Source: Hyphomicrobiaceae bacterium (GTDB lineage: Bacteria > Pseudomonadota > Alphaproteobacteria > Rhizobiales > Hyphomicrobiaceae). From it: a DNA stretch of 64,000 bases. The notes beneath the pieces are model-generated. The model did no database searches. It was not told where the DNA came from and worked only from the letters and a program-made list of their open reading frames with translations. The first letter of the stretch is position 1, and every line of letters starts with the position of its first letter. The stretch is taken from assembly GCA_022844225.1 (NCBI GenBank), contig JALHMC010000015.1, positions 11,297 to 75,296 on the forward strand. Reading direction: 5' to 3'. Of the stretch, positions 1 to 64,000 are shown in pieces. Made by a program: the position numbers and the translations under genes.

Positions 1-1
1 C

Positions 2-319
2 GTGCTGGGCATTGTTGGAGGTGCCGGCATGATGGGGCATGGTGGCGATGTGACGCTAGACAGCCACATCCGCTATCTGTCCGGGTTGTTGCTCGGCCTC
101 GGCCTTGGCTTTGCGTCCACCATCCCGGCAATCGAGAAGGCGACGTCGCTGTTCACGGTACTGAGTGCCATCGTCGTGATCGGCGGACTGTCTCGGGCCT
201 ATGGTGTGGTGGTCAATGGCTGGCCCGCGGGCGCGATGGTATTCGCGCTGGCGATGGAGCTCGGCGTCGTGCCGTTCTTGCTCCTTTGGCAGCGCCATGT
301 CGCCGGCCGTTCCGGTTAG
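2..319 (+). CDS. small integral membrane protein, C-terminal part (DUF4345-like); 5' end outside window
   Basis: ORF open from window edge. Hydrophobic helices present (LLLGLGLGFASTIP, VLSAIVVIGGL, AMVFALAMELGVVPFLLLW). Family name from memory only. Confidence 0.4.
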   Translation: MLGIVGGAGMMGHGGDVTLDSHIRYLSGLLLGLGLGFASTIPAIEKATSLFTVLSAIVVIGGLSRAYGVVVNGWPAGAMVFALAMELGVVPFLLLWQRHVAGRSG

Positions 320-838
320 TGACGTCCATCGTTCGGGAGGCCTTCTTGCCGCGGCGACGCTGCAGGCGCGCAAGCGGGGATGACCCATGCTAACCAGCTG
401 CCGCTCTGCCGCGATCGAGCTGGCGCCCTTTGTCGTCGGTTAAGGTGCCGGCGGCCACGCGGACGAATGGTCCGATAGAATCAGACGGCAGGTTTGGGTC
501 ATTAGCGTCGCCGCTGTACGAGGCAACGGCCGCTGTGCAGAGAAAGCCGCCGTCGCCGGTCGACGGGACGGAGCCAAATTCCCGGCTTCGTTCGTTGTCC
601 GCTGCGCCCTGACAAGCGGACCTAATCTAACGAGCCGGCGCGCGGGGCTGAGCCACAGCACATGCGGCAGGGCTGAAAAGGGCAAGCTCCTGCGTGATGC
701 ACCGGGTGCGATGGTCCAATTTTGGACACCCATCGAGCAGCTGCCACCGCGCGGAGGAAAGGGTGTAGTTCGATAGCGGCGCCATCATTTTGTCCGTAAT
801 GGCCGCTTGTGTGTCGATAGCGTCTTTAGGGGGAAAAC

Positions 839-1942
839 ATGATCCGGCTGGCACTCGCGGGGTTGATGCTGTTGGCATCAAGTGGAGCGCCGGTACTGGC
901 CGAGGTTCGGGTGGCCCTGGTGATTGGCAACAGCGCATATGTGAATGCCCCGGCACTCCCCAATCCAAAAAATGATGCCTCTGCAATATCGACATCATTG
1001 AAGGCACGGGGTTTCGACGTCGTTGAGGCCATGAATGTCTCAAAGGCGGCGATGGACGGAGTCGTGAAACAATTCGCCGACAAGCTACCAAATGCCGATG
1101 TGGCACTACTTTTCTATGCCGGCCATGGGATCCAGGTCGGCCTACAAAACTACCTAGTGCCTGTCGATGCCAAGCTTGATCGGGAACGCGACGTTGATTT
1201 CGAGGCTGTGAAGCTCGAGTTCATACTTCGCCAGATGGAAATCAACCGAGATGGAAAGACGAGCATCGTGATCCTCGACGCCTGCCGGGACAACCCCCTC
1301 GCGAGAAACCTTGCGCGATCCATGGGTACCCGATCGACTTCAATCGGGCGTGGGCTGGCGACGGCACCTGCTGGCCTTGGGACATTCATCGCTTACGCCA
1401 CTCAACCTGGAAACGTGGCGCTCGACGGGACCGGCGGCAACTCGCCATTCACGGCAGCCTTGCTGAAGCACATGCCTCTGCCCGGGCGTAACCTGCCCGC
1501 GGTCTTCATTGAGGTGCGCAAGGACGTCGTCGCGATCACCAATGGCCAGCAAGTGCCCTGGGATCACTCTGCGTTGACCTCGGACTTCTATTTCGTTCCC
1601 GGTGCCTCTGGCGCATCGACCACGGCCACTCGAGCAGCAGAGACGCCGTCTCCAAGCCCGACAGCCGAAGCCGAGGTGCCGCCGATCCAAAGGAAGGCAG
1701 ACCTAGTTCGCGCGGTAACCACGACGCTTGAGGAAAACGTTCGCCTAGAGGGTCGTGTCATCAGCTCATCACGTCAACCGAACCCCCAGGCGTGCCGCGA
1801 ATTGTGTGAAGCCGACATCACCTGCAGGGGCTACCAACACGGACGCAAGATCCCGGTGATGGGCAGATGTGAAATTTTGGACCGCGTTGACTCCAGGTTC
1901 GAGGACCGGGCTTGGCGATCGGGCGTCCGCTCGAGAATGTAG
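839..1942 (+). CDS. secreted caspase-family (peptidase C14) protein with C-terminal PAN/Apple-like Cys-rich domain
   Basis: N-terminal signal peptide (MIRLALAGLMLLASSGAPVLA). Caspase His/Cys dyad context present (LLFYAGHGIQ ... SIVILDACRDNP). The C-terminus CRELCEADITCRGYQH...GRCEIL resembles a PAN/Apple module. Confidence 0.85.
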   Translation: MIRLALAGLMLLASSGAPVLAEVRVALVIGNSAYVNAPALPNPKNDASAISTSLKARGFDVVEAMNVSKAAMDGVVKQFADKLPNADVALLFYAGHGIQVGLQNYLVPVDAKLDRERDVDFEAVKLEFILRQMEINRDGKTSIVILDACRDNPLARNLARSMGTRSTSIGRGLATAPAGLGTFIAYATQPGNVALDGTGGNSPFTAALLKHMPLPGRNLPAVFIEVRKDVVAITNGQQVPWDHSALTSDFYFVPGASGASTTATRAAETPSPSPTAEAEVPPIQRKADLVRAVTTTLEENVRLEGRVISSSRQPNPQACRELCEADITCRGYQHGRKIPVMGRCEILDRVDSRFEDRAWRSGVRSRM

Positions 1943-2157
1943 CGGTCTGAAGAGTGCTCCTCCTCAGTCCAAAACCGAGAGGGACAGCACCAAAACATGG
2001 ATAGCCCAATATGGTTATTCGCGTTGCTGCTCCATGAAATGATGGAGGTTGTGCAGAGGAAGCGGACACTACGGCAAGGGATTGCTCGCGTCTCAATTGG
2101 CCATTGAAAAGGTCCGCTGTGACGTGGTGAGCGGAAAAGGTGGCATGAACCCCTCCG

Positions 2158-4444
2158 CTACCGGCGGATAAACGCCAGCGTGCGCTGTGCGAAATTGGTC
2201 AGCTGCTGGTCGTTGATGATCTCTGTCTGCCAAGTAGCATTGGTATCGTGGTGGAAGAGGTTGACGTAGTCGAGAATTGCGCGAAGCTCGCGCGTGTCTG
2301 CCTGGTTGAGAAGCTGTTGGGGCGTATTCTGGCGCTGCTGGCAAACATTGTGAAATGGCCCAAGCAGGGAGCCCGGCGGAAACTCGTGAGGAAAAGCTAC
2401 TCGAATGAAGGCCTCCAGCATCGGCCGCAGGTCGGCAGCCACCTGGCGCTGCGTTGCTGGGTCGGCAGTGTCGAGGTAGGCAAGAACGCGGGCATAGCGG
2501 CGGTCGTGCTCGGTGATCGTATCGGCATTGACATTCCAGGCGGAGATTTGAGACGCGTTAGCCGCACGCGTAACTTGCATTGAAGCTCGCGCCACATTGC
2601 GCGGCGCGCCCTCCCATACCTTCATCAGGAATGGCTTGAAGTGTGAAAGGACAATCACTTGAGCGACGCGCGTTGAAAGGTGGCAGATTTCCTGCACCGT
2701 CACCAAGGAGCGGTGCTCGTCGAGGCTGGTCATCGGATCATCGATGACGACGATCTTGTCAGCCAGCGTGGGATCTTGATCTAGAGAGGCGAAGAAGAAC
2801 GCCAGCGCCAGCGTGTTGCGATCGCCGGAGCTGAGCGCCGAGCGGAATGAGGGTGCAGCGTCGGCGGTAAGCGGGACGTGGTTCTGATTAATGACCACTG
2901 CGTAGTTGACGGACGACCCGGCACGGTTGTTGACCGAGGCCATATTGTCCAGGCGGAAGCCTGCGCCAAAGCGCTGGAGAAAAGCGTTGATGGCGGCCTG
3001 ATAGCGCGGGAAGATGTTTTGCCGGTAGTTGTCGAGGGCCGTGCGTGCAGCAGCTCGCAAACCTTCCGTCGCCGCCTTGGCCTGCCTCTCGCCAATATAG
3101 GCTTGGCACAACGGAGCGATGGTGGCGCTCTTGCATTGCGCGCAAGCGCGCAAGGTCGGCGGTGAGGGCCGCTATGTCGGCGGCCTGGGCTTGCTTCTTG
3201 ACCACCGCAAGCTGCGGGTTCACAGCAAGCAGCGCCGTTGAAAGGTCGGTCACCCCAGCCCTCGCGCCATGATACGTCTCGATGGCGGTTAACGTGGCTG
3301 CGTCAAGGGCTGATGGCTCTAGTGGTGAGGCCTGCTTGGCAGTGAAGGCGGCCTCCACACCTCCCCGTGCCCTCCGCCATGCAAGAGCCAGAGCGGCCGT
3401 GTCAATATTGACCTCGGGCACCTCGGCGAAGCGAGACCAGAAATCGCGGCGTTGGCCAGATACCCGCACGGCGCGCTCGAAGGCGGTCGGCACATCGCCG
3501 CCATGCTGGGTTATGATGGCGCGCTTGGTTGTTGCTATTGCGTCCTTCAGTGCTGTGTAGGCAGCACCGAAGTAGGCCCGATAGTGTGCAATAATTTCCG
3601 AGCCTTCGAGCGCTTGCTTGCACAAAGGGCAAACCTCTCCGGCCTCGCCATGTGATGCAGGTGCGATCAGCTCAATGCCGGCCGCTACCCAGGGCTCGGC
3701 GCGAGCCCCGAGGCGGGCGAGGTGAGCTTGCACCTGCTGCGCAGCAGTGGCATCGAGATCGGCCAAGCTGCGCTGGAGAACGGCGTTGATGGCTGCAATA
3801 TCGAAGCGGGGCAGGTCAATTGCGGTGAACTCAGGCTCACGCTGAATGGCGGCGGCCGATTGCGCCGCAGCAAGCCGACGCTCGGCATCCTGCAACAGCT
3901 CCGTCACGTCCGGAACCATTGGCAAATCACAAAACTGGTCGACAGTGAAGTTGCCACGTGCAGCGGCTGGGATGGCGTTTCCCTTTTCGCGCAGCTCGCG
4001 GTTGTGCTGCTCGATGGCGTCAACATGGGTTATTAAGTTGGCGTTCAACGCCACGCCCTGGGCGCCGAGGATCAACTCATGAAGGTTTTGGCGGTGGCCG
4101 GCCTCAATCTCCAGGCCAGAGCAGACGTTGGCAGCGACGAAGGCATCGTCGAACGCGGAAATGGTGGGCAAAGGCGCCGACCATGCGCCATTGTTGAACG
4201 TGTGGTCGGCGCCGCCTGCAACATGGACGATGACATGCGGCGGATTAGCAGCACCGAGCCGGCGGCGCTCGCTAATAAATGTGGCGTCACCCTGCGCCAG
4301 TGAGCGCAACACCGCCGATAGCGTGGTCTTGCCCCGTCCGTTCTCGGCGTAGATCAGCGTGAGCTTCGCGAATGGCAGCTGTGTGCCGGGCGATATAGCG
4401 TCGAACTGACCGATGTTACGGAGGAGGTTTAGCCGTTCAAGCAT
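2158..4444 (-). pseudogene. AAA_13 / RloC-PrrC-like ABC-type ATPase interrupted by a frameshift near 3140-3160
   Basis: The N-terminal ORF (4444->2888) has Walker A (AENGRGKTTLSAV), a coiled-coil region and a CxxC zinc-hook-like motif (CPLCKQAL). The sensible continuation (CAQCKSATIAPLCQAYIGERQ ... SSGDRNTLALAFFFA ... VVIDDPMTSLDEHR ... C-terminal HHDTN) lies in a second frame (3153->2158). After ADLARLRA the first frame becomes R/G/P-rich junk. Confidence 0.75.
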
Positions 4445-5268
4445 TGGACCGTCAGATTACATTCTAATCTACAAGAAAGGAAGCCATCTGAGTATGGGTC
4501 GTAAATGGCCTTTGCTAAGATTTCTAGACCAATCGGAGTGTCGGTCTGATGGACTTCAAGACTCACTGTGGATGATTGCTATTCTCGGCTCCGCGTCACC
4601 TCACAAGAATCAAGCAACTGAATTTTGCGTGAGGTCTCGATGTCCGCATTTGTATATCCGGGTCGGCCTGAAGCGGTATACGACACACAACGGAGACCAT
4701 GGACGTCCATGCAGAAACGACTGAAGATGCGACGAGATGGTGCATGTGCTTGGATGCTATGCGATGCGGCCACCGGCGCTGATATTGGCGGAATCCAGTA
4801 CGTGCATGCATCCGATGGCAACCACTACCGGCCATGGCTGCTTGTCGACGGCGCTCGGAGATCTCTTGGCGAGCCCGTACCGCAACTGGCAATGGCAGCG
4901 CGTGCCGTAGAGGACACTAGAATTTAATCGGCTCCACGCTCAGCAAGGCTGTGTATTGCTTCTTTGGTTGCCTCACGAGCAGGCCCATGCAAAACCTTCG
5001 CAAGCGGACATGGGGCTTCGCGCAGCAAACGCTACTGCCTGCCTTTGCTGGTTTGTCTGCCAAGCCAAACCTACAATCGATACATTGATCGGTGTCGAAG
5101 CTCCAAATGTCTGTTGTGGGTGGCGGAGTGGGCTCCAAAGCGCGCAAGAGACTTTCTCCAGGTGACCCTTAGCGGTCTCACAACTGGATGCTCGCGAGTA
5201 TGGAGGGTACGTCCCGCTTGCACTCCAATCACAACCTAAGCCAATCTCGGCGGCGTCTTCAGCACGAG

Positions 5269-5321
5269 CGCGTTGAGCGTCGCCGAACCCGTGATCGACT
5301 GCGCCGCGCCCCAGGGCTGCT
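5269..5321 (-). repeat. 53-bp scrap of the Rhs core sequence (encodes ...QPWGAAQSITGSATLNA) directly downstream of the last immunity gene
   Basis: Identical to 6026-6078 (gcgcgttgagcgtcgccgaacccgtgatcgactgcgccgcgccccagggctgc). Homology stops abruptly at both ends. Confidence 0.7.
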
Positions 5322-5324
5322 TAC

Positions 5325-5546
5325 CTACTGGTCCGGGTCGAGTTCTGGATATTGGCGAACCACAGGGCGAAGAACTTCCATGTTAAGATGATCCATAAGC
5401 TCTGCCAGTCCTCTACGTAGCATTCGGCGCTCGTCGAGGGATTCCAATTTCTCCACGCTGTCCGCAATTGAGCTGACATAAGTGTTTGCTATCATTATCT
5501 GCTCGACGAACCATCGAGCGGAAGCTAGATCCAAATTCTGTGGCAC
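5325..5546 (-). CDS. putative immunity protein for the adjacent Rhs CT (diverged paralog of 10036-10260)
   Basis: 73-aa AT-richer ORF starting 9 nt after the toxin-CT stop. It shares size, helical character and the C-terminal motif YPELDPDQ / FPDLDPHS with the ORF at 10036-10260. Confidence 0.6.
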   Translation of the reverse strand: MPQNLDLASARWFVEQIMIANTYVSSIADSVEKLESLDERRMLRRGLAELMDHLNMEVLRPVVRQYPELDPDQ

Positions 5547-5555
5547 CTCACACTC

Positions 5556-6224
5556 CTAGAAGTATTTGTCGCAACCTGACTTTTCAGCGCACTCTCGGAT
5601 GCATCGGCGTTGTCTACCGGGCCAATCGTTGCCTGTCCCAGGGAGGCTATCTGGATCGTCTACATATTGATCTCTGCAATCGCTCCTACATATTTGTATT
5701 TCGCGCTTGCAACGTTCTTCTTCATTTTCACCGGGCTTCTCTTTGAAGCACTGGTAAAGCAGGATAGCCGCCCCGGCCGCCGCTCCCAACACCGCACCAC
5801 TTGGACCACCGTATGTTCCGCCCAGCGTGGCGCCAGCGGTTATGGTATTCCGCCCGCTTGGATCAACCAACTGCTGAGGTCGATTTCTAGCATACCCATA
5901 CACACTCGGCCCATCGACGAAGCCGAGCGGGTCGGGCTGGGTGTAGCGGCCGAGGCTCGGATCGTAATGCCGGTGCCAGTTATAGTGCAACCCCGCTTCG
6001 ACCTGGAACCACTGCCCGGGGAACCGCGCGTTGAGCGTCGCCGAACCCGTGATCGACTGCGCCGCGCCCCAGGGCTGCCAGACAGCGGTCCACACAGCGG
6101 CCTTGGTGCTGTTTGTCATCTTCACCGGGCGGTTGAGGCTTGCCCTTGGGCTTGTCCCGAGGGTGATCGACGCTGACCTAGAATTCACAGTCGAAGCCAT
6201 TGAAAATGAGGTCGCACGCCACAA
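5556..6224 (-). CDS. orphan Rhs C-terminal toxin module (core end + glycine-zipper/Cys-rich CT), 5'-truncated
   Basis: Contains the Rhs core end (GLHYNWHRHYDPSLGRYTQPDPLGFVDGPSVYGY). The CT follows: NRPQQLVDPSGRNTITAGATLGGTYGGPSGAVLGAAAGAAILLYQCF, then a Cys-rich tail. No repeat shell is present and only a TTG start lies in junction sequence. Confidence 0.75.
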   Translation of the reverse strand: MWRATSFSMASTVNSRSASITLGTSPRASLNRPVKMTNSTKAAVWTAVWQPWGAAQSITGSATLNARFPGQWFQVEAGLHYNWHRHYDPSLGRYTQPDPLGFVDGPSVYGYARNRPQQLVDPSGRNTITAGATLGGTYGGPSGAVLGAAAGAAILLYQCFKEKPGENEEERCKREIQICRSDCRDQYVDDPDSLPGTGNDWPGRQRRCIRECAEKSGCDKYF

Positions 6225-6259
6225 CTCCTGGTCCGATTAACTTTGGGAAAAATCCATCA

Positions 6260-6589
6260 TTATCCTTGGGCGGAATCAAGAGATGGATCGCCCAGTCGGC
6301 GCAAACCGCACTCATCGCCCGCTTCAAGCCAGTGCATTGAAGCAAACGATGAATGTGAACGAATTTTCGAATTCAGGAGATCGATGGCCTGAACCAATGC
6401 CCCAAAAGAATCGACCTGCATACCCTGATGCCGGTAGGTGCTGCCATCTAGGCCCAAACCATCGATCTCGAATACAGCGGCCCAATCGTTTTGAACACGC
6501 TCTGGCTTGTAAATTCTTACCTCCAAGAGCTTCTCGCCATTCACCGTACGCAACACCAACTGGCGCGTGGCAATCAATTGCTGGCTCAT
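6260..6589 (-). CDS. putative immunity protein (copy 2 of a duplicated gene)
   Basis: ATG (MSQQLIATRQ...) is preceded by GGAGG 8 nt upstream and starts 5 nt after the toxin stop. The predicted protein is identical to that of 7335-7664. Confidence 0.6.
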   Translation of the reverse strand: MSQQLIATRQLVLRTVNGEKLLEVRIYKPERVQNDWAAVFEIDGLGLDGSTYRHQGMQVDSFGALVQAIDLLNSKIRSHSSFASMHWLEAGDECGLRRLGDPSLDSAQG

Positions 6590-6594
6590 AATCT

Positions 6595-7299
6595 TTACCT
6601 CCCGCAAAAACCAAGCGGCGGAATGTATCGTTTGTTATTGCAGGCGTGAGTTCGCTCTGAAGCCTGATTGTGGCATTGAGCGCGCTTACGCAATATAATT
6701 TGGCTCATGCAGCACGCGCGATCTTCACGATCCTGTTCGTCACATTCGTCGTCATCCGGGCAGTCCCGACCGCTCCCACTAGGCGGCTTTCCCCCGCCAC
6801 CGCGACCACCGCCATTCTTTAGAGCGGTGATTAAAGTGGTCAGGGTCGGAACAACGTAGGGCCTAACTGTAGGCCACACAACGTTCTGAGCGACTAGCTT
6901 TATTCCAGGCAACGTCCAGACAAACCGCCCGTCTGGATCGACATAGACCTGCGGAGCACCCCTCACATACCCATACACACTCGGCCCATCGACGAAGCCG
7001 AGCGGGTCGGGTTGGGTGTAGCGGCCGAGGCTCGGATCGTAATGCCGGTGCCAGTTATAGTGCAACCCCGCTTCGACTTGGAACCACTGTCCTGGGAACC
7101 GCGCATTGAGCGTCGCCGAACCCGTAATCGACTGCGCCGCGCCCCAGGGCTGCCAGACAGCGGTCCACACAGCGGCCTTGGTGCTGTTTGTCATCTTCAC
7201 CGGGCGGTTGAGGCTTGCCCTTGGGCTTGTCCCGAGGGTGATCGACGCTGACCTAGAATTCACAGTCGAAGCCATTGAAAATGAGGTCGCACGCCACAA
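6595..7299 (-). CDS. orphan Rhs C-terminal toxin module (duplicate of the CT of 7670-8707), 5'-truncated
   Basis: Same core end, then VRGAPQVYVDPDGRFVWTLPGIKLVAQNVVWPTVRPYVVPTLTTLITAL, a Gly-rich linker and a Cys-rich tail (CPDDDECDEQDREDRACC...CHNQASERTHACNNKRYIPPLGFCGR). Confidence 0.75.
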   Translation of the reverse strand: MWRATSFSMASTVNSRSASITLGTSPRASLNRPVKMTNSTKAAVWTAVWQPWGAAQSITGSATLNARFPGQWFQVEAGLHYNWHRHYDPSLGRYTQPDPLGFVDGPSVYGYVRGAPQVYVDPDGRFVWTLPGIKLVAQNVVWPTVRPYVVPTLTTLITALKNGGGRGGGGKPPSGSGRDCPDDDECDEQDREDRACCMSQIILRKRAQCHNQASERTHACNNKRYIPPLGFCGR

Positions 7300-7334
7300 C
7301 TCCTGGTCCGATTAACTTTGGGAAAAATCCATCA

Positions 7335-7664
7335 TTATCCTTGGGCGGAATCAAGAGATGGATCGCCCAGTCGGCGCAAACCGCACTCATCGCCCGCTTC
7401 AAGCCAGTGCATTGAAGCAAACGATGAATGTGAACGAATTTTCGAATTCAGGAGATCGATGGCCTGAACCAATGCCCCAAAAGAATCGACCTGCATACCC
7501 TGATGCCGGTAGGTGCTGCCATCTAGGCCCAAACCATCGATCTCGAATACAGCGGCCCAATCGTTTTGAACACGCTCTGGCTTGTAAATTCTTACCTCCA
7601 AGAGCTTCTCGCCATTCACCGTACGCAACACCAACTGGCGCGTGGCAATCAATTGCTGGCTCAT
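7335..7664 (-). CDS. putative immunity protein (copy 1 of a duplicated gene)
   Basis: Predicted protein identical to 6260-6589, with the same SD/ATG context. Confidence 0.6.
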   Translation of the reverse strand: MSQQLIATRQLVLRTVNGEKLLEVRIYKPERVQNDWAAVFEIDGLGLDGSTYRHQGMQVDSFGALVQAIDLLNSKIRSHSSFASMHWLEAGDECGLRRLGDPSLDSAQG

Positions 7665-7669
7665 AATCT

Positions 7670-8707
7670 TTACCTCCCGCAAAAACCAAGCGGCGGAATG
7701 TATCGTTTGTTATTGCAGGCGTGAGTTCGCTCTGAAGCCTGATTGTGGCATTGAGCGCGCTTACGCAATATAATTTGGCTCATGCAGCACGCGCGATCTT
7801 CACGATCCTGTTCGTCACATTCGTCGTCATCCGGGCAGTCCCGACCGCTCCCACTAGGCGGCTTTCCCCCGCCACCGCGACCACCGCCATTCTTTAGAGC
7901 GGTGATTAAAGTGGTCAGGGTCGGAACAACGTAGGGCCTAACTGTAGGCCACACAACGTTCTGAGCGACTAGCTTTATTCCAGGCAACGTCCAGACAAAC
8001 CGCCCGTCTGGATCGACATAGACCTGCGGAGCACCCCTCACATACCCATACACACTCGGCCCATCGACGAAGCCGAGCGGGTCGGGTTGGGTGTAGCGGC
8101 CGAGGCTCGGATCGTAATGCCGGTGCCAGTTATAGTGCAACCCCGCTTCGACTTGGAACCACTGTCCTGGGAACCGCGCATTGAGCGTCGCCGAACCCGT
8201 AATCGACTGCGCCGCGCCCCAGGGCTGCCAGACGGCAGTCCACACAGCGGCCTTGGTGCTGCTGGTCATCTTCACCGGGCGGTTGAGATGATCGACGCTC
8301 AGTCTAGTTGGATGCGGGCCTACGCCCGCGGGCCACGTCGCCGGTGAGGCGGTGTTGACCGCATCCACGACAGCCAGCGGACGGTCCACCGTCGTCCGCG
8401 ACGCAAACGTCGGCGCGATCTCAGTCTCGTACAGCCAGACGTATTCCCGCACCGTGCCGGTGGCGCCCGTCGCCCCCCCACCCGCCGTTTCGGCAATCAC
8501 ATTGCCGAAAATGTCGTGCAAATAGTGCGTGACCCCGGCCGGAGCCAGCGCGGTTGCTAAGTGGGCATCCGAAGCGCCAACAAAGTGACTGTCGCGGATC
8601 GCGATCTGCTCGTTGGCGTCGTACACGTATGTCGCCTGCGGGATCCCGCCCGCGGAGACCGCCTGCAGAGGCGATTGCAGACGATTAGCTAAGACACCCC
8701 AGAGCAT
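7670..8707 (-). CDS. orphan Rhs fragment (last Rhs repeats + core end + CT toxin), 5'-truncated
   Basis: YD-type repeat remnants (THYLHDIFGNVIAETAGGG...REYVWLYETEIAP) and the core end HYNWHRHYDPSLGRYTQPDPLGFVDGPSVYGY. The CT is identical to that of 6595-7299. Confidence 0.8.
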   Translation of the reverse strand: MLWGVLANRLQSPLQAVSAGGIPQATYVYDANEQIAIRDSHFVGASDAHLATALAPAGVTHYLHDIFGNVIAETAGGGATGATGTVREYVWLYETEIAPTFASRTTVDRPLAVVDAVNTASPATWPAGVGPHPTRLSVDHLNRPVKMTSSTKAAVWTAVWQPWGAAQSITGSATLNARFPGQWFQVEAGLHYNWHRHYDPSLGRYTQPDPLGFVDGPSVYGYVRGAPQVYVDPDGRFVWTLPGIKLVAQNVVWPTVRPYVVPTLTTLITALKNGGGRGGGGKPPSGSGRDCPDDDECDEQDREDRACCMSQIILRKRAQCHNQASERTHACNNKRYIPPLGFCGR

Positions 8708-9083
8708 CTAAAATCGGTCGAAACCCGTCTAATTCCGCGACATTAATTGGGGTGAGGCCAGCTTTATTCGAAAGGTCAACTTTTGCACCCGCAGCGATCA
8801 ACAGCTTAACAGCTATAGTTTGCCGAGAGACCACAGCGGCATGCATTGGCGAATTACCGTCCTCATCTTGAGCATTAAGATCGGCACCCTCTTCAGTCAG
8901 AAGTTGAATTGCAGCACCATCCCCAAGAGTTGCCATCCAATGCAGCGGTGTTTCTCCAGTTGCCGATCGAGTGCCAATAGACACCTCAAAATCATCCGGC
9001 AGATGAGCATAATCCCGAAAATCGAAAAGTACTTCGGAAATTTTCAGCATATTGATTACCACATCGAAGCTACTGACGGACAT
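8685..9083 (-). CDS. ankyrin-repeat protein, putative immunity protein for the CT at 9070-10035
   Basis: Ankyrin repeats present (GETPLHWMATLGDGAAIQLLTEEGADLNAQDEDGNSPMHAAVVSRQTIAVKLLIAAGAKVDLSNKAGLTPI). The start MSVSSFDV at 9083 overlaps the toxin stop by 14 nt. The sequence is visibly AT-richer. Confidence 0.7.
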   Translation of the reverse strand: MSVSSFDVVINMLKISEVLFDFRDYAHLPDDFEVSIGTRSATGETPLHWMATLGDGAAIQLLTEEGADLNAQDEDGNSPMHAAVVSRQTIAVKLLIAAGAKVDLSNKAGLTPINVAELDGFRPILDALGCLS

Positions 9084-10035
9084 TGAACGGAGGGTTGCTG
9101 CCATAGCGGCACCACATCTGGCCATGATGTTGATGTTTGCAGCCTGGGGGAATTTTCGACTGCGCTTCCTGCCGAGCTTGGGACATTGCGCCAGGTAACG
9201 TGGCGCTCCATCCGCGCCCCGTGACGAAAGGCGGACAAGCACCCTTCTCGCAGTCGTCCTCGTTGAAGTACATGACGTATCGACAAGAATAGCGTCCGGG
9301 TTCCGGAGGCGGTTTTTTATTCCACTCTTCGACACCCTTCTTCTTGCTATCAGAACTGCTGGACGGAGAACTGCTGGATGGCTGGCTGTTAGTGATGATT
9401 TGTCGAAGAATCTCTTTGGCTACAGCAGTGACGACAACTCGAGTAATTGTAACCGTCACCGGGTTGATAACAAACAGCCCCTCCGGATCGACAAACTGCC
9501 CTGGCGCACCCCTCACATACCCATACACACTCGGCCCATCGACGAAGCCGAGCGGGTCGGGCTGGGTGTAGCGGCCGAGGGTGGGATCGTAATGCCGGTG
9601 CCAGTTATAGTGCAACCCCGCTTCGACCTGGAACCACTGGCCCGGGAATCTGGTGTTCAGCGTCGCCGAACCCGTGATCGACTGCGCGGCACCCCAGGGC
9701 TGCCAGACGGCCGTCCACACGGCGGCTTTGGTGCTGTTCGTCATCTTCACCGGGCGGTTGAGATGGTCCACATGCACCCACCACGTCGCCGGTGAGCCGG
9801 TGTTGACCGCATCAACCACCGCCAGCGGACGGTCCACCGTGGTCCGCGAGCCCATCGTCGGCGCGATCTCCGTCTCATACAGCCAAATATATTCCCGCAC
9901 CGTGCCGGTGGCGCCGGTCGCCCCGCCGCCGGCCGTCTCGGCGATCACATTCCCGAAGATGTCGTGGACATAGTGCGTCACGCCCGCCGGAGCCACGAGG
10001 CTGTCGCGGATGGCGATCAGGCCAGAGACGTCCAC
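9070..10035 (-). CDS. orphan Rhs fragment (repeats + core end + distinct CT toxin), 5'-truncated
   Basis: Rhs homology begins immediately after the stop of the upstream immunity gene. The core end is HYNWHRHYDPTLGRYTQPDPLGFVDGPSVYGY. The CT has a hydrophobic segment, a Ser-rich linker (SSSSPSSSSDSKKK) and a Cys-rich tail. Confidence 0.8.
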   Translation of the reverse strand: MDVSGLIAIRDSLVAPAGVTHYVHDIFGNVIAETAGGGATGATGTVREYIWLYETEIAPTMGSRTTVDRPLAVVDAVNTGSPATWWVHVDHLNRPVKMTNSTKAAVWTAVWQPWGAAQSITGSATLNTRFPGQWFQVEAGLHYNWHRHYDPTLGRYTQPDPLGFVDGPSVYGYVRGAPGQFVDPEGLFVINPVTVTITRVVVTAVAKEILRQIITNSQPSSSSPSSSSDSKKKGVEEWNKKPPPEPGRYSCRYVMYFNEDDCEKGACPPFVTGRGWSATLPGAMSQARQEAQSKIPPGCKHQHHGQMWCRYGSNPPFNVRQ

Positions 10036-10260
10036 TTAGCCGTCATCTTCACTGCTATGCGGATCGAGATCGGGAAACAATTTGACTACTGTTTGCACGA
10101 GCCCCTCGTAGAGCGCAGCTTGCGCTTCGGCAGCCGCTCGGCGAATTCCCTTTCGCACTTCTGGATCGTCTATGTCGTAGCTGATTTCAATGATTTGATT
10201 GAATACCTCACCGTATTTCTCATACTGAGCTATGATTAGTTCAGCAGTCGACTTTTTCAT
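10036..10260 (-). CDS. putative immunity protein for the CT at 10271-10703
   Basis: 74-aa AT-richer ORF starting 10 nt after the CT stop. Paralog of 5325-5546. Confidence 0.6.
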   Translation of the reverse strand: MKKSTAELIIAQYEKYGEVFNQIIEISYDIDDPEVRKGIRRAAAEAQAALYEGLVQTVVKLFPDLDPHSSEDDG

Positions 10261-10270
10261 TCTGTTGCAC

Positions 10271-11663
10271 TCAGTAAGAGCAACGCTGGGCTTTAGCGCA
10301 CTTTTTCACGCAAAGCACCCAACGAGGCTGAAGGTTTCGGCCGCTACCTGGTAGATCGTTCGGACGATCGACAACTATGTCCGTGCAGCCCTGTTTGCAG
10401 CCACGAATTACTGCCTTACAGCGCTTCTCACGCTCCTCATCCTCTTCTTCGTCTGGCTTTTCCTTGAAGCACTGGTAAAGCAGGATAGCCGCTCCGGCCG
10501 CCGCTCCCAACACCACGCCACTTGGACCACCGTAGGCGCCCAGCGTTGCGCCAGCAGTTATGGTATTCCGCCCGCTTGGATCAACCAACTGCTGAGGTCT
10601 ATTTCTAGCATAAGCAAACACACTCGGCCCATCGACGAACTCCAGCGGGTCGGGCTGGGTGTAGCGGCCGAGGGTGGGATCGTAATGCCGGTGCCAGTTA
10701 TAGGATGCTCGTGACCTGCGAGCCCGCGTATGTCAGCTTGTAGTCACGAACAAGCGTCGTGTCCGCCAGAACGCGAACGTTCTTTAGCCGCTGGGTCTCA
10801 AGATAGACTTGGCCATTGAGAAAATAGCGCCGCTCCGCACCGGCTGCGCGCGGCTCATACACGAAGTCGACCGAGTTGAACGGCGTCAGCCCTTGCCCGT
10901 CGTTGCCCGTGTAGTCGACACGGTCGAGCACATGCTCTCCCGTCGTCGTGTTTTCGCTATAGACGTAGAGGACATAGTTTCCGAGCCGGTCCGACAGCTT
11001 GTTCAGAGCCCAAACGCGAACCGCAGTCCCGCCGAGAACTTCGACCCGCGAGTCGGCCGTCATGCCGTACTCCAGGATCTCGCCCGATTTGCGCCAGACC
11101 CGAAACGACTGCGGTCCCCCGCCGACCGAGCCGTACGACACGACCTTTGAGAACTCCTCGATCTTCGTCCGGTACTCTGTGCCATTCGCACCGTAGGTGC
11201 CGCTGACCGCAAGCAGACGCTGGCCGTTGAGGCAGAATTGGTCGTTGGCATCGTAGTCGACCGGATCGATCGTCCCGTCGTTGTAGAGATCGAGCGGACA
11301 GCGCGAAATCGAGCTGATGCCGCCGATCGAACCACCGTACCCGACGACACCGTTGCCACCCGGCCAAACAAACTGCAGCGTCAAGTTCGGCTGGACACCC
11401 GTCGTCCCGGCCGGCACCGTGATCGGGACGGTGTAGTTGGCGCTGCCTGAAGCCCCAACGCCCGCGTTGCCTGCCGTCGCTCCAACGATTTGCGATGGCG
11501 GCAGTATTGGCGCACCGTTCGCATCTGCCGTACCGCCAAAACGAGCATAGGGGTTGGACTGGGCGACAGCTGTCGCACTACTTCCCAATACCGCTGCGAA
11601 AAACAAAAATGGTCCTAGCGCGCTGAATCCAGCGCGTGCAAAAATGCCCGCCATCCTCGACAC
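10271..11663 (-). pseudogene. main rhs gene remnant: signal peptide + SpvB-like N-terminal domain joined out of frame to the Rhs core end + CT; repeat shell deleted
   Basis: The N-terminal ORF (11663->10698) carries a signal peptide (FLFFAAVLGSSATAVAQ) and SpvB-type motifs (ANYTVPITVPAGTTGVQPNLTLQF ... ISRCP ... DQFCLNGQRLL). A TAA lies at 10698-10700. From 10703 downward a different frame reads YNWHRHYDPTLGRYTQPDPLEFVDGPSVFAYARNRPQQ... to 10271. Confidence 0.7.
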
Positions 11664-12018
11664 CCTCTCGCAACAGCCCGCTGGAAGACCTACTGGTCAA
11701 CAGTGGTTGCCAACCCCATAGAAAACGGGGCCAACGAAGCGTGCGACATCATTTGGGTCAAGTCGTCGCAAGGTCGAGTGTGGCGAGCGCGCCGCGCTGA
11801 AAAACTTCTTCGATAGTTCGTCTGCAAAGGAGAAAAACGTAATTCTCCAGGTCCAACTTCGCCGAATGAAACGTCGTCTCTCTTGAAGCTTCAAGCGCTT
11901 GCTCGCGCCGGCTTCGAAACCGATCTCAATTGTGAAAAGCGGAACTCCTCGCGCACTCTGGCCTCGAGATTTTTTGGCGGTGATGCTTCACGCTTGTGAT
12001 CATGAACGCTGGAAACAT

Positions 12019-12468
12019 TCACTCCCAGCTCTTCACGTCCCGATCCTCGTCAGCACCTCCATCCGCATTGTCACGCCCAAGTGTAAAGAGATCAAATCGA
12101 CCGTGTTGTCCGGGACTGCGATACTGATAGACGTTCCCCCAGGGATCGATAATGGCAGTGTCCTTTGCCAGATAGGGCCCACTCCAGGTCTTTGCGCTGG
12201 CAGGTGCCTTGATCAACGATTGCAGACCCTCTTCCGTCCGGGGGTAGACACCGTTATCCAAACGATACAGCTCGAGAGCGTTTGAGATGTTTCCGATCTG
12301 GACCTGCGCGGTCTGCCCTTTGGCCCGGCCGAAGTAGTTCAGTGCCTGCGGTCCGACCAGGGTTGCCAGCAAAGTGAGGATCGCCATCACGACCAGCAGC
12401 TCGATCAGCGAGAAACCTTGATCATGCTGCTCAGAACTGCGACGCTTCACTCTAGCTTTTTCAGACAT
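12019..12468 (-). CDS. gspG: type II secretion major pseudopilin GspG-like
   Basis: Class III prepilin signal and N-terminal helix (GFSLIELLVVMAILTLLATLVGPQ). GspG-type body present (ALELYRLDNGVYP ... GPYL ... DPWGNVYQY ... LGRDNADGG). GGGAG SD lies before the ATG at 12468. Confidence 0.85.
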   Translation of the reverse strand: MSEKARVKRRSSEQHDQGFSLIELLVVMAILTLLATLVGPQALNYFGRAKGQTAQVQIGNISNALELYRLDNGVYPRTEEGLQSLIKAPASAKTWSGPYLAKDTAIIDPWGNVYQYRSPGQHGRFDLFTLGRDNADGGADEDRDVKSWE

Positions 12469-12644
12469 GATAACTCCCGGAACAAGCACAACACTTCCAG
12501 GCTAGATAGACGATCGTGCACCTCAAGCCAAGGTTCAGCCCTTGACGACAACGATCCGTGGCGGCAAGTCGCGACCGATCGGTCGACCGGTTGCATTCGA
12601 CACAAGACCATCTCTCCAATCCAACTAAAGTCGGTACCGTGCCA

Positions 12645-13220
12645 ATGCTGCCGCAGAATTCTCTAACTGTTTCATGGCCAGCGTACCAAGCCGCGTTCGG
12701 ATTCGGCTTGGTCTACATGACTATGGCGCTGCCGAAGGTTGTTTTGGGCCATTCTGCAACTGCCAGCACTGCGCTCGTCAGCGCTGGTATCGCGTCAGTA
12801 CTGATCGCGCTCAGCGTGATTGACATGCGATCGTGCCGCTTGCCGGATGTTTTGACAATCCCGCTTGTGGTGGCTGGCATCGTGATCTCAGACACGCTTG
12901 GTTGGGATGACTGGTCTGCCCGAACGATGGCGGCAGCAGTTGGATTTGTTATTCTATATGCTACGCGAGTACTGTACTTTCGATGGCGCAACCATCACGG
13001 CCTGGGACTTGGCGATGCCAAACTGTTCGCGGCGGCCGGCGCCTGGACAGGTATTGCGGGACTGCCTGCCGTGATGTTGTGGGCCTGCGGAACAGCGCTC
13101 GCGTTCGTATTTCTGTGGAAGTCTCGCGGAACCGTCATTTCTTCATCAACCGCCCTACCCTTCGGGCCTTTTTTAGCGATCGGCATCTGGGCTGTTTGGC
13201 TCTATGGGTCACCTGCATAA
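12645..13220 (+). CDS. A24-family prepilin peptidase
   Basis: Polytopic membrane protein with two Asp motifs (SVIDMRSCRLPD and GLGLGDAKLFAAAGAW). The start is uncertain because the ORF is open from 12558. Confidence 0.8.
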   Translation: MLPQNSLTVSWPAYQAAFGFGLVYMTMALPKVVLGHSATASTALVSAGIASVLIALSVIDMRSCRLPDVLTIPLVVAGIVISDTLGWDDWSARTMAAAVGFVILYATRVLYFRWRNHHGLGLGDAKLFAAAGAWTGIAGLPAVMLWACGTALAFVFLWKSRGTVISSSTALPFGPFLAIGIWAVWLYGSPA

Positions 13221-13903
13221 GCATGCCTATTTCGGCACGAAGCCCGCCGCCAGCGCGACGCACGCGAACGCCGCGAGGATGTCACGTATGTCAAGTTGCC
13301 CATTCGCATTTTACGGTAGCGGACAGGCCGAAGTGCAGAATTAGGTCGCCCGCGTGATCCCGCCGACCACGACGGAGGTCACGGCGTTGCGACTGCTACA
13401 AGTATCCGCATAGGTCGTACCCAAGCGCGCATCGGACGACTCGCCTCTCCGTGCCATTTCCATGTCGCCGTAGCAGAAAATGGAAATCGCCGGATTCGAA
13501 ATCGGCGCATGGTATTATCATCAGTTGCCGTCCCGCAGCCTTGGCGCTGCTGGGCAATATGACACCCACCGGAACATCGACGCGATCATCTTAAGGTTCG
13601 CTGTTCTACTGGCAGCTGCCAACCCACAAATCGCGACCTCCTTGCACGCCGATGGCAGAAACTGGCCCATCGCGCCCGACAGCTAGCGTCCGCTATTCGT
13701 CCAACGCAACGCGCGAAAGAAAATGGTGCTCCTAGCCCAATGCTTCGCCGTCCCAACGCAACGTCCGCTTACCGAAGTCTCGCTGCCATAACATCTGCGC
13801 GCAATGCTCTGAAACGACCAATAGCGGCAATTGGCTATCACTACCGGAGAGCTTTGAACCTCGCGACGTAGCCAATTTACCTTCGACCCCGCCTCGTTGA
13901 TCC

Positions 13904-14236
13904 TTGCTCAACCTGCTCGCCGACGAGCGTCTCGCGCTGTTCGTCACACTCGTCTATGAAATCCTGCTGCAAGACCCGGACTTGGAAGCGGCGCGCTTTC
14001 AGATCATCGATCTCAGCGCCATTAAACCCGGTGAAAAACGTTCACTGCGCGTGATCGATGCCGCCGATATTCCACGTCTGCCGGCGGAGCGTGTTCGCGC
14101 CATGCTTGAAGTCTTCGCCGAAGGGTATTTCCGCGCTCAAGCTGAACTGGCTTCGAAACCGTCCACCGACAGCAAGGAAAGCGACGGCCCTCACCCCGAC
14201 CAGTATGATTTTTTTGATCCACTCGGAAAAAGATGA
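13904..14236 (+). CDS. hypothetical protein (possibly a gene fragment; TTG start)
   Basis: 110-aa ORF with plausible composition. No motif recognised. Confidence 0.3.
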   Translation: MLNLLADERLALFVTLVYEILLQDPDLEAARFQIIDLSAIKPGEKRSLRVIDAADIPRLPAERVRAMLEVFAEGYFRAQAELASKPSTDSKESDGPHPDQYDFFDPLGKR

Positions 14237-14310
14237 ACTCCTTCTGGAAGAAGCTCTCTCTTCAACGTGCTCTGCGTAAACCCACCATAACGCAACTGAA
14301 TGCGATTTCT

Positions 14311-14352
14311 GAGACCCACACGAGACCCAGAGAGTTTTTAAAATGAGACCCA
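14311..14352 (+). repeat. three direct copies of GAGACCCA(C/G)A next to the tRNA fragment
   Basis: Copies at 14311, 14322 and 14345. They could be recombinase or accessory-factor binding sites. Confidence 0.4.
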
Positions 14353-14377
14353 GAAACCGCTAAAGGCTTGAATTTAT

Positions 14378-14426
14378 TGGCGCGCCCGAAAGGATTCGAA
14401 CCTCTGACCCCCAGATTCGTAGTCCG
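14378..14426 (-). other. 3' fragment of tRNA-Arg(ACG): anticodon arm, variable loop, T-arm, acceptor 3' strand, CCA; att-site candidate
   Basis: The minus strand reads tcggaCTACGAAtctgg-gggtc-agaggTTCGAATccttt-cgggcgc-g-cca. The preceding bases (…tgttacggcacttttt) cannot form a D-arm or a 5' acceptor strand. Confidence 0.6.
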
Positions 14427-14583
14427 AAAAAGTGCCGTAACATGGACAAACATGACGGCACATCAGAACTAGTAAAACGCCTAAATATCAACAAATTATA
14501 GCGTTATAAGGAGACATGGCGCCACCCTGTGACACCGCCTGTTCTGCGTCCATATTGCGTCCACGGCTGACCCTCGGACTCAT

Positions 14584-15738
14584 ATGCTCAACGATCTTCT
14601 GATCCGCAAATTGCCCGTACCGGCGGCGGGCGTCGCACAGCATCCCGACGGCAAACTGCCGGGGTTCGGCGTGCGCGTCACGGCCAACGGCGTCCGGTCC
14701 TTTTATCTGGCCTATCGCCATCAGGGGAAGAACCGGCGTCTCAACCTCGGGCGATACCCGACCACGTCTCTCCAGAAGGCACGAGGCAAAGCCTACGCCG
14801 CGCTCTCTGAACTTGAAGACGGCCGGGACCCGAGCGGTCACATCTCGAAAACGGAGACGTTCGCCGGGGCGGTCGATGCCTTTGTCTCGAACCATTGCCA
14901 GCGACATAATCGATCCAGCACGGCCGCTGAGACCGAACGCCTGCTCAAGGTCTACTTCCTTCCCGGTTGGAAAAACCGGAAGGTTGAGGCCATCACCAAG
15001 TCGGATGTGACGGAGGCGCTTGAGCCCGTCATCAAACGCGGCGCGCAGGGAGCAGCCCGGCACGCCTTTGCTGCCATCCGCAAGATGTTCAACTGGATGG
15101 TCGAGCAGGGCATGCTGGAAATCAGTCCGTGTACCGGCATGAAGGCGCCGGGAAAGCCCGGCAGCCGTGACCGCGTGCTCTGCGACGGCGAACTCGCACT
15201 GGTCTGGACAGCCGCTCTCGATATCGGCCTTCCTTTCGGGCCGATCGTTCAACTGTTGATGCTGACGGCACAACGGCGGGGCGAAGTCGTTGCCATGGCA
15301 TGGGACGAGATCGACGAAGCTCGCGCAATCTGGACCATACCGGGCGAGCGCACGAAGAACGGCAAATCCCATGCGGTGCCGTTGTCGGCGGCTGCGCTCA
15401 AGATACTCTCGCGCGTTCCAAGATCGAATTCGCCTTATGTTTTCCCGGCACGCGGCAAACCAGACCAGCCTTACGCCGGTTACTCGAAGGGCAAGCGCGA
15501 GCTCGACGCCGTCGCCGGCCTGCACGACTGGACGCTGCACGATCTCCGGCGTAGTGCAGCGACCGGCATGGCCAGCCTTGGGGTTGCGCCGCATGTTGTT
15601 GAGCGCGTACTCAACCACGTCTCGGGAACGTTCGCGGGCGTGGCAGGCGTCTACAACCGGTTCAAGTACGAAGATGAGATGCGCGAGGCGCTTAATCTCT
15701 GGGAACGCCATGTCATCAAATGCACAGCGCGCCCTTAG
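14584..15738 (+). CDS. int: tyrosine recombinase / integrase (P4-like, DUF4102-type N-terminal arm-binding domain)
   Basis: N-terminus GFGVRVTANGVRSFYLAYRHQGKNRRLNLGRYP. Catalytic region has LLMLTAQRRGEV (Arg), HDLRRSAAT (HxxR) and GVYNRFKY (Tyr). Confidence 0.95.
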   Translation: MLNDLLIRKLPVPAAGVAQHPDGKLPGFGVRVTANGVRSFYLAYRHQGKNRRLNLGRYPTTSLQKARGKAYAALSELEDGRDPSGHISKTETFAGAVDAFVSNHCQRHNRSSTAAETERLLKVYFLPGWKNRKVEAITKSDVTEALEPVIKRGAQGAARHAFAAIRKMFNWMVEQGMLEISPCTGMKAPGKPGSRDRVLCDGELALVWTAALDIGLPFGPIVQLLMLTAQRRGEVVAMAWDEIDEARAIWTIPGERTKNGKSHAVPLSAAALKILSRVPRSNSPYVFPARGKPDQPYAGYSKGKRELDAVAGLHDWTLHDLRRSAATGMASLGVAPHVVERVLNHVSGTFAGVAGVYNRFKYEDEMREALNLWERHVIKCTARP

Positions 15739-15786
15739 AATGAGCACTGGGCCTCGCGCGATGCACCGATGCAAGAACGAGCGTAG

Positions 15787-16179
15787 ATGGCGATAACCGA
15801 ATACACCTTTCCTGTTGCGCCTGCGGACACCGGCTACTGCGTATTCCCGGCGGTGCTGGAGGACGATCCGTTGGTGCTGTTTCATGCGACCCCGGCCGTT
15901 AACTTCGACGCCATCATGAAAGATGGCTTCAAGATCCCCGATCCCAACGGAACTGCCGGACTACCCTCAGTGTCGTTCGCAAAGCGCAGTGTGTCGTCGC
16001 TGACGCACGCAATGGAAACGCGAAGCAAACATCCGGGAGCTTGGTGCATCTTCGCTGTGCGCTATTTGGCGCTGGATGGGGTAACTGAAAACTACAGCGA
16101 TATCCATGATTGTAAGCTCGACCCGCACCCTGAGATAATCGGGTACTGCATCGTACCTGCCACTTATAATCACGTTTGA
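15787..16179 (+). CDS. hypothetical protein (weak resemblance to H-x-T ADP-ribosyl/2'-phosphotransferase fold)
   Basis: 130-aa ORF between int and the relaxase gene. The segment LVLFHATPAVNFDAIMKDGFKI ... SVSFAKR is reminiscent of the KptA/Tpt1 pattern LYHGT...GL...VHLS. Confidence 0.5.
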   Translation: MAITEYTFPVAPADTGYCVFPAVLEDDPLVLFHATPAVNFDAIMKDGFKIPDPNGTAGLPSVSFAKRSVSSLTHAMETRSKHPGAWCIFAVRYLALDGVTENYSDIHDCKLDPHPEIIGYCIVPATYNHV

Positions 16180-16201
16180 AACCGCTCAAGGCACCGGACG
16201 A

Positions 16202-17617
16202 TCACATCTCGTTGCCAAAATCCCAGCCGGGATTCTGCCGCCGCCATTCCTCCATCTGCGTCTTGATCGCCGCAACCCGAGACATCTGGACGGGCGAACG
16301 GGTGTTGACAGCTTCGTTGAATTTCTCGGATGCCGGCACATCGGGCTGAGGCGGAGCTGGCAACGCGCGAGACTGCTTGCGCTCCGCGAGCAGTGTTTCC
16401 CTGGCAAGATCGAATGTCACAACAAACCGCAACTGGGATTCGTGCTCGCTTCTTGCCAGCTTCCGTTCTTCTGCCTGTCTGTCGCGAAGCGTGTCGAACC
16501 GATGCTTGTGCTGCTGCCAGATGCGTTCAGAGATCACCTTCTTCTCAGACTTCTCCGACCGCGCGAGGTTGCGCCGCTCCTTGTCGTGGACCGCTTCAAC
16601 CCGTTTCATGAGCCTGTCGGGCCTCAGGATGAGGCCCGCCATTTGTCTTAAGGTAAGGCGCTTGCCATCGCCCAACCGCTCGCGGTTCCTGAAGACGAAC
16701 ACGGCCCGCTCGAACGGATGCGTGGCGTCCTGCGCAAGCGATCTCTTCTCCTTATTGTGGGCGCGATAGAGGTCGCGCCACAGCGGACGGTAGCGGTCGG
16801 ATACGGTTGTTCTCGCATGGTCCACGGTGGCATGCGTTGAAACGTCGAGGTTGTCGCGCTCCTGAACCTGTCGTTTCCAAAGCTCATCAAGATTTGCAGT
16901 CGCCTTGCCTGGAAGGAGCGGCGCGATTTCCTTCCTCAGCTGTTTCATTCGGTCGATGATGTCTTTGCGGTCGAGCCAGTCCTCGCGCTGTGCGGATTTG
17001 TGCTTCACCGGGACGTAAGGCGGGGCATTTTGAATCTCGTCGAGACTAGCGCGCAGCAGCTCAGCGGACCGTTTTGCGATCTGAATGTTGTCGCGTGCCT
17101 CGTTGTTCTTGATCCGCTGATCGATATGGATGCCGTGTTGTTTTTCGTAGGCCTCCGCCCAACGGGACAGATGTTCCTTTGTGTACTTCAGCGGGGCGGT
17201 CATCCCGGTATTGGGATGGACGGTGTTGACGATGATGTGCACATGCAAATGATCCTTGTCGCTGTGCGCTGCCATCAGCGCCTGATGCTCATCGAGCTTG
17301 AGAGCCTTCAGGCTCGACAGGGCCGTCTCCCGCATGTGCTCAGGGCTTGGATTGTCGCTCGCGGCCCAAGACAGCGTGTAGTGGAGGACCGGCTTTGTGT
17401 TCTTGCGCCCGCGCGCGTCCTGCCCGGACTGTTGCTTGAGCAACGCCTGGTCGCGGGCGACGGTGAACATCTCCGACCATGCGTTTTCGGGTCGGGAGAG
17501 GAGATTGGCCGTCTCTGCCCAAAGCACCCGGTCAGTCGTGTCCTTGCCCGCGTCGTGCAGGATGTACCTGCACGCTCCTTTGAAAGACGTGCCGCGCTTG
17601 TGCAGGCGAGGGATCAT
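16202..17617 (-). CDS. relaxase/mobilization nuclease (MobA/VirD2 superfamily)
   Basis: N-terminal tyrosine region (GTSFKGACRYILHD) and the histidine triad HSDKDHLHVHIIVN. The start MIPRLHKRG at 17617 was chosen over the longer ORF. Confidence 0.9.
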   Translation of the reverse strand: MIPRLHKRGTSFKGACRYILHDAGKDTTDRVLWAETANLLSRPENAWSEMFTVARDQALLKQQSGQDARGRKNTKPVLHYTLSWAASDNPSPEHMRETALSSLKALKLDEHQALMAAHSDKDHLHVHIIVNTVHPNTGMTAPLKYTKEHLSRWAEAYEKQHGIHIDQRIKNNEARDNIQIAKRSAELLRASLDEIQNAPPYVPVKHKSAQREDWLDRKDIIDRMKQLRKEIAPLLPGKATANLDELWKRQVQERDNLDVSTHATVDHARTTVSDRYRPLWRDLYRAHNKEKRSLAQDATHPFERAVFVFRNRERLGDGKRLTLRQMAGLILRPDRLMKRVEAVHDKERRNLARSEKSEKKVISERIWQQHKHRFDTLRDRQAEERKLARSEHESQLRFVVTFDLARETLLAERKQSRALPAPPQPDVPASEKFNEAVNTRSPVQMSRVAAIKTQMEEWRRQNPGWDFGNEM

Positions 17618-18029
17618 TGGACGGGTTCCTCGGGCTGAGGGCTTCGGCGATCTGTTGCACGAACATCTTCTGTGGATCGGGCAACTGTGGCGGTGTGGCA
17701 GACACCTGCTCGCCGAGTACACGCAGCAGGTCGCGCGCCTGGCGATAGGCGAACTGCACATCCGGCGGGAGATTGCTGTTCAGGGCATGGGCAACCTGAT
17801 TGACGTTATTGCCGATGCGGCGCAGCTCCTGCAACAGGGCCGGGTCCATCGGCTCTGGTCCGCGCGTGGCTTCGACCTTGCCATCGCAGACCAGCCGTTC
17901 ACAAAAACCGGATACGCTCAGACCGGCGCGGCGGGCATCGATGGTACAGCGCAAATGCTCATCGGGCGTGAGCCGTATCGTGACGGTCTTGCTGCGCGGA
18001 GCAGTCGCGTGTGTCCGATGCCTCGGCAT
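17532..18029 (-). CDS. mobC: MobC-family relaxosome accessory protein
   Basis: RHH-like N-terminus (KTVTIRLTPDEHLRCTIDARRAGLSVSGF) and the MobC motif LRRIGNNVNQVAHALN. It lies immediately upstream of the relaxase gene and overlaps it. Confidence 0.85.
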   Translation of the reverse strand: MPRHRTHATAPRSKTVTIRLTPDEHLRCTIDARRAGLSVSGFCERLVCDGKVEATRGPEPMDPALLQELRRIGNNVNQVAHALNSNLPPDVQFAYRQARDLLRVLGEQVSATPPQLPDPQKMFVQQIAEALSPRNPSNDPSPAQARHVFQRSVQVHPARRGQGHD

Positions 18030-18124
18030 CCTTCAGGCCTCATCAAGGTTGGGTTCGGGGCGCGGGAACCGCGCCCTGACCGGAGGGGTCCGGGGGAGTG
18101 GCGGAGCACTCTCCCCGGCGAGTG

Positions 18125-18172
18125 GGATTTGCAAACGATTGCCGCGTAAGCGATGCAAACGATTGCAAATCC
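18125..18172. promoter_or_regulatory. imperfect inverted repeat, oriT candidate
   Basis: ggatttgcaaacgattgc-N12-gcaaacgattgcaaatcc has outer 10-nt arms that are perfectly complementary. It also contains a direct repeat of gcaaacgattgc. It lies in the divergent region between mobC and the T4CP gene. Confidence 0.35.
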
Positions 18173-18597
18173 ACATCTCGCTACCCCACGCTTTAGGGTG
18201 CTGCGTATTCGCAAACGTTTCACCCGTGGTTTGTAATTTATTCCCAAGTTTTTCGTTTTAGCCATTTGTTTATTTTTCATACGATCATTGCGAAACATGG
18301 CAATACCCCGCAGGTCATAACGGCTCATGCCAAAACTTTTCCAATAACGACGATTATGATAATGCGCGCCTGCGTGCGTATGCGCGACGGCGCGAGCAGG
18401 TCTAAATCCAACGCCGACAACGCGGCGTAGCCTGGCGTCGGCAAGAATAATTTGAGCGAGACTTCGCGATACATCGCGTGGCGCTACTGCACATCGTTGA
18501 ACATGGCGAACGTTTACAGCCTGACTTGCGATTGATACTTTTATCGAATTGCCGGGCCGTGCTGCGTTCGCCCGTTTCATCTCAAGGAGACAAGCGA

Positions 18598-19971
18598 ATG
18601 CTCGACGGAGAGTTTCCGCCGCGCGGCTCCGGCGTTCCCGGCCGACTGGAATCCCCGCCCTCTGCTGTATGGGCTCATCCATGGACGCTCGGCGCGGGCT
18701 GGGATTGGAAGCCGGGCATGGTGCTGCTTGGATCGCATGAGAAGCGTATCATCGGGTTCGATGACGACCGGCACGTGGTGACCGTTGCGGGCAGCCGCGC
18801 TGGCAAGTCGTCGACCGTGCTGATCCCTAACCTGTTGCGCTATCCGGGCTCGATCGTCGTCCCCGATCCCAAAGGCGAGCTTGCGCTTGCGACAGCAGCG
18901 CAACGAGCCCGAATGGGCCAGCGGGTGATGATCCTCGACCCGTTCAATGTGACGGGGCTGCAAACGGCCTCGCACAATCCAATCGCGGAGCTCGGGCAGG
19001 GGCGGCCCGAGCATGTGGCAGCGGACGCAGCGCAGCTAGCGGACGCGCTCATCGTTTCGAATGCCAAGGACCCGCACTGGACGGACAGCGCCAAGAACCT
19101 GCTGCGGGGAATCGTCCTGCATCTGCTCTCGACGCAGGCGAACGTCACGTTGCGCGAGGTCCGGAGGTACCTCTGCGCAACGCCGCCGGAGCTCAGCGAA
19201 CTGTTTTCGGCAATGACAGAGTCCAATGCCTATGACGGCGTGGTGGCCAATATAGGCGCATCGCTGCTGGGCAAGCTCGAAGCGGGCGGGAGAGAATTGC
19301 AAAGCATTCTCTCGACCGCGCAGGAGCAGACGGCGCCGCTCGATGACATTGTCGGTATGACGGAGACGAGTGATTTCCGGCTGACTGATCTTCGGTCGGG
19401 CAAGCTCACTTTGTACCTGGTGCTGCCGGGTATGCGCATGGGGACGCATTACCGCTGGCTGAGGCTGGTGATCCAGCTGGCGTTGGCCGCGATGGAGCGC
19501 GCACCTGTGCCGCGCGGGCAGCTGCCGGTGTGGTTCGTACTCGAAGAGTTTCCGGCGCTCGGCCACATGCGATCGATCGAGACCGCCGCCGGCCTCATGG
19601 CCGGGTTTGGCGTCAAGCTGTGGAGTGTTCTTCAGGACCTCACACAGCTTCAGACGCACTACCCGAAATCCTGGGAAACGTTCATGGGTAACGCCGGGGT
19701 CGTGCAGGCCTTCGGCAACGCGGACATCACGACGACCGAGCATCTTTCGAAGATGCTTGGGTCGACGCAGGTGATGGAGCGACAGGACATCCGCGTGTCG
19801 GCAAGCGCGATGAGCCAGGGCGACAGTGGACGGCGTGAGCACGTCCGCAATGTCCGCCTGCTCGATGCCAACGAGATCACGCGACACTTCTCGCGCGAGT
19901 CAGGAAGACAGCTGATCCTCGTGCCGGGCCGTCCGCCGATCTATATGCAGCGCCTACAGATCCCGAACTGA
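18598..19971 (+). CDS. VirD4/TraG-like type IV coupling protein ATPase domain, no N-terminal TM segments
   Basis: Walker A is VVTVAGSRAGKSSTVLIPNLL and Walker B-like is VWFVLEEFPALG. AAGGAG SD lies before the ATG at 18598. The N-terminal 70 aa are hydrophilic. Confidence 0.85.
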   Translation: MLDGEFPPRGSGVPGRLESPPSAVWAHPWTLGAGWDWKPGMVLLGSHEKRIIGFDDDRHVVTVAGSRAGKSSTVLIPNLLRYPGSIVVPDPKGELALATAAQRARMGQRVMILDPFNVTGLQTASHNPIAELGQGRPEHVAADAAQLADALIVSNAKDPHWTDSAKNLLRGIVLHLLSTQANVTLREVRRYLCATPPELSELFSAMTESNAYDGVVANIGASLLGKLEAGGRELQSILSTAQEQTAPLDDIVGMTETSDFRLTDLRSGKLTLYLVLPGMRMGTHYRWLRLVIQLALAAMERAPVPRGQLPVWFVLEEFPALGHMRSIETAAGLMAGFGVKLWSVLQDLTQLQTHYPKSWETFMGNAGVVQAFGNADITTTEHLSKMLGSTQVMERQDIRVSASAMSQGDSGRREHVRNVRLLDANEITRHFSRESGRQLILVPGRPPIYMQRLQIPN

Positions 19972-19992
19972 CAAAGAAGGAGGATCAGAACG

Positions 19993-20598
19993 ATGTACCG
20001 ATTTTATACTGATGCGTTCGTGCTTGAGGATGATGAGTCGGTGCTGCACGCGGCGACGGTCCGGTGGTCGCAGGATCGCGCCGAAGACTCCCAGTTCCTG
20101 ATGCAGCTGCAGATGCTGATCGTAGGCAGCGTGTTCGCGATCATCTTCCTTCTGTCGTTCGAGCCGCGCGAAGCTGCGGTGATGATACAGGCTGCGATCG
20201 GCCTCGCAGCCCTGGAAGTTCTCATTCTGCTATTCGGTCACCGGCTTTGTACGGTGCACCGCAAGCTTACCTTCCATCGCGATGGCAGCGTCGTGATGCC
20301 AGGCGGTTGGTTCAATCGGGAAACAGTCGTGGGATACCATGACGCGGGTACCACGATCCAGGCGCAGCAAACGGAAGTCCTGAAACCGGAGCAGCATCGC
20401 CCGAAAAAGTTTGAAGTCTGGCTCTACTTCGCGGAAGGGCATTCATTTCCGATCGCCGAAGAACTTTCACAACAGCAGGCACACGAGGTGACCGTGCAGC
20501 TGACGCGCGCCCTTCAGTTGGTGAAATCCGCTATGGCCCGCTTGCCGCAGGATCGTATGGGCGACAAGCCCAACTGGGGCTACGCGACCGTCGAGTAG
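19993..20598 (+). CDS. hypothetical two-TM membrane protein
   Basis: GGAGGA SD; starts 22 nt after the T4CP gene ends. Hydrophobic helices are LIVGSVFAIIFLLSF and AAIGLAALEVLILLFG. Confidence 0.6.
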   Translation: MYRFYTDAFVLEDDESVLHAATVRWSQDRAEDSQFLMQLQMLIVGSVFAIIFLLSFEPREAAVMIQAAIGLAALEVLILLFGHRLCTVHRKLTFHRDGSVVMPGGWFNRETVVGYHDAGTTIQAQQTEVLKPEQHRPKKFEVWLYFAEGHSFPIAEELSQQQAHEVTVQLTRALQLVKSAMARLPQDRMGDKPNWGYATVE

Positions 20599-20600
20599 GA

Positions 20601-20655
20601 AGAACCGGCCTGCCGGCTACGGCGCCGTGTGATGGCGCGCCGGCAGGCCGGTTCT
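20601..20655. terminator. long GC-rich hairpin between convergent genes
   Basis: agaaccggcctgccgg ... ccggcaggccggttct forms a 16-nt perfect inverted repeat with a 23-nt loop. Confidence 0.5.
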
Positions 20656-20844
20656 CTATCCTACAACCTCCCCGCCAAACGTCTCGATGCAGCCATAGCG
20701 ATTGCGGAAGTCGAATAAGGCTTTCTCGGCGTCGTCTTCATAGAAGCCTCGGTTGAGGCTTTCGCGGTAGCGGATCGACGTTTCGAAGAGATCGATGACC
20801 TTCATTGCTTCGGTAAGTTTGGCTCGCAGTTCTCGGGACGTCAT
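20656..20844 (-). CDS. small hypothetical protein (paralog of 20841-21005)
   Basis: The C-terminal motif FDFRNRYGCIETFGGEVVG resembles FFRNRNGCIETGSWEVAS of the upstream gene. The start overlaps that gene's stop (ATGA). Confidence 0.5.
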   Translation of the reverse strand: MTSRELRAKLTEAMKVIDLFETSIRYRESLNRGFYEDDAEKALFDFRNRYGCIETFGGEVVG

Positions 20845-21005
20845 GACGCGACCTCCCAGCTTCCTGTTTCGATGCAGCCATTGCGGTTGCGGAAGAAGGT
20901 TTCCCCGTCGAGATCGTAAAGGTCATCGGCCCGGAAGATCTGGCGCTCGATGCGTGCCTCGTAATCGTCGTCGGCGGTGGCGCGGGAGGAAGGGGAGGGG
21001 GTCAT
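20841..21005 (-). CDS. small hypothetical protein (54 aa)
   Basis: Only the last 54 codons of the 259-aa ORF look coding. The ATG overlaps the stop of 21002-21226 (ATGA). Confidence 0.5.
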   Translation of the reverse strand: MTPSPSSRATADDDYEARIERQIFRADDLYDLDGETFFRNRNGCIETGSWEVAS

Positions 21006-21226
21006 TGCTGACCCCCAGTGCCGGTGACTTCGGCGTCCTTCTCGGTGTTGAGGCGGATGGCGACGCGGCCCTGACCTGCGGGATAGGCATCGAACACGAG
21101 GCTGAAGCCCTGCTTGTCCTTGTGCTGCCAGGCGGCGCCGATCTTGGTCCAGTACTCTTTTTCGTCGTCGCCCTGGATGACATAGATGCTGTGGGTCGGA
21201 CGCTTGGTCGGTGGGTTGTCGGTCAT
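21002..21226 (-). CDS. small conserved hypothetical protein (paralog of 26871-27137)
   Basis: PTHSIYVIQGDDEKEYWTKIGAAWQHKDKQGFSLVFDAYPAGQGRVAIRL aligns with PSHIAYTTRQSGEKTFWNACGAAWAHKDGKGFRIKLDAVPVNGVIELR. Confidence 0.6.
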   Translation of the reverse strand: MTDNPPTKRPTHSIYVIQGDDEKEYWTKIGAAWQHKDKQGFSLVFDAYPAGQGRVAIRLNTEKDAEVTGTGGQQ

Positions 21227-21316
21227 GATGTACTCCGTTCTTGGTTTCGAGGCGCGGGCACAACGCCCGTCCTGATGGGACCGAACAAACCGCGTCCGCG
21301 GAGCGGGTCAGACGGG

Positions 21317-21374
21317 CAACACGGGAGCGCCCGGGTCTCCCCCGGGGCGCGAATGGAGCGGGCAGCCCGTTGAC
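21317..21374 (-). promoter_or_regulatory. conserved 58-nt leader/promoter motif, copy A
   Basis: Plus strand: caacacgggag-[gcgcccggg tctcc cccggggcgc hairpin]-cgaatggagcgggcag-N4-ttgac. It lies 90 nt upstream of the ATG at 21226. Flanks are identical in copy B (51478-51535). Confidence 0.5.
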
Positions 21375-21754
21375 CCATAGCGACCGGATGCGGTTAGGCC
21401 CCATCCTTGAAGGACGGGCGGAGCACCGCGCCGGGATCAATCGCGAAGAACGGTTTTCATGAGTGCGGCAAAGACCGAATGTTCTGCGCTGACGGCGCGC
21501 CATCGACTGCGAAGTCACACTGTGCTGGACCGAGGAGACACGCGGCGCAGGGGCAACATGCGCCTTCGAAAGTGGAGCCGGATTCCTCAAGGATTTGGAG
21601 CGCCGGTTTCCGCCGAACAATCGGAACGCCAGTAAATTCGGGCTGGTTCAGCATGGCGAATTTGTGATCCGGCCTTCCGACCGCGACGTCATTGCTTTTC
21701 GACTGCGCTGCGCACGATTAGCTTCCGCACGATGCATGCAGCGGAGAAACGCGG

Positions 21755-22486
21755 ATGTCATCTCAACTCTCACGACGACATTTTATCGGCAGCGGTATCG
21801 GTCTTGCGGGAATGTCGCTGACGCTCGATCCGAGAATCACCTGGCTGCGCCCGGCCACTGCAGGAACAGACGCCAGTTCATTCGTGGCTAACCACATGGC
21901 GCGGCTCGAAAGGTTTCATGCGCGCTTCCTGGAAGCCGATAATGCCGACCTCGCCAGCATCGAGCAGTTCCAGGATTGGCAGAGGCAATACGATAGGCTT
22001 GTCGGCGCAGCCGACACCGTTCGTAAAGCAATAACAGACGACACCCCGGACCGCGACGCGCTCGTCCAGAAGGCGAGGACGTATGTCGAGCCTTCCTGTG
22101 GGCGAGCGATCCTGTACTGGCGGCCGATAGAGGACATGAGCCAACCGTTCGAAGGTCGCATTTACACATTCTTCGCGGCGCGAACGGACTGGATTTGCAG
22201 TATCGCGCAACGCGCTTGCGACCCCGACATCGATTTGCGGGTCTCTGCCGTGGTTGACGCAAGCAGTGCCGTGCGCAGCGCCATGCCGGCGACGCGCGGC
22301 GACCGCTCCGCCATGCGGCGCGTGATCGAAGCGTTTCGCAACGACGACATGGTCGACGTTTCCATTGTTCGTGGCTCGCTTGAGGAACACCAGGTTCGCA
22401 GCTTCCGCGACTGGGCGCGCCCGTGCGGAAGCTTCAACTGCAAACACTGCGAGGCCTGGCTTAATAATGTGGAGGACTTGACATGA
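21755..22486 (+). CDS. hypothetical protein with twin-arginine signal-like N-terminus
   Basis: MSSQLSRRHFIGSGIGLAGMSLTL. First gene of a five-gene overlapping operon. Confidence 0.6.
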   Translation: MSSQLSRRHFIGSGIGLAGMSLTLDPRITWLRPATAGTDASSFVANHMARLERFHARFLEADNADLASIEQFQDWQRQYDRLVGAADTVRKAITDDTPDRDALVQKARTYVEPSCGRAILYWRPIEDMSQPFEGRIYTFFAARTDWICSIAQRACDPDIDLRVSAVVDASSAVRSAMPATRGDRSAMRRVIEAFRNDDMVDVSIVRGSLEEHQVRSFRDWARPCGSFNCKHCEAWLNNVEDLT

Positions 22487-22986
22487 CAGCATCGAGCGTA
22501 ACCGGCCATAGCGGCGTCCCAACGATCAGTCGCAGGCAACTCTTCAAGGGCAGCACCGCCTCGGTGGTCGCGTGCACCGCCGCGACAGCGGTTTCGCTCA
22601 GGTTTGCGGCAGCACCGGCAGCGGCGCAGCCTTTGCCGCTGTCCTACAAAGGCATGTTCAACGACATCATCGATGTCTGCGCGCGGTACCATTGGACGAC
22701 GCGTGCCGCAGTCCTTTCGGAAAGCCGTGAGCGTCACGTCGTAAAGGCGCGACAGGCCGCCATGTATATTTCCCGGCGACTGACGCGTCGATCCCTTCCG
22801 GAAATCGGCCGACGCATGGGCGACCGCCTTCACACGAAGGTTCTGTATAGCGACAGCAAGATAACGGCGCTGGTCGAGCGCGATCCCATCACGCGGCAAT
22901 CGATGGAACGGCTGACAGATGCCTGCCTTGCCATCGCGCGGTGGCGGATTGCAGAGGGCGCTGAGACCGGGGAATACGTGGGATGA
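22483..22986 (+). CDS. twin-arginine signal-like N-terminus fused to a DnaA domain IV (Bac_DnaA_C)-like HTH
   Basis: N-terminus SRRQLFKGSTASVVACTAATAVSLRFAAAPAAAQP. It is followed by VVKARQAAMYISRRLTRRSLPEIGRRMGDRLHTKVLYSDSKI, compared with the DnaA pattern RQIAMYL.RELT..SLP.IG..FG.RDHTTV. Confidence 0.7.
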   Translation: MTASSVTGHSGVPTISRRQLFKGSTASVVACTAATAVSLRFAAAPAAAQPLPLSYKGMFNDIIDVCARYHWTTRAAVLSESRERHVVKARQAAMYISRRLTRRSLPEIGRRMGDRLHTKVLYSDSKITALVERDPITRQSMERLTDACLAIARWRIAEGAETGEYVG

Positions 22987-23492
22987 TCACGCCCCTGACG
23001 CGTCGGGCCTTCGTTCAAACGGCGTCCTGCGGAGCAGGCGCCGTCATCGGCTGCTGCACTTTACGTTCATTGCCCGCGCCGGGCGAAGCCCGGTTCGTCG
23101 ATTTGGCAGACACATGGCGACAGACGACGCAGCGGTACTTGCACGTCGTGCGAAGCCGGGTAGGCGGGGCGGCCTTTCTGGCTGCACGCAACGCGGCGGC
23201 ACGCGCCTCGATACGGCTTCTCGATGCCGCGAGCGAACTGCCCCGCGACGTCCTCGTCAAATACTACGTGCTTTACGAAAGCATGCACTTCACGTCCTTC
23301 GATCTGGACTTTTCGGAATCGCGGTTCGATGCCTGGTGCAACGACGCGGCGCGCGAAGCGAAGGCATTCGGCCTGACCGTCTCGCCATTCTGGTGGACGA
23401 TGCGAAGCGATCCCAATCCTCGGATCAATGGCACGAAAGAGAAATCGACGACAGACTGGAACGAGGTGAGACCATGGCTGATCCGGCGCTAG
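22983..23492 (+). CDS. hypothetical protein with twin-arginine signal-like N-terminus
   Basis: MITPLTRRAFVQTASCGAGAVIGCCTL. ATGA overlap with the upstream gene. Confidence 0.6.
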   Translation: MITPLTRRAFVQTASCGAGAVIGCCTLRSLPAPGEARFVDLADTWRQTTQRYLHVVRSRVGGAAFLAARNAAARASIRLLDAASELPRDVLVKYYVLYESMHFTSFDLDFSESRFDAWCNDAAREAKAFGLTVSPFWWTMRSDPNPRINGTKEKSTTDWNEVRPWLIRR

Positions 23493-24289
23493 GCAACACC
23501 GTGCGGCCGGCGACGTCTCCGCCGTGGCTCCCGCGGAAGGCGTTGATGGAGGTTGCAAAGGGCAACCCCAAAGCCGCGGACGCGGCGCGGGCGCTGTCCA
23601 AAGCCGCGCGCAAGTTCGAGCGGCTCGATGGAGAATTCAGGATAGGAACTACCTATTCATGGACTGTCGCTTATGAGGAACTGCTCGATTTGGCGGAGCA
23701 TGTTCGATACCTGCTCAAGCGACCTAGGACTGGCTATGAACGCGACCTGCTCGCCTGGTCTAAGCAGGTCTCACCCTCGAAGGGCGAGATCGCGAGCAGG
23801 CCATGGGAGCCTATTGAAGGCCTGAGTCCTCACCTTGCGTGGCTGCAGGTTCTTTTCGAAGCTGCGCTGTTTCGCGCGGCGCGTGCATGGCTTCCTTTCT
23901 CATGGGTCACCTTCAACGGATACCAAAATCCATTGTGTGAGCATCAGAAGATATATCTCGCTCTCCACGACGCAGACTGGCGCCTGCAGCAACTCACCTA
24001 CCATATGATCTGGCGCGCGATACCCTGGAACGAGGCCGACAGGCTGCTGATCCGCCGCGCCCACCAGACGAGACGACTGGGAATCAAGGTCTTTCGCCTT
24101 AAGTATCGGCGCGCCGTTCGCAAATGGGAGCGCGCGCAAGGGCTTTACCTGCCGGAGCGGAGCATCCGGAAACCGGAACGACTGAGAATGATCTGGCTCA
24201 ACTACGACACCGGAAACCCGCTCATGAAATTCCCCATCTCCGAGAGATCGCTGAACAAGCTCGTCCTGAGGTATCTGCCCAATGACTGA
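23474..24289 (+). CDS. hypothetical Trp-rich protein (no signal-like N-terminus)
   Basis: The ATG at 23474 follows GAGGTGAG and overlaps the upstream gene by 19 nt. The upstream part of the 456-aa ORF is out-of-frame overlap with two other genes. Confidence 0.55.
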   Translation: MADPALGNTVRPATSPPWLPRKALMEVAKGNPKAADAARALSKAARKFERLDGEFRIGTTYSWTVAYEELLDLAEHVRYLLKRPRTGYERDLLAWSKQVSPSKGEIASRPWEPIEGLSPHLAWLQVLFEAALFRAARAWLPFSWVTFNGYQNPLCEHQKIYLALHDADWRLQQLTYHMIWRAIPWNEADRLLIRRAHQTRRLGIKVFRLKYRRAVRKWERAQGLYLPERSIRKPERLRMIWLNYDTGNPLMKFPISERSLNKLVLRYLPND

Positions 24290-25040
24290 GCTGACGCGCC
24301 GACAAATCGGGATAGGCGCACTATCGCTGCTGGCAGCGTCAGCCTTCCCGGCGACGTTTGCAAAGATCGTGGCATCGCTCGATGCGGGTGACCAGTTCGA
24401 ACGCCACCAGGGCGAATGGATACGAGAGATTGCGGAGCTCTACGCTGAATTTCGCCGCGTCGATCGCGATTTCTTCGTCGACCAGGATGCGCGAGACACG
24501 TTTCCGCTTGCGCACTATGAGCTGGCAAGCCAATCGCAGACCTTGCGGATCGACCCGCTTGGAGACCGGCACACGAAGTGGGCCATCCGCTCGTGGATTG
24601 ATACGCTCTATCCGAGTCCCGCAGTGCGCGCATTTCACGTACACCAACCGCTGCGTAACTTGAGCAAGGCATTCGCCGAACGACAAGCGGAGCTGGATGC
24701 TGTCACAGACGAGCTGGGCGAGGCCGAATATCTAGGCGCATTGTATTGGCACCGGACTTCCTGGGACTCGATTTCCAGCCAGGGCTACTGGACTTCGATC
24801 CAGACCAGGGTCGACAAACTTCTGCGCAGGCAGGACAGGGTGTCATCAACCTTCTCTTCGGGGCTGACCGTGGAAACCCACGACGACAAGACCGCGGCGT
24901 ACCGCGCATCAATGACATACCAGAGCCATTACTGGGAACGTAAGCTGAATGCGCGCCGGACCTGGCGGCTTCGGAATCATGCCGGAGCTCCATCCCACAT
25001 CCGGGCGGCGATTTCCCGCTCATCAGGGCCAACCGCCTGA
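24282..25040 (+). CDS. hypothetical protein with twin-arginine signal-like N-terminus
   Basis: MTELTRRQIGIGALSLLAASAFPATFA-K. Overlaps the upstream gene by 8 nt. Confidence 0.6.
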   Translation: MTELTRRQIGIGALSLLAASAFPATFAKIVASLDAGDQFERHQGEWIREIAELYAEFRRVDRDFFVDQDARDTFPLAHYELASQSQTLRIDPLGDRHTKWAIRSWIDTLYPSPAVRAFHVHQPLRNLSKAFAERQAELDAVTDELGEAEYLGALYWHRTSWDSISSQGYWTSIQTRVDKLLRRQDRVSSTFSSGLTVETHDDKTAAYRASMTYQSHYWERKLNARRTWRLRNHAGAPSHIRAAISRSSGPTA

Positions 25041-25576
25041 AGGTAGATTGCCGTCGTGCTCATGCTCGCGTGTCCCAGCCATCGCTGTACGAAGTTCAAC
25101 GGCACACCGGAGCGAACGGCGTGCAGACCGAATGCGTGTCGCAGACCCTTTGTCGTCGCATGCGGGCCGGAGCGAATACCGGCTGTGCGCATCATCTCCT
25201 TCACTAGCTGCCAGGCTCGAACGCGGCCGCAACGCCATAGCCGGTCTTCTGTGCTGGAGCACTTTTCAGCCAGGACGACCAGATCGGACAACACCGCATC
25301 AGGCACCGGGACTTCGCGTACGACAACGAACTTCGATCTCTTCTTGAGGCTGCGGAAAGCAATCACGCCCTCCGCCGGGCGCAACGAATCCGGTGTCAGC
25401 GCCAAAGCTTCAGAGACCCGGCAGCCAGTGTGCGCAAGGGTCAGGCAGAGAAGCTTCAGCGCAATCGGCGCCGCCGTGGCCGCGCTGATGAACCGACGAC
25501 GCTCGGCCGCGTCCAGATACTTCCGGGCGCCGGTCGCGGTGTGAAGACTGAGGATGCTCTGTTGTGGTGCCTGCAT
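24977..25576 (-). CDS. small tyrosine recombinase (catalytic domain only)
   Basis: Catalytic residues in LAHTGCRVSEAL (Arg), GLRHAFG (HxxR-type) and WLGHASMSTTAIY (His/Tyr). The start is uncertain because the ORF is open to 25666. Confidence 0.85.
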   Translation of the reverse strand: MQAPQQSILSLHTATGARKYLDAAERRRFISAATAAPIALKLLCLTLAHTGCRVSEALALTPDSLRPAEGVIAFRSLKKRSKFVVVREVPVPDAVLSDLVVLAEKCSSTEDRLWRCGRVRAWQLVKEMMRTAGIRSGPHATTKGLRHAFGLHAVRSGVPLNFVQRWLGHASMSTTAIYLQAVGPDEREIAARMWDGAPA

Positions 25577-25854
25577 GTGCGTGTCGGAGGCGTCACTGCA
25601 GAGTCGGAAAGTGGGTGTGTGCATTTGACAGTGTTGGGCATTCTGTTGCCTCCCGCCCCACACCAATTGCCACGTTGATCGAAAGTGCTGTTTTCCCGTT
25701 TCTGCTTTGACGCTTTAACAGGATAGCTCGAAGTTCTGCTTTAAAACCAGCAACGTAAACAGAGTGCCCAATTCTGTTTCATGCGCGCCCCTGCAAAACA
25801 AGTGACGACCTTTCCATAGTGTCGTCTGATCCCGAACAGGGGGGAGCCCGGAAG

Positions 25855-26730
25855 ATGCGAGACCGGATTGGCGCCGCGATAGTCATCGCGGCCTTGTTCA
25901 ACACGAGCGCAGTTGCTGAAGAGCAGATCCAGTGGAAGCAGGTCGCCAATATCCCGAAGGGCGCCAATCTCGCGCCCGGCGTGACTTGGGAGGTGCTGGG
26001 CATCGCGCCCGGTGACAGTTACGAGACCGTGCGGCCTCGATTAGGCGCGCTCCTCGCCGAAGACATCACGGCGAAGCCGACACTCGACAAAGCGACCGCG
26101 GCAATGATGGGCCAGGACCTCAGCGGGCCGCTAGAGGAAGTCAAAATGAGTATCATGCTTCCTGTACCCGGCGGGCAAGGCATCAAGGCCACGTATGTGG
26201 AGCGCATTGAGCTCAAGCGGCAGCTCAAGGGAACCGGTCAAAAGACCATCGATGACACGCTTACGTTGCGTTTCAGCACGCCTGCATCCGGCCATCAGGT
26301 CATCAGCATCACACGCGGGATCTTTTACTACGAGCATACCGATCAGGTGCGCATCAGCGAGATGATCAAGAGCATCACGCAAAAATTCGCGGCCACGCCC
26401 CGGATCGATAAAAGTGAGAAGTCGACGATGCTCAAGTTCATTGCCAACAATGGAAAGCCTTTCACGCCGGTCAACGTCCTCGAGGAATGCTACGGCAGCA
26501 TGGGCATGGATCTGAACGGGATCGAAGGCATCAATCCGACCGGCAACTGCGATGTGGTTCTGGAAGTCGCCTTTACGCACGGTATATCCGACGACCACGC
26601 GTCCCACATTTCCTTTCAGCTGTTCGACTATGCGCGCGGCAAGGAGAACATCACGGCGGATCGCGGCTTCATCGACGCTTATGTCAATGACGTGCGCAGC
26701 CGCACGGCGGGGCAGGCCCCTAAGCTCTAA
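25855..26730 (+). CDS. secreted hypothetical protein
   Basis: Signal peptide MRDRIGAAIVIAALFNTSAVAEE. GGGGAG SD before the ATG at 25855. Confidence 0.6.
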   Translation: MRDRIGAAIVIAALFNTSAVAEEQIQWKQVANIPKGANLAPGVTWEVLGIAPGDSYETVRPRLGALLAEDITAKPTLDKATAAMMGQDLSGPLEEVKMSIMLPVPGGQGIKATYVERIELKRQLKGTGQKTIDDTLTLRFSTPASGHQVISITRGIFYYEHTDQVRISEMIKSITQKFAATPRIDKSEKSTMLKFIANNGKPFTPVNVLEECYGSMGMDLNGIEGINPTGNCDVVLEVAFTHGISDDHASHISFQLFDYARGKENITADRGFIDAYVNDVRSRTAGQAPKL

Positions 26731-26739
26731 CTGATGACT

Positions 26740-26780
26740 GCGTGAGGCGGCCTTCCCCTGCCTCACGCAAGCAGTTTTCG
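26740..26780 (+). terminator. rho-independent terminator candidate
   Basis: gcgtgaggc-N11-gcctcacgc is a perfect 9-bp stem. It is followed by aagcagTTTTcg. Confidence 0.5.
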
Positions 26781-26870
26781 GGCGGATTGCTGACCCCGAA
26801 CTGGCCGCTTGAAATTTCCCGTGGGCTGATTAATGCTGTATACTGATAGAACGCCGACCTAGGGGGAATA

Positions 26871-27137
26871 TTGCCGACTGCCACTGCCGAAACTCAATCT
26901 CAGGACACCAACAAGAAGCCCAGCCACATCGCCTACACGACGCGCCAAAGCGGCGAGAAGACATTCTGGAACGCGTGCGGAGCCGCATGGGCCCATAAAG
27001 ACGGCAAGGGCTTCCGCATCAAGCTCGACGCCGTGCCGGTCAACGGCGTGATCGAGCTCCGGACCAACGATCCGAAGACACCGAACGACAACACCCCGAT
27101 CGACTGGTCCAATTTCTCAGACGTCTCCGGTCAATGA
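26871..27137 (+). CDS. small conserved hypothetical protein (paralog of 21002-21226)
   Basis: TTG start preceded by AGGGGGA. Its stop overlaps the ATG of the next gene (ATGA). Confidence 0.6.
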   Translation: MPTATAETQSQDTNKKPSHIAYTTRQSGEKTFWNACGAAWAHKDGKGFRIKLDAVPVNGVIELRTNDPKTPNDNTPIDWSNFSDVSGQ

Positions 27138-28792
27138 TACCGTCGCGAATACCAGCTGAGATGCTGCGTAAGGCCTTGCTGGCGATGGTTGGCTTGATGC
27201 TCATGTCAGCATCGGCACTTGCCGCGACTCCGGCATTCAGCGTCCACAAGAACGGAACGGCGCAAACCGTCGTTGTTGACACGCCAACCAAACTGACGTG
27301 GTCGACGGAAGTCATCGACACCAACACAAACTTCGCGACTGACCAGTTCACCCCCACGGTCGCGGGCAACTATCTCATCGTCGCTTCCGTGCAATGCGCG
27401 CAACCCGGAGCCTGTGTCCCGGCCATCTACAAAAATGGCGCGCTCTACGCTGCCAGCCGTCAGACGAACCAAACCTTCGCAGATCAATCGCCTCAGGTAA
27501 GCGCAATCATTAGCATGAACGGCTCGACCGATTACGTCGAAGCCTTCGCGACCTCGTCGGGCTCATCCATTGGCGGAGTAGCAACGCAAACTTATTTCAG
27601 CGGCTCTCAGATAGATGGGGGAGGAGCAGGTGGAGGCGGCGGTGGCACGCGTGCCCATGCGCGATTTAACGGCACCACGGCAGCAGTAATTCACAGCTCA
27701 AACGTCTCCGGCATCACGCGCAACAGCGCGGGGCGCTATACGCTGACATTTACGACAGCCTTGCCCAATACGAATTACGTAGTTCTGGCGACCGCAGAGA
27801 ATCCCTCGAGTGATGCTCGCATCCTCAACGAGACGACGAACCGCACGATGACTAGTTTTGTTGTTCAGTTCCAGAACACCAGCGGCACCGCCGTCGATCC
27901 GGACTTTGTGGATATTGCTATACTCGGAGAGGCGACCGCGGGAAGCGGTTCATCTCAGTGGTCCGATGGTTCCGCTGGCGCGATCTACTACAACGCGGGC
28001 AACGTCGGAATCGGGACGACGACGCCGGGCGCCAAACTTTCAATCAAAGAGGCAGGTACGGGGCATATTAATATGGGCCAGCTGAGCGGTAACACGCTCT
28101 ACGGCGCACTTGGCTTCTCGCAGACTTCCGGGGCAGTGACAGCGGCAAACTATTCTATGGTCGGTGAGGGCTCTAATACCCTTATAAACCGTTCAACTGG
28201 TGGCATAATCGAATTCCGCGAGAGCAACGTCGGGCAGATGACCATCGCAGCCGGAGGCAACGTCGGCATCGGGACGGCCTCTCCGGATACCAAGCTCGAA
28301 GTCGCAGGAACTATCTCGGCAACCATCATCGTCGCCGCACCGCCGATGATGATATTGGCGGATGAAAAGGCATCCGGAACGGCGGGAGGGACATGCACGG
28401 CCGGCTCATGGATGACCCGAACGCTCAATACGGCACGGGAGAACTCCATCACCGGAGGGTCGCTAGCAAGCAATGAGGTGACGTTGCCTGCCGGCAAATA
28501 TCTTGTCCGTGCCCGTTCGCCCGGTTTGGGCAATAACCGCTTCCAAGCCCGACTTTTCAATGTGACCGATGGGACGGCGATAGCCTATGGCACGAGCGAG
28601 TACGGTTCGAGTACGGCTCCGCTGACGCAACAGGAATCGTGGGTAATAACAACTTTCACGATCGCGGCACAAAAAGTCATTCGGATCGAGCACAGGTGTC
28701 AGGTAACACAAGGAACAAACGGGTTCGGTATTGAAGCCAACTTGGGTGGTACGGAGGTTTATGCCACCCTCGAAATCACCAAGTTCCAGTAG
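27134..28792 (+). CDS. secreted modular fibre/adhesin-like protein (C1q-like N-terminal domain, Gly linker, tail-fibre-like repeats, C-terminal jelly-roll-like domain)
   Basis: Signal peptide LLAMVGLMLMSASALAA. C1q-like pattern: FSVHKNG...FTPTVAGNYLIVASV...IYKNGALY...YFSGSQI. The GNVGIGTTTPGAKL / GNVGIGTASPDTKL motif occurs twice. Confidence 0.7.
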   Translation: MIPSRIPAEMLRKALLAMVGLMLMSASALAATPAFSVHKNGTAQTVVVDTPTKLTWSTEVIDTNTNFATDQFTPTVAGNYLIVASVQCAQPGACVPAIYKNGALYAASRQTNQTFADQSPQVSAIISMNGSTDYVEAFATSSGSSIGGVATQTYFSGSQIDGGGAGGGGGGTRAHARFNGTTAAVIHSSNVSGITRNSAGRYTLTFTTALPNTNYVVLATAENPSSDARILNETTNRTMTSFVVQFQNTSGTAVDPDFVDIAILGEATAGSGSSQWSDGSAGAIYYNAGNVGIGTTTPGAKLSIKEAGTGHINMGQLSGNTLYGALGFSQTSGAVTAANYSMVGEGSNTLINRSTGGIIEFRESNVGQMTIAAGGNVGIGTASPDTKLEVAGTISATIIVAAPPMMILADEKASGTAGGTCTAGSWMTRTLNTARENSITGGSLASNEVTLPAGKYLVRARSPGLGNNRFQARLFNVTDGTAIAYGTSEYGSSTAPLTQQESWVITTFTIAAQKVIRIEHRCQVTQGTNGFGIEANLGGTEVYATLEITKFQ

Positions 28793-28798
28793 TCGAGC

Positions 28799-29221
28799 GT
28801 GAGTTTGAACCAACACTTCATGCTCTGCGACTACTTTAACAGCGAAGGCAAACGGGTCGAGCGCATCTATATCGCGACCGATGAAAGCGACGACGCGGCA
28901 GACAAGCTTCGCTTGACGATGAGACGACAGAACCTCGCGCTTCTGCATGATGTAATCTTTGCCGAAGCCGCTATCTCAGGCGCAACTACCAGCCTCGACG
29001 ACGCTGCCCTGGCTCTCAACACGCTGCTTCACGAGGTCGCCGACGCACGCATGCCTCTCGCCGAAGCAAGAGAAATCGCCGCCATAGGCATCAACTGCCA
29101 AAAGCCGGTTGCCATCGAAGACATCATTCCTGCGCTTGAGAAGGAATACGGCGGCTTTGCCGTAAGCTGGGCGCGGGGAATATTCAGTCACTTAACACTA
29201 GGAAATCCGTACATTCACTGA
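28799..29221 (+). CDS. hypothetical protein (GTG start)
   Basis: 140-aa ORF starting 7 nt after the preceding stop. No motif recognised. Confidence 0.45.
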   Translation: MSLNQHFMLCDYFNSEGKRVERIYIATDESDDAADKLRLTMRRQNLALLHDVIFAEAAISGATTSLDDAALALNTLLHEVADARMPLAEAREIAAIGINCQKPVAIEDIIPALEKEYGGFAVSWARGIFSHLTLGNPYIH

Positions 29222-29226
29222 GCGCA

Positions 29227-30132
29227 TCAGCCTGGTGGCTGTAGAGCCCTGAGGTAGGCTGCTGCCTCGGATGCCTTTGCAGCGGCGGTGAAGATCGCCC
29301 GGCTATCCGACTTGAGAAGCTTGAGCCACTGCGCCAGGTACTGCGCATGATCGGCCCGGACGTCCTGCGTGATGCCCAGTTCCGCGCAAAGGATCGCTGA
29401 ACCGATCTCGGCCACAAGCTCTTCAGCCGCGTAGGCGTTGTCACCGAAACGCTTGCCGAAATCGCGGTTGAGGCGGTGCTTGGCACCCGACCAGTGCGTC
29501 AGCTCATGAATGAGAACGGCGTAGTACCCCTCGGTCCGCGTCATCGTTTCGGTGCCGCAGAACAGCTCCTCGCTCGGCATGTGGATGCTATCGGTTGAGG
29601 GGCGAAAGAAAGCGCGTTCGCCACCATGTGCGATGACAGCGCCCGTTCCGCTGACGAAACCGTCAACACGAGCGATGCGTTCGACGGGACCAAGAGAGGG
29701 TGCTGCATCCGGTGCGGTATATCCTTCGACCTGGTCGGCGTTGAAGACCCACGATGCGCGCGCAACGCGGCGCTTCCCGTCATCGTCGGCGGACTCAGGA
29801 TCGGGAGCAATCTCGTACTGCTTGTAGAAGACGACGAGCGATGAGCGTTCGCCCTTGCGGACCTGGCAATCCATCTCAAGCCATTGCTTGTAAGTGGCCC
29901 AGACCGGTTGGCTGTACCCAAGGCATTCGGCAGAGACCCACAGATTGACGACGTTGATGCCGTTGTAGGCTTTGCCCGTCAGCGCGTTGACCGGCATGAA
30001 CATCGGACCCTGCGATCGGCGCCACGGAAGTGTGGGCTTTCCCGGATCGGATTCGATTGCGGCGACGAGCTTGTCGGTGACTTCGGCATGGATGTCGCGG
30101 CGCGGTGTTTCGGTTGATGCATGAGTTCGCAT
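29227..30132 (-). CDS. ardC: ArdC-like antirestriction protein (ssDNA-binding N-domain + zincin metallopeptidase)
   Basis: The N-domain has LPWRR...PVNALTGKAYNGINVVNLW ... WATYKQW. The HExxH motif is LIHELTHWSG. Start MRTHAST at 30132. Confidence 0.9.
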   Translation of the reverse strand: MRTHASTETPRRDIHAEVTDKLVAAIESDPGKPTLPWRRSQGPMFMPVNALTGKAYNGINVVNLWVSAECLGYSQPVWATYKQWLEMDCQVRKGERSSLVVFYKQYEIAPDPESADDDGKRRVARASWVFNADQVEGYTAPDAAPSLGPVERIARVDGFVSGTGAVIAHGGERAFFRPSTDSIHMPSEELFCGTETMTRTEGYYAVLIHELTHWSGAKHRLNRDFGKRFGDNAYAAEELVAEIGSAILCAELGITQDVRADHAQYLAQWLKLLKSDSRAIFTAAAKASEAAAYLRALQPPG

Positions 30133-30216
30133 GAGATCGGCCCTTCGCTTTTCCCGGACCGCCCTGAGTGGCGGTCTCGATGCCGGGCGAAGGCGACGGC
30201 GGATGAGCGGATGCGG

Positions 30217-30277
30217 AACCGAGCCGGGAGGCGAGGCGGCCCGGCCTGCCGGAAAGCCGAGGGCGTGAGCCCTTGAA
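30217..30277 (-). promoter_or_regulatory. diverged third copy of the leader motif, upstream of ardC
   Basis: gaaccgagccgggag-[GC-rich segment]-cggaaagccgagggcgtgagcccttgaag. It lies 85 nt upstream of the ATG at 30132. Similarity to copies A and B is partial. Confidence 0.3.
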
Positions 30278-30803
30278 GCATGCGCGCGCCGGCGCAGCAT
30301 CGGCATCATGAAAAGACCGTCACTGGCGGGAGTGCGGAAAGTGAACGCAGCTCGATCGATGGAAGAGATGAAGCTGTGTGCCGCTAGGGCCAGCCGAGAC
30401 GCGGATCGAAAGTGGTAGAGGGAAATGCGGACGCGTTGCGCGTGACGGAGCTGAACACAGTGGCTCGGACATCCAGAACCGGCGGCAGCTGCCGTTTGGC
30501 GGCCCCGTCAAAATCTTGCATCACGTCTACGGAATTCTTGCCGCCGCCAGCCCTTACGCATCTTCAGTACGGCATGCAGGCTGGCAGCCTGCGTAAGCCG
30601 TTGCCGCTCTCCGAGCTCTTGTACAAAGTCCTCCAGGATCGCCCGCCACTCTAACTCGCCCATACGTCCAGGGTATGAATCATATAGCGGACGATGGGAT
30701 ATCACTCTCGCAGCAAGGTCAGTACTCATGTGCTTGCAGGATTGGCCACCGCAATGCAGCGACTCCGGGCTTTAGAAAGCATCGGGGAAAACGGGGAATA
30801 CTC

Positions 30804-32201
30804 ATGTCGCAGACTGAACAGTTCGATGTTGTCATCCTCGGGAGCGGCCAAGGCGGAAAGCTACTCGCTTGGCACCTCGGTCACTCCGGCAAAAAAGTTG
30901 CTGTTGTAGAACGCCGGTGGATCGGTGGTTCATGCCCAGAAGTCGCTTGCTTGCCCTCCAAGAACGAACTCTGGAGTGCCCACGTCGCTCATTTGGTGCA
31001 GAACGCAGCCCAATTCGGAACGCTTGTCGACGCAGTCAAGATCGACATACGGAAAGTGCGAAGTCGCAAACAGGGCATGATCGATCGAGTGGTCGCTTTT
31101 CACCATGGTGCATATAAGGAGAGCGGCGCTGAACTCATCATGGGCAGCGGTCGTTTCGTTGGCCCGAAGACGATTGAAGTAGCCTTGAACAACGGTGGTG
31201 GCACTCGGTTGCTCGCCGGCACCGAGGTCGTCGTTAACGTCGGAACGCGAGCAACGACCCCCGATGTACCCGGTTTGGAAGCCGCTCGCGCTCTGACGCA
31301 CATTGAGGCGCTGGAGCTCGACTATGTTCCCTCCCATCTGATCGTCCTGGGCGGCGGTTATGTGGGAATTGAAATGGCGCAGGCTTACCGCCGTTTTGGT
31401 AGCCGCGTAACGATCATCGAACCTGGCCGCCAACTCATGGGGCGCGAGGATGCGGATGTCGCTGAGGAGATTCGCAATGTCCTCGAACTCGAAGGCATTG
31501 ACGTCATTCTTGCCGCTCAACCTGTGAAGGTCGTCGGGCTTTCCGGTGACGCAGTCACATTGATCGTCCGCACGGCCACGGGGGAACAGCAAATCGAAGG
31601 GAGCGATGTGCTCGTCGCGGTTGGTCGAACCCCAAACACGGATGGGATTGGCTTGGAAAAGGCGGGGATCGAGCTGGATACGCGCGGTTTCGTCCGCGTC
31701 AACGAACGTCTTGAAACAACAGCCTCAGGTGCTTGGGCGATAGGGGAATGCGCCGGCAGCCCGCAGTTCACTCATGTCTCGGTAGATGATTTCAGGATCG
31801 TCAAGACCAACATGGCTGGAGGCAGCCGCAGAACAGACAACCGTCTCGTTCCCTACGTTATGTTCACCGATCCACCGCTCGCCCGCGTCGGTCTTTCGGA
31901 GGGCGAGGCACAGCGCAAGGGAATATCGGTGCGCGTCGCCAAGCTGCCGATGAGTAACGTGCTACGAACGGAAGCCACCGATGAAAGCACGGGCTTCATG
32001 AAGGTGGTGGTAAGCGCGGATGATGATCGCATCCTTGGATTTACGATGATTGGTTCTGAAGCCGGCGAGGTGATGGCTGCGATCCAGACGGCGATCCTTG
32101 CTGAATTGCCCTACACGAAGCTCCGTGATGCAGTCTTCTCGCACCTCACCGTCGCCGAAGGCTTCGGACCCCTGTTCGAAAATGTCCCGCCGCGGGTATA
32201 A
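30804..32201 (+). CDS. class I pyridine nucleotide-disulfide oxidoreductase (mercuric reductase / dihydrolipoamide dehydrogenase-like)
   Basis: FAD-binding motif FDVVILGSGQGG. Redox-active pair GGSCPEVACLPSK. NAD-binding motif LIVLGGGYVGIEMAQ. A C-terminal dimerisation region is present. Confidence 0.85.
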   Translation: MSQTEQFDVVILGSGQGGKLLAWHLGHSGKKVAVVERRWIGGSCPEVACLPSKNELWSAHVAHLVQNAAQFGTLVDAVKIDIRKVRSRKQGMIDRVVAFHHGAYKESGAELIMGSGRFVGPKTIEVALNNGGGTRLLAGTEVVVNVGTRATTPDVPGLEAARALTHIEALELDYVPSHLIVLGGGYVGIEMAQAYRRFGSRVTIIEPGRQLMGREDADVAEEIRNVLELEGIDVILAAQPVKVVGLSGDAVTLIVRTATGEQQIEGSDVLVAVGRTPNTDGIGLEKAGIELDTRGFVRVNERLETTASGAWAIGECAGSPQFTHVSVDDFRIVKTNMAGGSRRTDNRLVPYVMFTDPPLARVGLSEGEAQRKGISVRVAKLPMSNVLRTEATDESTGFMKVVVSADDDRILGFTMIGSEAGEVMAAIQTAILAELPYTKLRDAVFSHLTVAEGFGPLFENVPPRV

Positions 32202-32331
32202 ATGCGTGCCGGCCGATCTGCCCTGAACTTTACGATATGCGCCAACTGCAGAATAATCGGATTTGCAAGGTACTTACCGCTACGCTGCAGTTTAGAGCTG
32301 ATTGCAAGCAGCCCAGCTAGAGAGTTTTTCC

Positions 32332-32802
32332 ATGCTTCGCGTCGTTACTCTCACAGCCACTCACGTCACCACGCTGGCAATCGGCTTCCTCATCGGCATT
32401 TATGCTCTTCCGATCCTGACGGCTCCAAAAGGGCCGGAGACCGAAGCGCTGCGAACAACGGCTAAAGCAGCACAATATACCGGCCGGTTCGAGCGCAACT
32501 TGAAAGGCAGCGATTTCATACATTGGGGAGAAGGCGATGTTCACGTACTACCCGACAGGATTGCACACGAAGGCCATTTGGCACCGGGACCGGACTACAA
32601 GCTGTACCTTACGCCTGAATTCGTCGACACCAAGAAGGGGTTTTTGGCGATCAAAGACAAGTCCCAGCGTATCGGCGACGTGAAGACATTCAATGGATTT
32701 ATCATTGATGTGCCGCCAGGTATCGACGTTGCAGCGTACACGACGGTGGTTGTGTGGTGCGAGGCCTTCAGCCAGTTCATAAGCGCGGCCAAGTACAAGT
32801 AG
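32332..32802 (+). CDS. DM13 domain protein with N-terminal TM anchor
   Basis: TM segment HVTTLAIGFLIGIYALPILTA. DM13-like body: GDVHVLPDRIAHEGHLAPGPDYKLYL...YTTVVVWCEAFSQF. Confidence 0.7.
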   Translation: MLRVVTLTATHVTTLAIGFLIGIYALPILTAPKGPETEALRTTAKAAQYTGRFERNLKGSDFIHWGEGDVHVLPDRIAHEGHLAPGPDYKLYLTPEFVDTKKGFLAIKDKSQRIGDVKTFNGFIIDVPPGIDVAAYTTVVVWCEAFSQFISAAKYK

Positions 32803-33000
32803 ATCGCCCAATGACCTCGGCAATCTAGGCGTGCTGTCAAAGCGGCTCCGGCAAACGGCCTCGACAAAGATGGCTGATCAGCATTTGCCGTCTTGCGCGG
32901 CTACGGCAGGATCTCGCTTTCCCCTAGTAAAAGCGAAGCCGGAGCTCACGCCGAGACGTCGCACCAAAGGCTGACGATATGATCAGGCAGGCTTGATATC

Positions 33001-33963
33001 TTGGGATCGTTTCCGCACGAACCTCTTCAATGTATACTCGCCTTCTGGTTTGGCTATGCCGCGAACCAAGGCGGAACCTGTTTAGTGGTGGCCGCTCACG
33101 AGTTACACAGACGACGGCCGCCGAGAATGTTCATCGGATTTCTCGCAGCGTCGGCAGCGGCAGGCCTGGTTGCGGTCCCGATGGTCTGGACTGGAACGTT
33201 GGGCGCAACACTCGCACCCTCGACCAGCATCAATTTCCTCTTGCTCATCGGCGCTGTCGCCTTCGGCCTTGGCGCACTCACCAATGATACGTGCCTGCTC
33301 GGATCGCTGGCGCGGCTTGGGGATGGGGAGATGCGACTTCTAGCTCTGCCCTTGGGATTGGCGATTGGTATCTTGGCTGCCGACTATTGCAGGTTCGGCA
33401 ACGATGCAACATGGCCGAGCTTGATCTCCAGACCAAGCGTAACAGGCGTCGTTACTCTCCTAGTCTTCCTTGTCGTGCTTGTGCTAGCGCTCGTCTTTGT
33501 TTCCATAAAAGGCGTCTTGCGAACAACACCGGATTGGTCGTTCGGCGCTTCGATGATTGGGCTCGGCATCACCGGTGGACTTCTGTATGCACTGTCGCCG
33601 GGCTGGACCTTCGCTGAGCTGATCCAACGCGGGCTTCCTCTCCGAATGTCGCCGGTCGGCGAGGTCGCGCTCACAGCGGTGATGTCTTCGATCGCAGGCG
33701 CCCTTGCCGCCTCCGTTCGCCAAGGGAATCTGCGGCTCCAACTGCCGACAGCCAATGGCATTCTGCGATCTGTCGTCGGCGGCACATTGATGGGTGTCGG
33801 CATTGCGCTCATACCCGGCGGGAATGATGAGTTGATACTCGCGGGGGTTCCCACTCTTTCACCTGGCGGGATGGCCGCCTACCTTCTGATGACGATGACA
33901 ATCGTCTTCGGATTTGCAGCGCGTGAAAAGTTATTCCGGCGCCGCCTTTCAAGACCAAGATAA
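33001..33963 (+). CDS. polytopic membrane protein, YeeE/YedE (sulfur-transport)-like
   Basis: About 8-9 hydrophobic helices and a conserved-looking NQGGTCL motif near the N-terminus. Family assignment is tentative. Confidence 0.45.
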   Translation: MGSFPHEPLQCILAFWFGYAANQGGTCLVVAAHELHRRRPPRMFIGFLAASAAAGLVAVPMVWTGTLGATLAPSTSINFLLLIGAVAFGLGALTNDTCLLGSLARLGDGEMRLLALPLGLAIGILAADYCRFGNDATWPSLISRPSVTGVVTLLVFLVVLVLALVFVSIKGVLRTTPDWSFGASMIGLGITGGLLYALSPGWTFAELIQRGLPLRMSPVGEVALTAVMSSIAGALAASVRQGNLRLQLPTANGILRSVVGGTLMGVGIALIPGGNDELILAGVPTLSPGGMAAYLLMTMTIVFGFAAREKLFRRRLSRPR

Positions 33964-33985
33964 CGGCAGCAGAGTGCCGCAGGCG

Positions 33986-34384
33986 TCAGGTTCTCGCCGG
34001 GATGCGCGCGATCACCTTTATTTCGAAGTCGAATCCGGCGAGCCAGTTGACGCCGATCGCTGTCCAGTTCGGGTAAGGCGGCTGCGAGAAGACTTCGCTC
34101 TTCACAGTCATGATCGTCGCGAACTGATTTTCGGGATCGGTATGAAACGTTGTCACATCGACGATATCGTCGAAGGTGCATCCCCCTGCCGCGAGCGTTG
34201 CTTCCAGATTGGAGAAGGCCAGTCGAACCTGTTCGGTGAAATCCGGTTCTGGGGAGCCGTCGGTACGGCTTCCCACCTGACCGGAGACGAACATGAGGTC
34301 GCCTGAGCGGATCGCGGCCGAATAGCCGTGAGCCTCGTAGAGGGCGTGGCGGTTTGCGGGGAAGACGGCATCGCGCTTCGTCAT
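33986..34384 (-). CDS. RidA/YjgF family protein
   Basis: GDLMFVSGQVG ... NLEATLAAGGCTFDDIVDVTTF ... FEIKVIA. Confidence 0.85.
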   Translation of the reverse strand: MTKRDAVFPANRHALYEAHGYSAAIRSGDLMFVSGQVGSRTDGSPEPDFTEQVRLAFSNLEATLAAGGCTFDDIVDVTTFHTDPENQFATIMTVKSEVFSQPPYPNWTAIGVNWLAGFDFEIKVIARIPART

Positions 34385-34504
34385 AACGTTAATCTCCATT
34401 GAAATTTTGCTCGCTTCGACGCCCATCAGGGCGTCTGGCGGCCGATCTGAACTTCCTTAGTGGGTAACAATACTGCCGCACCCGCCGTCACGAGAGGACG
34501 ACAG

Positions 34505-34993
34505 TCACGATGGCACAAGCGCGCCTCTGTGTCGGACCGAAGCACGCAGCAGCACGAGGGACGCCGCCAGAAGAACTGCGTCCTTCAATAGAAACTGCCC
34601 GGGAGCCGCCGAAATCGCAGGAAAGCCGCCGGCAGTCTGCTCCGCGACACCTGGGGTGGTAAGAAAAAATGTCAGGGTGATCAGGTACGTCGTTGCTGAC
34701 ATCAGCGCGCCTAGCGCAGAGAAGAGCGGACGAAATGAACCAACTATCAGAACGAGAGCGGTCGACAGCTCGATAACGCCAATGAAATAGCTTTGCCCCT
34801 GCGTGCCGAACATGCCCAACCAACTCATGATCGGGCTGTGTTCGATAAACGGGGCGATACCAGCGGCCTCGTACGCTGTGAACTTCATCGCGCCGAACCA
34901 CAGAAACACGATCACGAGAGCCCATCTGAGCAGGCCGAGATCCTTCCGGCTGTGCTCTGGGACAAGAAAGTCGTAACGGTCGAAAATGCTCAT
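34505..34993 (-). CDS. DUF417 (YkgB-like) membrane protein
   Basis: LLRWALVIVFLWFGAMKFTAYEA ... FIGVIELSTALVLIVG. GAGGA SD before the ATG at 34993. Confidence 0.7.
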   Translation of the reverse strand: MSIFDRYDFLVPEHSRKDLGLLRWALVIVFLWFGAMKFTAYEAAGIAPFIEHSPIMSWLGMFGTQGQSYFIGVIELSTALVLIVGSFRPLFSALGALMSATTYLITLTFFLTTPGVAEQTAGGFPAISAAPGQFLLKDAVLLAASLVLLRASVRHRGALVPS

Positions 34994-35051
34994 CTTTAAT
35001 TCCTCAACAGCGGTCTCGTGGACGTCTACATTCTTCGGGCAGGCGTTATAG

Positions 35052-35070
35052 TATATGCGCCACGCATACA
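35052..35070. promoter_or_regulatory. palindromic operator S1 (TATATGCG-CCA-CGCATACA)
   Basis: Lies in the divergent DUF417/MarR intergenic region. It matches the same 8-3-8 palindrome family as 37133-37151 and 37173-37191. Confidence 0.5.
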
Positions 35071-35186
35071 CTTATGAGCGAGACATGTCGAGTGGCTTTT
35101 GGCTCGCGCATTGCTTGCTCACGACGCCTCGGGCGAGGAAAGGGTTTAACTTGCTGTCTATGCTCGGCGCACATAAAGATGTGGCC

Positions 35187-35726
35187 ATGGATGGAACTCG
35201 AGATCGAAATATCTTTGGCGCGTTCGCACTCATGATTGGCGACGACATCGTTCGCGCTAGTTCATCGCGGGCGCCGGAAGCTGGACCCGCCGCCTCGGCG
35301 CTGGCGCTGCTTGCACACAAGCCCGGGCTCTCGATCCGCATGCTTGCGGTCGGAGTGGGACTTTCACATGCGGGGGCCGTACGCCTGGTGGATCGATTGG
35401 CGACCGAAGGATTGATTGAGCGTAGGGAGCATTCGACAGACGGGCGCACGCGGTCCCTCTATCTTACCCGAGCCGGGAAGATCGCGAGCGACAAGGTCCT
35501 GGCCTCGCGCGATCAAGTGATTGCCGAAGGGCTATCGATCCTTAAACCACGCGAGCTGAAAATCTTATGCGACATCGCTGAACGCGTTCTGCGCAGTCGC
35601 CTGGAAAGCCTCGAGCAATCATACCGCATCTGCCGCCTGTGCTGCTACGAGGGCTGCACGAACTGTCCCATCGATGCCGAATTGCTTGAGCGAGGTGTAG
35701 ACCGCGAGAATGACGATGACGGGTAG
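35187..35726 (+). CDS. MarR-family regulator with C-terminal Cys cluster
   Basis: Winged HTH: LSIRMLAVGVGLSHAGAVRLVDRLATEGLIERREHSTDGRTRSLYLT. The C-terminus is YRICRLCCYEGCTNCP. The start is uncertain. Confidence 0.8.
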   Translation: MDGTRDRNIFGAFALMIGDDIVRASSSRAPEAGPAASALALLAHKPGLSIRMLAVGVGLSHAGAVRLVDRLATEGLIERREHSTDGRTRSLYLTRAGKIASDKVLASRDQVIAEGLSILKPRELKILCDIAERVLRSRLESLEQSYRICRLCCYEGCTNCPIDAELLERGVDRENDDDG

Positions 35727-35806
35727 CAGAACGACGCCGCTCCTCGCCTGAAGCGGCGCGTCGCGCTTGCGGCCCTGTCCATCGTGAACAGGCATCTCCG
35801 ACTTGC

Positions 35807-37033
35807 TCAAGCCAGCTTCGTGGATACCGGAGCCTGACTGGCGCTGCAGAGTTCGGTCTGCACGTCTGAACCCCGGATAAGACTTAAATCCACGGGACAC
35901 CGATCAGCGATTGCGAGGATCCGAGCGCGCTGATCATCACTCAGCGGCCCATCAAGGACGATGGTACGGTTGAATCGGTCGGGCGGCATCATGTCCGGCA
36001 CTTTCTCGTGCTGAACGGTCGTGCTCGCGCGTTCGAGCGGAAAGCCCTTGCGGTTCGCGTAAAGACGCATCGTCATCACCGTGCAGGCTGCGAGGCCGGC
36101 AGATACCAGTTCGTAAGGAGATAGCCCGGTTCCGAGACCACCGACCGATGCTGGCTCATCGGCGAACAGAGTGTGCTCGCCGCTGCGGATCTTGAGCCGG
36201 AACAAACCCTCAAGCGTTTCGGTGGCGACAACGCCCTGGGCAACCTCGACCTGCGAAAGATCCTCCTTGAGCGGCGGGAGAAAACGGCTTGCCCATGCCG
36301 CCACCATAGCCGATGCGTAGTTCGCATCTGCAACGTCCGTGAGAAGGTGATCCGCTGTGTCGAGCGAGATGAAGCTTTTAGGATGCTTGGACGCGACGAA
36401 GATGCGCGACGCGTGGTCAATGCCGACCACCTGATCCAGCGGAGAATGCATGACTAGGACCGGACGTCGCAGGGAGACAATGGCCTTCTCGACGTCGATC
36501 CCCTCAATCGCCTCTAGGAAGCTGTTGCGAATGAGGAAGGGTCTGCCGGCGATCTCCACCGAGGCCTCGCCCTCGCTTGCGATGGTGTCTAGATCGCTCG
36601 GCCGGAAAACGCGCAGGATATGCTGAAGGTCGGCGGGCGCACCGATCGTCGCCACAGCCGCAACGTCAGGCAACTCGGTCGCGGCTATGATCGCAGCAGT
36701 GCCACCCAGGCTGTGCCCGACAAGGAGGGAGGGTGACATGCCCGCTGCCGCCATTGCCTTTGCGGCTGCACGAAGGTCCTCGACGTCCGACGCGAAACTG
36801 ACCGGTTCCCCCGTCCCGCCGCCGATCCCTGTTCCGGCGAAATCGAACCTCAAGACCCCGATGCCTGCACGCGACAGCGCGCGCGAGATGTAAACGGCGG
36901 CGCGACTGTCTTTCCCGCAGGTGAAGCAGTGGGCGAAGATCGCCCAGCCCCGCGGCGTCCCCTCTGGCGGTTCGAGGTTCCCGGAAAGCTGAGAGCCAGC
37001 CCCACTAGCAAACGTGAATGTTGTTTCTGCCAT
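35807..37033 (-). CDS. bifunctional alpha/beta hydrolase - OsmC family protein
   Basis: Nucleophile elbow LLVGHSLGG. C-terminal OsmC motif GLSPYELVSAGLAACTVMTMRLYA. Confidence 0.85.
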   Translation of the reverse strand: MAETTFTFASGAGSQLSGNLEPPEGTPRGWAIFAHCFTCGKDSRAAVYISRALSRAGIGVLRFDFAGTGIGGGTGEPVSFASDVEDLRAAAKAMAAAGMSPSLLVGHSLGGTAAIIAATELPDVAAVATIGAPADLQHILRVFRPSDLDTIASEGEASVEIAGRPFLIRNSFLEAIEGIDVEKAIVSLRRPVLVMHSPLDQVVGIDHASRIFVASKHPKSFISLDTADHLLTDVADANYASAMVAAWASRFLPPLKEDLSQVEVAQGVVATETLEGLFRLKIRSGEHTLFADEPASVGGLGTGLSPYELVSAGLAACTVMTMRLYANRKGFPLERASTTVQHEKVPDMMPPDRFNRTIVLDGPLSDDQRARILAIADRCPVDLSLIRGSDVQTELCSASQAPVSTKLA

Positions 37034-37132
37034 GTCCAGACCCTCTAGCACGCGGCGTGGCGGTTGCGCTGCCGGAACCTTCGACGGAGCTGAGCGCACC
37101 GCCGACCAGTAGTCGTAACCGTTGTATCATTT

Positions 37133-37191
37133 TATATGCGTGACGCATATAGACAAGTCGCAAACCCATGACTATATGCGCCAAGCATATA
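37133..37191. promoter_or_regulatory. two palindromic operators S2 (TATATGCG-TGA-CGCATATA, perfect) and S3 (TATATGCG-CCA-AGCATATA), 40 bp apart
   Basis: They lie in the divergent hydrolase-OsmC / LysR intergenic region. Confidence 0.5.
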
Positions 37192-37261
37192 CTTCTGCGG
37201 CCTGCTTCCCGAAGGCGGTCTCACGGAACAAACAACAGTCAGGCGCATGGGCCAAAGGACT

Positions 37262-38137
37262 ATGGAACTTAATCAAGTCAGCTATTTCATCAACTTGGCC
37301 GACACGCTGAATTTCACAGCGGCTGCTCGCTTGAGCGGTGTGTCACAGCCAAGTCTGACCCGCGCGATCCGCCGCCTGGAAGAAGAGCTTGGCGGGCCAC
37401 TGATCTATCGCGACGGGAAGAACAGCCGCCTCACTGGCCTGGGCCACGACGTCGAGGCAGAGTTTCAGCGTGTGATGGCCGCGTTGAAGAGCGTCCGCAA
37501 TCACTCTGAGAACTGGGCGAGGGGCGGGCACCGCGTGCTGAATGTCGCCGTAGCGCCCAGTGTGGGACCAAAAGAGTTTGCGGCGTTTTTCGAGAGCGCA
37601 TTGGCGGAAATGCCTTCCATCGAAATCAAGCTGCACTCGCTCCAGTCGAACGAGGACACATCGGAGGTTCTTTCTGGAAAATACCATGCGTGCATCCTGC
37701 CGCGTGAAAAAAGACCGCAACGCAAGCTGGATGTGCGTCGTCTGTTTCGGGAGCGCTTCGTGCTCGGCTGTTCTGCAAACCATCGTTTAGCGGCTAGCGA
37801 GATCGTGCGCGGCGAAGACCTGCTCAAGTTTCCTTTCGTTGATCGCCTGAGATGCGAGGTTCGCGATCAGGTCCTCGATCACTTCGCCCGACGGGACTTG
37901 CTCATGAAGCCCCGCTTTCGATCAGATCGCGAGGACTGGGTGCAACGGTTCGTCGCCGACGGCCACGCCATATGCATTCTTCCGGAACGATCGGCCACTG
38001 CGCACGGCCTCGTCACTCGGCCGATCGACGGCTTTTTATTAGAGCGCGAAGTCGTCATTGCGACGGTATCCGGCTCCACGGCAACGGTTGAGATACGGAA
38101 GATCGCGCAGCTGGCAGCACGGTACGAGTGGAACTGA
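37262..38137 (+). CDS. LysR-family transcriptional regulator
   Basis: N-terminal HTH: MELNQVSYFINLADTLNFTAAARLSGVSQPSLTRAIRRLEEELG. Typical length for the family. Confidence 0.9.
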   Translation: MELNQVSYFINLADTLNFTAAARLSGVSQPSLTRAIRRLEEELGGPLIYRDGKNSRLTGLGHDVEAEFQRVMAALKSVRNHSENWARGGHRVLNVAVAPSVGPKEFAAFFESALAEMPSIEIKLHSLQSNEDTSEVLSGKYHACILPREKRPQRKLDVRRLFRERFVLGCSANHRLAASEIVRGEDLLKFPFVDRLRCEVRDQVLDHFARRDLLMKPRFRSDREDWVQRFVADGHAICILPERSATAHGLVTRPIDGFLLEREVVIATVSGSTATVEIRKIAQLAARYEWN

Positions 38138-38172
38138 ATGACGACGTGAAGAGCGGAGGCGCTATGGAAACT

Positions 38173-38187
38173 ATACGCACAGCGTAT
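38173..38187. promoter_or_regulatory. ATACGC-ACA-GCGTAT palindrome (T-N11-A type LTTR box candidate) upstream of msrB
   Basis: Perfect 6-3-6 inverted repeat between the lysR stop and the msrB start. Confidence 0.3.
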
Positions 38188-38342
38188 TGGATATATCTAA
38201 CGCGCATTGCAATAGTTAGCGTAATAACATGAAAACTAACCGGCAGTATGTCTGGCCCTTTAGATAAGTATTGGATAGCATCATGATGTTTAAAATCAGA
38301 AGACATCAGATTTCGTCCGCAACACAGAGTTTGGATACTATT

Positions 38343-38786
38343 ATGAAGTTTGAAAAGACCCAGACGGCAGTTGACCGCCTGACGCCCGAGCAACGCCGGA
38401 TAACTCAGGAGTCGGGAACCGAAAGACCCTTCACAGGAGAGCTCAACGACAACAAGGAGCCTGGCATTTACGTCGATGTGGTGTCGGGGGAGCCGCTGTT
38501 CGCCTCGACGGACAAGTTCGACTCCGGTTCTGGCTGGCCCAGCTTCACGAAGCCGATCGTTGCGGCAAACGTGAATGAACTGCGGGACGACGCGCACGGC
38601 ATGGTCCGGACGGAAGTCAGGTCGGTACACGCCGACAGCCATCTCGGCCACGTGTTCCCGGACGGTCCATCCGACCGCGGCGGTCTGCGCTACTGCATCA
38701 ACTCAGCGTCCCTTCGCTTCATTCCACGCGACGAAATGGAGGCTGAGGGATACGGCGAATATCTCGATCAGGTAGAGGAGGCTTAA
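38343..38786 (+). CDS. msrB: peptide-methionine (R)-S-oxide reductase MsrB
   Basis: [28 protein letters not shown] ... [10 protein letters not shown]...[13 protein letters not shown]. Confidence 0.95.
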
Positions 38787-38787
38787 C

Positions 38788-39372
38788 ATGCATGAGCGCG
38801 CTGTTCTCGCAGGAGGTTGTTTCTGGGGCATGCAGGATCTAATCCGCAAGCGGCCCGGCATCATCTCTACTCGTGTGGGGTACACCGGCGGAGACGTTCC
38901 CAACGCCACTTATCGCAATCACGGCACGCATGCCGAAGGGATCGAGATCGTGTTCGACCCGGCGGTGACGAGCTACCGCAACATCCTCGAATACTTCTTC
39001 CAGATCCACGATCCGACGACGAAGAACCGCCAGGGAAATGACCGGGGGCTCTCCTACCGGTCTGGCATCTATTACGTCGATGAGGAGCAGAAGCGCGTCG
39101 CCGAGGAGACGATCGCCGATGTGGATGCCTCCGGGCTGTGGAATGGCAAAGTGGTCACCGAGGTTGAGCCCGTAGGTGAGTTCTGGGAGGCCGAGCCGGA
39201 ACACCAGGATTATCTGGAGAAACGGCCTAACGGCTACACCTGTCACTTCCCCCGTGCCGACTGGGTGCTACCAAAGCGCCAGAACGCCGATGTGCAGCCC
39301 GCAGCCGGAACTGCAGCGGAACAGGCTTCACGGCCGTTGCCTCTGCGCGGGTCGGGTCCGCAATCTTCGTGA
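38788..39372 (+). CDS. msrA: peptide-methionine (S)-S-oxide reductase MsrA
   Basis: [14 protein letters not shown] ... GYTGG...[20 protein letters not shown] ... [19 protein letters not shown]. Confidence 0.95.
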
Positions 39373-39398
39373 CCGCTTCGCAGCCAGGATATTGAACT

Positions 39399-40103
39399 AT
39401 GCCAGACCTCTCTTCCTTTCCGATTACGCATCGCTGGCCGGCATCTCATCCCGATCGCCTGCAGCTTTACGCAGCTCCCACGCCCAATGGCGTCAAGGTC
39501 TCGATCATGCTGGAGGAGACTGGCCTGGCGTACGAGCCCCACCTGATCGATATCTCAAACAACGAGTCAAAGGACCCGGCGTTCGTGTCGTTAAATCCGA
39601 ACGGCCGCATACCGGCGATCATCGATCCGGTGGGTCCTGACGGTACGCCCATTGCCGTATGGGAATCCGGTGCGATCCTCATCTACCTCGCCGACAAGAC
39701 GGGCCAGCTCATGCCGAGCGCACCCACCAAACGTTACGAAACTCTGAGCTGGGTGTTCTTCCAGATGTCAGCCATCGGGCCGATCTTCGGTCAGCTTGGC
39801 TTCTTCCTGCGATGGGGCGGCAAGGACTACGAGGACAAGCGGCCTCTTCAGCGCTTTGCCGAAGAGTCCAAGCGTCTGCTGGGCGTTTTGGATCGCCAGC
39901 TCGAAGGCCGCGACTGGATCGTCGACGATTATTCAATCGCGGACATCGCGACGCTCGGATGGGTCAATGCGTTGGTTGATTCGTACGCTGCTGGCGACGT
40001 CCTTAGCTTCAGCACCTATTCGAACATCCAAGCATGGCTCGGACGCGGGCTAGCCCGACCAGCAGTACAACGTGGCCTGCGAATTCCTGCGAGGCCCGCA
40101 TGA
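39399..40103 (+). CDS. glutathione S-transferase family protein (YfcG/YghU-like)
   Basis: TPNGVKVSIMLEE ... LNPNGRIPAIIDP ... ESGAILIYLADK. A C-terminal GST helical domain is present. Confidence 0.85.
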   Translation: MPDLSSFPITHRWPASHPDRLQLYAAPTPNGVKVSIMLEETGLAYEPHLIDISNNESKDPAFVSLNPNGRIPAIIDPVGPDGTPIAVWESGAILIYLADKTGQLMPSAPTKRYETLSWVFFQMSAIGPIFGQLGFFLRWGGKDYEDKRPLQRFAEESKRLLGVLDRQLEGRDWIVDDYSIADIATLGWVNALVDSYAAGDVLSFSTYSNIQAWLGRGLARPAVQRGLRIPARPA

Positions 40104-41068
40104 GCGTCATCGCCGCCTACTATTACAAAGACGGCAAGCGCGTTCGGAAAATCGCGATTGATGAGCACGTCGAGCTGGACAAGAGTCGCTCGGGTTTCTG
40201 CTGGATCGCGCTTTGCGCGCCCACCGCCGAGGAACTTAGCGCGCTCCAGGCGACATATAATCTCCATCCGTTGGCAGTCGATAACGCGATGCACCCGCTC
40301 TGCCCGCCCAAGCTCGAAGTCTACAACGATGAGCTTTATGTCGTCACTCAGACCGCCGAGTTGGTCGGCGACCGGATCAGCTATGGCAAGATGGCGATCT
40401 TCACCGGTCACAATCATCTCATCACCGTACGGCACGGCAATGGCGGCGCGCTGGGCAACCTTCGGGCACAACTCGAAGCATCTCCGGCGCTCTTCGGAAA
40501 GGGTGTCGACTACGTACTGCACGCAATCTTGCACCGCATCGTCGACCAGTATTTACCCATCTTCGAGATGATCGAGGATGATGTCCTGGCGATGGAGAAA
40601 CGGTCGTTAGATGACTTTCTCGGACGAGAGGAAGTCGCCCGCATCTTCGGACTGCGAGGCGAACTTACGCGCTTCCAGCGCACACTTGGGGCCATGGGCG
40701 AGTTGGTGCGAAAGCTCGTTCGCGGCCACTTTCCCTGCATCAGCGCTGAAATGAGACCGTACTTCAACGACGTCGCGGATCATGTCGATCGCGTGCAGTC
40801 CATGGTCAACGGTCTCCTTCTCGGCCTGTCGACGGTCTTTGAATTCAGCAGCCTTCTGGAAGCTCAAAGGACGGGTGTGATCACCCGCCAGCTCGCTGCT
40901 TGGGCGGCAATACTGGCAGTCCCGACGGCGATCGCTGGAATCTACGGCATGAACTTCAAGCACATGCCGGAACTAGACACGGCTTACGGATACTTCGTCG
41001 TTGTCGGGCTGATACTGATCGCCTGCCTTTACTTGTTCGTGCGCTTCAAGAAGGCCAAGTGGCTATGA
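40100..41068 (+). CDS. corA: CorA-family magnesium/cobalt transporter
   Basis: The GIYGMNFKHMPEL signature is followed by a terminal TM helix. The ATG overlaps the GST stop (ATGA). Confidence 0.9.
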   Translation: MSVIAAYYYKDGKRVRKIAIDEHVELDKSRSGFCWIALCAPTAEELSALQATYNLHPLAVDNAMHPLCPPKLEVYNDELYVVTQTAELVGDRISYGKMAIFTGHNHLITVRHGNGGALGNLRAQLEASPALFGKGVDYVLHAILHRIVDQYLPIFEMIEDDVLAMEKRSLDDFLGREEVARIFGLRGELTRFQRTLGAMGELVRKLVRGHFPCISAEMRPYFNDVADHVDRVQSMVNGLLLGLSTVFEFSSLLEAQRTGVITRQLAAWAAILAVPTAIAGIYGMNFKHMPELDTAYGYFVVVGLILIACLYLFVRFKKAKWL

Positions 41069-41162
41069 TTAGCGCGCATCACGTCCTTCGCCGGCAACTG
41101 ACAGATCACAGCGCCCCTTCTGCGCGAGCGTGTCCAATCCAACTCGAGATGAAGGTGCGTCC

Positions 41163-41735
41163 ATGACTACGCAAGTGACTGACGTTTTAGAAGCAGTCCA
41201 GTCGTTCATCGCCAGGGGCTATGATCGGGAGTACCGCGTCAAGGACGGTCAACTCGTCGATCTTGAACTAGGATCGGCCCTCGATCCGTGCGCCATTCGC
41301 GTCGACGCAGCGTTGCGACTTGAAAGCGGGGATGATGCTGAAGACGCCTCCAACATTTACGCCATTACCGATCCAGCGACCGAACATAAAGGCTTGTTGA
41401 TCGACGCGTTCGATGTGTTCGACGAAATGTGTCACCGGGACCTTTCGGATCGGCTTATGGCGCATCGGGAAATCACGCCAGCGGGTGACCAGGATGTGCC
41501 GAGCAAGCACGGACTGCGCAAAGTCTACAAGAGCGAGTTTCACCGCGACCCCGAGCGTTACGTACTGCGGGAGGGCTTTCCAGACTTCCCGGCATGCCCC
41601 TTCGGCGGAGCCTTCAGCATCCTCGGTTTCGATACCGTCGAGCAGTCATATGTGTGGCTCGTTACAAGCATCATCCGAGATTCGCGGCTGATTAGGCTCC
41701 CCTACCAGGGAGAAGGGGTCATCAGCGATGAGTAG
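41163..41735 (+). CDS. hypothetical protein
   Basis: 190-aa ORF with coding-like composition. No motif recognised. Confidence 0.5.
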   Translation: MTTQVTDVLEAVQSFIARGYDREYRVKDGQLVDLELGSALDPCAIRVDAALRLESGDDAEDASNIYAITDPATEHKGLLIDAFDVFDEMCHRDLSDRLMAHREITPAGDQDVPSKHGLRKVYKSEFHRDPERYVLREGFPDFPACPFGGAFSILGFDTVEQSYVWLVTSIIRDSRLIRLPYQGEGVISDE

Positions 41736-41818
41736 CCGGATCGCCGAGCCTGTGAGGTTTCCACAAGGCTGGTCACGGACCAGCCTGCTGCAACTTTTAA
41801 TGATCGAGATCCAACGAG

Positions 41819-42274
41819 GTGATGATGGAATGGAATAAAGACCACATCCGGGAAACTATGTTTTCTCTGGAGACCGCAGCCCTTGATAGCGCTCGCGACA
41901 ATTATCTGGAGTATGTCTCCACCGCCCGGCTTGATCGGACCGAACCGATCGAGAACGACGAGCATGCTCAGGCCGAAGTCGCGAGCGATTTCGCTGAAGC
42001 GCTTGATGACACACTCCACGACTATGCCGATAAACTCGACAAGCTCAGGACGATCGACTTCGGACCGAAGTCAGTCGTCACCGAAGGCGCTGTCGTCAAG
42101 CTGTCCGGCCGCCACTTCGTGATCGCAGTATCAACGAGCAAGTTCAAATGTCAGGGGCGTGAGCTCATGGGCATTTCGACGATGGCACCAATTTTCGAAG
42201 CGATCGAAGGCGCCCGAGCGGGAGAAACCGTGCGGTTCAAAGGCCGGGATCTCACAGTCGAAGACGTGGCATAG
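41819..42274 (+). CDS. GreA/GreB C-terminal domain-like protein
   Basis: VVTEGAVVKLSG...GISTMAPIFEAIEGARAGETVRFKGRDLTVEDV matches the Gre C-terminal pattern (IS..SP....L.G...G..V). Confidence 0.55.
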   Translation: MMMEWNKDHIRETMFSLETAALDSARDNYLEYVSTARLDRTEPIENDEHAQAEVASDFAEALDDTLHDYADKLDKLRTIDFGPKSVVTEGAVVKLSGRHFVIAVSTSKFKCQGRELMGISTMAPIFEAIEGARAGETVRFKGRDLTVEDVA

Positions 42275-42310
42275 GGCGGCTTCTCGTCAATCCATCAAGT
42301 TGGAGACACA

Positions 42311-43324
42311 ATGAAGGCAGTTGGTTACAAAGTTCCGGGATCCATCGCCGAGGATGCCTCGCTGGTCGACATCGATCTGCCTCGGCCCGTCGCTGCAGGA
42401 TGCGACATCCTGGTCGAGATTAAGGCCGTCTCAGTCAACCCGGTCGACTACAAGGTCCGCAACAGCACGCCGCCCGCCAACGGTGATTGGAAGGTGCTGG
42501 GATGGGATGCCGCCGGGATCGTTCGCGAGGTCGGCCCCGACGTGACGCAGTTTAAGTCAGGCGACGAGGTCTATTATGCCGGATCGATCACACGGCCCGG
42601 GACCAACGCGCAGTTTCATCTCGTCGACGCCCGGATCGTCGGTCGCAGACCCGCGTCGCTCTCCTGGGCCGAAGCGGCGGCGCTGCCACTGACGGCGTTG
42701 ACGGCCTGGGAGGCGATGTTCGACCGCTTGGACGTGGCGAAGCCGGTGCCCGGTGCGGCGCCGGCTATCGTTATCATCGGTGGCGCGGGCGGGGTTGGGT
42801 CGATTGCCATCCAGATCGCGCGACAGCGCACGGACCTCACCGTCATCGCCACCGCCTCTCGACCGGAAACGCAGGAGTGGGTGAAGGGGCTCGGCGCTCA
42901 TCACGTCATCGACCATTCACGTCCGCTTGCGGCACAAATTGCCGAGCTCGGCATTGGCGCTCCTGCTTTCGTCTTTTCGACTACGCATACCGAACAGCAT
43001 GTCGCCGACATCGCCGAACTGATCGCCCCGCAAGGACGCTTCGCGCTGATCGACGATCCAAAGACAGTCGATATCATGGTGTTCAAACGCAAGGCGGTGT
43101 CGATCCACCACGAGCTGATGTTCACACGGTCGATCTACAACACGCCCGACATGAATGAGCAGGGCAAGATCCTCGATGCGCTGGCAGCGCTGGTCGACGA
43201 AGGCAAAATTCGCACGACGCTGACCCAACGACTGTCGCCAATCAATGCTGCCAATCTAAAGACGGCCCATGCGCAGAGCGAAAGTGGCGCAGCAAAAGGC
43301 AAGATCGTCCTCGAAGGCTTCTGA
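42311..43324 (+). CDS. zinc-binding alcohol dehydrogenase / quinone oxidoreductase family (MDR)
   Basis: VEIKAVSVNPVDYKVR ... GWDAAGIV ... Rossmann motif VIIGGAGGVGSIAIQIA. Confidence 0.9.
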   Translation: MKAVGYKVPGSIAEDASLVDIDLPRPVAAGCDILVEIKAVSVNPVDYKVRNSTPPANGDWKVLGWDAAGIVREVGPDVTQFKSGDEVYYAGSITRPGTNAQFHLVDARIVGRRPASLSWAEAAALPLTALTAWEAMFDRLDVAKPVPGAAPAIVIIGGAGGVGSIAIQIARQRTDLTVIATASRPETQEWVKGLGAHHVIDHSRPLAAQIAELGIGAPAFVFSTTHTEQHVADIAELIAPQGRFALIDDPKTVDIMVFKRKAVSIHHELMFTRSIYNTPDMNEQGKILDALAALVDEGKIRTTLTQRLSPINAANLKTAHAQSESGAAKGKIVLEGF

Positions 43325-43397
43325 TGATCGCTACCGCCAAGCATCTCTTCCAACCCCAAGACGGCCGGACGGATCACGCACCGGCGAAGGAAATTCT

Positions 43398-43829
43398 ATG
43401 ACCAAATCCATTGCCACCGCCTCGATCAACCGCCAAACCGCAGTCGCCCTCATCGACGCGGCGATTACCGCGGCCGGCGCAATCGGCATCCCGGCTGCCG
43501 TCGCCATCGTTGATGCTACCGGTAACTTGCGCGCGTTTCAGCGCACCGACGACGCGCCGTTTCTCACCGTTGATGTTGCCGTCGATAAGGCTTGGAGCTC
43601 GGCCTCGTTTGGATTCCCGACCCATGTCTGGAATGACTATGTGACCAACGATCCAAAAGTGGCGCCCCTAGCGTATCGCCCCCGTATGGTCGCTGTCGGC
43701 GGCGGCTATCCGATCCTGGAAGACGGGAAGTTGATCGGTGGGATCGGCATCTCCGGAGGCACGTACCAGCAGGATCAAGATGCGTGCGTCGAGGCACTCA
43801 AGAAAATCGGGTTCCAGCTACCAGCTTGA
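43398..43829 (+). CDS. GlcG/HbpS-like heme-binding protein (DUF336)
   Basis: AVAIVDATGNLRAFQRTDDAP....DVAVDKAWSSASF ... GGGYPI..DGKLIGGIGISGG...QDQ. Confidence 0.8.
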   Translation: MTKSIATASINRQTAVALIDAAITAAGAIGIPAAVAIVDATGNLRAFQRTDDAPFLTVDVAVDKAWSSASFGFPTHVWNDYVTNDPKVAPLAYRPRMVAVGGGYPILEDGKLIGGIGISGGTYQQDQDACVEALKKIGFQLPA

Positions 43830-43851
43830 CGCTGAGCCAACGGCGCATTGG

Positions 43852-44322
43852 TTACGCTTGCCCCAGTTCGTTCACGAGGTGGTCCGCGTCGAGATGGAAG
43901 TCCGAGAATACGATGCGGCCGCCAGCGTCGATAACCGTGAACCAAGGCGTTCCTCGGGTGCGGTAGTCTTCCATGAAGGAAGGATACTTCGCGCCGGCCG
44001 GTGGCACGTCATGACCGAAAGCGACAGGAAGCTCATACTGGAGCTGGTTCACGCGCAGCTGCTCGAAGGTGTTCTCTTGCGCCCCTTCGAAAACGGTCTG
44101 GATCACAGCGAAGCCGACACCCCTCGGTGCAAGCGCGGCATGCAATCGTTGCAACGTCGGAAACCCATGCAAGTGGCACCCAGGGCACCAGTGCTGGAAG
44201 GCGAACAAGATCTTTGGACCAGCCCCGACATCCGACAGCTTGAGCGGCGCGATGCTAGCGCCATCGTCGCCAATCCATTTCTGCACCCGTAGCTCAGGCG
44301 CTTGTCGTTCAGCCAGGCTCAT
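43852..44322 (-). CDS. thioredoxin-fold (redoxin/TlpA-like) protein
   Basis: KILFAFQHWCPGCHLHGFP contains the CxxC active site. Start MSLAERQ at 44322. Confidence 0.75.
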   Translation of the reverse strand: MSLAERQAPELRVQKWIGDDGASIAPLKLSDVGAGPKILFAFQHWCPGCHLHGFPTLQRLHAALAPRGVGFAVIQTVFEGAQENTFEQLRVNQLQYELPVAFGHDVPPAGAKYPSFMEDYRTRGTPWFTVIDAGGRIVFSDFHLDADHLVNELGQA

Positions 44323-44461
44323 CGATCCTCCAACCCCGATGCAGAACCCCGGTAAATGGTCGCGCGTCGCAACAGCACGCCAAACCGGCAATGCGTCTCT
44401 CTCCCGACCTCTTGATCCGGCAGAAAATCTCCCGGCGTTGAGACCCCTTGGAAAGCCCCCA

Positions 44462-45412
44462 TCAGGCGAGATGGTAGAGGCTGAACAATCCGTCTGTCCA
44501 CATTCGCCCGATCCGCCAGCCGGCCTCTTCAACGATGGTTCGGAACGCCGATGAAGAATGCTTGTATGAATTTTCCGTATGTATGCTCTCGCCAGCCGTG
44601 AAACTGAAAGTTTGACCGCATATCCGCACGACCTGCGATACTTTGCTGACAAGGTGCATTTCGATCCGGCTCTTGTCGGCGTTGAAGACGGCGCGATGTT
44701 CGAACGAGGGTAAGTGGAACGCCGGGGTGATTTCGCGATTGATCCTGGCCAGAATATTCAAATTGAACTGGGCCGTTATCCCGGCCGCGTCGTTGTAAGC
44801 TCTGACAAGTGTCGTCTCGTCCTTCAGCAGATCTACGCCTATCACCAGTTCGGCATTGCCTCCCAGGGTTCGGCGCCAACTGCGCAACATGTCGCTCGCG
44901 TGTTTTGGATCAAGATTGCCGATCGTCGAGCCAAGGAAGAAGCCAAGCTTCTTCCTGTGCCGAAGGTCTGCGGGGAAGGCGTCGAGTGTTGAGAAATCGT
45001 CAACGACCGGTCTGACTACAAGCCCAGGGAATTTGGCAGCTAGCCGCGTGCGGGCCTCCGTCAGCGCATGGCGCGACACATCTATGGGAACGAACGTGAC
45101 GCCGTTTGGGGCCAGTCGCAGGAGGGTATCCATTTTGCGACTGGAGCCGGCACCAAGCTCGACGATGACCTGATCGGGCGTCAGTTGTCCCATGATGGCG
45201 GAGGCATTCTCCTCCAATAGCGCGGCCTCGCTGCGCGTGAGATAGTATTCGGGCAGTTCCGTGATCAACTCGAATATGTCGCTGCCGCGTGCGTCGTAGA
45301 AGTATCGGCACGGCAGTGTTTTCTGGGGCTGGGCCAGCCCATGAATAACCGCTTTAACAAACTCTGCGTCGACGACATTGTCCGCTGCGACCGCGTGTGA
45401 GGTTTGAAGCAT
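44462..45412 (-). CDS. egtD: L-histidine N-alpha-methyltransferase EgtD
   Basis: YFYDARGSDIFELITELPEYYLTRSEAALL ... VELGAGSSRKMDTLL. The start overlaps the egtB stop (TGATG). Confidence 0.85.
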   Translation of the reverse strand: MLQTSHAVAADNVVDAEFVKAVIHGLAQPQKTLPCRYFYDARGSDIFELITELPEYYLTRSEAALLEENASAIMGQLTPDQVIVELGAGSSRKMDTLLRLAPNGVTFVPIDVSRHALTEARTRLAAKFPGLVVRPVVDDFSTLDAFPADLRHRKKLGFFLGSTIGNLDPKHASDMLRSWRRTLGGNAELVIGVDLLKDETTLVRAYNDAAGITAQFNLNILARINREITPAFHLPSFEHRAVFNADKSRIEMHLVSKVSQVVRICGQTFSFTAGESIHTENSYKHSSSAFRTIVEEAGWRIGRMWTDGLFSLYHLA

Positions 45413-46689
45413 CAAATGTCGGCCGCTAGACGCAGACCGGCGAACTGCCAGCGCTGCTGAGGGTAAAAGAAATTGCGATATGATGGACGGGAGTGGCCGG
45501 GTGGCGTGATGCACGAGGCTCCTCGCAGCACCTGCTGACTGACCATGAACTTGCCATTGTACTCACCGATTGCCCCAGGCGGCGGCGTATACCCTGGATA
45601 GGGAGCGTAGGCACTCTGGGTCCATTGCCAAACCGAACCATACATTTGCAGGAGCTGTTCGTTGTCCTGCAAAGCAGCAGGTTTCAGCTCCGGCGTGAAT
45701 GTGACAGCGTGCGGTGGCAATCCTCGCGCGGCCAATTCCCATTCGAACTCGGTCGGAAGCCGATGTCCGCTCCAGCGAGCAAATGCCTCTGCCTCGAAGT
45801 AGCTTACGTTGCAAACGGGGGCGGCCATTTCGAGCGGGCGAAGTCCCTCCAGTGTCATCAGCTTCCAGTCAGCGCCGTAGCCTTCCCAATAGAGCGGGCA
45901 CCTCCAAGCTTCACGTTGCACCGTGTTCCAGCCATCGGCCAACCAATGGTTTGCGTCGCGATATCCACCATCCTGAATGAACGAGATCCATTCGCCGTTG
46001 GTCACGAGCCGGTTCGCCAATTTGAACGGCCGCACGAACGCTTGGTGGCGTGGGTACTCGTTGTCCCATGCATAGCCGCGGCCATCATGTCCAAATTCGA
46101 TCAATCCGCTCTTGTATTCAGACCATCGCAGGAGCGCTGCTGCCGCATCGCTGATAAGAGATGGCTTGCCAGGCATGTACGCGGGGCGAAGCGGGTTCGC
46201 TGCAAAGAGAGCAAGGAGATCCATGAGCAGCAGTTCTTGATGCTGCTCCTCGTGATTGATGCCGATCTCAATCAACCGATTGACCTCGGGCTGATCGCCT
46301 GGAAGCAGGTCGACCAGACGGCCTAATGCCTCATCGACGTGCTGACGATAGGACATGACCCTGTCGACGGACGGGCGCGTGAGAAGCCCGCGCATGCCGC
46401 GCGGCTGACGCGCCCCCTGGCTCTCGTAGTAAGAATTGAAGCAGAAATTGAAAGTCTCGTCGAAGATTCGGTAACCCGGCAGAAACTTGGCAAGCACGAA
46501 GGTCTCAAAAAACCACGTCACATGTGCCAGATGCCATTTGGTCGGGCTGGCGTCATCCGTCGGTTGAACGACCATATCTTCTGCTGTCAGCGGCTTGACC
46601 AACTCCAAGCTTCTGTCACGCGTCGCTATCAGCCGCGGATACAGGCAGCTTCGCAAGATCGAAGTATTCGGGATAGCGGGGGCAGCCAT
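45412..46689 (-). CDS. egtB: ergothioneine biosynthesis sulfoxide synthase EgtB (DinB-like + FGE-sulfatase domains)
   Basis: WHLAHVTWFFE ... INHEEQHQELLL ... VSYFEAEAFARWSGHRLPTEFEWE ... GSVWQWTQSAYAPYPGY. Confidence 0.85.
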   Translation of the reverse strand: MAAPAIPNTSILRSCLYPRLIATRDRSLELVKPLTAEDMVVQPTDDASPTKWHLAHVTWFFETFVLAKFLPGYRIFDETFNFCFNSYYESQGARQPRGMRGLLTRPSVDRVMSYRQHVDEALGRLVDLLPGDQPEVNRLIEIGINHEEQHQELLLMDLLALFAANPLRPAYMPGKPSLISDAAAALLRWSEYKSGLIEFGHDGRGYAWDNEYPRHQAFVRPFKLANRLVTNGEWISFIQDGGYRDANHWLADGWNTVQREAWRCPLYWEGYGADWKLMTLEGLRPLEMAAPVCNVSYFEAEAFARWSGHRLPTEFEWELAARGLPPHAVTFTPELKPAALQDNEQLLQMYGSVWQWTQSAYAPYPGYTPPPGAIGEYNGKFMVSQQVLRGASCITPPGHSRPSYRNFFYPQQRWQFAGLRLAADI

Positions 46690-46930
46690 CTCGTGCCTCT
46701 CCTATGAATTATGACTTTGGAAACGCGCAGCAGCCCCGCAGGTTGCGACGCATATTCGTCGTTGGACGGGATTGAAGATAATCGCTCGTGTCCTCGATGC
46801 CGGTAACTGGCTGAGCCATCGTTAACGTAGGGACTCCAGCTCTGTACGGCTGGGACGAACTCCCAGATCGGCAGCAGTCGGCTCCTTGCGTGAGACTATA
46901 TTGCGAACCTACGATGAACCAGTGACTGCG

Positions 46931-46962
46931 AAGCTATTCAAACTATAGCGAAAGGGTATTGG
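46931..46962. promoter_or_regulatory. shared AT-rich operator-like sequence D1 (second copy D2 at 48763-48794)
   Basis: aagcTATtcAAACTATAGcgaaaGGgtATTGG compared with aaggTATcgAAACTATAGtcgctGGtcATTGG gives 22/32 identities. D1 and D2 lie upstream of the Mo-oxidoreductase operon and of dps respectively. Confidence 0.3.
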
Positions 46963-47027
46963 CAAATTATACTGGCCCGACCCTATAGAGTGGTTCCAGT
47001 CTGTCGTGACAAACAAGGGGATACGGC

Positions 47028-47633
47028 ATGGTCACCAGAGGGTTCAGGGGCCGCGGCTCTGGCGGCGACGGGTCAAATCGGATTCCGCCCGGGCAGCATC
47101 TGGTGGAGAATTTTCCGGTTCTGTCAGCAGGGCCCACACCAAGCGTGGAGCCCTCCGATTGGACGTTTACCGTCAAGATCGGTCCGAAGCCCGTCAAAGT
47201 TTGGGATTGGAGCGCGTTCAACGCGCTACCGAAGACCAAAATGACCCGAGACATTCACTGCGTCACGTCCTGGTCCAAGCTGGATACCACATGGGAGGGT
47301 GTACTCGTAGAAGACATTCTTGCAGATGCCGGGCTTGAGCGGCCCACCGATTTCGTGCTGGCGCACAGCTACGATGGATATTCGACAAACGTACCGCTTG
47401 CGGATCTGCTCTCAGGGAAAGCGATGGTCGCGCTCAACTATGCGGGCAAACCGCTTCCGCGCGATCATGGAGGGCCGGCGCGCCTTCTGGTTCCGCACCT
47501 CTACTTCTGGAAATCCGCCAAATGGGTGAATGCGCTGCAATTCACCACGCGTGACGAGGCCGGCTTTTGGGAGCTGCGTGGCTATCACATGTACGGCGAT
47601 CCGTGGCGCCAGCAACGATACACCAATGACTGA
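47028..47633 (+). CDS. sulfite-oxidase-like molybdopterin oxidoreductase (YedY/MsrP-like catalytic domain)
   Basis: IHCVTSWSKLDTTWEGV ... YSTNVPL ... NYAGKPLPRDHGGPARLLVPHLYFWKSAKWV. Confidence 0.8.
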   Translation: MVTRGFRGRGSGGDGSNRIPPGQHLVENFPVLSAGPTPSVEPSDWTFTVKIGPKPVKVWDWSAFNALPKTKMTRDIHCVTSWSKLDTTWEGVLVEDILADAGLERPTDFVLAHSYDGYSTNVPLADLLSGKAMVALNYAGKPLPRDHGGPARLLVPHLYFWKSAKWVNALQFTTRDEAGFWELRGYHMYGDPWRQQRYTND

Positions 47634-48372
47634 AAACTTGGCGCAAACCGTGCCGTGGCAGTCATGCGTGATCACTGAAATCGTCCAGCAAACACCAGGT
47701 ATCAAGAGCTTCTTCCTCCGGTTGAGCAAACCGTTCGCGCACGTCGCGGGTCAGCACGTCGATGTCCGGCTGACCGCGCCTGATGGCTACAGCGCAATGC
47801 GCAGTTACTCGATCGCGTCGTGGGCAATCTCTTCCCCGACCATCGAGCTCGCGATCGAGCGCCTGCCGGACGGCGAAGTTTCGCAGTTCTTTCACGATGT
47901 CGCGGTGATCGGTGACGAGATTGAGCTTCGTGGTCCGCTCGGCGGCCATTTCCTATGGCCTGAGCTTGCCATAGAACCAGTGCTCTTGATCGGAGCAGGT
48001 TCCGGCCTCGTGCCGTTGATGGCAATGATCCGGCAGCGCCGCGCGCTGTCCCAGGTCGTGCCGACGGCGCTGCTCCTGTCCGCACGAACCGCTGAGGACG
48101 TTCTCTTTTCGGAAGAGCTTCATTCCGTCGAAATTAGCGATCCGGCGTTCGTGTTGGCGCTGGCAATTACGCGCGAGAAACCGATACGTGCATCGGACTA
48201 TGCGCGACGGATCGACGGCGTGATGGTCAAAGAAATTCTAGCGCAGCTTCACGGGAAGCCCACGCAAGTATTCGTTTGCGGGTCCAACGGTTTCGTCAAC
48301 GTTGCGACCGATGGCGCGCTGCTGGCGGGCCTGGACCCCTCCATTATCAAGACCGAGCGCTACGGTGGCTAG
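47626..48372 (+). CDS. ferredoxin-NADP reductase-like FAD/NAD-binding oxidoreductase
   Basis: FAD motif RSYSIAS. NAD motif LLIGAGSGLVPLMAM. C-terminus VFVCGSNGFV. Overlaps the upstream gene by 8 nt. Confidence 0.8.
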   Translation: MTENLAQTVPWQSCVITEIVQQTPGIKSFFLRLSKPFAHVAGQHVDVRLTAPDGYSAMRSYSIASWAISSPTIELAIERLPDGEVSQFFHDVAVIGDEIELRGPLGGHFLWPELAIEPVLLIGAGSGLVPLMAMIRQRRALSQVVPTALLLSARTAEDVLFSEELHSVEISDPAFVLALAITREKPIRASDYARRIDGVMVKEILAQLHGKPTQVFVCGSNGFVNVATDGALLAGLDPSIIKTERYGG

Positions 48373-48390
48373 CGGCGCAGGCTATTTCGC

Positions 48391-48708
48391 GTGACTGCCT
48401 CGAACATGCTGCGCGTCAGTCGAGTCAATACTGGTGGAATGATGGAGCATGCCGAGTTCGAGGCAGCTTTAGCAAAGCTTCCGGAGGGATACAGCCAAGG
48501 CTCTTACGACGGCCGGCGTTTCGGCTTGATCGTCAGGCGATCCGAGGACGGACGTCGCAACAGTCTGTTTGCCAGGGAGTTGGCCGGGACCGACATTATC
48601 AGCTTCAACTTGTATCGCGTTACATCAGGTAAAACATCGCTCAAGCCGTGTGAGATGCCTGCGGAAAAGGTTGTGGCATTCGTGCTGGATTTCCGACCGG
48701 ACTCCTGA
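48391..48708 (+). CDS. hypothetical protein
   Basis: ORF following the reductase gene. The start is uncertain and no motif was recognised. Confidence 0.4.
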   Translation: MTASNMLRVSRVNTGGMMEHAEFEAALAKLPEGYSQGSYDGRRFGLIVRRSEDGRRNSLFARELAGTDIISFNLYRVTSGKTSLKPCEMPAEKVVAFVLDFRPDS

Positions 48709-48887
48709 CGGCCAACCGCTCAGTCTGCAATGCCCGCCCTCTACGACTGCGCATGTCGCGCCAAGGTATCGAAACTATAGTCGCTGGTCATTGGACTTCG
48801 TCTGGCGATGAATTCAATTCTACACGTCGCCATCCGTGGGGAATCGGTGCTGGCTCCCGTGTGAGCCATGATGAGAGAGTCTAGGCG

Positions 48888-49382
48888 ATGACGAAGACTA
48901 GCACGGCAACCGTTCCGACACCTTCTGATCTCAACGACTGTGCGGCGATGACGGTCGCTGACGCTCTCAAGATCATCCTGTCAAACAGCTATGCGATCTA
49001 CATAAAGACAAAAAATTTCCACTGGCACGTCTCCGGACCCTACTTCAGGGATTATCACCTGCTCCTCGATGAGCAGGCTGCAGAGATCCTTGCTGCCACC
49101 GATGCGATTGCCGAGCGCGCCCGAAAGACGGGCCACACAACCATTCGATCAATCGGCGATATCGCGCGCCACCAGACCATCAAGGATAATGATGCTGAGT
49201 TCGTGACGCCGCAGGACATGCTGGGTGAGCTCCGCGCCGACAATCTCCATATGGTGGAGTCGCTTCGCCGCGCCAAGGAAGTTGCCGACGGGGCGAAGGA
49301 TAATGCGACGTCCGGCCTGATCGATACCTGGACGGACGAGGCGGAACGCCGTGCGTGGTTCCTCTTCGAAATCAGCCGCTAG
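48888..49382 (+). CDS. dps: Dps (DNA starvation/stationary-phase protection protein)
   Basis: YIKTKNFHWHVSGPYFRDYHLLLDEQ ... ferroxidase-centre residues in context. Confidence 0.95.
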   Translation: MTKTSTATVPTPSDLNDCAAMTVADALKIILSNSYAIYIKTKNFHWHVSGPYFRDYHLLLDEQAAEILAATDAIAERARKTGHTTIRSIGDIARHQTIKDNDAEFVTPQDMLGELRADNLHMVESLRRAKEVADGAKDNATSGLIDTWTDEAERRAWFLFEISR

Positions 49383-49553
49383 GTCTGCGCAACTTATCTT
49401 CGGCTTATGGATTGTTGCACTACCGGTTATCTCGGTCGAGGCCGGCACCTCTTCGGGGGTGCATGACAATTAAAAGGCTATCCCGAAGTCTCGTCAAGAA
49501 TTCCTCGGCCACATGGATGCCGGCTGCGGTCACCCGCAGCCGGCGAAAGCCGC

Positions 49554-51398
49554 CTATTCGGCGGCGTTAACTTGCGTGTCGCCGCCATTGTCGTTGGCAG
49601 CCATACGCAGAGGTTCTGGCAACCACGCCTTGTTTTCCAGAAGTTGCTCGGCACGATCGGCAAGCTCGGACTTCTTTAGCTTTTCAAGAGCAGGCGCATG
49701 CGAGCCGTTGACTTCGTCGATGGCGGCAAGAATCTGCGATCGATTGACCCGGCTGAAATAGCCTTCGGCAGTCGGGCTAAACCATGCTGTCATGTCCAGC
49801 TGCAACGCATCGGCAAGAACGTTCGCGTGCGCTATCCGGCTGTCATCACGAACGCCTTTGCGCTGAATGGCATCGATTGCGGTACCCGCGATATATGCCA
49901 GCAGGTCCAGAAGCTCATCACGAGAGAGCGCCAGCAACCAGTTCCACAACGCTTCCGGATTACCGGGAATGCGATCACCGAAGCATGCCTTCTCCTGCGC
50001 TATGACGGTCAGAGCCTTGCAGAGTTCGGGCTTGGCAATGACGCTCCGGGCGTGTGCCGAACGGACGGACAGCTGAAGGCAGCTCTCCGTGCCGGAACCG
50101 GGATAGAGGACATCGAGTGCAAGGCAGTGTACGACAGACACAATCGCGATGTCAGGTCGGCGCATGAGCTCCGCACCGATTGCAGCGGTTTTCTGGGCGG
50201 TCAGATCCTCGATCAGCCGCGGAGATAACCCCTCGGCAGTCTTTAACGAGCCCGTATTGGGTTCGTCGGATATATCGTCCGATAGAACATCCTCCGGCCT
50301 GACCAGACCACGGTCAACCGATACGGAGCCATCGTGATTCAATGAGATGACAGCTCCTGCGATTGATCGTGTGCAATCCGTCCAGTACTGACCAAGGGCG
50401 TTCAGTTCATCGATTCGCTTCTCGATAACTTCGAGACGGTCGGCACTGCCGTCATCGTCGCTGTCGATGAGCTCGTCGTACTCGGAGCTCAGGCGATCGA
50501 ACTCTGCCTGACGTTCTTCGGTGAGAGGCACGCAGTCGGGGTATTCGCGACCAAACTTGGATAGAACGTCATGGCCCAGCTGGACTGCAATCTCGGTCCA
50601 GAGCCAGCCTTCGGCCGCAATTTCCGCTGCCAAAGGTTTCAGTTTCTCGGCGACCAGTCGATCAAGAAGAACGGAATCCTGCACGAAGGCATCGCTGTCA
50701 TCTCGGAAGAGATCGCGGCGCACATCGCCCCCGGCCGCTTCATAGGCTGGCAGACCGAGGAAACGCACACGCTTGTCAGTCGCACGGACTTCACCCTCGG
50801 TGAGAGCGCGACGCACTGCATGAGCACTGAGATGCCACGACGGGGTTTCAGCGAAGACACGCTGTTGTGCAGCCTGATCGTCCGAGATGGCAAAAGCCTG
50901 AGCGATATCGAGATCGATCTCGCCTTGGCGATAGGCATCGAGGATCACAGGGCTGAGGCGTCCAAGCTTCATGCGTTGAGCAATCAGCTTTTCGGCGACC
51001 CCGAAGCGTGCTGCCACGTCTGCGGTGCTGGAACCGTCATGGATGAGCTTGCTGAAAGCTTCGAACTGGTCCGCCGGGTGCATGGATACCCTGATGACGT
51101 TCTCAGCCAGGCTCAGCTCCGATGGATCGGCATCATTGGATGCCAGAGTGCAATTCACCGGATGGTCGGCTTCGATCAGACCCTGCTTGGCAAGTTGGGA
51201 GAGTGCGAGGAAGCGTCTGCGTCCGGCGATGATCTCGTATTTCCCGCGTTTGCCTTCGCGGATCACGAGGGCCTGCAATTGGCCGTGCGCGACGATCGAT
51301 GCTGCAAGTTCGTCGATGCCGTCTGCGGCCCCGGTTTTGCGGACATTGCCCTTCCAGGGCGTTAGTTTGTTCAAGGCGATAGTGGTGGTGTCAGTCAT
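49554..51398 (-). CDS. parB: large ParB/Spo0J-like N-terminal domain protein (ICE/plasmid type)
   Basis: LNKLTPWKGNVRK ... LAASIVAHGQLQALVI ... YEIIAGRRRFLAL (GxRR box). A ~450-aa C-terminal extension follows. Confidence 0.9.
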   Translation of the reverse strand: MTDTTTIALNKLTPWKGNVRKTGAADGIDELAASIVAHGQLQALVIREGKRGKYEIIAGRRRFLALSQLAKQGLIEADHPVNCTLASNDADPSELSLAENVIRVSMHPADQFEAFSKLIHDGSSTADVAARFGVAEKLIAQRMKLGRLSPVILDAYRQGEIDLDIAQAFAISDDQAAQQRVFAETPSWHLSAHAVRRALTEGEVRATDKRVRFLGLPAYEAAGGDVRRDLFRDDSDAFVQDSVLLDRLVAEKLKPLAAEIAAEGWLWTEIAVQLGHDVLSKFGREYPDCVPLTEERQAEFDRLSSEYDELIDSDDDGSADRLEVIEKRIDELNALGQYWTDCTRSIAGAVISLNHDGSVSVDRGLVRPEDVLSDDISDEPNTGSLKTAEGLSPRLIEDLTAQKTAAIGAELMRRPDIAIVSVVHCLALDVLYPGSGTESCLQLSVRSAHARSVIAKPELCKALTVIAQEKACFGDRIPGNPEALWNWLLALSRDELLDLLAYIAGTAIDAIQRKGVRDDSRIAHANVLADALQLDMTAWFSPTAEGYFSRVNRSQILAAIDEVNGSHAPALEKLKKSELADRAEQLLENKAWLPEPLRMAANDNGGDTQVNAAE

Positions 51399-51477
51399 GA
51401 GTGATCTCCTTTTGTTAGCGGTTTCTCCTGAGAGACGCGAAAAGGAGGGACGGGGGCATAGCTGAAGCGGTCATGCC

Positions 51478-51535
51478 CAACACGGGAGGCCCCAGCTTTG
51501 CGTCGGGGGCCGAATGGAGCGGGCAGGGCATTGAC
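51478..51535 (-). promoter_or_regulatory. conserved 58-nt leader/promoter motif, copy B
   Basis: Plus strand: caacacgggag-[ggcccc agctttgcgtc ggggcc hairpin]-cgaatggagcgggcag-N4-ttgac. It lies 79 nt upstream of the parB ATG. Confidence 0.5.
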
Positions 51536-51670
51536 GGCGAGGCGCACCCGGCCAAGGTCGCGACATCATCGAAGGAAGCCGCAACGGAGAAACGGTGCAA
51601 AGAGTGACCGGGACACTCGCTTGGAGCAACTGCTCTGCCTAGGTTAAATGCTCACCTTGAGGGGGCGCCC

Positions 51671-52138
51671 GTGTCCGACGAAGATCGCATAATGGATGTG
51701 TTGCGACAGGCGAAACGGCTCGCGCAAGAGTATCGCGAACTCACGGGTAAGCCGCTGGGCATAACCGGTGAAGTGGCAGAGTACGAAGCTGCAAAGCATC
51801 TTCGCATCAAGCTCGCACCCGCGCGCCATGCGGGTTACGACGCCACCGATGAGACCACCAGAAGGACATTCCAAATCAAGGGTCGATGTGTGTTGCCAGG
51901 GTGCAAACCGAGCCAGCGTCTCGGCTCGATCGATATCACCAAGGAATTCGACGCTGTGCTTCTGGTGCTGCTCGATAAAGATTTTGACGCGACTCACATC
52001 TACGAAGCCGACAGAGATGCTGTGATTGAGGCTTTGAGCAAACCAGGCTCCAGGGCACGAAATGAGCGCGGCGCAATGAGTGTATCACTGTTCAAAAAAA
52101 TCGGCCGTAAGGTGTGGCAGTGTGAGCAAGTTCGATGA
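51671..52138 (+). CDS. small PD-(D/E)xK-like protein (hypothetical)
   Basis: HAGYDATD...TFQIKGR fits a D...(Q/E)xK nuclease-core pattern. GTG start. Confidence 0.5.
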   Translation: MSDEDRIMDVLRQAKRLAQEYRELTGKPLGITGEVAEYEAAKHLRIKLAPARHAGYDATDETTRRTFQIKGRCVLPGCKPSQRLGSIDITKEFDAVLLVLLDKDFDATHIYEADRDAVIEALSKPGSRARNERGAMSVSLFKKIGRKVWQCEQVR

Positions 52139-52334
52139 CGCGCCAAATAAACTGGTGAGTTTTGCGCCAAATAGCGTGGTGAGCGTCCGCCAAATATCGT
52201 GATCAAATTTGGACAAATATTGTGATTGAAATAGGACACATAGGGTGAGAGTTCACAGCACTCACATCCCGGGACAGTTTCCATAAGAGTGATAATGTAT
52301 CTTATGGAAATTAGCTTAAGCCGTGGTGGCTTCT

Positions 52335-53120
52335 TCAGCTAGCCCGACGTGTTATTCGTTTCCATCCTTTGAGGATGTTCCTGCTCGGAGATTCGTTTTG
52401 AAGCATGGGCAGTATTTGTTCATCCTCATGGTTGCCCGCGTCCGCGCTCCACATCACTACCTTCATCGCGATGGGAAAATCATCGTCCTTCGGCTTGTTG
52501 AGCATCATGCCTGTCAAAGCCTGCAAATTTGTTGAAGGCCGCGACAGATTGAGCAGGAGTAGACGGTCAACGCTCACGCCAAGGATATAAAAGCGATTAT
52601 GCAGCACGAACACATGGCCATGTCGCTCTTGGTGTCTGGGATCACCTTTCGCTAGCCAACGCATGCGCGGACGACTGCACTCGGAGCAAGCGTACATCGT
52701 GGCTTGGTATTTGATGATTTCTTCGGCGTCGTCAGCAAAGCGATAGAGCACGTAATCGCCTTCGAACTCCCGAAATGCGTGGCGGTTGGAAGAACGGGTA
52801 AGTCCCGCCTCGAACTGATCGTAGAAGCTGCAATCTATGCATGGCTCGCTGTAGACCAATTGAAGCGCCGCTAAAAAGAGCTGCTTGGTGTTCTCGTAAG
52901 ACCGCGCCAGTCTCTCCGGCTGGCTTAAAAGCAAAGATATTTGCGATGGGGCCAAACGCTCGTCGAACAGTGACCGCCGGACCTCCGCGAAGGACCAATT
53001 CTTTCTCCTCCGATAGTGTTCGATGTGAAGCGCAACCTTACGCCAGTCGTCCACTGTCTTGGGCGTCCTTGGTGTCGTCGGCGTCGTTAAGCGACGCGAG
53101 GCGTTTTTTTTGCTGGGCAT
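52335..53120 (-). CDS. hypothetical protein with possible N-terminal HTH
   Basis: The WSFAEVRRSLFDERLAPSQISLLLSQ segment is HTH-like. The gene sits in an AT-richer region. Start MPSKKN at 53120. Confidence 0.5.
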   Translation of the reverse strand: MPSKKNASRRLTTPTTPRTPKTVDDWRKVALHIEHYRRRKNWSFAEVRRSLFDERLAPSQISLLLSQPERLARSYENTKQLFLAALQLVYSEPCIDCSFYDQFEAGLTRSSNRHAFREFEGDYVLYRFADDAEEIIKYQATMYACSECSRPRMRWLAKGDPRHQERHGHVFVLHNRFYILGVSVDRLLLLNLSRPSTNLQALTGMMLNKPKDDDFPIAMKVVMWSADAGNHEDEQILPMLQNESPSRNILKGWKRITRRAS

Positions 53121-53303
53121 GATCAAGCTCGGAATTGGCGGTCTTGCGCAGCTTACCCACGATGATCCACATCGAACAGAGTGTTCGATATCGTTGAGTA
53201 CGTTCGCTTTATGCGAGCGTTCAGCGCTACATCGCTCATGGACAGCATAAATTTCGTAGGGAAAAATTCGATCACGGGGGCGCAACAGAGAAAGGAAAGC
53301 TCG

Positions 53304-53498
53304 ATGTCAAAGCGTAATGACTCCAATGCCCACGTCGTACACACGACCACCTACAAAGAGAATCTGTCTCCCTACTCAACATTCGCCGGCAATCGCAGAG
53401 CCGAGGTGGTGTTGAGCGACGGACGGACCGGGTGGGACAACGGACGGAATGACACGCAGGCAATTGCCAAGGCCATTCGGCACGCGCGTTCAAAGTAA
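53304..53498 (+). CDS. small hypothetical protein
   Basis: 64-aa ORF with an AGAAAGGAAAG SD-like sequence upstream. Confidence 0.3.
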   Translation: MSKRNDSNAHVVHTTTYKENLSPYSTFAGNRRAEVVLSDGRTGWDNGRNDTQAIAKAIRHARSK

Positions 53499-53659
53499 AG
53501 CACGGCAGCGGGTAATGTGAAGAGGGGTGGGGCTTTGCCCTGCCCCTCTTTCAGTCCGATATTGGTCACGAAGCGAGTTCCTGATTGCCCATAAGGGCAT
53601 AATTTTACAGAGCAAAAAGCATATTTGATATGTAGACGGAATAATGATACATTGTATGT

Positions 53660-53914
53660 ATGCGAGTTGAAACGAATTCAGAGCCTGAAACAAGAAAACG
53701 GCCCGTCACCGTGACGGTGCGCGCTGACCTGCTTGAAGAAGTTAGGACGCTCGAACTCAATGCCTCCCAGGCTGCCGAAGACGGCATGAAAGCCGCTGTT
53801 AAGCGCGCCAAGGAACAAGCATGGCTGACAGAGAGCGCAGATGCCATCCAGGCCTACAATGAGCGCATCGCGGCATCGGGCATGCTTCTCACCCCTTCAT
53901 GGCTACAGGGCTAG
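53660..53914 (+). CDS. ccdA: CcdA-family antitoxin
   Basis: KRPVTVTVRADLLEEVRTLELNASQAAEDGM...AWLTESADAIQAYNERIAASG parallels F-plasmid CcdA. An atacat-tgt-atgtat inverted repeat overlaps the start codon. Confidence 0.85.
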   Translation: MRVETNSEPETRKRPVTVTVRADLLEEVRTLELNASQAAEDGMKAAVKRAKEQAWLTESADAIQAYNERIAASGMLLTPSWLQG

Positions 53915-54217
53915 ATGGCCCGGTTCGACGTCTATGAATTAAGCGGCGCCGGTCTTCTGGTCGTCGACGTTCAGGCCGATCTCCTGTCTCGTCTCGACAG
54001 CCGTGTGGTTGTGCCGCTTCTACCGGCAGAACAGGCTGGGTCGCAGGCAATGCCGCGTCTCGTTCCATTGATCAGGCTCAACGGCTCGGAGTACCGGCTG
54101 ATGACACCTGATATATCCGGTGTGTCGGCAGCCAATCTGAAGACGAGCGTGGGTACCGTCGCGGACCAGCATCACGTCGTCGTCGATGCGATTGATTTCA
54201 TGATGCAGGGATTCTGA
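53915..54217 (+). CDS. ccdB: CcdB-family toxin
   Basis: MARFDVYE...LVVDVQADLLSRLDSRVVVPLLP...YRLMTPDISGVSAANL...VVDAIDFMMQGF parallels F CcdB. It starts directly after the ccdA stop. Confidence 0.85.
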   Translation: MARFDVYELSGAGLLVVDVQADLLSRLDSRVVVPLLPAEQAGSQAMPRLVPLIRLNGSEYRLMTPDISGVSAANLKTSVGTVADQHHVVVDAIDFMMQGF

Positions 54218-54220
54218 GAA

Positions 54221-55003
54221 TTAGTCTTCGCGCTCGATTTCTTCAGAAGCCTTACCCCGCGTTATTGGATTGACCGCTCGCAGCTCCTTAAGGCCAACGC
54301 TTGCATACCCCTCCAGGAGACTTAGAAGCTCGCGATATCCCGTGGCCGATCGGATGTCGGTAGGCAACTGAATGCCGTGTTCCTCCATCTTAGACACATC
54401 GAACGGCAAAACTGGATAAGGCGTATCGTTGACCATGCGAATGTATGGAGAGAACGGAACCAGCATGAGACCGCAAAAGAGGTACTTATTATAGACAGCA
54501 TCATACGCGGCCCTCTCGCGCTCGTCGTTCAGCTGACTGTAGCCCGGTCGGCCGAGAGGCTCGTAGTATGTGTTGATATTTCCTATCGCCTCTTCGAGTG
54601 ACCAAATCCGTTTCCGTATCCATTTTGCAAAATAGGCATGTTGAAACTCTTCGAAGGTTGCAAGGTCGATGTTCGTAGCCTGAGCGGCTTCCTTGGCCCC
54701 GCTCTGAAAACCCGCCTTGGATATGATGTATCCTCGATGCGCACCCGTTTCGAGAATGACGGTCCGAAATGAATGAACTACAGCTTTCGGTATTGCTGCC
54801 GCCCAATTCTTGCACTCGCAAATTATTGTGTGCCTGATGCCGTCGATTGTGTCGTGAGCGAGGACATCAACATCGACAGAGCCTCTCGGCAGGGTCAGCG
54901 AAGCTTGACGCAGAACCGTCATGCCGCATTCCTCAAGGATCGCGGCAACAACTTCTTCAAGATCCTGCCACGTGGCTGGTTGCGCGCTCGTGATCAGCGT
55001 CAT
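54221..55003 (-). CDS. Mrr-like (PD-(D/E)xK) restriction endonuclease domain protein with unknown C-terminal domain
   Basis: WQDLEEVVAAILEECGM ... GSVDVDVLAHD ... IICECKNW ... RGYIISKAGFQSGA (D...ExK core). Confidence 0.8.
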   Translation of the reverse strand: MTLITSAQPATWQDLEEVVAAILEECGMTVLRQASLTLPRGSVDVDVLAHDTIDGIRHTIICECKNWAAAIPKAVVHSFRTVILETGAHRGYIISKAGFQSGAKEAAQATNIDLATFEEFQHAYFAKWIRKRIWSLEEAIGNINTYYEPLGRPGYSQLNDERERAAYDAVYNKYLFCGLMLVPFSPYIRMVNDTPYPVLPFDVSKMEEHGIQLPTDIRSATGYRELLSLLEGYASVGLKELRAVNPITRGKASEEIERED

Positions 55004-55007
55004 GGCG

Positions 55008-55994
55008 TCAGCGGCCGTCTTCAGGATCGTCTACCTCGCCAAGAATTTCCTCAGCGCCAGAGACGAAGAAATGGTGCTCGGTATTTTTGTTGAGGTAAGT
55101 GATCAGGTCGGCGCGCGCGCCTGCGATGGTCTGATAATATTGCCGGAACGCCTGCGATACCTCTTTTGCCCTCTTAGCGTTCGGCGGGATCGGAATTTCG
55201 ATCTCCAAGTATCGTTTCCCCACATCCTCTCGGTTGGTTTGCATGAAAACGACGCGACGCCACTGGTCGCGAACGACCTTTAAGGTCAGAGCCCACAGTA
55301 GATAGAACGGATCAAAATGAGCCGTCACACCCGGTCGGATGATGATGACTTCCTTGGTCGTGACGACCTGCTCTTGCCCAGGCAAGAGAATACAAAAATC
55401 GCCAATGTTCTTTGATGTGCGCTCGGGGCAGAGCAAGTCAAACGCGCGAAGCCCCGAGCTTTCGCCTTTCCAAAAATACTTAGCGACTGAGCGAGGCACT
55501 CTGTTCGTCGGATTGATGTTGACGAGCCCCGCGCGCAAATCAGAAACCTTGATGTAAGGCACTTCACCTATGCGTTGGTCTTGCGATGGCGAGCCGTGAC
55601 CTCCGCGAATGGTGATCAAACCTTCGTCGCACAGCTCGCCGAGCGTCGAGAAGGTAAAGCCCTTGAACTCCTTGGTTGCCATTGCTGCGCGGAACTGCTT
55701 GCCGTAACGCCGGTCGTAATAGACTGGAACAGCACACCGTATATTGACATCCGCTTTGGGTAAGAAGGTGAGAGTGTCAGTCCGCTTCCCCTTAGCTAGA
55801 GCCTTGGCATCCTCAAGAAGCTGGTCGTTGACGGCGTCTACCAATCCCTGAGTTTCAGGGTCCTTGACCTGTTTGCGCTTGCCAGTGGCGGGATCAATGA
55901 TCGGCAGAAGCCGGCCGCCTTTCGAGAGCCCGCATGTCGGTGCGGTCGATACCATGATTGTTTCTTCGGAAAACCAGGACGGCTTGGCAATCAT
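55008..55994 (-). CDS. target-recognition (HsdS/BcgIB-like) specificity subunit
   Basis: TRD-like segments present (LGELCDEGLITIRGGHG...YIKVSDL ; IIRPGVTAHFDPFYLLWAL). The start overlaps the stop of the upstream methylase gene by 1 nt. Confidence 0.65.
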   Translation of the reverse strand: MIAKPSWFSEETIMVSTAPTCGLSKGGRLLPIIDPATGKRKQVKDPETQGLVDAVNDQLLEDAKALAKGKRTDTLTFLPKADVNIRCAVPVYYDRRYGKQFRAAMATKEFKGFTFSTLGELCDEGLITIRGGHGSPSQDQRIGEVPYIKVSDLRAGLVNINPTNRVPRSVAKYFWKGESSGLRAFDLLCPERTSKNIGDFCILLPGQEQVVTTKEVIIIRPGVTAHFDPFYLLWALTLKVVRDQWRRVVFMQTNREDVGKRYLEIEIPIPPNAKRAKEVSQAFRQYYQTIAGARADLITYLNKNTEHHFFVSGAEEILGEVDDPEDGR

Positions 55995-57691
55995 CAGCTT
56001 CTGCCTTTCTTTGTCCGACCCGTTTTCTTCGATGGCTGTTTGGCCTCGGCTGACGACTCCTCGCCGATCTTCTCAAATATGTAGAAGTTCGTCTTTGCGC
56101 GGCAGAATTCTTCGAACGCTTCCATCGGGATGTTCAGCATTCCCCTAAGCGCATAGCGGGGCTGGAGCCACTCGGCCAGCCATCGGTAAGAGAAGCTGAA
56201 GAAGTACGTCTCTGGCAAAACAATGCCGACACGTCCGCCGACACGAAGCAAGCGGTGTGCGAGTTCGAGGTAGACGAGGCCAATCTCTAGATCCGAAAAA
56301 TCCGTAGGACCTTTCATCGCTGCGGCAGTAGAGATTGTGTACTTCGCTGCACGGCAGTCAGCAGCTTTGACCTTTAGATTCTCTCCGAAAGGCGGATTGG
56401 TAATCACGACGGTGAACTGCGCATACCCGAGCGGAGCGTCTAGCGTCGTAAGTTCGTGACTGAGCTGCGGATACTTGGCGGCCCACTGATCGCTACGGAT
56501 GGCGTCACCAAGCAGGACATGGGTAGAGCCGTCCTGCATGGCCACCATGATCGCACGCGTGAGCTTGACACCAATATCGTCCTTATCGATGCCGTACAGG
56601 TTATCGTTGGCCCACTTGACCCTGTTCCAGACCTCAGAATCGTCCGGGAATTCCTTATCGGCGACCTGACGGAGAGCCTCGATCAGAAATGCTCCGGTGC
56701 CGCATGCAGGATCGATGACCTTGTCTTCGGATGTTATCTCCATGGCCATCAGTGCCGGCCGCACAATTCTGAGCGGTGTCAGGTATTGCCCCTCCCCACT
56801 CTTGAGAGCGCTTGTTCGAAAAATCTGAAAGGCTTTGGCGAGCAAATCGACGTGGTCGCCAAGTATGCGCAACGGTGCAAGCTCCGCTACGACCGCGAAG
56901 ATGGTTTCGTCGCTGAGGAACAGACGTTCCTGATCCGAGGCTAGGAAAATTCGAGTGCGTTGCTTTTCAAAGTAGTCTTTGAACATGTCGCGCAGGCGCG
57001 TTGCGGTCACTTCAATTTTATTATCGCTATTTCCGTAGATTCTGAACGCGACGGGCTTGGCCTGATTGGCAGAGCGGCTGGCGATGGCATCGCTTTCCAG
57101 TTTGACAAGCAGGACATGAAGCAGCTCGCGAAGCTGATCCTCTCGCCTGGTAACGTTCGGGTCCGACACCACCACGGTTGCGACGAGCCGTTTGAGTGCG
57201 CCAGTCAGCTCAACTTCAGTAGGAATTCGAAGCGATTTCCACGACGGAGGAGCCTTCGGAGGTTGGGTGAGGTCATCCGTTGGGCTTGGCAAGCCAGGGT
57301 TCTCGACGAACACCCAATCAGCGCCGTGGCGCTTGTAGACAGCAAGGCTCTGCTCTCCGTTCGTCCAATAGCCGAGCTTGGCCATTGGCTCGTTGCTCAG
57401 ATATCGCATGAGCTGAGCGCGACCCTTGGTGATATCTGGCGCCTTGAACTCAAATATTACGCTGAGCGCATACCATTCACCGCTCGCGTCAGCAAAAGCG
57501 ACAAGGTCAGCTGAACCGCAGGTATCGTATTTCTGGCCGCGTTCACGCTTGGTCAGATCGTGAGGGGTGTCTGGGACAGGCCATTCCGGCTTCCATCGCA
57601 GCTGGTTTTCACGCCAGCCGAGCTTAAGCAGCCTCGCGATGACAGCTTGGCGTACGCGTTCTTCCGGCTTCATGGAGGGTGTATCAAGCAT
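55994..57691 (-). CDS. fusion of HsdR_N-type PD-(D/E)xK nuclease domain and gamma-class N6-adenine DNA methyltransferase (BcgIA / type IIB-IIG-like)
   Basis: N-terminus: RVRQAVIARLLKLGW ... GSADLVAF ... VIFEFKAPD. MTase motif I is VIDPACGTGAFL and motif IV is VVITNPPFG. Confidence 0.85.
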   Translation of the reverse strand: MLDTPSMKPEERVRQAVIARLLKLGWRENQLRWKPEWPVPDTPHDLTKRERGQKYDTCGSADLVAFADASGEWYALSVIFEFKAPDITKGRAQLMRYLSNEPMAKLGYWTNGEQSLAVYKRHGADWVFVENPGLPSPTDDLTQPPKAPPSWKSLRIPTEVELTGALKRLVATVVVSDPNVTRREDQLRELLHVLLVKLESDAIASRSANQAKPVAFRIYGNSDNKIEVTATRLRDMFKDYFEKQRTRIFLASDQERLFLSDETIFAVVAELAPLRILGDHVDLLAKAFQIFRTSALKSGEGQYLTPLRIVRPALMAMEITSEDKVIDPACGTGAFLIEALRQVADKEFPDDSEVWNRVKWANDNLYGIDKDDIGVKLTRAIMVAMQDGSTHVLLGDAIRSDQWAAKYPQLSHELTTLDAPLGYAQFTVVITNPPFGENLKVKAADCRAAKYTISTAAAMKGPTDFSDLEIGLVYLELAHRLLRVGGRVGIVLPETYFFSFSYRWLAEWLQPRYALRGMLNIPMEAFEEFCRAKTNFYIFEKIGEESSAEAKQPSKKTGRTKKGRS

Positions 57692-57798
57692 GGGGTTTTG
57701 GACCAGAAAAAGGAGCTACTCACTTTATGGAGCACGATTACCAGCTAGCATAAAAGTGAGCTACTCCCTTTTTCAGTTTCATCCCCAGCATTGTGTCC

Positions 57799-58299
57799 TC
57801 AGGCTGGCTTAGCTTTCGGCGCTGCCTTCGAAGACGATGCTAGATCAAGCTCCAAAGCCTTCGCCCTGCGGTCCATCACTTGAGCGGGCGTCGCGGATGA
57901 GAGGATAGCCCCTGCCCTCGTCTCGACCTTGGCGCGGAATGTCTGCGCCAGCGTGTAGTCCTCACCCTTCAGACGTTCAGCGTCTTCCTTGGTGAAAGCT
58001 TCGGCGGCGGTGATGTTGACGGCCGGCGCGAACCGCTCGCCACCGAGATTGACGAGCCCGACACCCTGCTCCTTAAAGGCATCAAGGGTTTCGCGGCCAA
58101 GCTTGGAGGTCTTATCGGCAAACTCGATGCGAATGTTAATGCGCTCGGGATCGATCTCGATGCCCTTGCTTTCTTTCAGGCTGTCCTTGGCCTTCGCCTT
58201 GTCCTCTGCGGACATAGGACGGATGAGGCGAACGGTGTCGATCGGTACCGTGCGCGTGACGCCTTCATGCGTTGTGTACTTCAATGAGTTTGTAGCCAT
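57799..58299 (-). CDS. hypothetical protein with Lys/Ala-rich tail
   Basis: 166-aa ORF from MATNSLKYTTHEG. GAAAGGGAAATGATC precedes the ATG. Confidence 0.55.
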   Translation of the reverse strand: MATNSLKYTTHEGVTRTVPIDTVRLIRPMSAEDKAKAKDSLKESKGIEIDPERINIRIEFADKTSKLGRETLDAFKEQGVGLVNLGGERFAPAVNITAAEAFTKEDAERLKGEDYTLAQTFRAKVETRAGAILSSATPAQVMDRRAKALELDLASSSKAAPKAKPA

Positions 58300-58533
58300 G
58301 ATCATTTCCCTTTCAGAATGTGGGAACAATCATCGTCTGCTTAAAGATGAAGTCACGCTGCATAGCAGCAAGAGTTCTGGAAACAACTTCGTTCGACACC
58401 GAAGCTACCCGCAAGGGATCGAAGCCGAACGGCGGAAACCCGCATTTTCCGGGGTTCCGTTCACGAGAGCCCGGTCGGCTTTCGCCGATGCGGCCAATCT
58501 GTCCTGCGAATCGGGATACGATTTCCAAACCCA

Positions 58534-61500
58534 TTGCAAGGAAAGTGCGTTGTGCCGGACATCAGTGCCGTCGAAATCCCCAAACCTCTCAACTGGCAGG
58601 ACTTCCAACGGTCCAGTGTCGTCCTGTTCCGCTGCGTGCTCGGCGACGAGAGCGTTCAGGAATTTGGGCGCGAAGGACAGACGCAGCACGGAATCGATCT
58701 TCTGGGTTACCGCAACGCCGATACCTCTCGTCCGGTTGATATCCAGTGCCGTCGTATCAAGAAGCCACTGACCGAAGACAAGATGCGCAGCGACGCCGAA
58801 GAGGCGCGCGCCATCAAGCCCGCACTAACGGAACTGATATTCGCAACGACCGCAGAACGCGATAAGTCGCTCCAGTTGGCGGCCGCCAAACTGACCGAAG
58901 AACTTAAGGCTTCCGGATGGAACTGCCGTGTCACCGTGATGTCATGGCCCGACCTGCAGCACGACATCGCGCAGCATCCCCGGGCGCTGCGGGCATTCTG
59001 GCCTGCAATGGCTGCCAACGATGCGCCGGTCATTGCAGTCGTCAGGGAAAGCTCAGCCAACGTCTCGGCAAAACTCGACGAACAGATGACGCTTATCCGC
59101 GAGATGAGCGAAAAACTCTCGCGCTCTGCATCGGCAGTGACTGAGGAATACGAAGCCGATCTGGCGCCAGAGGTGAAGCAGGAACCGGCGGGTCTGCACG
59201 GCAGACTTTCAGAAATCAGGAAGCTTATCGCGAAAGGTAAGACCAAGACCGCCCTCGAATCCTTCAAGGAAATCGAACGCGAAACGCTTCCGCCATATGC
59301 CAAATACAGGGTGATCGCCAATATCGGAGCGATCCACTTCAACGCTGGCCGCAATGATGAAGCGCTAGACTATTTTCGTCAGGCGCTCGCGCTTCGTCCG
59401 GACGATCCGAAGGCGGTGATCAACCTCGCCTACGCGGAGTTGGTGGGCGGCGACATTGAAGGCGCACGAGCTCGCGGCCTGGCCGTCCTTGAGAAGCAAC
59501 CGGATCATGCCGGAGCCGCGAGCCTTGTTATCCAGTCGCATCGAAACGATTCCGCGCTGAACGATCCGTTCGCGCTCGTGCCGCAGGCATCGCACGAGGC
59601 GGCCGAGGTATTGACCGCTGCAATCGTATTCTTGCGCGCTCGGGACGACCTCTCGTGGTTCGACGTTGCCAAGAACGCCGCTGCCAAATATCCGAACGAT
59701 CGTCACCTTGTCCGCTTTGGCGCGGAAGCAGTGCTGGAGCCTGCTCTGGCCGATCGCGAAGTCATGTTCGGAAAGCAGATCGATTCTGCCGTACTGGAAG
59801 CGGTTGGAAAGAGCGCAGCCAAACTTCGTGACCTTTGGCGCCGCGAGATGGACATGGAGGATGTTCGCAGCGAAGAGGCCTGCCCGCTCGCGAACAATGC
59901 CGCTGGGGCTCTCCGCTTCATAGGAGATGACGAGGGTGCTGCGCGTGTCCTCGACGAAACGCTGGCAAAGGTCGGCCAAGACGCGGGCTTGGTGAGAGCG
60001 CGCGCACTGCTCTACCTGCATGCGGACGAAGACCGGAAGGCAGCAGACCTCCTGGAATCGGTCGACGATCCCGAAGGCACCCTGTTCCTCGCGCAGCTAA
60101 CGGCGGCGAAGGAACCGGCGAGAGCCCGTACAGCGCTCGGGCGACTGAAACCCGATCAATTGCCGAAGCATATGCGGGTCATTATTCCCGAAGTGCAGGG
60201 TGAAATCGCACTCGCGGAGAAAGATAAGTCTGCCGTCGCTGACGTGCTGAAGGAGCTCGAAGCGCAGGGAGCGCCATTCCCGACGATCGCAATTTTGCGC
60301 GCGCGGGCAGCCGAGGAAGGCTTGATCGAGGTCCCGGCACGGGGCGAGGAAGACGACGACGCGGAGGATGGTCTTCAGCCCGCGATTGCAGAGATTGTCA
60401 GTCAGTTGCCGTCTCACGAGGCAGCACTCAGCTTTGCTGACCGGGTGCAACTGGCCCAGTTCCTGGAACGGCACAATGCCGATGAAACGGCATCGAACCT
60501 GCTGCACGGCCGCGTCGATCCCAGTCGTGACAGCGTAAGCCTTCGCACATACCTTGGAGCCAGCATTGGGGCCCAGCTGTTTGCCAGATCGCGCGCAGTT
60601 CTCGCAGCCTTGCCCCCTGCCCTTCTCGATCTTCCCACCTATGCAAGGATGGCCGCTACGTATCACTGGAACATTGGCGACGCCAAATCAGCCGAACCGT
60701 TTGTGGCGCGGTTGAGTGCGGAATCCCCGCTACGTCTCGATCTGCTGCTTTGGAACATCGATGCGCTGATCCGCATGAACGCCGAAGATCGTGTCAGGAA
60801 CATCCTCAAGGCACCGGTCGAGACTACCGCAGACGGTACGCTAGCCGATAAACGGCGCCTGGTCTCAGCCCTGACATCCTACGGCCAGCCCGAACGCGCA
60901 CGCGCTCTCGCATACCGAATGTTCGCGCTGAACCGGGACGATCCGGGCGCCTGGATGACGTTCATGGGTACGATGCTCACGGGCGAGCCTACCGATCGCG
61001 ATCATATCCTCGATCCGGTCATTGGGCCGGATCACGCCTTCGAGATCCGCCTGGCGACCGGTGAGGCGCGCCGGTATGTGCTGGAAAGCGATCCCGACGT
61101 GCGCCGGGTGCTACCTGACGCCCTGGCGCCTGACCACGATATTGCAAAGCTCCTTCAGGGCCTGAAGGCAGACGACACGTTCGCGTGGCCTAGCGACGGC
61201 AGCACCGCGATCGTTACCGTCGCCAAACACAAATTCCTGGATGCTTTCCACCTGGCGATCGGTCGGTTCAACGACCGCTTCCCTACGGCGAAAGGTTTCA
61301 GGCAGGTCAATGTCGGTACGGCCGAAAATTTCGATATCAGCGCCATCGAGAAGATGCTTCGGGAACGATCGGAGCATATCCAGGCCCAGACCAAACAATA
61401 TGAAGACGGCAAGATTTCCCTCGCGATGCTGGCGCATCTCTGCGGCGTCGACCCGATCGATACGATGCTCGGGCTTGCTGAGCTCGGAAGTACCTACCGG

Positions 61501-62472
61501 GTATCCATCGGTTCGAGGGAGGAGCGGGACGGAACGGCCGCGCATGTAAAGGCTCACAAGGCTGCCGGCTGCATCGTCGATGCGGCCACCTATCACTGCA
61601 TCCGGCGGCTCGGCCTCGAAGAGGCAGTGAAGGCTGTGTGCGGACCTATCGGCATCACGCAGGCAACTGCCGACATTTATCATGCGCGTGTGCAGTCGCT
61701 CGACGTTGCGGGCGGCGAGCCCAAAGGCAGCATGGCCATGCGCAACGGCCAGATGCAGATGATCGAATATTCTCCAGAGCAGATGGCGAAGACGAGGCTC
61801 GTCGTTGAAGGCGATCGTGATTGGCTTGCACAGAATGCCGAAGTGATACCGGCAATACCGAAGACCGATCCGCCTTTGGCGATGCGGCGTCTGGCGGTCG
61901 TTCCCGGCGCTCGCTTTTTCGACGACGTGTTTGCTGCGAGCGGGTCGTCGCGGTTGCTGCTGGCAGACGATTTGTTCACCCGCCAGGTGGGTTACGCACT
62001 TGGCGTCCGCTCGACCTCGCTTCAGCCGGTGCTCATGATCGCGCGAGAACGCGGTATCCTCTCTCCGACCGCATATGCGAAGGCAATTACCGATCTCATC
62101 GACATCGGGCAGCGATCCATCGGTATAGACGCTGCCGGGCTGCTTGCGGCCCGCATGCTCGACATGGAAAACGATGAGCCCCGCGTTGGCAAACGTCTCA
62201 CCTTGGCGGCCAAAGTTCTCGGCGGTCCCGCCTGCGATCCTGCTTCACACTGCAGCGTTGTCGCCGAGTTCATTCAGCTGCTCTGGAAAATGGATTCCTT
62301 CAGCCTCGATGATTTTGCCGTCATCTCTCATGTCTTAACGGCAGTGCTGCGCGATCGAACCGAAGACTATCGGGAGATGCTTCAGAGGATCGATCAGCAT
62401 CTGTCTGGAAACAACGAAGCCCGCCGCTATTTGCGCGCCTGGTCACGAGGCCATTTTCTGCAGTGGCCGTAA
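58534..62472 (+). CDS. 1312-aa protein: N-terminal Mrr-like nuclease-fold domain, long TPR array, large unassigned (possibly PIN-like) C-terminal domain
   Basis: The N-terminus EGQTQHGIDLLGY...VDIQCRR follows the Mrr pattern GIDG...vQcK but with Arg replacing Lys. TPRs are present (NIGAIHFNAGRNDEALDYFRQALALRPDDPKAVINLAYAEL...). The C-terminus has GCIVDAATYHCI and LLLADDLF segments. Confidence 0.8.
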   Translation: MQGKCVVPDISAVEIPKPLNWQDFQRSSVVLFRCVLGDESVQEFGREGQTQHGIDLLGYRNADTSRPVDIQCRRIKKPLTEDKMRSDAEEARAIKPALTELIFATTAERDKSLQLAAAKLTEELKASGWNCRVTVMSWPDLQHDIAQHPRALRAFWPAMAANDAPVIAVVRESSANVSAKLDEQMTLIREMSEKLSRSASAVTEEYEADLAPEVKQEPAGLHGRLSEIRKLIAKGKTKTALESFKEIERETLPPYAKYRVIANIGAIHFNAGRNDEALDYFRQALALRPDDPKAVINLAYAELVGGDIEGARARGLAVLEKQPDHAGAASLVIQSHRNDSALNDPFALVPQASHEAAEVLTAAIVFLRARDDLSWFDVAKNAAAKYPNDRHLVRFGAEAVLEPALADREVMFGKQIDSAVLEAVGKSAAKLRDLWRREMDMEDVRSEEACPLANNAAGALRFIGDDEGAARVLDETLAKVGQDAGLVRARALLYLHADEDRKAADLLESVDDPEGTLFLAQLTAAKEPARARTALGRLKPDQLPKHMRVIIPEVQGEIALAEKDKSAVADVLKELEAQGAPFPTIAILRARAAEEGLIEVPARGEEDDDAEDGLQPAIAEIVSQLPSHEAALSFADRVQLAQFLERHNADETASNLLHGRVDPSRDSVSLRTYLGASIGAQLFARSRAVLAALPPALLDLPTYARMAATYHWNIGDAKSAEPFVARLSAESPLRLDLLLWNIDALIRMNAEDRVRNILKAPVETTADGTLADKRRLVSALTSYGQPERARALAYRMFALNRDDPGAWMTFMGTMLTGEPTDRDHILDPVIGPDHAFEIRLATGEARRYVLESDPDVRRVLPDALAPDHDIAKLLQGLKADDTFAWPSDGSTAIVTVAKHKFLDAFHLAIGRFNDRFPTAKGFRQVNVGTAENFDISAIEKMLRERSEHIQAQTKQYEDGKISLAMLAHLCGVDPIDTMLGLAELGSTYRVSIGSREERDGTAAHVKAHKAAGCIVDAATYHCIRRLGLEEAVKAVCGPIGITQATADIYHARVQSLDVAGGEPKGSMAMRNGQMQMIEYSPEQMAKTRLVVEGDRDWLAQNAEVIPAIPKTDPPLAMRRLAVVPGARFFDDVFAASGSSRLLLADDLFTRQVGYALGVRSTSLQPVLMIARERGILSPTAYAKAITDLIDIGQRSIGIDAAGLLAARMLDMENDEPRVGKRLTLAAKVLGGPACDPASHCSVVAEFIQLLWKMDSFSLDDFAVISHVLTAVLRDRTEDYREMLQRIDQHLSGNNEARRYLRAWSRGHFLQWP

Positions 62473-62581
62473 GTTGAAATGCGGCGTGTGGCCGGCAAGC
62501 CGAAGGGCTATTCAACCGCGCCCTCCGCCATCGTCTTAGCCGGGTGCAAACCACCAAGACTCCAGGACACCATCTGGGGGC

Positions 62582-62821
62582 CTAGCAGGCTCTGATCAGA
62601 TAAGCTGCGTGTTTGCCTTGATACTCGATGGCTAGGTCAACCTGACCGCCCTCGCCCAGGCTGACTGTCGTATGCAGCGTCAAAGTCTTCCTATGCGCTA
62701 ATTCCATATCGATGACGGCGCGCGCCGCATCCGCAAGGCATTCATAGGTCTGTACGGGCTCGAAGATGCCCAGGCCATTCTTGCGAAAGAGCTCCCACTG
62801 TTCGGCGATCGGTTCACTCAT
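62582..62821 (-). CDS. small hypothetical protein
   Basis: 79-aa ORF whose start overlaps the stop of the upstream gene by 8 nt (operon with parA). Confidence 0.45.
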   Translation of the reverse strand: MSEPIAEQWELFRKNGLGIFEPVQTYECLADAARAVIDMELAHRKTLTLHTTVSLGEGGQVDLAIEYQGKHAAYLIRAC

Positions 62822-63182
62822 TGCTGACCCGGTCCCGGCGTCCGTCCTCGATCATGTCGGCGTTGCGAATCTCGAACCCTTCCGCCTTCAGCGAAGTCAT
62901 GATGACGTGCTTGATGGTGGTGCCGCGATGGAAAGCTCTCAGCTTCAGCTCCCTCCAGACATAGTCCGGGATTTCGATGCTGAAGTTCTTCATGTGGGCG
63001 CGCGGTGTCGGAATGGATTCCGGATCGACCTTCGGCTCGGCCTTAAGAGCGACCCTGCCCCCCTCGCCCGCCTGGTCGGACGGTTTGACCATGGTGGCGA
63101 CGCCCTTCTCTTCGGCCAGTCGTTCAAGGCGGCTGTCGATATCGGCATCAAGGGCGAGAAACGGTTTGCGGCTATTATTCAT
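62814..63182 (-). CDS. ParG-like ribbon-helix-helix partition/centromere-binding protein candidate
   Basis: Begins 1 nt after the parA stop codon. The C-terminus FSIEIPDYVWRELKLRAFHRGTTIKHVIMTSL fits a beta-strand plus two helices. Confidence 0.5.
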   Translation of the reverse strand: MNNSRKPFLALDADIDSRLERLAEEKGVATMVKPSDQAGEGGRVALKAEPKVDPESIPTPRAHMKNFSIEIPDYVWRELKLRAFHRGTTIKHVIMTSLKAEGFEIRNADMIEDGRRDRVSNE

Positions 63183-63183
63183 G

Positions 63184-63852
63184 TCAGCCTGCCTTGCGCA
63201 GTTCGTCGGCGTCCGTTGCAACGATGGCAGTAATCTCAGCGAGCAACGCCCGCACTTCGGCCCCTGCCCCTTTTTCGCGCTCGGTCAGTGTTGGCGGCTG
63301 GCCGTTGAGGAACATCTCCTTATAGGCCGAGCGCTCGACGAGCGCGGTGCGGAACAGCGGTAGCCCATGGCGCTCCAGTTCCTCGTAGGCGAAGTCGGTG
63401 ACGCGCGAGCGTAAGGGGAACACCTTGGTCAGCAGCAGCCGGTACGGGATCGGCCTCCCCGTCTCCTCGCGCACGTCGCGAATATCGCTGACGACTACCA
63501 GTGCCTCGCGCAAATCCGGCTCGGAGGCCTGTGCCGGGATCACGACCAGGTCCGATCTGGCCAGCACCTTGAACATCGTGGTTTCGCGCGTGCCTGGCAG
63601 GTCGATGCAGATGTGATCGAATTCGCCGCTCATGGCCTGCTTGCGATAGAACTCCCCGAACGCCTTCGACTCGATGGCGACAACAGTGAGCCCGTCGAGC
63701 GGCGCCTTGCGCGCCCATCGCTCAAGGGTCTTGTTCTGATCGAGATCGATAAGCAGGACGCGGCTGCCCTGCAGGGCCAGCTCGGATGCGATGGCGGCGC
63801 ATGTGGTGGACTTACCGACCCCGCCTTTCGAAGACGCAAAACTGATGATCAT
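63184..63852 (-). CDS. parA: ParA-family partition ATPase
   Basis: Deviant Walker A: MIISFASSKGGVGKSTT. Also LIDLDQNKTL and DLVVIPAQASEPDL. The start was chosen at 63852. Confidence 0.9.
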   Translation of the reverse strand: MIISFASSKGGVGKSTTCAAIASELALQGSRVLLIDLDQNKTLERWARKAPLDGLTVVAIESKAFGEFYRKQAMSGEFDHICIDLPGTRETTMFKVLARSDLVVIPAQASEPDLREALVVVSDIRDVREETGRPIPYRLLLTKVFPLRSRVTDFAYEELERHGLPLFRTALVERSAYKEMFLNGQPPTLTEREKGAGAEVRALLAEITAIVATDADELRKAG

Positions 63853-64000
63853 ACAAAACTCCACGCACAGAACGGTTCGACACATCGGCCTTTGATCGGG
63901 CCTGCTTGTTCGATGGTGCCAGATTCGTTCAGTCCACCAAGCCACCACATGCGGGGCTGGTTGCTCCGGCAGGAGTCCAAGCCTCCAGAACACCAAGTCA

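Follow-up and report, generated by a model that had tools for sequence, protein, structure and literature searches.

Mobile-element genes and probable transfer orientation

We identified two copies of a conserved hairpin motif in the window, by which we mean the whole 64,000-nt stretch of Hyphomicrobiaceae DNA analysed here. Copy 1 stands before a minus-strand gene (21002..21226) for a 74-aa protein that has no Pfam or NCBIfam family, and copy 2 before a minus-strand gene (49554..51398) for a 614-aa ParB_N/HTH_ParB protein. The gene for a MOBP-type relaxase (16202..17761, minus strand; Pfam PF03432, NCBIfam TraI_MobP_relax) is co-oriented with both motif genes. It is divergent from the gene for a type IV coupling protein (TraG/VirD4; 18478..19971), which occupies the plus strand, opposite to the motif genes. 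Between the relaxase and coupling-protein genes, a region with two inverted repeats (e.g. GGATTTGCAAACGATTGC ... GCAAACGATTGCAAATCC) at 18085..18175 is a candidate oriT, and the 74-aa gene is about 3.5 kb away from it. Matches to the RP4-type nic consensus YATCCTGY occurred at chance level overall, and there was none in the relaxase/coupling-protein intergenic region.

The relaxase gene is normally the last to enter, and the transferred strand (T-strand) is the template of the anti-defence genes (PMC11541004). Since the relaxase gene of the window shares its orientation with both motif genes, the plus strand is probably the transferred strand, an assignment based on relaxase orientation and not on a mapped nick. 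Where a locus carries two or more copies of the motif, the copies were co-oriented in all nine of nine cases. Motif genes were co-oriented with the relaxase gene in six of seven loci, window included, with the opposite arrangement in locus L074, and the coupling-protein gene ran opposite to them in 17 of 17 loci.

A motif shared by many genomes

An earlier note on this DNA had picked out two 58-nt segments at 21317-21374 and 51478-51535, and we found both at these coordinates with the sequences it described. Their flanks are identical on the plus strand (CAACACGGGAG ... CGAATGGAGCGGGCAG-N4-TTGAC), and they enclose central GC hairpins that differ in sequence while the pairing is kept, with the stem GCGCCCGGG/CCCGGGGCGC and a 1-nt bulge in copy 1 and the stem GGCCCC/GGGGCC in copy 2. 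The distances to the start codon also agreed with those reported, being 90 nt for copy 1 (ATG 21226) and 79 nt for copy 2 (ATG 51398). When the window was scanned with a covariance model made from other genomes' sequences (R1), copy 1 scored 57.3 bits (E 3e-16) and copy 2 scored 66.5 bits (E 2.7e-19), and the best match after these two reached 13.7 bits. The resemblance of the two copies is far beyond chance. The model places the apex modules, with a conserved core and helices P1a and P1b, at 21303..21378 and 51466..51539 on the plus strand, which is the folding strand. The GC hairpin corresponds to the variable apical hairpin P2 of the same strand (21327..21350 in copy 1 and 51488..51511 in copy 2). 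The 13.7-bit match, at 31565-31623, lies antisense within an oxidoreductase gene and was rejected as a third copy and attributed to chance.

The two segments had been interpreted as a shared, strand-specific cis element before backbone genes, and copies in other genomes bear this out. We found the two-block core CTGCCCGCTCC-N8-38-CTCCCGTGTTG at at least 118 loci in other genomes, compared with about 2 expected by our own estimate. The motif was always sense-oriented and located 63-122 nt (mode 85-87) before the ATG. The genes downstream encode ArdC (13 of 36 diverse examples), N6_N4 methylase, ArdA, DUF3768, DUF2958, DUF6876 and ParB_N proteins, placing the motif before leading-region, anti-defence or establishment genes. 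Homologues of the 74-aa protein are also associated with the motif at other loci (e.g. L046 and L025). The hosts are mainly GC-rich Alphaproteobacteria, along with some Acidobacteriota, Verrucomicrobiota and Beta- and Gammaproteobacteria. A blastn search (word size 11) with both copies against 72,556 plasmids returned 8 short matches, in alpha- and betaproteobacterial replicons only, and megablast with the 4-kb sequences around the two copies found no plasmid match.

A weaker third copy had been suggested before ardC (29227-30132, minus strand). This gene does have a long hairpin of its own (30139..30345, plus strand; fold -69.3 kcal/mol, z -2.1) with a P2-like GGGCTCACGCCC, but the core at its apex is degenerate and covariance model R1 does not pick it up.

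Among the families in Rfam, radC and STAXI are conserved structured elements located before integrase, methylase, anti-restriction or ParB/KorB-type genes of mobile elements, and STAXI is suspected of acting as ssDNA. However, no Rfam covariance model matched the window copies or eight diverse relatives, permissive thresholds included: there was no match in the whole window at the gathering score, none in 21150-21800 (copy 1) at E values up to 10, and none at the motif of the eight relatives at E values up to 1. As for the idea of an sRNA target, a 16-mer search on both strands of the window (up to 3 mismatches) returned the two copies and two chance-level matches, with no separate complementary sRNA gene.

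A long hairpin with a conserved apex

The 58-nt motif is just the apex of an imperfect inverted repeat of 200-250 nt that extends to the start codon, and the real element is about four times longer than first described. In copy 1, the full hairpin (21222..21462, plus strand) starts at the start codon and SD of the 74-aa gene and extends about 240 nt upstream. Folded as ssDNA, this region (21220-21470) reached -72.9 kcal/mol (z -4.84), and 0 of 200 shuffles were as good. The full hairpin of copy 2 was delimited by its ssDNA fold and pair list (51399..51618, plus strand). Here the region 51392-51620 folded into one long hairpin of -43.7 kcal/mol with a z of only -1.45, which is not better than shuffles. 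The element is a large ssDNA stem-loop, as are the Frpo/ssi-type promoters discussed below.

Compensatory changes in the stem, previously read from the two copies, were substantiated by a covariation test against shuffles. Helix cells were paired in 91.3% of cases, compared with 72.6% in shuffles, and 313 cells were changed on both sides, compared with 114 in shuffles; none of 500 shuffles reached 313. In addition, complementarity between the leader and the flank upstream of the same copy was seen across 34 families, with a duplex energy of -38.9 kcal/mol versus -21.9 kcal/mol for non-cognate pairs (p 1e-17).

The GC hairpin had been taken for the main feature of the motif and is actually a variable, dispensable insertion. 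In many relatives P2 has shrunk to a 7-nt mini-hairpin, and both P2 and P3 are insertions of variable length. The conserved blocks are separated by 5-30 nt, differing between copies. Upstream of the -35, a purine-rich internal loop (CAACACGGGAG / CGAATGGAGCGGGCAG on the folding strand) is nearly invariant, and its cap is a GCGNAGC mini-hairpin. The extreme conservation of the apex exceeds what promoter geometry alone explains.

The earlier note had missed three features: a covarying outer helix (GTCAA-nnnn / nnnn-T-TGAC), the fact that the GC hairpin is optional, and the position of the motif at the tip of a ~240-nt inverted repeat.

The template strand folds

It is the template strand of the gene that folds, and not the mRNA. 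Minimal apical hairpins on the template strand read GCGNAGC in 27 of 32 cases and GCGNNAGC in 7 of 11, and the apical loops on the sense strand read UNC or UNNC. Hairpins of the GCGNAGC type are hyperstable as DNA and far less stable as RNA, and they have been found at ssDNA initiation sites (PMC13037366). In sense-strand counts, A.C appositions exceeded G.T by 31:2 next to the -35 and by 30:10 in the long stem (p 0.002), giving an excess of roughly 3:1 to 15:1 that could come partly from strand-biased mutation rather than selection. These final counts were made with strand-neutral aligners. Counts from a model-fitted alignment (A5) were discarded as unreliable, since the model rewards G.U and misaligns copies that have a P3 insertion. 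In 93 of 99 comparisons the template strand had the better raw folding energy, mostly through base composition, and the difference between the strands was modest after dinucleotide shuffling (z -0.99 vs -0.70). Two further lines of evidence for the template strand are its promoter-like boxes, described below, and the shared orientation of the copies with each other and with the relaxase gene.

The same observations bear on a structured 5' mRNA leader, one of the options in the earlier note. Such a leader would be a riboswitch-like or protein-binding cis-regulatory RNA in which C-rich strands and a leader helix gate the access of ribosomes to the SD. The short, fixed distance from motif to start codon and the covariation of the helices are consistent with it, as are the pyrimidine tract complementary to the SD in many leaders (e.g. 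CUCCUUUU / AAAAGGAG in copy 2), the local helix sequestering the SD, which resembles an RNA-level feature, the UNAC-type tetraloops of the sense strand and an inner core helix with a G.U pair in the RNAfold prediction. However, the asymmetry is in the wrong direction for a functional RNA fold, as the sense strand tolerates A.C appositions and not G.U in both of the counts given above, and the selection for pairing is on the template strand rather than on the mRNA-sense strand. Moreover, the minimal P2 would be an RNA hairpin of 2 bp with a UUC triloop and would lack stability, in contrast to its hyperstable DNA complement. The SD and AUG would be constitutively buried in the long stem, there is no conserved promoter upstream of the entire repeat, and Rfam gave no match even at the loosest threshold used for copy 1. 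We therefore consider an mRNA leader unlikely.

The folded strand is also antisense to the gene, and some of its apical loops are GNRA-like, features that would suit a cis-antisense RNA overlapping the leader, which folds and pairs with the mRNA like FinP or CopA. Against this, there is no conserved downstream promoter to drive an RNA through the whole hairpin, the sole promoter-like element on the folded strand sits 3' of the apex, and GNA triloops on 2-bp stems are unstable in RNA. A cis-antisense RNA is scarcely credible on these grounds.

Promoter-like boxes on the folded strand

The folding strand carries TTGAC(G/C) inside the stem, and a -10-like element follows at a distance of about 16 nt. 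In most families the -35 TTGAC forms stem pairs, and GYYA was found at the -10 position in 19 of 36 families, the sense strand having it in 0 of 36 and shuffles in a mean of 2.9. About half of the families, and copy 1 as well, have a -10-like element that is weak or missing. Pairing within the stem falls from 60-92% to 33-47% exactly at -11 to -8. The Caulobacter RpoD consensus is TTGaCgS / GCtANAWC (PMC8144410), and the arrangement of TTGAC(G/C) and GYYA fits it.

In copy 1, the -35-like TTGACC on the 3' arm (21370..21375, plus strand) is fully paired with GGTCA-A at 21306-21312. A weak -10-like TTAGGCC (21394..21400, plus strand) follows after a spacer of 18-19 nt, with A21396 unpaired, and is poorer than that of copy 2. 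In copy 2, the -35-like TTGACG on the 3' arm (51531..51536, plus strand) pairs through 51532-51535 with 51470-51473, and a 16-nt spacer leads to the -10-like CAAGGT (51553..51558, plus strand), in which A51554 to G51557 (AAGG) are unpaired. The CGCG that follows CAAGGT (51559-51562) is paired with CGCG at 51436-51439. Based on the -35/-10 geometry and a CGCGT box on the sense strand, the transcription start of the ParB-like gene is predicted at 51430..51440 (minus strand). For the 74-aa gene, which has no CGCGT box, the -35 geometry predicts a transcription start at 21270..21280 (minus strand).

Across the motif copies, CGCGT begins 31-32 nt past the C of TGAC in 37 of 71, but we rejected it as a universal start site since these copies represent only 7 of 27 families. 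A duplex promoter on the sense strand with a fixed -35/-10 was also rejected, as the two conserved blocks lie 5-30 nt apart depending on the copy and the sense strand has no -10. Sigma-54 and ECF (GGAAC-N16-CGTT) readings were dismissed by inspection, with the spacing wrong and the candidate bases at covarying positions.

In duplex DNA, the -35/-10 pair points away from the gene. An ordinary duplex regulatory region would accommodate this as an antisense, divergent TTGAC-N16-(-10) promoter, with the core as operator for a regulator encoded on the element and the palindromy arising from protein binding or a cruciform. The divergent intergenic location of both window copies would agree with this reading, and the core is nearly invariant, like binding sites. 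However, a divergent gene lies upstream within 400 nt in only 18 of 55 families, and the upstream gene is co-directional in 24. Therefore, the -35/-10 is not simply a divergent duplex promoter. The arms covary freely, whereas protein-binding palindromes keep their sequence, the P2 and P3 insertions would shift the spacing of operator half-sites by 5-30 bp, and the mismatches clustered at -11 to -8 would be meaningless in duplex DNA. We regard the duplex reading as very improbable. A single-strand promoter, which the earlier note had listed among its options, is favoured here, as the template strand folds and carries a -35/-10 that is aimed at the gene only when folded.

Comparison with known ssDNA promoters and initiation signals

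We found published experimental proof of ssDNA promoters only for IncF/IncI plasmids of Enterobacteria, other candidates having been proposed by similarity to these. In the IncF/IncI plasmids, large stem-loops remake the -35 and -10 before ardA, klcA, methylase, ssb and psiB genes (PMC12672017). The class 1 promoters of the IncF and IncI1 groups (Frpo and ssi1-3; Masai & Arai 1997; PMC11541004; PMC12672017) resemble the present element, as it is interpreted here, in several respects. They are large imperfect hairpins of the transferred strand, intergenic, and located before anti-restriction, SOS-inhibition or establishment genes, with one copy per early operon and all copies on the same strand. 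They remake a -35 and -10 for the host RNA polymerase, and activity is expected solely before complementary-strand synthesis. The present element has no sequence similarity to Frpo or ssi1-3, and no IncF/IncI plasmid was among the blastn matches from the 72,556 plasmids. Its hosts are GC-rich Alphaproteobacteria and some other groups, a near-invariant purine-rich loop and mini-hairpin take the place of the A+T-rich UP region, and its -10 is of the GCtANAWC type and not TATAAT. It is also known from sequence alone.

The class 2 (ardA/klcA) and class 3 (M.EcoGIX) promoters of pESBL and F are unrelated hairpin families that do the same job for anti-restriction and methylase genes (PMC12672017). 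Like the present element, they were found by hairpin mining and not by homology (PMC12672017). Their starts were confirmed by 5' RACE in transconjugants (PMC12672017), whereas those of the present element are predicted. They come from other hosts, and they are set apart from the present element by their descriptions, not by their sequences.

Likeness was also found to RSF1010 ssiA/ssiB, the G4 complementary-strand origin and the N4 virion-RNAP promoters, which are SSB-resistant ssDNA signals with GNA/GNNA mini-hairpins (PMC13037366) that the initiating enzyme recognises as structures. The GNA/GNNA mini-hairpins characteristic of primase-type ssi signals are present on the template strand of our element. 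In contrast, the known signals are short (~20-40 nt) sites for dedicated primases or for the RNA polymerase of a phage, and they occur at replication origins or phage early genes, without -35/-10 boxes and not before each establishment gene.

This likeness suggests a reading as an ssi signal alone, in which the hairpin, on the transferred strand, would be recognised by a primase or primosome that primes synthesis of the complementary strand, and would have no promoter role of its own. Mini-hairpins with the sequences GCGNAGC and GCGNNAGC are typical features of the G4 origin and of RSF1010 ssiA (PMC13037366), Frpo transcripts double as primers (10.64898/2026.01.09.698686), and the folding strand is the template strand, all of which would agree with priming. 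On the other hand, priming needs no fixed distance to a start codon, no single copy per establishment gene and no -35/-10 with an open -10. In addition, no recognised primase gene or domain was found next to the copies among the scanned ORFs of the window, and the copies lie upstream of genes rather than at a replication origin. As a full explanation, priming without a promoter is quite improbable; priming as such is compatible with the promoter model, and the two are not mutually exclusive.

Proposed explanation

Taking the features of the two hairpins and their relatives together, we think it fairly probable that the element is a transferred-strand, Frpo-like ssDNA promoter. It would belong to a new class that has a conserved purine-rich apex and occurs mainly in Alphaproteobacteria. 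Most likely, the two ~240-base hairpins would activate the anti-restriction and establishment genes of the mobile element in a new host as long as the incoming DNA is single-stranded. The class of promoter is widespread and apparently undescribed. The sequences show the anatomy of the element, its conservation, the folding strand and the orientation; transcription from ssDNA, the start site and the part played by the apex are predictions.

According to this promoter model, the long hairpin would form when the transferred strand of a mobilisable or conjugative element is single-stranded in the recipient. The plus strand, as the putative transferred strand, would be the template of the downstream genes. 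On the 3' arm, intrastrand pairing would remake a duplex -35 box (TTGAC with GTCAA) together with the spacer. The -10-like element (GYYA / CANNNT), located about 16 nt farther along this arm, would present -11 to -8 opposite mismatches, and these bases would already be unpaired because of the mismatches facing them. The 5' arm would run on as template into the leader and gene. Since the folded strand would offer a remade -35 and an open -10, host RNA polymerase with the housekeeping sigma factor may be able to transcribe the genes for ArdC-type anti-restriction, methylase, ParB-like and other establishment proteins before the complementary strand is made. The promoter would be off once the DNA is double-stranded, since no -10 is present there on the true sense strand. 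The apex probably nucleates and stabilises the fold against SSB, or is a recognition surface for a protein, or both. Copy 2 lies ~33 kb from the putative oriT and would therefore not be among the first DNA to enter, which counts against the promoter model. Further points against it are the weak or missing -10 in about half of the families and in copy 1, the copy 2 fold that is no better than shuffles, the modest strand difference after shuffling, the contrary orientation in L074, the SD-sequestering helix and an apex conservation that promoter geometry alone leaves unexplained.

A wider reading, which we hold more tentatively, is that of a hitherto undescribed, phylum-spanning class of ssDNA promoters. 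The apex (CAACACGGGAG / CGAATGGAGCGGGCAG with its GCGNAGC cap) might be a dedicated module for docking or folding, through which host RNA polymerase could initiate on the strand that enters with ICEs and plasmids, both in Alphaproteobacteria and in other groups. It might be recognised by a protein common to all hosts (the alpha or sigma subunit of RNA polymerase, or SSB) or by one that is transferred along with the DNA. On this wider reading, the zygotic induction of anti-restriction genes would be general and predictable from sequence outside Enterobacteria. The invariant apex raises the question of its recognising partner.

If the proposed explanation is true, the mechanism would no longer be confined to Enterobacteria, and ICEs and plasmids in the Alphaproteobacteria and in several further phyla would share it. 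A compact signature of sequence and structure would then mark both the early, zygotically induced genes and the transferred strand from sequence. The small genes below the motif, including the 74-aa family, DUF6876, DUF2958 and DUF3768, would be candidate anti-defence or establishment factors. The element would also offer a self-silencing promoter design for GC-rich hosts.

Conserved hairpin apex and downstream genes

Sequence inspection confirmed two 58-nt segments with identical flanks (copy 1, 21317-21374; copy 2, 51478-51535) exactly where the earlier note had placed them, as well as their distances of 90 and 79 nt to the ATG codons at 21226 and 51398. Both downstream genes are on the minus strand; the first encodes a 74-aa protein without a Pfam or NCBIfam family and the second a 614-aa ParB_N/HTH_ParB protein. 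A covariance model trained on other genomes only scored copy 1 at 57.3 bits (E 3e-16) and copy 2 at 66.5 bits (E 2.7e-19), with all remaining matches in the window at or below 13.7 bits.

On the sense strand, the apex reads GTCA-A-nnnn-C / TGCCCGCTCCATTCG / P2 / CTCCCGTGTT / G-n'n'n'n'-T-(P3)-TGAC, where P3 is a second hairpin, optionally inserted in the 3' arm. The nnnn/n'n'n'n' helix occurs in at least 14 distinct Watson-Crick combinations. Paired cells made up 91.3% of the model alignment compared with 72.6% in shuffles, cells changed on both sides numbered 313 compared with 114, and the signal collapsed in slid controls. The central GC hairpin (P2) to which the earlier note had drawn attention is real yet optional, its size varying between a 7-nt GC-TNC-GC unit and some 30 nt. 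According to the diverged copies found by the covariance model, the most constrained parts are GCCCGC-N-CC and CCCGTGTTG. In such copies (for example positions 125-171 of L058, a locus from another genome) the core is down to CTGCCCGCACC-GGAC-CGGGTTG, which hints at a minimal functional apex. The purine-rich internal loop is near-invariant across phyla, suggesting that a protein recognises it; its place upstream of the -35 box is the one expected of an UP element or an activator.

Three more copies came from plasmid BLAST (Sediminicoccus, Variovorax and Ancylobacter), and all of them precede a small gene that reads in the same sense. The exact two-block sense-strand pattern, CTGCCCGCTCC-N8-38-CTCCCGTGTTG, turned up at 118 or more loci of the genome collection, against about 2 expected by chance on our own estimate. 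The hosts are mostly Sphingomonadales, Hyphomicrobiales, Rhodobacterales and Caulobacterales, and the matches listed also include Acidobacteriota, Verrucomicrobiota, Beta- and Gammaproteobacteria and one Flavobacterium. The exact core was present in only 3 of 2.9 million viral contigs (IMG/VR contigs L122-L124), and no Rfam family matched the motif in the window or related loci. Several loci carry two or three copies within 8 kb (L051, with three on the plus strand, L007, L049, L058, L072, L082, L086 and L099).

The first downstream ORF starts 63-122 nt from the core (mode 85-87; 74 distinct cases). Its product is ArdC in 13 of 36 diverse examples; others include N6_N4 DNA methylase, DUF6876, DUF2958, DUF3768, ArdA and ParB_N proteins, and some are small unannotated proteins akin to the 74-aa protein of the window. 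This set is the classical repertoire by which conjugative elements establish themselves and counter restriction.

Long hairpin and folding strand

The motif is only the tip of a longer hairpin: the leader that runs from apex to start codon can pair with the flank on the upstream side of the apex. Across 34 leader families, cognate leader/flank duplexes averaged -38.9 kcal/mol compared with -21.9 kcal/mol for non-cognate pairs (p 1e-17), and 74% of families fell below the 5th percentile of their non-cognates. As single-stranded DNA, 21220-21470 folds into a single hairpin of -72.9 kcal/mol (z -4.84), as does 51392-51620 at -43.7 kcal/mol (z only -1.45). The weaker third copy that had been proposed before ardC (29227-30132, minus strand) does have a long template-strand hairpin (30139-30345; -69.3 kcal/mol, z -2.1), but its apex is degenerate: the cap is GGGC-GTGA-GCCC followed by TTGAAG, and the conserved core is absent. 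It may have decayed from a true copy or belong to a sister class, and shows that a hairpin can outlast the decay of its apex.

Three independent lines of evidence favour the template (antisense) strand, the plus strand in the window, as the one that folds. Read on this strand, 27 of 32 distinct copies have GCGNAGC as their minimal P2 (GAA in 14, GCA in 11), and 7 of 11 have GCGNNAGC. Such sequences form "mini-hairpin DNA", which melts near 80 C compared with 39 C for r(GCGAAAGC), binds SSB poorly and is found at the G4 origin, RSF1010 ssiA and the N4 hairpin promoters (PMC13037366). On the sense strand, the minimal P2 would be a 2-bp UUC-triloop hairpin.

The second observation comes from single-transition departures from Watson-Crick pairing, counted with strand-neutral scoring. 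An A.C apposition on the sense strand is a G.T wobble on the template strand. Sense-strand A.C outnumbered G.T by 31:2 beside the TCA/TGA helix and by 30:10 in the long stem (12 families vs 3, p 0.002). ATCAA/TTGAC recurs while GTCAA/TTGAT never occurs, and TGGC/ACCA recurs as the intermediate from TGGT/ACCA to TGGC/GCCA. Strand-biased mutation could add to this asymmetry. Third, the template strand folds slightly better than the sense strand against dinucleotide-shuffle controls (z -0.99 vs -0.70, p 0.003), the raw energy gap between strands being mostly base composition.

The element might instead act as an mRNA leader, since many leaders contain a local helix of the pyrimidine tract with the SD, but the wobble asymmetry and P2 mini-hairpins favour folding of the template strand; wobble counts at the pyrimidine-tract/SD helix itself were uninformative. 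This helix makes a second, RNA-level layer of control possible.

Proposed promoter geometry

The most likely function of the element, held with somewhat better than even confidence, is that of a hairpin promoter on the transferred strand. The observation in the earlier note is upheld and greatly extended. On the template strand, TTGAC(G/C) forms the 3' arm of the inner stem, and about 16 nt 3' of TTGAC, beyond the segment first described, lies an A-rich peak with the consensus G-C-(C/T)-A. GYYA was found at this -10 position in 19 of 36 families and in none of 36 at the equivalent sense-strand position; shuffles gave a mean of 2.9 and a maximum of 7. This layout agrees with the Caulobacter RpoD consensus, TTGaCgS / GCtANAWC (PMC8144410). 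The -35 box and spacer are paired in 60-92% of families, falling to 33-47% at exactly -11 to -8 before recovering.

In copy 2, TTGACG (51531-51536) is followed by a 16-nt spacer and the -10-like CAAGGT (51553-51558), with AAGG unpaired and the next CGCG paired with CGCG. Copy 1 has TTGACC (21370-21375) and only a weak -10-like TTAGGC after 18-19 nt. A CGCGT box on the sense strand, beginning 31-32 nt past the C of TGAC, is shared by 37 of 71 copies but by just 7 of 27 families; in copy 2 it makes up the clamp that directly follows the bubble. Start-site predictions here are approximate, not exact to the base.

In the hairpin, the arm paired to the pseudo-non-template strand would run on into the leader and gene, so that a polymerase bound there would transcribe the gene. 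When the DNA is duplex, these boxes face away from the gene, and the true sense strand has a GC/pyrimidine tract at the -10 position. The boxes are not simply a divergent promoter, since no more than 18 of 55 families show a divergent neighbour within 400 nt. Two other rival readings are an operator acting in duplex DNA and a pure priming signal.

Probable transferred strand

The window encodes an integrase (14584-15738), a MOBP relaxase (16202-17761, minus strand) and a coupling protein (18478-19971, plus strand). Between the latter two genes, two adjacent inverted repeats at 18085-18175 (GGGGAGTG..CACTCTCCCC and GGATTTGCAAACGATTGC..GCAAACGATTGCAAATCC) are a plausible oriT. Relaxase genes are normally last to enter, and the transferred strand templates anti-defence genes (PMC11541004); for genes co-oriented with the relaxase, the template would thus be the transferred strand. 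The two motif genes of the window have this orientation, as do those of loci L003, L086 (two copies), L097, L101 and L117, with L074 as the exception. Relative to the coupling-protein gene, the motif runs the other way in 17 of 17 loci, and loci with two or three copies have them on the same strand in 9 of 9. No nick site and no known nic consensus was recognised at the candidate oriT; judging from relaxase orientation, the plus strand is probably the transferred one. With copy 2 some 33 kb away from the putative oriT, its entry would be "early" only in a relative sense.

Other features of the window

A paralogue of the 74-aa gene (26871-27137, plus strand) lacks the hairpin motif and is preceded by a conventional-looking TTGAAA ... 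TATACT (26811-26850), apparently placing this family under two kinds of control within a single element. Directly downstream of the 74-aa gene, two small tandem ORFs contain a 45-nt direct repeat (20666-20710 and 20851-20895, 80% identical), pointing to a small-gene duplication within the putative early operon of the 74-aa gene. Divergent from copy 1, a 167-aa protein (22483-22986, plus strand) is essentially a DnaA C-terminal DNA-binding domain (TIGR00362 positions 349-435, E 4e-20).

At 5268-10703, a unit of about 1075-1475 bp is repeated in tandem four to five times at 74-100% identity, overlapping ORFs that weakly match RHS and SpvB-like proteins (7670-8707 and 10698-11663). This appears to be an array of polymorphic-toxin cassettes that lies outside the mobile element. 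Three 25-nt palindromic boxes of the TATATGCG-N-CGCATATA type (35052-35076, 37133-37157 and 37173-37197) flank an OsmC/hydrolase gene (35807-37099) and a LysR regulator gene (37247-38137), and probably serve together as the operators for LysR in a cargo operon. A defence-like cluster (54221-62472) encodes a protein with an Mrr-type restriction endonuclease domain (54221-55003), an N6 DNA methylase (55994-57691) and, at 58534-62472, a 1312-aa TPR protein that carries a PIN domain of the TPR-GreAB-C-PIN system.

Relation to known single-stranded-DNA promoters

Single-stranded-DNA promoters have been documented in F (Frpo1/2) and IncI1 (ssi1-3) plasmids, and two more classes, upstream of ardA/klcA and of a methylase, were defined in 2025. 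Every one of these is a large stem-loop that rebuilds -35/-10 boxes, with starts confirmed in transconjugants and silence as duplex (PMC12672017; PMC11541004; 10.64898/2026.01.09.698686). The present element has position, gene set and proposed logic in common with these promoters. Plasmid BLAST of both copies gave no sequence similarity to them, with no hit in any IncF or IncI plasmid, the element resides in other phyla, and its invariant apex is distinctive. Full-text literature search returned no report of such promoters in Alphaproteobacteria or ICEs. On these grounds, the element is probably a new class of single-stranded-DNA promoter rather than a member of Frpo.

Follow-up and report, generated by a model that had tools for sequence, protein, structure and literature searches.

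A translationally coupled five-gene operon in an apparent mobilizable element, four products of which begin with twin-arginine-type signals

A tight cluster of five plus-strand genes was analysed within a 64,000-nucleotide stretch of DNA from a Hyphomicrobiaceae bacterium (GCA_022844225.1 JALHMC010000015.1:11297-75296), hereafter the window. A reading made from the sequence alone had described it as a translationally coupled operon with four products carrying N-termini that resemble twin-arginine (Tat) signals, located in the backbone of a mobile element between a small-gene operon and a convergent tyrosine recombinase. These observations were confirmed. The region is organized as follows, with the five products designated P1-P5.

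18478-20598, plus strand: a TraG/VirD4-type coupling protein (18478-19971; Pfam T4SS-DNA_transf, E=2e-62) and a conserved ~201-aa membrane protein (19993-20598), which always precede the block in related elements.
20656-21226, minus strand: an operon of three small genes (62, 54 and 74 aa), divergent from the block and conserved in relatives; the last has only a sub-threshold, unsupported similarity to DUF736 (Pfam E=0.078, 13.3 bits against a cut-off of 22.1).
21227-21754: a 528-nt divergent intergenic region between the small-gene operon and P1, with no ORF of note.
21755-22486, plus strand: P1, 243 aa, a Tat-type signal followed by an acidic domain predicted to be all-alpha.
22483-22986, plus strand: P2, 167 aa, a Tat-type signal followed by a DnaA domain IV helix-turn-helix.
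22983-23492, plus strand: P3, 169 aa, a Tat-type signal followed by a small basic helical domain.
23474-24289, plus strand: P4, 271 aa, very basic, without a signal peptide.
24282-25040, plus strand: P5, 252 aa, a Tat-type signal and an Arg-rich C-terminal tail.
24977-25666, minus strand: a small tyrosine recombinase (Phage_integrase, E=3e-19; 215-229 aa, of invertase-like size), convergent with P5, overlapping its 3' end and conserved next to the block in several relatives.

Start and stop codons of the five genes overlap by 4, 4, 19 and 8 nt, which was read directly from the sequence as ATGA at 22483, ATGA at 22983, 19 nt at 23474-23492 and 8 nt (ATGACTGA) at 24282-24289. Independent gene callers make the same five calls on identical public contigs. 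The intergenic region upstream of P1 presumably holds the promoter of the block, though a scan for consensus sigma-70 elements found nothing there; it does contain a conserved structured element at about 21300-21400, comprising repeat D6 and supported by covariation. A relaxase gene, like the coupling protein, lies further upstream. No ORF of VirB4 size is present in the window, and the whole looks like an integrative mobilizable element rather than an ICE.

The N-termini of four products follow the consensus [ST]RRx[FLI], with the first Arg at residue 6-7 in P1, P3 and P5 and at residue 17 in P2. In P1 the motif SRRHF is followed by HFIGSGIGLAGMSLTL, and residues 1 to about 37 form the signal (LSRRHFIGSGIGLAGMSLTL). 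In P2 the motif SRRQLFK precedes GSTASVVACTAATAVSL and a site AAA/QP, the signal being ISRRQLFKGSTASVVACTAATAVSLRFAAAPAAA followed by QP. P3 has TRRAF and AFVQTASCGAGAVIGCCTL (signal LTRRAFVQTASCGAGAVIGCCTL), while P5 has TRRQI and QIGIGALSLLAASAFPATFA followed by K (signal LTRRQIGIGALSLLAASAFPATFA, then K). The uncharged stretches behind the twin arginines are 16-20 residues long with a mean Kyte-Doolittle hydropathy of 1.24-1.44, which is typical of Tat rather than Sec signals. To estimate how exceptional such N-termini are, we applied a simplified rule of our own, different from TatFind, which demands a motif with RR starting within about the first 40 aa and then an uncharged stretch of at least 13 aa with a mean hydropathy of at least 0.6. 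Of 167 six-frame ORFs of at least 100 aa in the window only four passed, and they are exactly P1, P2, P3 and P5. This is not a chance pattern. Sites of AxA type are clear in P2 (AAA/Q; AMA/Q and AIA/Q in orthologs) and P5 (TFA/K) but not in P1 and P3, and basic residues lie in the c-regions of P2 and P3. Curated short models gave only weak hits, all below their cut-offs: PF10518 in 4 of 30 family members (best E=0.011), TIGR01409 in 2 of 30 (best E=0.14) and TIGR02811 (formate_TAT) at the N-terminus of P2 (E=1.5e-3). A profile of the P1/P4/P5 superfamily searched against PDB sequences hit, also weakly (E from 0.0098), the N-terminal signals of proven Tat substrates among a scatter of equally weak unrelated hits; the best-scoring were MelC1 caddie proteins, and others of this class were a two-domain laccase, the NapA signal peptide 2pq4_B, the AioB Rieske subunit and 8grj.

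The families turned out to be very rare, with 30 representative clusters among 1.84 billion proteins. The block recurs in 8 divergent elements with the same backbone, composed of a relaxase, a TraG-like coupling protein, a ~205-aa protein, small antisense genes and then the block, the start/stop overlaps being retained, although its composition varies from 2 to 7 genes. Across these elements 29 of 33 block proteins carry RR plus an h-region, and no signal-bearing protein has KR, RK or KK instead, which holds down to about 22-30% identity in the mature parts. By family, the RR signal is kept in 12/12 P1-like, 8/8 DnaA_C-like, 3/3 P3-like, 3/3 P5-like and 3/9 P4-like proteins. R7 is invariant and R8 is at least 90% conserved in the P1 family, and RR is invariant in the P3 and P5 families, while the h-regions drift in sequence. 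Proteins without a signal occur only in the P4 subfamily and always alongside signal-bearing paralogs; P4 itself lacks one, but the more distant P4-like proteins P0018, P0021, P0023 and P0029 carry LTRRQFG signals. Conservation of the RR motif and of gene order therefore supports the sequence-only interpretation.

That interpretation can be corrected and extended. It held that apart from one HTH domain no mature part resembled anything recognizable, but P1, P4 and P5 proved to be paralogs of one unannotated family. Profile-profile comparison by hhalign over about 200 columns gave 99.5% (E=1.4e-22) for P4 against the P1 family, and 99.0% (E=8e-18) and 98.7% (E=3e-16) for P5 as a paralog of P1 and P4, though part of this score comes from the shared signal region. 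The AF2 model of P1 (pLDDT 86.1) leaves residues 1-39 disordered and folds 40-236 into nine helices with pLDDT above 90. P3 is unrelated, since its hhalign match to the P1/P4/P5 profile is limited to the signal region; its AF2 model (pLDDT 63.8) has a helical core at 38-130. No fold match was found in PDB or BFVD. No hit of P1, P3, P4 or P5 reached a curated cut-off in Pfam, NCBIfam or PHROGs; P3-P5 had none at E<=0.1, and P1 had only far-sub-threshold ones (e.g. the NsdA model, 20.5 bits against a cut-off of 830). The PADLOC-DB models of anti-phage defence systems gave no hit at E<=0.1 for P1-P5 or their neighbours. It had also been stated that no cofactor-binding motif typical of Tat substrates is visible, whereas a possible cofactor or disulfide motif does exist: P1-like proteins conserve C115 plus C224-x4-C229-x2-C232. 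Invariant positions of the P1-like proteins are R7, W75, Y79, S129, D183, R189, C224, C229 and C232.

The HTH of P2 was confirmed as a genuine DnaA domain IV by Pfam Bac_DnaA_C (PF08299, E=7.2e-19, 68 bits against a cut-off of 31.5, profile positions 2-69 of 69), by the C-terminus of TIGR00362 (E=4e-20) and by PDB 1j1v (E=3e-10), with residues 60-146 aligned. P2 is not a full-length DnaA, as only positions 349-435 of 437 of the DnaA model are matched, at 72 bits against a cut-off of 344, and domains I-III, including the AAA+ ATPase, are absent. Family members are 150-190 aa long, and every member in these elements has the N-terminal Tat-type signal, which DnaA never has. Equivalents of R399 and R407 are invariant and P423 is nearly so, and most members keep RDHTTVLHA, so that most of the positions that probably contact DNA are conserved across the family. 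The copy in the window, however, reads RLHTKVLYS and has lost two of them (D433 to L and H439 to Y).

Nothing like this block is catalogued, but partial parallels exist. Tat "hitchhiker" operons, such as Streptomyces MelC1 caddie/MelC2 tyrosinase, HybO/HybC hydrogenase or DmsA/DmsB, share the S/T-R-R-x-F consensus, a weakly hydrophobic h-region, an AxA c-region (clear only in P2 and P5) and the encoding of signal-bearing and signal-less partners in one operon. They differ in the absence of homology in the mature parts and of any recognizable redox enzyme or cofactor-binding family here, in the mobile-element setting and in the presence of the signal on 4-5 different products of one operon. A functional analogy only can be drawn with integrative mobilizable elements that supply envelope proteins to reshape the conjugation apparatus of a helper (SGI1 homologs of TraN/TraH/TraG; bioRxiv 10.64898/2026.01.12.698999 for the helper pilus) and with the entry-exclusion proteins TrbK, Eex and TraS; no sequence or fold similarity to any T4SS subunit or exclusion protein was found. 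The closest sequenced relatives of the coupling protein (45-47% identity) belong to small Rhodobacterales plasmids, e.g. of Roseivivax marinus (NZ_CP090156.1) and Pelagovum pacificum (NZ_CP065917.1), with the same MobC/relaxase/TraG/~190-aa gene arrangement. These plasmids replicate (RepA, ParA) and have no RR block, no DnaA_C gene and no integrase, and a tblastn search with P4 against plasmids found nothing. The block is therefore not needed for mobilization as such.

Based on these data one can assume, with a probability of about 0.55, that the five genes form one backbone operon of a family of integrative mobilizable elements, which carry an integrase, a MobC/relaxase pair and a TraG-like coupling protein but no mating-pore genes, and that P1, P2, P3 and P5 are made with cleavable signal peptides and exported already folded by the host Tat system to the periplasmic side of the inner membrane. 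P1, P4 and P5 probably assemble into a hetero-oligomer in the cytoplasm, where the acidic P1 may pair with the very basic P4 (pI 10.2, net charge +19) and may first acquire a Cys4-bound metal. Folding and assembly before export would explain why Tat is used rather than Sec. P4 would then be either carried out as a hitchhiker or left behind as a cytoplasmic partner, and its charge fits a cytoplasmic nucleic-acid binder equally well. In the envelope the complex would serve the transfer biology of the element, with interaction with or remodelling of the helper's mating apparatus, exclusion, or handling of DNA in the periplasm as candidate roles. Tat export, signal cleavage, complex formation, metal binding and the envelope function are inferred; the curated Tat models score only weakly, and the host Tat genes lie outside the analysed data. 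Against this reading speaks the unexpected export of P2, since a DnaA-box-type domain has no obvious periplasmic rationale, DNA is normally cytoplasmic, and conservation of most contact positions in the family argues that it does bind DNA.

Tat substrates are normally cofactor enzymes or cell-wall and envelope proteins. An operon in which essentially every product is Tat-tagged, one of them a stand-alone DnaA domain IV, would add a new class of Tat cargo and a new functional module of mobilizable islands, even if its rarity in databases limits its general reach. If the DNA-binding domain really works outside the cytoplasm, this points to DNA handling in the periplasm during transfer; if not, to export-controlled regulation. 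Either way, the P1/P4/P5 family has a confidently predicted new all-alpha fold with no annotated relative. A bolder view, rather unlikely at present, is that the block is a new kind of mobile-element machinery, in which the DnaA-type domain is deliberately sent through the Tat pathway together with the hetero-oligomer. It would either build a periplasmic DNA-handling or helper-T4SS-hijacking complex, or use Tat export, which depends on proton-motive force, as a switch controlling how much of a DNA-binding regulator stays in the cytoplasm, thereby coupling envelope energetics to activation of the element.

Among alternatives, the one that survives best, though it remains doubtful, is that the RR N-termini are uncleaved signal anchors, inserted by Tat, as with Rieske proteins, or by Sec/YidC, so that a membrane-bound complex with helical domains at the periplasmic face resides next to the coupling protein. 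The weak or absent AxA sites in P1 and P3, the Arg or Asp that directly follows several h-regions instead of a clear cleavage motif, and the constant neighbourhood of the coupling protein and the ~205-aa membrane protein favour this. However, the h-regions are rich in Gly, Ala, Ser and Thr and are only 13-20 residues long with a mean hydropathy around 1-1.4, which is marginal for a stable transmembrane helix, and clear AxA/Q sites are conserved in the P2 family.

Somewhat less likely, the functional site is the cytoplasm and export is a control device. P2 and P4 would act on DNA, for example on element or host promoters or DnaA-box-like sites, while Tat export continuously removes or titrates them, until loss of proton-motive force, Tat saturation or DNA binding keeps them inside and switches the programme of the element; in a weaker form, the RR leader is only a membrane-association or chaperone-binding tag. 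This is in line with the equivalents of R399, R407, P423, D433, H434 and T435 kept across the P2 family within the motif GGRDHTTVLHA.RKI, with the basic character of mature P2 (pI 9.9) and P4, and with the position of the block in the regulatory, backbone part of the element beside a divergent small-gene operon and a recombinase. But no precedent is known to us, no DnaA box (TTWTNCACA) occurs anywhere in the window, the P2 of the window has lost two contact residues, and it is not explained why all the non-DNA-binding paralogs also carry the signal.

Delivery into recipient cells in two steps, by Tat to the periplasm and then by the helper's type IV secretion system, with P2 and its partners acting on DNA to help the element establish, is improbable. 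The element does encode its own coupling protein immediately upstream, a DNA-binding domain makes sense in a recipient's cytoplasm, and the Arg-rich C-termini of the P5 family (NARRTWRLR, NARRRRWLRLQ) may loosely resemble VirB/D4 C-terminal signals, but the argument is purely analogical, coupling-protein substrates are normally recruited from the cytoplasm, no Tat-to-T4SS route is described to our knowledge, and P1 and P2 lack such tails. Finally, the possibility that the ORFs or their starts are miscalled, or that the RR stretches are untranslated or a chance product of G+C-rich sequence, to which the ~60% G+C of the window, its many spurious long ORFs and the failure to find a consensus promoter might point, is effectively refuted by the exclusive passage of the four block ORFs through our rule, the conserved start/stop overlaps, the confident AF2 model of the mature domain and the conservation of the N-termini at the protein level in homologs of 22-68% identity from independent metagenomes.

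The five ORFs of the operon are real and lie where the sequence-only reading placed them, all on the plus strand:
21755-22486, plus strand, P1 (243 aa)
22483-22986, plus strand, P2 (167 aa)
22983-23492, plus strand, P3 (169 aa)
23474-24289, plus strand, P4 (271 aa)
24282-25040, plus strand, P5 (252 aa)

Consecutive genes overlap by ATGA at 22483 and at 22983, by 19 nt at 23474-23492 and by 8 nt at 24282-24289, and the same five genes were called independently on identical public contigs (NCBI GCA_001464285.1 LNFA01000231.1, JGI 3300002461 and four Logan assemblies). The reading frame of P4 stays open for 185 codons upstream of its start (22919-24289, plus strand), running across all of P3 in another frame. 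The upstream translation has no signal-like segment and is not conserved as protein. It is probably a G+C-rich open frame, but the start of P4 rests, therefore, on homology and the overlap pattern rather than on the ORF boundary. P1, P2, P3 and P5 begin with SRRHF, SRRQLFK, TRRAF and TRRQI, respectively, and each motif is followed by 16-20 uncharged residues with mean Kyte-Doolittle hydropathy 1.24-1.44. We applied a simplified Tat-like rule of our own, which is not TatFind. Only 4 of 167 six-frame ORFs of at least 100 aa in the window satisfied it, and they are exactly these four, which is far beyond chance.

P2 is a genuine DnaA domain IV and nothing more. It was registered by Pfam Bac_DnaA_C with E=7e-19, above the gathering score, while the DnaA equivalog model matched only by its last ~90 positions and PDB entry 1j1v (E. 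coli DnaA domain IV) matched at E=3e-10. The N-terminus of P2 weakly matches the “formate dehydrogenase region TAT target” model (E=1.5e-3). In contrast, P1, P3, P4 and P5 reach no curated cut-off in Pfam, NCBIfam, PHROGs or PADLOC, and the idea of a defence system received no PADLOC support. P1 alone gave weak sub-threshold hits, to NsdA (NF050130, E=1.4e-4, 20 bits against a cut-off of 830) and T3SS_needle_E, but they occur in 1 of 30 family members and were treated as chance. An exhaustive phmmer search of 1.84 billion representative proteins with a concatenated P1+P3+P4+P5 query, which found nothing in a word-indexed search, revealed only 30 relatives for these four proteins together: 13 P1-like, 3 P3-like, 10 P4-like and 4 P5-like. 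No source gives them a name beyond “hypothetical protein”. Two scans of genome contigs with the close and the distant P1-family alignments found no relative, and a metagenome scan gave one locus. In the plasmid collection blastn of the block hit only a chromosomal dnaA gene of Shinella, and tblastn of P4 found nothing.

Pairwise blastp showed no significant similarity between the five proteins, and it was only with family profiles that P1, P4 and P5 were recognized as paralogs. In hhalign the P1 family aligned to the P4 family with probability 99.5% (E=1.4e-22) and to the P5 family with 99.0% (E=8e-18), while the P4 family aligned to the P5 family with 98.7% (E=3e-16), each alignment covering about 200 columns. 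Part of the score comes from the shared signal, but the alignments run through the whole mature domain, and a merged alignment keeps a common skeleton of W75, Y79, (G)LS129, D183 and R188-R189. P3 is unrelated to this family, as only its signal region aligns. With the merged 30-sequence alignment AlphaFold2 gave a confident model of P1 (mean pLDDT 86.1, pTM 0.78), in which residues 1-39 are disordered and residues 40-236 form nine helices with pLDDT above 90. Foldseek found no relative of this model in the PDB (best E=0.22, TM at most 0.28) or in BFVD (best E=0.33). The model of P3 is weaker (pLDDT 63.8) and shows a helical bundle without a match in the PDB, no hit of either model being better than E=0.2. 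P1-like proteins conserve four cysteines, C115 (15 of 16) and invariant C224-x4-C229-x2-C232, which is a candidate metal site or a pair of disulfides and was missed in the sequence-only reading, where no cofactor-binding motif typical of Tat substrates had been noticed. Mature P1 is acidic (pI 5.3), while P2, P3 and P4 are basic, P4 extremely so (pI 10.2, net +19).

Both the signal and the synteny are kept in relatives. Contexts were recovered for seven further, divergent elements, designated L007, L009, L011, L013, L014, L016 and L019-21. In every case where enough flank is present, the block follows the same backbone: relaxase (and MobC), TraG-like coupling protein, a ~201-207-aa membrane protein and a few small minus-strand genes. 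It is often followed by the small tyrosine recombinase, a ~290-aa secreted protein, an Imm_superinfect protein, a tail-fibre-like protein and ArdC. The composition of the block varies from the same five genes in the same order (L013) to seven (L007), four (L019) or three genes (L009, L016), or DnaA_C plus one P1-like gene (L014), and start/stop overlaps of 4, 8 or 13 nt are retained. Scanning of all eight elements with family HMMs gave 33 block proteins. RR plus an h-region was found in 12/12 P1-like, 8/8 DnaA_C-like, 3/3 P3-like, 3/3 P5-like and 3/9 P4-like proteins, with manual correction for L009 and for a false positive in L007. Among the database representatives it is present in 12/13 P1-like, 3/3 P3-like, 4/4 P5-like and 4/10 P4-like proteins. 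It is always RR, while the h-regions differ in sequence, as expected for a signal selected for its properties rather than its sequence. In the P2 family canonical AxA|Q sites recur (AAA|Q, AMA|Q, AIA|Q). When the family profile was searched against all PDB sequences, the best-scoring ones among a scatter of equally weak hits were MelC1 caddie proteins, and a recurring class was represented by N-terminal signals of established Tat substrates: MelC1, a two-domain laccase, the NapA signal peptide, the AioB Rieske subunit and an entry named “twin-arginine translocation pathway signal”. Curated short Tat-signal HMMs gave only sub-threshold hits, so the assignment to the Tat pathway so far lacks formal predictor support.

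The most surprising feature is a DNA-binding domain placed behind a conserved, cleavable-looking Tat-type signal in 8 of 8 divergent elements. Judging by the alignment with 1j1v, the P2 family keeps most of the residues presumed to contact the DnaA box in the 1J1V complex. Equivalents of R399 and R407 are invariant, P423 is nearly so, and most members read GGRDHTTVLHA.RKI, although the window copy has diverged at two positions (D433 to L, H439 to Y). DnaA boxes (TTWTNCACA) were searched for as possible targets of P2, but none was found anywhere in the window.

The module is a backbone operon of what appears to be an integrative mobilizable element, other parts of which are as follows:
14584-15738, P4-type integrase
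16202-17761, relaxase
18478-19971, TraG
29227-30309, ArdC

No VirB4-sized ORF is present in the window. Most likely the products of the operon are folded, and probably assembled, in the cytoplasm and exported by Tat, while signal-less P4 either hitchhikes or stays inside. We assign a probability of about 0.55 to Tat export of a folded set or complex, and a function in the envelope (interaction with a helper T4SS, exclusion or periplasmic DNA handling) is inference only. The closest sequenced relatives of the coupling protein lie on small Rhodobacterales mobilizable plasmids with the same MobC-relaxase-TraG module, and these plasmids lack the block. The block is therefore not part of the minimal mobilization machinery but an addition specific to the integrative lineage. 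Among other explanations an uncleaved membrane anchor survives best but is unlikely, followed by a cytoplasmic DNA-binding function with export as a control device, which is more doubtful still, while a two-step delivery to recipients seems remote. An artefact is practically dismissed, since the N-termini and the start/stop overlaps are conserved in relatives.

The signals look like Tat signals and P2 is a member of the Bac_DnaA_C domain family, while nothing else can be filed under any known family: there is no match reaching a curated threshold, no structural relative, and nothing relevant in the literature searched for Tat in connection with DnaA_C, conjugation or exclusion. No described ICE, IME or plasmid module of this architecture was found. 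Although its function is unknown, its export is unproven and it is rare in public data, we regard it as categorically new as a module.

The small tyrosine recombinase at 24977-25666 (minus strand; 215-229 aa) overlaps the 3' end of P5 by 64 nt and is conserved beside the block in several elements. It has no N-terminal arm-binding domain and gives weak matches to DNA-invertase models. An invertible promoter driven by it was considered, but six independent assemblies are collinear with no inversion, and only short, weak inverted repeats are present.

A conserved structured element of about 60-100 nt occurs in the intergenic region upstream of P1 (21300-21400) and again at 51461-51551. Both copies lie 80-91 nt upstream of minus-strand gene starts, one being the 74-aa gene with only a sub-threshold similarity to DUF736 and the other a ParB-like gene. 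A third copy sits at the equivalent place in the distant element L016 (5790-5900), and the element was also noticed at ~90-103 of the locus designated L017. It has invariant unpaired boxes AACACGGGAG and GAATGGAGCGGGCAG, and two stems keep pairing through compensatory changes (GCGCCCGGG/CCCGGGGCGC against GGCCCC/GGGGCC, and ACGGGC/GCCCGT against ATGCCC/GGGCAT). No Rfam family matches. Most likely it regulates the minus-strand genes, but it could also affect the divergent promoter of the block, and it could be a 5' UTR, an operator or a single-strand-promoter-like element of “early” backbone genes.

The product of this 74-aa gene (21002-21226, minus strand; DUF736 hit with E=0.078, 13.3 bits against 22.1), which belongs to the small-gene operon divergent from the block, looks by eye like a paralog of a small protein encoded at 26871-27137 (plus strand), as both carry K(R/K)P(T/S)H(S/I)..Y..W...GAAW.HKD..GF. 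A similar 89-aa protein follows the block in L019. A 45-nt direct repeat (20666-20710 and 20851-20895, 80% identity) inside two adjacent small minus-strand genes indicates that the 62-aa and 54-aa genes are tandem paralogs. The gene at 26871-27137 lies just upstream of that for a 552-aa protein (27134-28792, plus strand) with an N-terminal hydrophobic leader and strong matches to phage tail-fibre families (phrog_24210, E=1e-29). Relatives carry larger versions with Peptidase_S74 and PTL_trimer domains, and inside a mobilizable island such a protein could be an adhesin used for mating or recipient recognition. An array of repeated cassettes of about 1.1-1.5 kb (5200-11700, minus strand; families D1-D5, 74-100% identity) overlaps ORFs with SpvB and RHS matches, which suggests an Rhs/toxin locus with alternative C-terminal cassettes. 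Finally, a 1312-aa protein encoded at 58534-62472 (plus strand) contains TPR repeats and the PIN domain of the TPR-GreAB-C-PIN system (PF20698, E=7e-17).

Follow-up and report, generated by a model that had tools for sequence, protein, structure and literature searches.

To elucidate what the long open reading frame at this locus encodes, and whether its product belongs to a known class of conflict proteins, we analyzed a stretch of 64,000 nucleotides from a Hyphomicrobiaceae bacterium (contig JALHMC010000015.1), hereafter the window. An initial annotation, made from the sequence alone, had proposed a candidate single-gene defense protein in which an effector is joined to sensor repeats, and had found no named system with the same architecture.

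An intact gene with full-length homologs

The open reading frame runs uninterrupted along the + strand (58534-62472) and comprises 1,312 codons when counted from its first TTG. Full-length homologs fall into about 31 clusters with 45-96% identity and are conserved along the entire protein, and the frame is genuine, intact and far beyond what chance would produce. The open reading frame that had been annotated thus stands, but its start probably does not. The opening residues of 24 homologs, MPDIS or VPDIS, align with residue 7 of the window protein, and a likely ribosome-binding site lies 9 nt before GTG 58552. From these two observations we infer that the true product probably starts at GTG 58552 rather than TTG 58534 and is 1,306 amino acids long. 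Residue numbers given here nevertheless count from TTG 58534, so that GTG 58552 encodes residue 7. Copies annotated on plasmids or in genomes share 24-30% identity with the window protein, and the distribution of its homologs across phyla is sporadic and patchy.

Domain architecture of the window protein

The segments delineated by profile searches, structural models and conservation are collected in Table 1.

Table 1. Coordinates of the gene and of the predicted segments of its product (positions in the window; residues counted from TTG 58534).
Feature	Residues	Position	Strand	Basis
Likely ribosome-binding site, AAGGA		58538..58542	+	Spacing to GTG 58552; consensus inference only
Whole gene (probable)		58552..62472	+	Open reading frame; homolog starts at residue 7; GTG 58552 and upstream sequence
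Mrr-type restriction-endonuclease-like domain, Q25 / D55 / Q71-x-R73 / E100 form	7-160	58552..59013	+	Mrr_cat matches of orthologs; motif columns
Helical linker	161-214	59014..59175	+	Mean pairwise identity 38%, lowest of all segments; helical in model
TPR / helical-repeat region, presumed sensor or scaffold	215-825	59176..61008	+	Pfam TPR matches; remainder by conservation with TPR-annotated homologs
GreA/GreB C-terminal-type domain	~826-905	61009..61248	+	Model and Foldseek; hhalign
Helical linker between GreA/B-C and PIN	906-1005	61249..61548	+	Model helices; invariant R945, Y956, G959 and S962, among others
PIN nuclease domain, PF20698 type	1006-1175 (Pfam match 1014-1154)	61549..62058	+	Pfam, Foldseek, conservation
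Conserved helical tail	1176-1312	62059..62469	+	Model pLDDT ~82-95 over most, ~59 at last residues

The C-terminal portion, which had been described as a domain of about 400 residues that could not be assigned, resolves into a GreA/B-C domain, a helical linker, a PIN domain and a helical tail. The PIN domain is recognized by PF20698 with E=7e-17 (62.4 bits against a cutoff of 27.8), and Foldseek relates its model (C-terminal model, including the GreA/B-C part, overall pLDDT 83) to PAE2754, VapC4 and other PIN proteins with probabilities of 0.9-0.99. Among 60 representatives less than 50% identical to one another, the PIN residues are well kept (D1016 in 58/60, D1047 in 47/60, D1130 in 55/60, D/E1145 in 58/60 and D1146 in 59/60, with R1150 also among the residues conserved in 47-59 of the 60), and in the model the acidic residues sit at the ends of core strands. 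The segments GCIVDAAT and LLLADDLF, previously read as PIN-type acidic strands, do carry these positions, since D1016 and D1145/D1146 coincide with conserved PIN acidic residues inside the PF20698 match. The domain also bears a β-hairpin insert at residues ~1065-1078. Structural and profile searches with the tail that follows gave no match; the tail is conserved among 59 divergent representatives (W1303 in 57/59, G1306 in 53/59, H1307 in 52/59 and S1238 in 47/59).

The region preceding the first linker of the C-terminal portion is predicted to adopt a GreA/GreB C-terminal-type fold. Its model, with pLDDT of ~81-90 over most of its length, superposes on GreA, GreB, Gfh1 and Rnk with Foldseek probability 1.00 and an rmsd of ~3 Å over 74-90 columns, with the modest E-values (0.02-0.4) returned for this small domain, and hhalign aligns it in register with residues 85-158 of E. 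coli GreA (E=1.6e-4). In a PDB profile search 1grj was matched at E=0.6, and no family match was significant. The window protein shares with these secondary-channel factors their C-terminal globular fold, but it lacks the N-terminal coiled-coil that they insert into the channel. This domain, which is the basis of a published RNA-polymerase-docking model, had not been mentioned in the initial annotation.

Pfam supports the presence of TPR repeats upstream, through TPR_19 (E=3e-12), TPR_1, TPR_2, TPR_14 and TPR_16 at residues 259-332 and weak TPR_14 and TPR_19 matches at residues 715-808. The repeats had been correctly noticed, but the region spans about 600 residues and not the ~450 first estimated.

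The window protein belongs to the TPR–GreA/B-C–PIN class

The combination of these domains corresponds to a conflict system predicted computationally by Kaur, Iyer, Burroughs and Aravind (eLife 2021; PMC8195603), in which a constant TPR–GreA/B-C–PIN (TGP) core is joined to alternative N-terminal effectors, including restriction endonuclease (REase) domains, and after which Pfam PF20698 is named. The source table of that study contains ~450 REase+TPR+GreAB-C+PIN entries, among them a 1,270-aa protein of Tsuneonella flava (PMC8195603), with which a full-length homolog that we retrieved independently (locus L011, 28% identity) agrees in species and length. The window protein carries the PF20698 PIN domain, the GreA/B-C domain, TPRs upstream of them and an REase-type N-terminus, and is encoded by a stand-alone gene. 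It shares with the catalogued proteins an identical domain order, a similar length (~1,270-1,380 aa), the stand-alone gene and a patchy taxonomy; the architecture is the same, and the window copy differs in its Q25/R73 head subfamily and its location on a conjugative element. The protein thus belongs to the catalogued REase-headed TGP type and defines no new category, and the architecture that had seemed to match no named system is a domain string listed hundreds of times in Kaur et al. 2021. One further homolog (P0035) has the same scaffold with a different N-terminal sequence, which by eye appears to be another PD-(D/E)xK-type domain and which neither the N-terminal HMM nor Pfam assigned to a family.

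A probable Mrr-type head with paired substitutions

The N-terminal ~150 residues had been ascribed to the Mrr/PD-(D/E)xK group, and the orthologs support this. Pfam Mrr_cat (PF04471) is matched by 16/20 orthologous head domains (E<=10), which do not match the Pfam models of inactive REases, and an ortholog with Lys at position 73, 58% identical in the head domain, scores 27.0 bits against a cutoff of 21. The head of the window protein itself has no Pfam match even at E<=10; heads with Arg at position 73 miss Mrr_cat, and the copy with Lys lies above threshold. The motifs noted earlier, QHGIDLLGY (D55) and VDIQCRR (Q71 and R73), are both found in this domain, and D55, Q71, C72 and E100 are kept in 139-145 of 147 representatives in the head alignment. 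In the head model the order of secondary-structure elements agrees with an α-β-β-β-α-β core; pLDDT falls below 50 over model residues 30-64, around the catalytic hairpin, and the best Foldseek match has E=0.17. Secondary-structure order is likewise shared with the type IV restriction endonuclease Mrr, as are the helix-1 F(E/Q)R, G-[IV]-D and [IV]-Q-C-[KR] motifs. Judging from its sequence, the head is probably an Mrr-type restriction-endonuclease-like domain. In contrast with Mrr, the window copy carries Arg rather than Lys and, in helix 1, Gln rather than Glu; its head, joined to a large sensor body, lacks an Mrr-type DNA-recognition domain.

Of the residues expected for a catalytic triad of the form D ... 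(D/E/Q)-x-K, the window protein retains D55 and Q71 and has Arg73 where the canonical Lys would stand, as had been pointed out. Position 73 is Arg in 19 and Lys in 6 of 25 orthologs, and Lys in 97/147 representatives. With this Arg and with Gln25 instead of Glu in helix 1, it is uncertain whether the head acts as a nuclease. What is new here is that the Lys-to-Arg change is accompanied by the helix-1 Glu-to-Gln change and that, from the alignments, the pair defines a conserved head subfamily. The head domain family, including its Q/R subfamily, also heads NACHT and NB-ARC proteins. We offer as a speculative suggestion, which we consider unlikely as it stands, that Glu25-to-Gln and Lys73-to-Arg mark a functionally distinct head, with altered chemistry or non-cutting nucleic-acid binding, common to TGP and NACHT-type proteins. 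Were this the case, the Q/R head "effector" would serve in sensing or assembly, the PIN domain would be the sole executioner, and the position assigned to the effector in such immune proteins would need a different reading.

Genomic context

The restriction system, ccdAB and partition genes previously reported nearby were all located in the window. CcdA/CcdB occupy 53660-54217; the interval 54221-57691, on the strand opposite to the window gene, encodes an Mrr_cat REase, an S-like subunit and a methyltransferase; ParB lies at 49554-51398 and ParA at 63184-63996. The window, which also encodes a relaxase and a VirD4/TraG coupling protein, is a conjugative or mobilizable element. Pfam gives no match for the flanking open reading frames (176, 79 and 135 aa), none of which is conserved adjacent to homologs in the 22 loci compared. 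Neighbors of the homologs vary and include R-M genes, HNH, AAA_13, caspase-like, NB-ARC, TIR, RES and VapC proteins and recombinases, and 17/21 plasmid records with a homolog are predicted to be conjugative or mobilizable. Homologs occupy defense, toxin-antitoxin and mobile contexts, often plasmids, with no conserved partner gene. The window protein was not recognized by PADLOC models.

Proposed function and alternative explanations

Taken together, the nuclease-like N-terminus, the repeats, the PIN domain and the defense and mobile context support the earlier proposal of a single-gene defense protein combining an effector with repeats. We consider it probable, with moderate confidence, that the window protein is a stand-alone REase-headed TGP conflict protein on a conjugative or mobilizable element, functioning as follows. 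The GreA/B-C domain, as judged from its fold and after Kaur et al. 2021, would dock on RNA polymerase where the secondary channel opens, at its rim, like GreA, GreB and Gfh1, but without the coiled-coil that in Gre factors would reach the polymerase active site. The TPR region may sense an infection-associated state, such as a polymerase captured or modified by an invader, whereupon the PIN domain would cut transcripts at or close to the polymerase. Once the protein is activated or oligomerizes, the N-terminal head might serve as another and more severe effector, directed at DNA; the infection would then be abortive, or the invading element would be lost.

The same scaffold could also operate with a Q25/R73 head that is not a nuclease and serves DNA binding, sensing or oligomerization, leaving PIN as the only catalytic effector. 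The replacement of the PD-(D/E)xK Lys by Arg and of the helix-1 Glu by Gln speaks for this, as does the failure of Arg-bearing copies, in contrast with the Lys-bearing one, to match Mrr_cat, and there is precedent in the inactive NACHT-associated REase families of Pfam, such as PF22722. Yet D55, Q71, C72 and E100 are invariant within the Q/R group, the inactive-REase models are not matched, and Lys and Arg interchange among close orthologs, which suggests selection for positive charge at position 73 and is compatible with catalysis; we regard a non-nuclease head as a serious possibility, though an unlikely one. A role in post-segregational killing, or in the exclusion of competing plasmids or conjugative elements, rather than in anti-phage immunity, would suit an element that carries CcdAB and partition genes, a family found in 21 plasmid records that are mostly mobilizable or conjugative replicons, plasmid neighbors that include RES and VapC toxin-antitoxin systems, and a PIN domain, which is a typical toxin module. 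We nonetheless deem such a plasmid-serving role improbable: no antitoxin-like partner is conserved beside the gene, many homologs reside on large contigs or chromosomes (for instance a 5.7-Mb gammaproteobacterial chromosome), addiction modules do not typically consist of a multidomain protein of 1,300 aa that carries sensor repeats, and the sole tested relative is an anti-phage system.

The adjoining of a GreA/B-C fold and a ribonuclease domain, together with the elongation-factor name that some family entries carry, might instead point to a Gre-like housekeeping factor for transcription or RNA quality control that cleaves stalled transcripts during normal growth. This is very improbable given the sporadic distribution across phyla, the variable and mobile neighborhoods and an N-terminal domain common to NLR-like proteins; moreover, the Gre N-terminal coiled-coil required for transcript-cleavage stimulation is absent, with TPRs before the domain and linker helices and PIN after it in the model. 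Least credible of all is membership in a multi-gene system with the Mrr_cat, S-like and methyltransferase cluster, which is separated from the window gene by only one 176-aa open reading frame but lies on the opposite strand; its genes are absent beside homologs in the 22 loci, except for a weak methyltransferase match 8.5 kb upstream in locus L004, and the homolog neighborhoods are wholly different.

Comparison with tested and related systems

Within the TGP class, Bab/Agp of E. coli ECOR25 is the one relative that has been tested by experiment; it acts by abortive infection and protects from T5. Agp requires its GreA/B-C domain to respond to T5, the substitution S628L in that domain abolishes T5-induced BASS11 assembly, and no activity of Agp independent of its partner Bab was found (Ibarlosa et al., bioRxiv 10.1101/2024.11.07.622273), because of which a first-line role for the Agp PIN domain remains hypothetical. 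Agp, a distant relative likened here by description, has the TPR–GreA/B-C–PIN core of the window protein, but it carries the N-terminal amyloid motif BASS11 in place of the 150-aa globular REase-like head and relies on the adjacent pore-forming Bab (Bell domain) as executioner, whereas no partner is conserved beside the window gene. At the window locus the N-terminus is REase-like, and general Pfam searches and the comparison of homolog loci give no sign of BASS11 or of an adjacent Bell partner, the flanking open reading frames being without Pfam matches.

A similar logic, an effector head on a sensor-repeat body, is seen in NLR-like and Avs-type STAND proteins, in which the same N-terminal family heads NACHT and NB-ARC proteins (profile E 1e-35 to 1e-41) that also bear C-terminal repeats. 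No STAND NTPase (NACHT/NB-ARC) is among the Pfam and NCBIfam matches of the window protein, in which GreA/B-C and PIN occupy the position of the switch module.

The predicted immune proteins of the TGP class are widespread, and they are proposed to use a docking domain of the Gre-factor type to monitor RNA polymerase. The window copy is a reasonable candidate for testing because it is compact, single-gene and plasmid-borne and has an intact PIN site. In databases, homologs are labeled "hypothetical", "TPR repeat protein", "cellulose synthase operon protein C" or "TadD", and some family entries bear the name "GreA/GreB family elongation factor"; these 1,300-aa genes can now receive a name.

An REase-headed member of the TPR–GreA/B-C–PIN system

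The gene occupies an uninterrupted open reading frame (ORF) encoding 1,312 aa when counted from its first TTG, and the motifs that the initial annotation had quoted from it all lie where it had placed them. Because the first residue of 24 full-length homologues corresponds to window residue 7 and an AAGGA sequence precedes the GTG at position 58552 by 9 nt, the product is most likely a 1,306-aa protein with its predicted start at this GTG; residues are nonetheless numbered throughout from 58534, not from the GTG. A search of 5.8 billion proteins yielded approximately 31 clusters with 45-96% identity over most or all of the length and conservation from end to end. This is a genuine gene subject to selection. 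A scan of the surrounding DNA found no promoter-like sites, and fewer terminator-like sites than expected from shuffling.

Pfam assigns aa 1014-1154 to PF20698 (E=7e-17; 62.4 bits vs a cutoff of 27.8), an entry named 'PIN domain associated with the TPR-GreAB-C-PIN system'. We modeled the structure of aa 800-1312 from an alignment of 25 homologues (mean pLDDT 83.4) and compared it to the PDB using Foldseek. The resulting matches define two groups: GreA, GreB, Gfh1 and Rnk (9a7t_B, 2pn0, 2p4v, 1grj, 2etn, 3aoh and 3bmb), with probability 1.00 and mostly ~3 Å over 74-90 columns, and PIN/VapC proteins (1v8o and 1v8p [PAE2754], 1y82, 5h4g [VapC4] and 2mdt), with probability 0.9-0.99. Because the query spans 513 residues and each domain covers little of it, the E-values stay modest (0.02-0.4). 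Furthermore, hhalign places a profile of aa 815-915 in register on E. coli GreA residues 85-158, which make up the whole GreA C-terminal domain (E=1.6e-4), and in a PDB profile search with this segment 1grj was one of only two matches (E=0.6). The PF20698 match, the two Foldseek groups and the GreA profile alignment therefore establish the domain order listed in the table. The C-terminal part had initially been described as unassignable; Pfam names its PIN domain and Foldseek identifies its GreA/B-C domain. For the tail no profile or fold match was found, and it lies beyond the end of the Pfam PIN model.

[quoted passage not shown]
Feature	Position	Residues	Strand	Remarks
331-aa ORF	2158-3153		minus	downstream of AAA_13 ATPase, overlapping it
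AAA_13 ATPase	2888-4444		minus	518 aa, E=1e-11
MobA/VirD2 relaxase	16202-17761
VirD4/TraG coupling protein	18478-19971
ParB	49554-51398
Methyl-directed type II REase-like gene	51671-52138		plus	155 aa; PADLOC E=4e-42, Pfam DUF6998
316-aa ORF	52335-53285		minus	between REase-like gene and ccdAB
CcdA/CcdB	53660-54217
Mrr_cat / S-like / methyltransferase cluster	54221-57691		minus	R-M-like
Mrr_cat endonuclease of cluster	54221-55003		minus	260 aa
176-aa ORF	57799-58329		minus	divergent from the gene studied
TPR–GreA/B-C–PIN gene	58534-62472		plus	ORF from first TTG
REase-like head	58552-59013		plus	N-terminal
GreA/B-C domain		~826-905	plus	Foldseek on model, hhalign
Helical linker			plus	between GreA/B-C and PIN
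PIN domain		1006-1175	plus	beta-hairpin insert
Conserved helical tail	62059-62469	1176-1312	plus	after PIN
ParA/VirC1	63184-63996

Residue conservation was counted in 60 PIN representatives with pairwise identity below 50%. D1016 (58/60), D1047 (47/60), D1130 (55/60), D/E1145 (58/60), D1146 (59/60) and R1150 (59/60) are retained, a conservation typical of PIN nucleases that are active. Of the two segments singled out at the outset as PIN-type acidic strands, one contains D1016 and the other D1145/D1146, in agreement with the PF20698 match. In the tail, W1303, G1306 and H1307 are kept in 52-57 of 59 divergent members, among which S1238 and H1239 are also strongly conserved.

This architecture, for which the initial annotation had offered no named match, is that of the TPR–GreA/B-C–PIN (TGP) system (PF20698; PMC8195603). 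Kaur, Iyer, Burroughs and Aravind (eLife 2021, PMC8195603) described a conflict system with a core of TPR, GreA/B-C and a previously undetected PIN domain, constant in composition and rapidly evolving, whose N-terminus bears EAD10 or one of 13 effector domains (including REase, HNH, PNPase, TIR, SIR2 and peptidases) and whose genes are mostly stand-alone. They proposed that GreA/B-C engages the beta-prime coiled-coil located at the secondary channel of virus-hijacked polymerases, that the PIN domain cleaves the extruded transcript, and that the N-terminal effector is released if the PIN step fails. Their listing includes WP_102155042.1, a 1,270-aa protein of Tsuneonella flava, and our scan of species-representative genomes recovered from T. 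flava a full-length homologue (28% identity, aa 11-1206, E=2e-97) with an ORF of exactly 1,270 aa and the same head in its E/K form (Glu at position 25, Lys at position 73). Given this correspondence in species and length, the REase-headed TGP family is already catalogued, and relative to the literature consulted only the Q25/R73 subfamily and the conserved C-terminal tail are new.

The window protein thus belongs to a computationally predicted class with only distant experimental precedent. The sole experiment on this class concerns Bab/Agp (bioRxiv 10.1101/2024.11.07.622273), in which Agp, a TGP protein whose N-terminus bears an amyloid motif, acts upon T5 infection as a template for Bab (OWC60847.1), the pore-former encoded next to it, leading to abortive infection; Agp showed no activity that did not depend on Bab. 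A protein search with an alignment of the divergent GreC-PIN core returned 11 close fragments only and no Agp-like protein of E. coli, and PADLOC gave nothing significant for the window protein, its 2023 model set appearing to have no TGP model.

The N-terminal head and its Q25/R73 subfamily

The first 207 residues of the window protein have no Pfam match of their own. The head model has a pLDDT of 63.5 overall, falling below 50 over model residues 30-64 (the putative catalytic hairpin), and with this hairpin poorly modeled Foldseek gave no significant match (best EcoO109I, E=0.17). A PDB sequence-profile search with the head profile returned chance-level matches only, and hhalign produced no meaningful alignment with the neighboring Mrr_cat protein, a weak single-sequence template. 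Among orthologous heads, 16 of 20 match Mrr_cat (PF04471) and 4 match Mrr_cat_2; one orthologue reaches 27.0 bits vs a cutoff of 21 over positions 4-99 of the 115 in the Mrr_cat profile. The predicted secondary structure follows the alpha/beta order of restriction endonucleases, with conserved motifs comprising a helix-1 F(E/Q)R, G-[IV]-D, [IV]-Q-C-[KR] and a later Glu. Querying 1.84 billion representatives with the head profile identified 3,631 relatives at E<=1e-3; in the best 147 (P0037-P0183), D55, Q71 and C72 are each present in 145 sequences and E100 in 139. We accept the head as a predicted Mrr-like domain at the family level, the level at which the original Mrr/PD-(D/E)xK call holds through the orthologue profiles. 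The window copy itself has neither a Pfam match nor the catalytic Lys.

As noted in the initial annotation, this Lys is replaced by Arg, at position 73. In an alignment of the window protein with 24 close homologues, 19 of the 25 sequences carry R at this position and 6 carry K; among the 147 best representatives K predominates (97, vs 48 with R), and position 73 is linked to helix-1 position 25 (E/K 90, Q/R 46, Q/K 7, E/R 1; Fisher p=6e-29, a value that overstates the coupling). On a neighbor-joining tree of the head built without columns 25 and 73, only 3 E/Q and 5 K/R changes are needed, compared to ~38 after shuffling. We therefore rejected repeated co-evolution of the two positions and interpret Q25/R73 as a subfamily signature that reflects a few old events. 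TGP proteins and NACHT-headed proteins each include both the E/K and the Q/R state. In the Q/R subfamily the head may lack catalytic activity; the invariance of the other residues of the predicted site and the interchange of K and R in close relatives argue against its simple decay.

At least 1,200 aa are spanned by 64 of the best 147 head representatives; HMMs built from our alignment detect a PIN region in 58 of these long proteins and a GreA/B-C region in 50. Other long head-bearing proteins are NACHT or NB-ARC STAND NTPases (P0061, P0099, P0129, P0072 and P0071), some with C-terminal TPRs, and a 995-aa Planctomycetota protein (L015 9995-12982) carries the head ahead of a P-loop segment that, judged by sequence, resembles NACHT. 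The head thus occupies the effector position in NLR-like proteins, and this favors an effector role in the window protein. In Bradyrhizobium mercantei (L017 9740-10213), a head fragment alone lies in a short ORF whose frame is disrupted further on, probably a decayed copy.

Homologue neighborhoods and possible mode of action

The association of homologues with defence or mobile contexts, named as a check in the initial annotation, was found in gene neighborhoods and plasmids alike. Homologue neighborhoods have nothing in common with the window or with one another, and defence and mobile genes abound in them: DpnII-type R-M, HNH, polymorphic-toxin nucleases, an AAA_13 ATPase, caspase-like and NB-ARC/WD40 genes, recombinases and a resolvase. 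The homologue on Methylobacterium pMOC1 neighbors a recombinase and IS elements, and that on Mesorhizobium pB2-1-1 a restriction endonuclease, TIR, a cyclase with ThiF and JAB genes, RES-Xre, VapC and an integrase. In the Mesorhizobium pB2-1-1 locus (L023 7198-11876), the homologue begins on the final base of a RES-family NAD+ phosphorylase gene, suggesting their co-transcription; the window contains nothing like this overlap.

Homologues occur in 21 plasmid records by tblastn, 15 of them near full-length (>=80% of the query), and 17 of the 21 records are predicted conjugative or mobilisable; phage records contain no homologue except one head-only match. None of the ORFs flanking the gene in the window was found next to homologues. 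This pattern fits a stand-alone system travelling with mobile DNA. In a rival reading, the module may serve plasmid competition or addiction instead of phage defence. A housekeeping role is unlikely in these surroundings. So is a functional connection with the neighboring R-M cluster, which we rejected along with one to ccdAB, as the genes of neither accompany homologues.

From the directly observed anatomy, conserved PIN site, absent partner gene, context and head common to NLR-like proteins, a mechanism can be outlined whose details have roughly an even chance of being right. The GreA/B-C domain, which lacks the Gre coiled-coil, would dock on RNA polymerase, the TPR body would sense an invader-induced state, and the PIN domain would cut RNA. 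The REase-like head would be a second effector acting on DNA, perhaps switched on by oligomerisation, through which the heads of nuclease-headed STAND (Avs) proteins are activated.

Gene content of the window

The MobA/VirD2 relaxase and the VirD4/TraG coupling protein identify the window as belonging to a conjugative or mobilisable element, and the annotated genes at 49554-63996 confirm the previously noted proximity of R-M, ccdAB and partition genes. A megablast search of 50000-64000 against plasmids in PLSDB found no close relative of the element. Besides its endonuclease, the R-M-like cluster encodes a half-size type I S-like specificity protein (328 aa) and a 565-aa N6-adenine methyltransferase matched by both type I and type II methyltransferase models. 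The methyl-directed REase-like gene near ParB may be a further stand-alone defence gene. The adjacent 316-aa ORF, with no match in Pfam or PADLOC, lies in the region of lowest G+C in the window (~52-54%). AAA_13 ATPases, one of which is encoded here, are common in defence pairs. The 176-aa ORF has no Pfam match; two adjacent pieces of it (27 and 22 aa; 78-86% identity; joint E=2e-14) lie ~2 kb upstream of the TGP homologue in two homologue loci (L019 and L020 7843-7982); they may be a remnant and are not a conserved partner.
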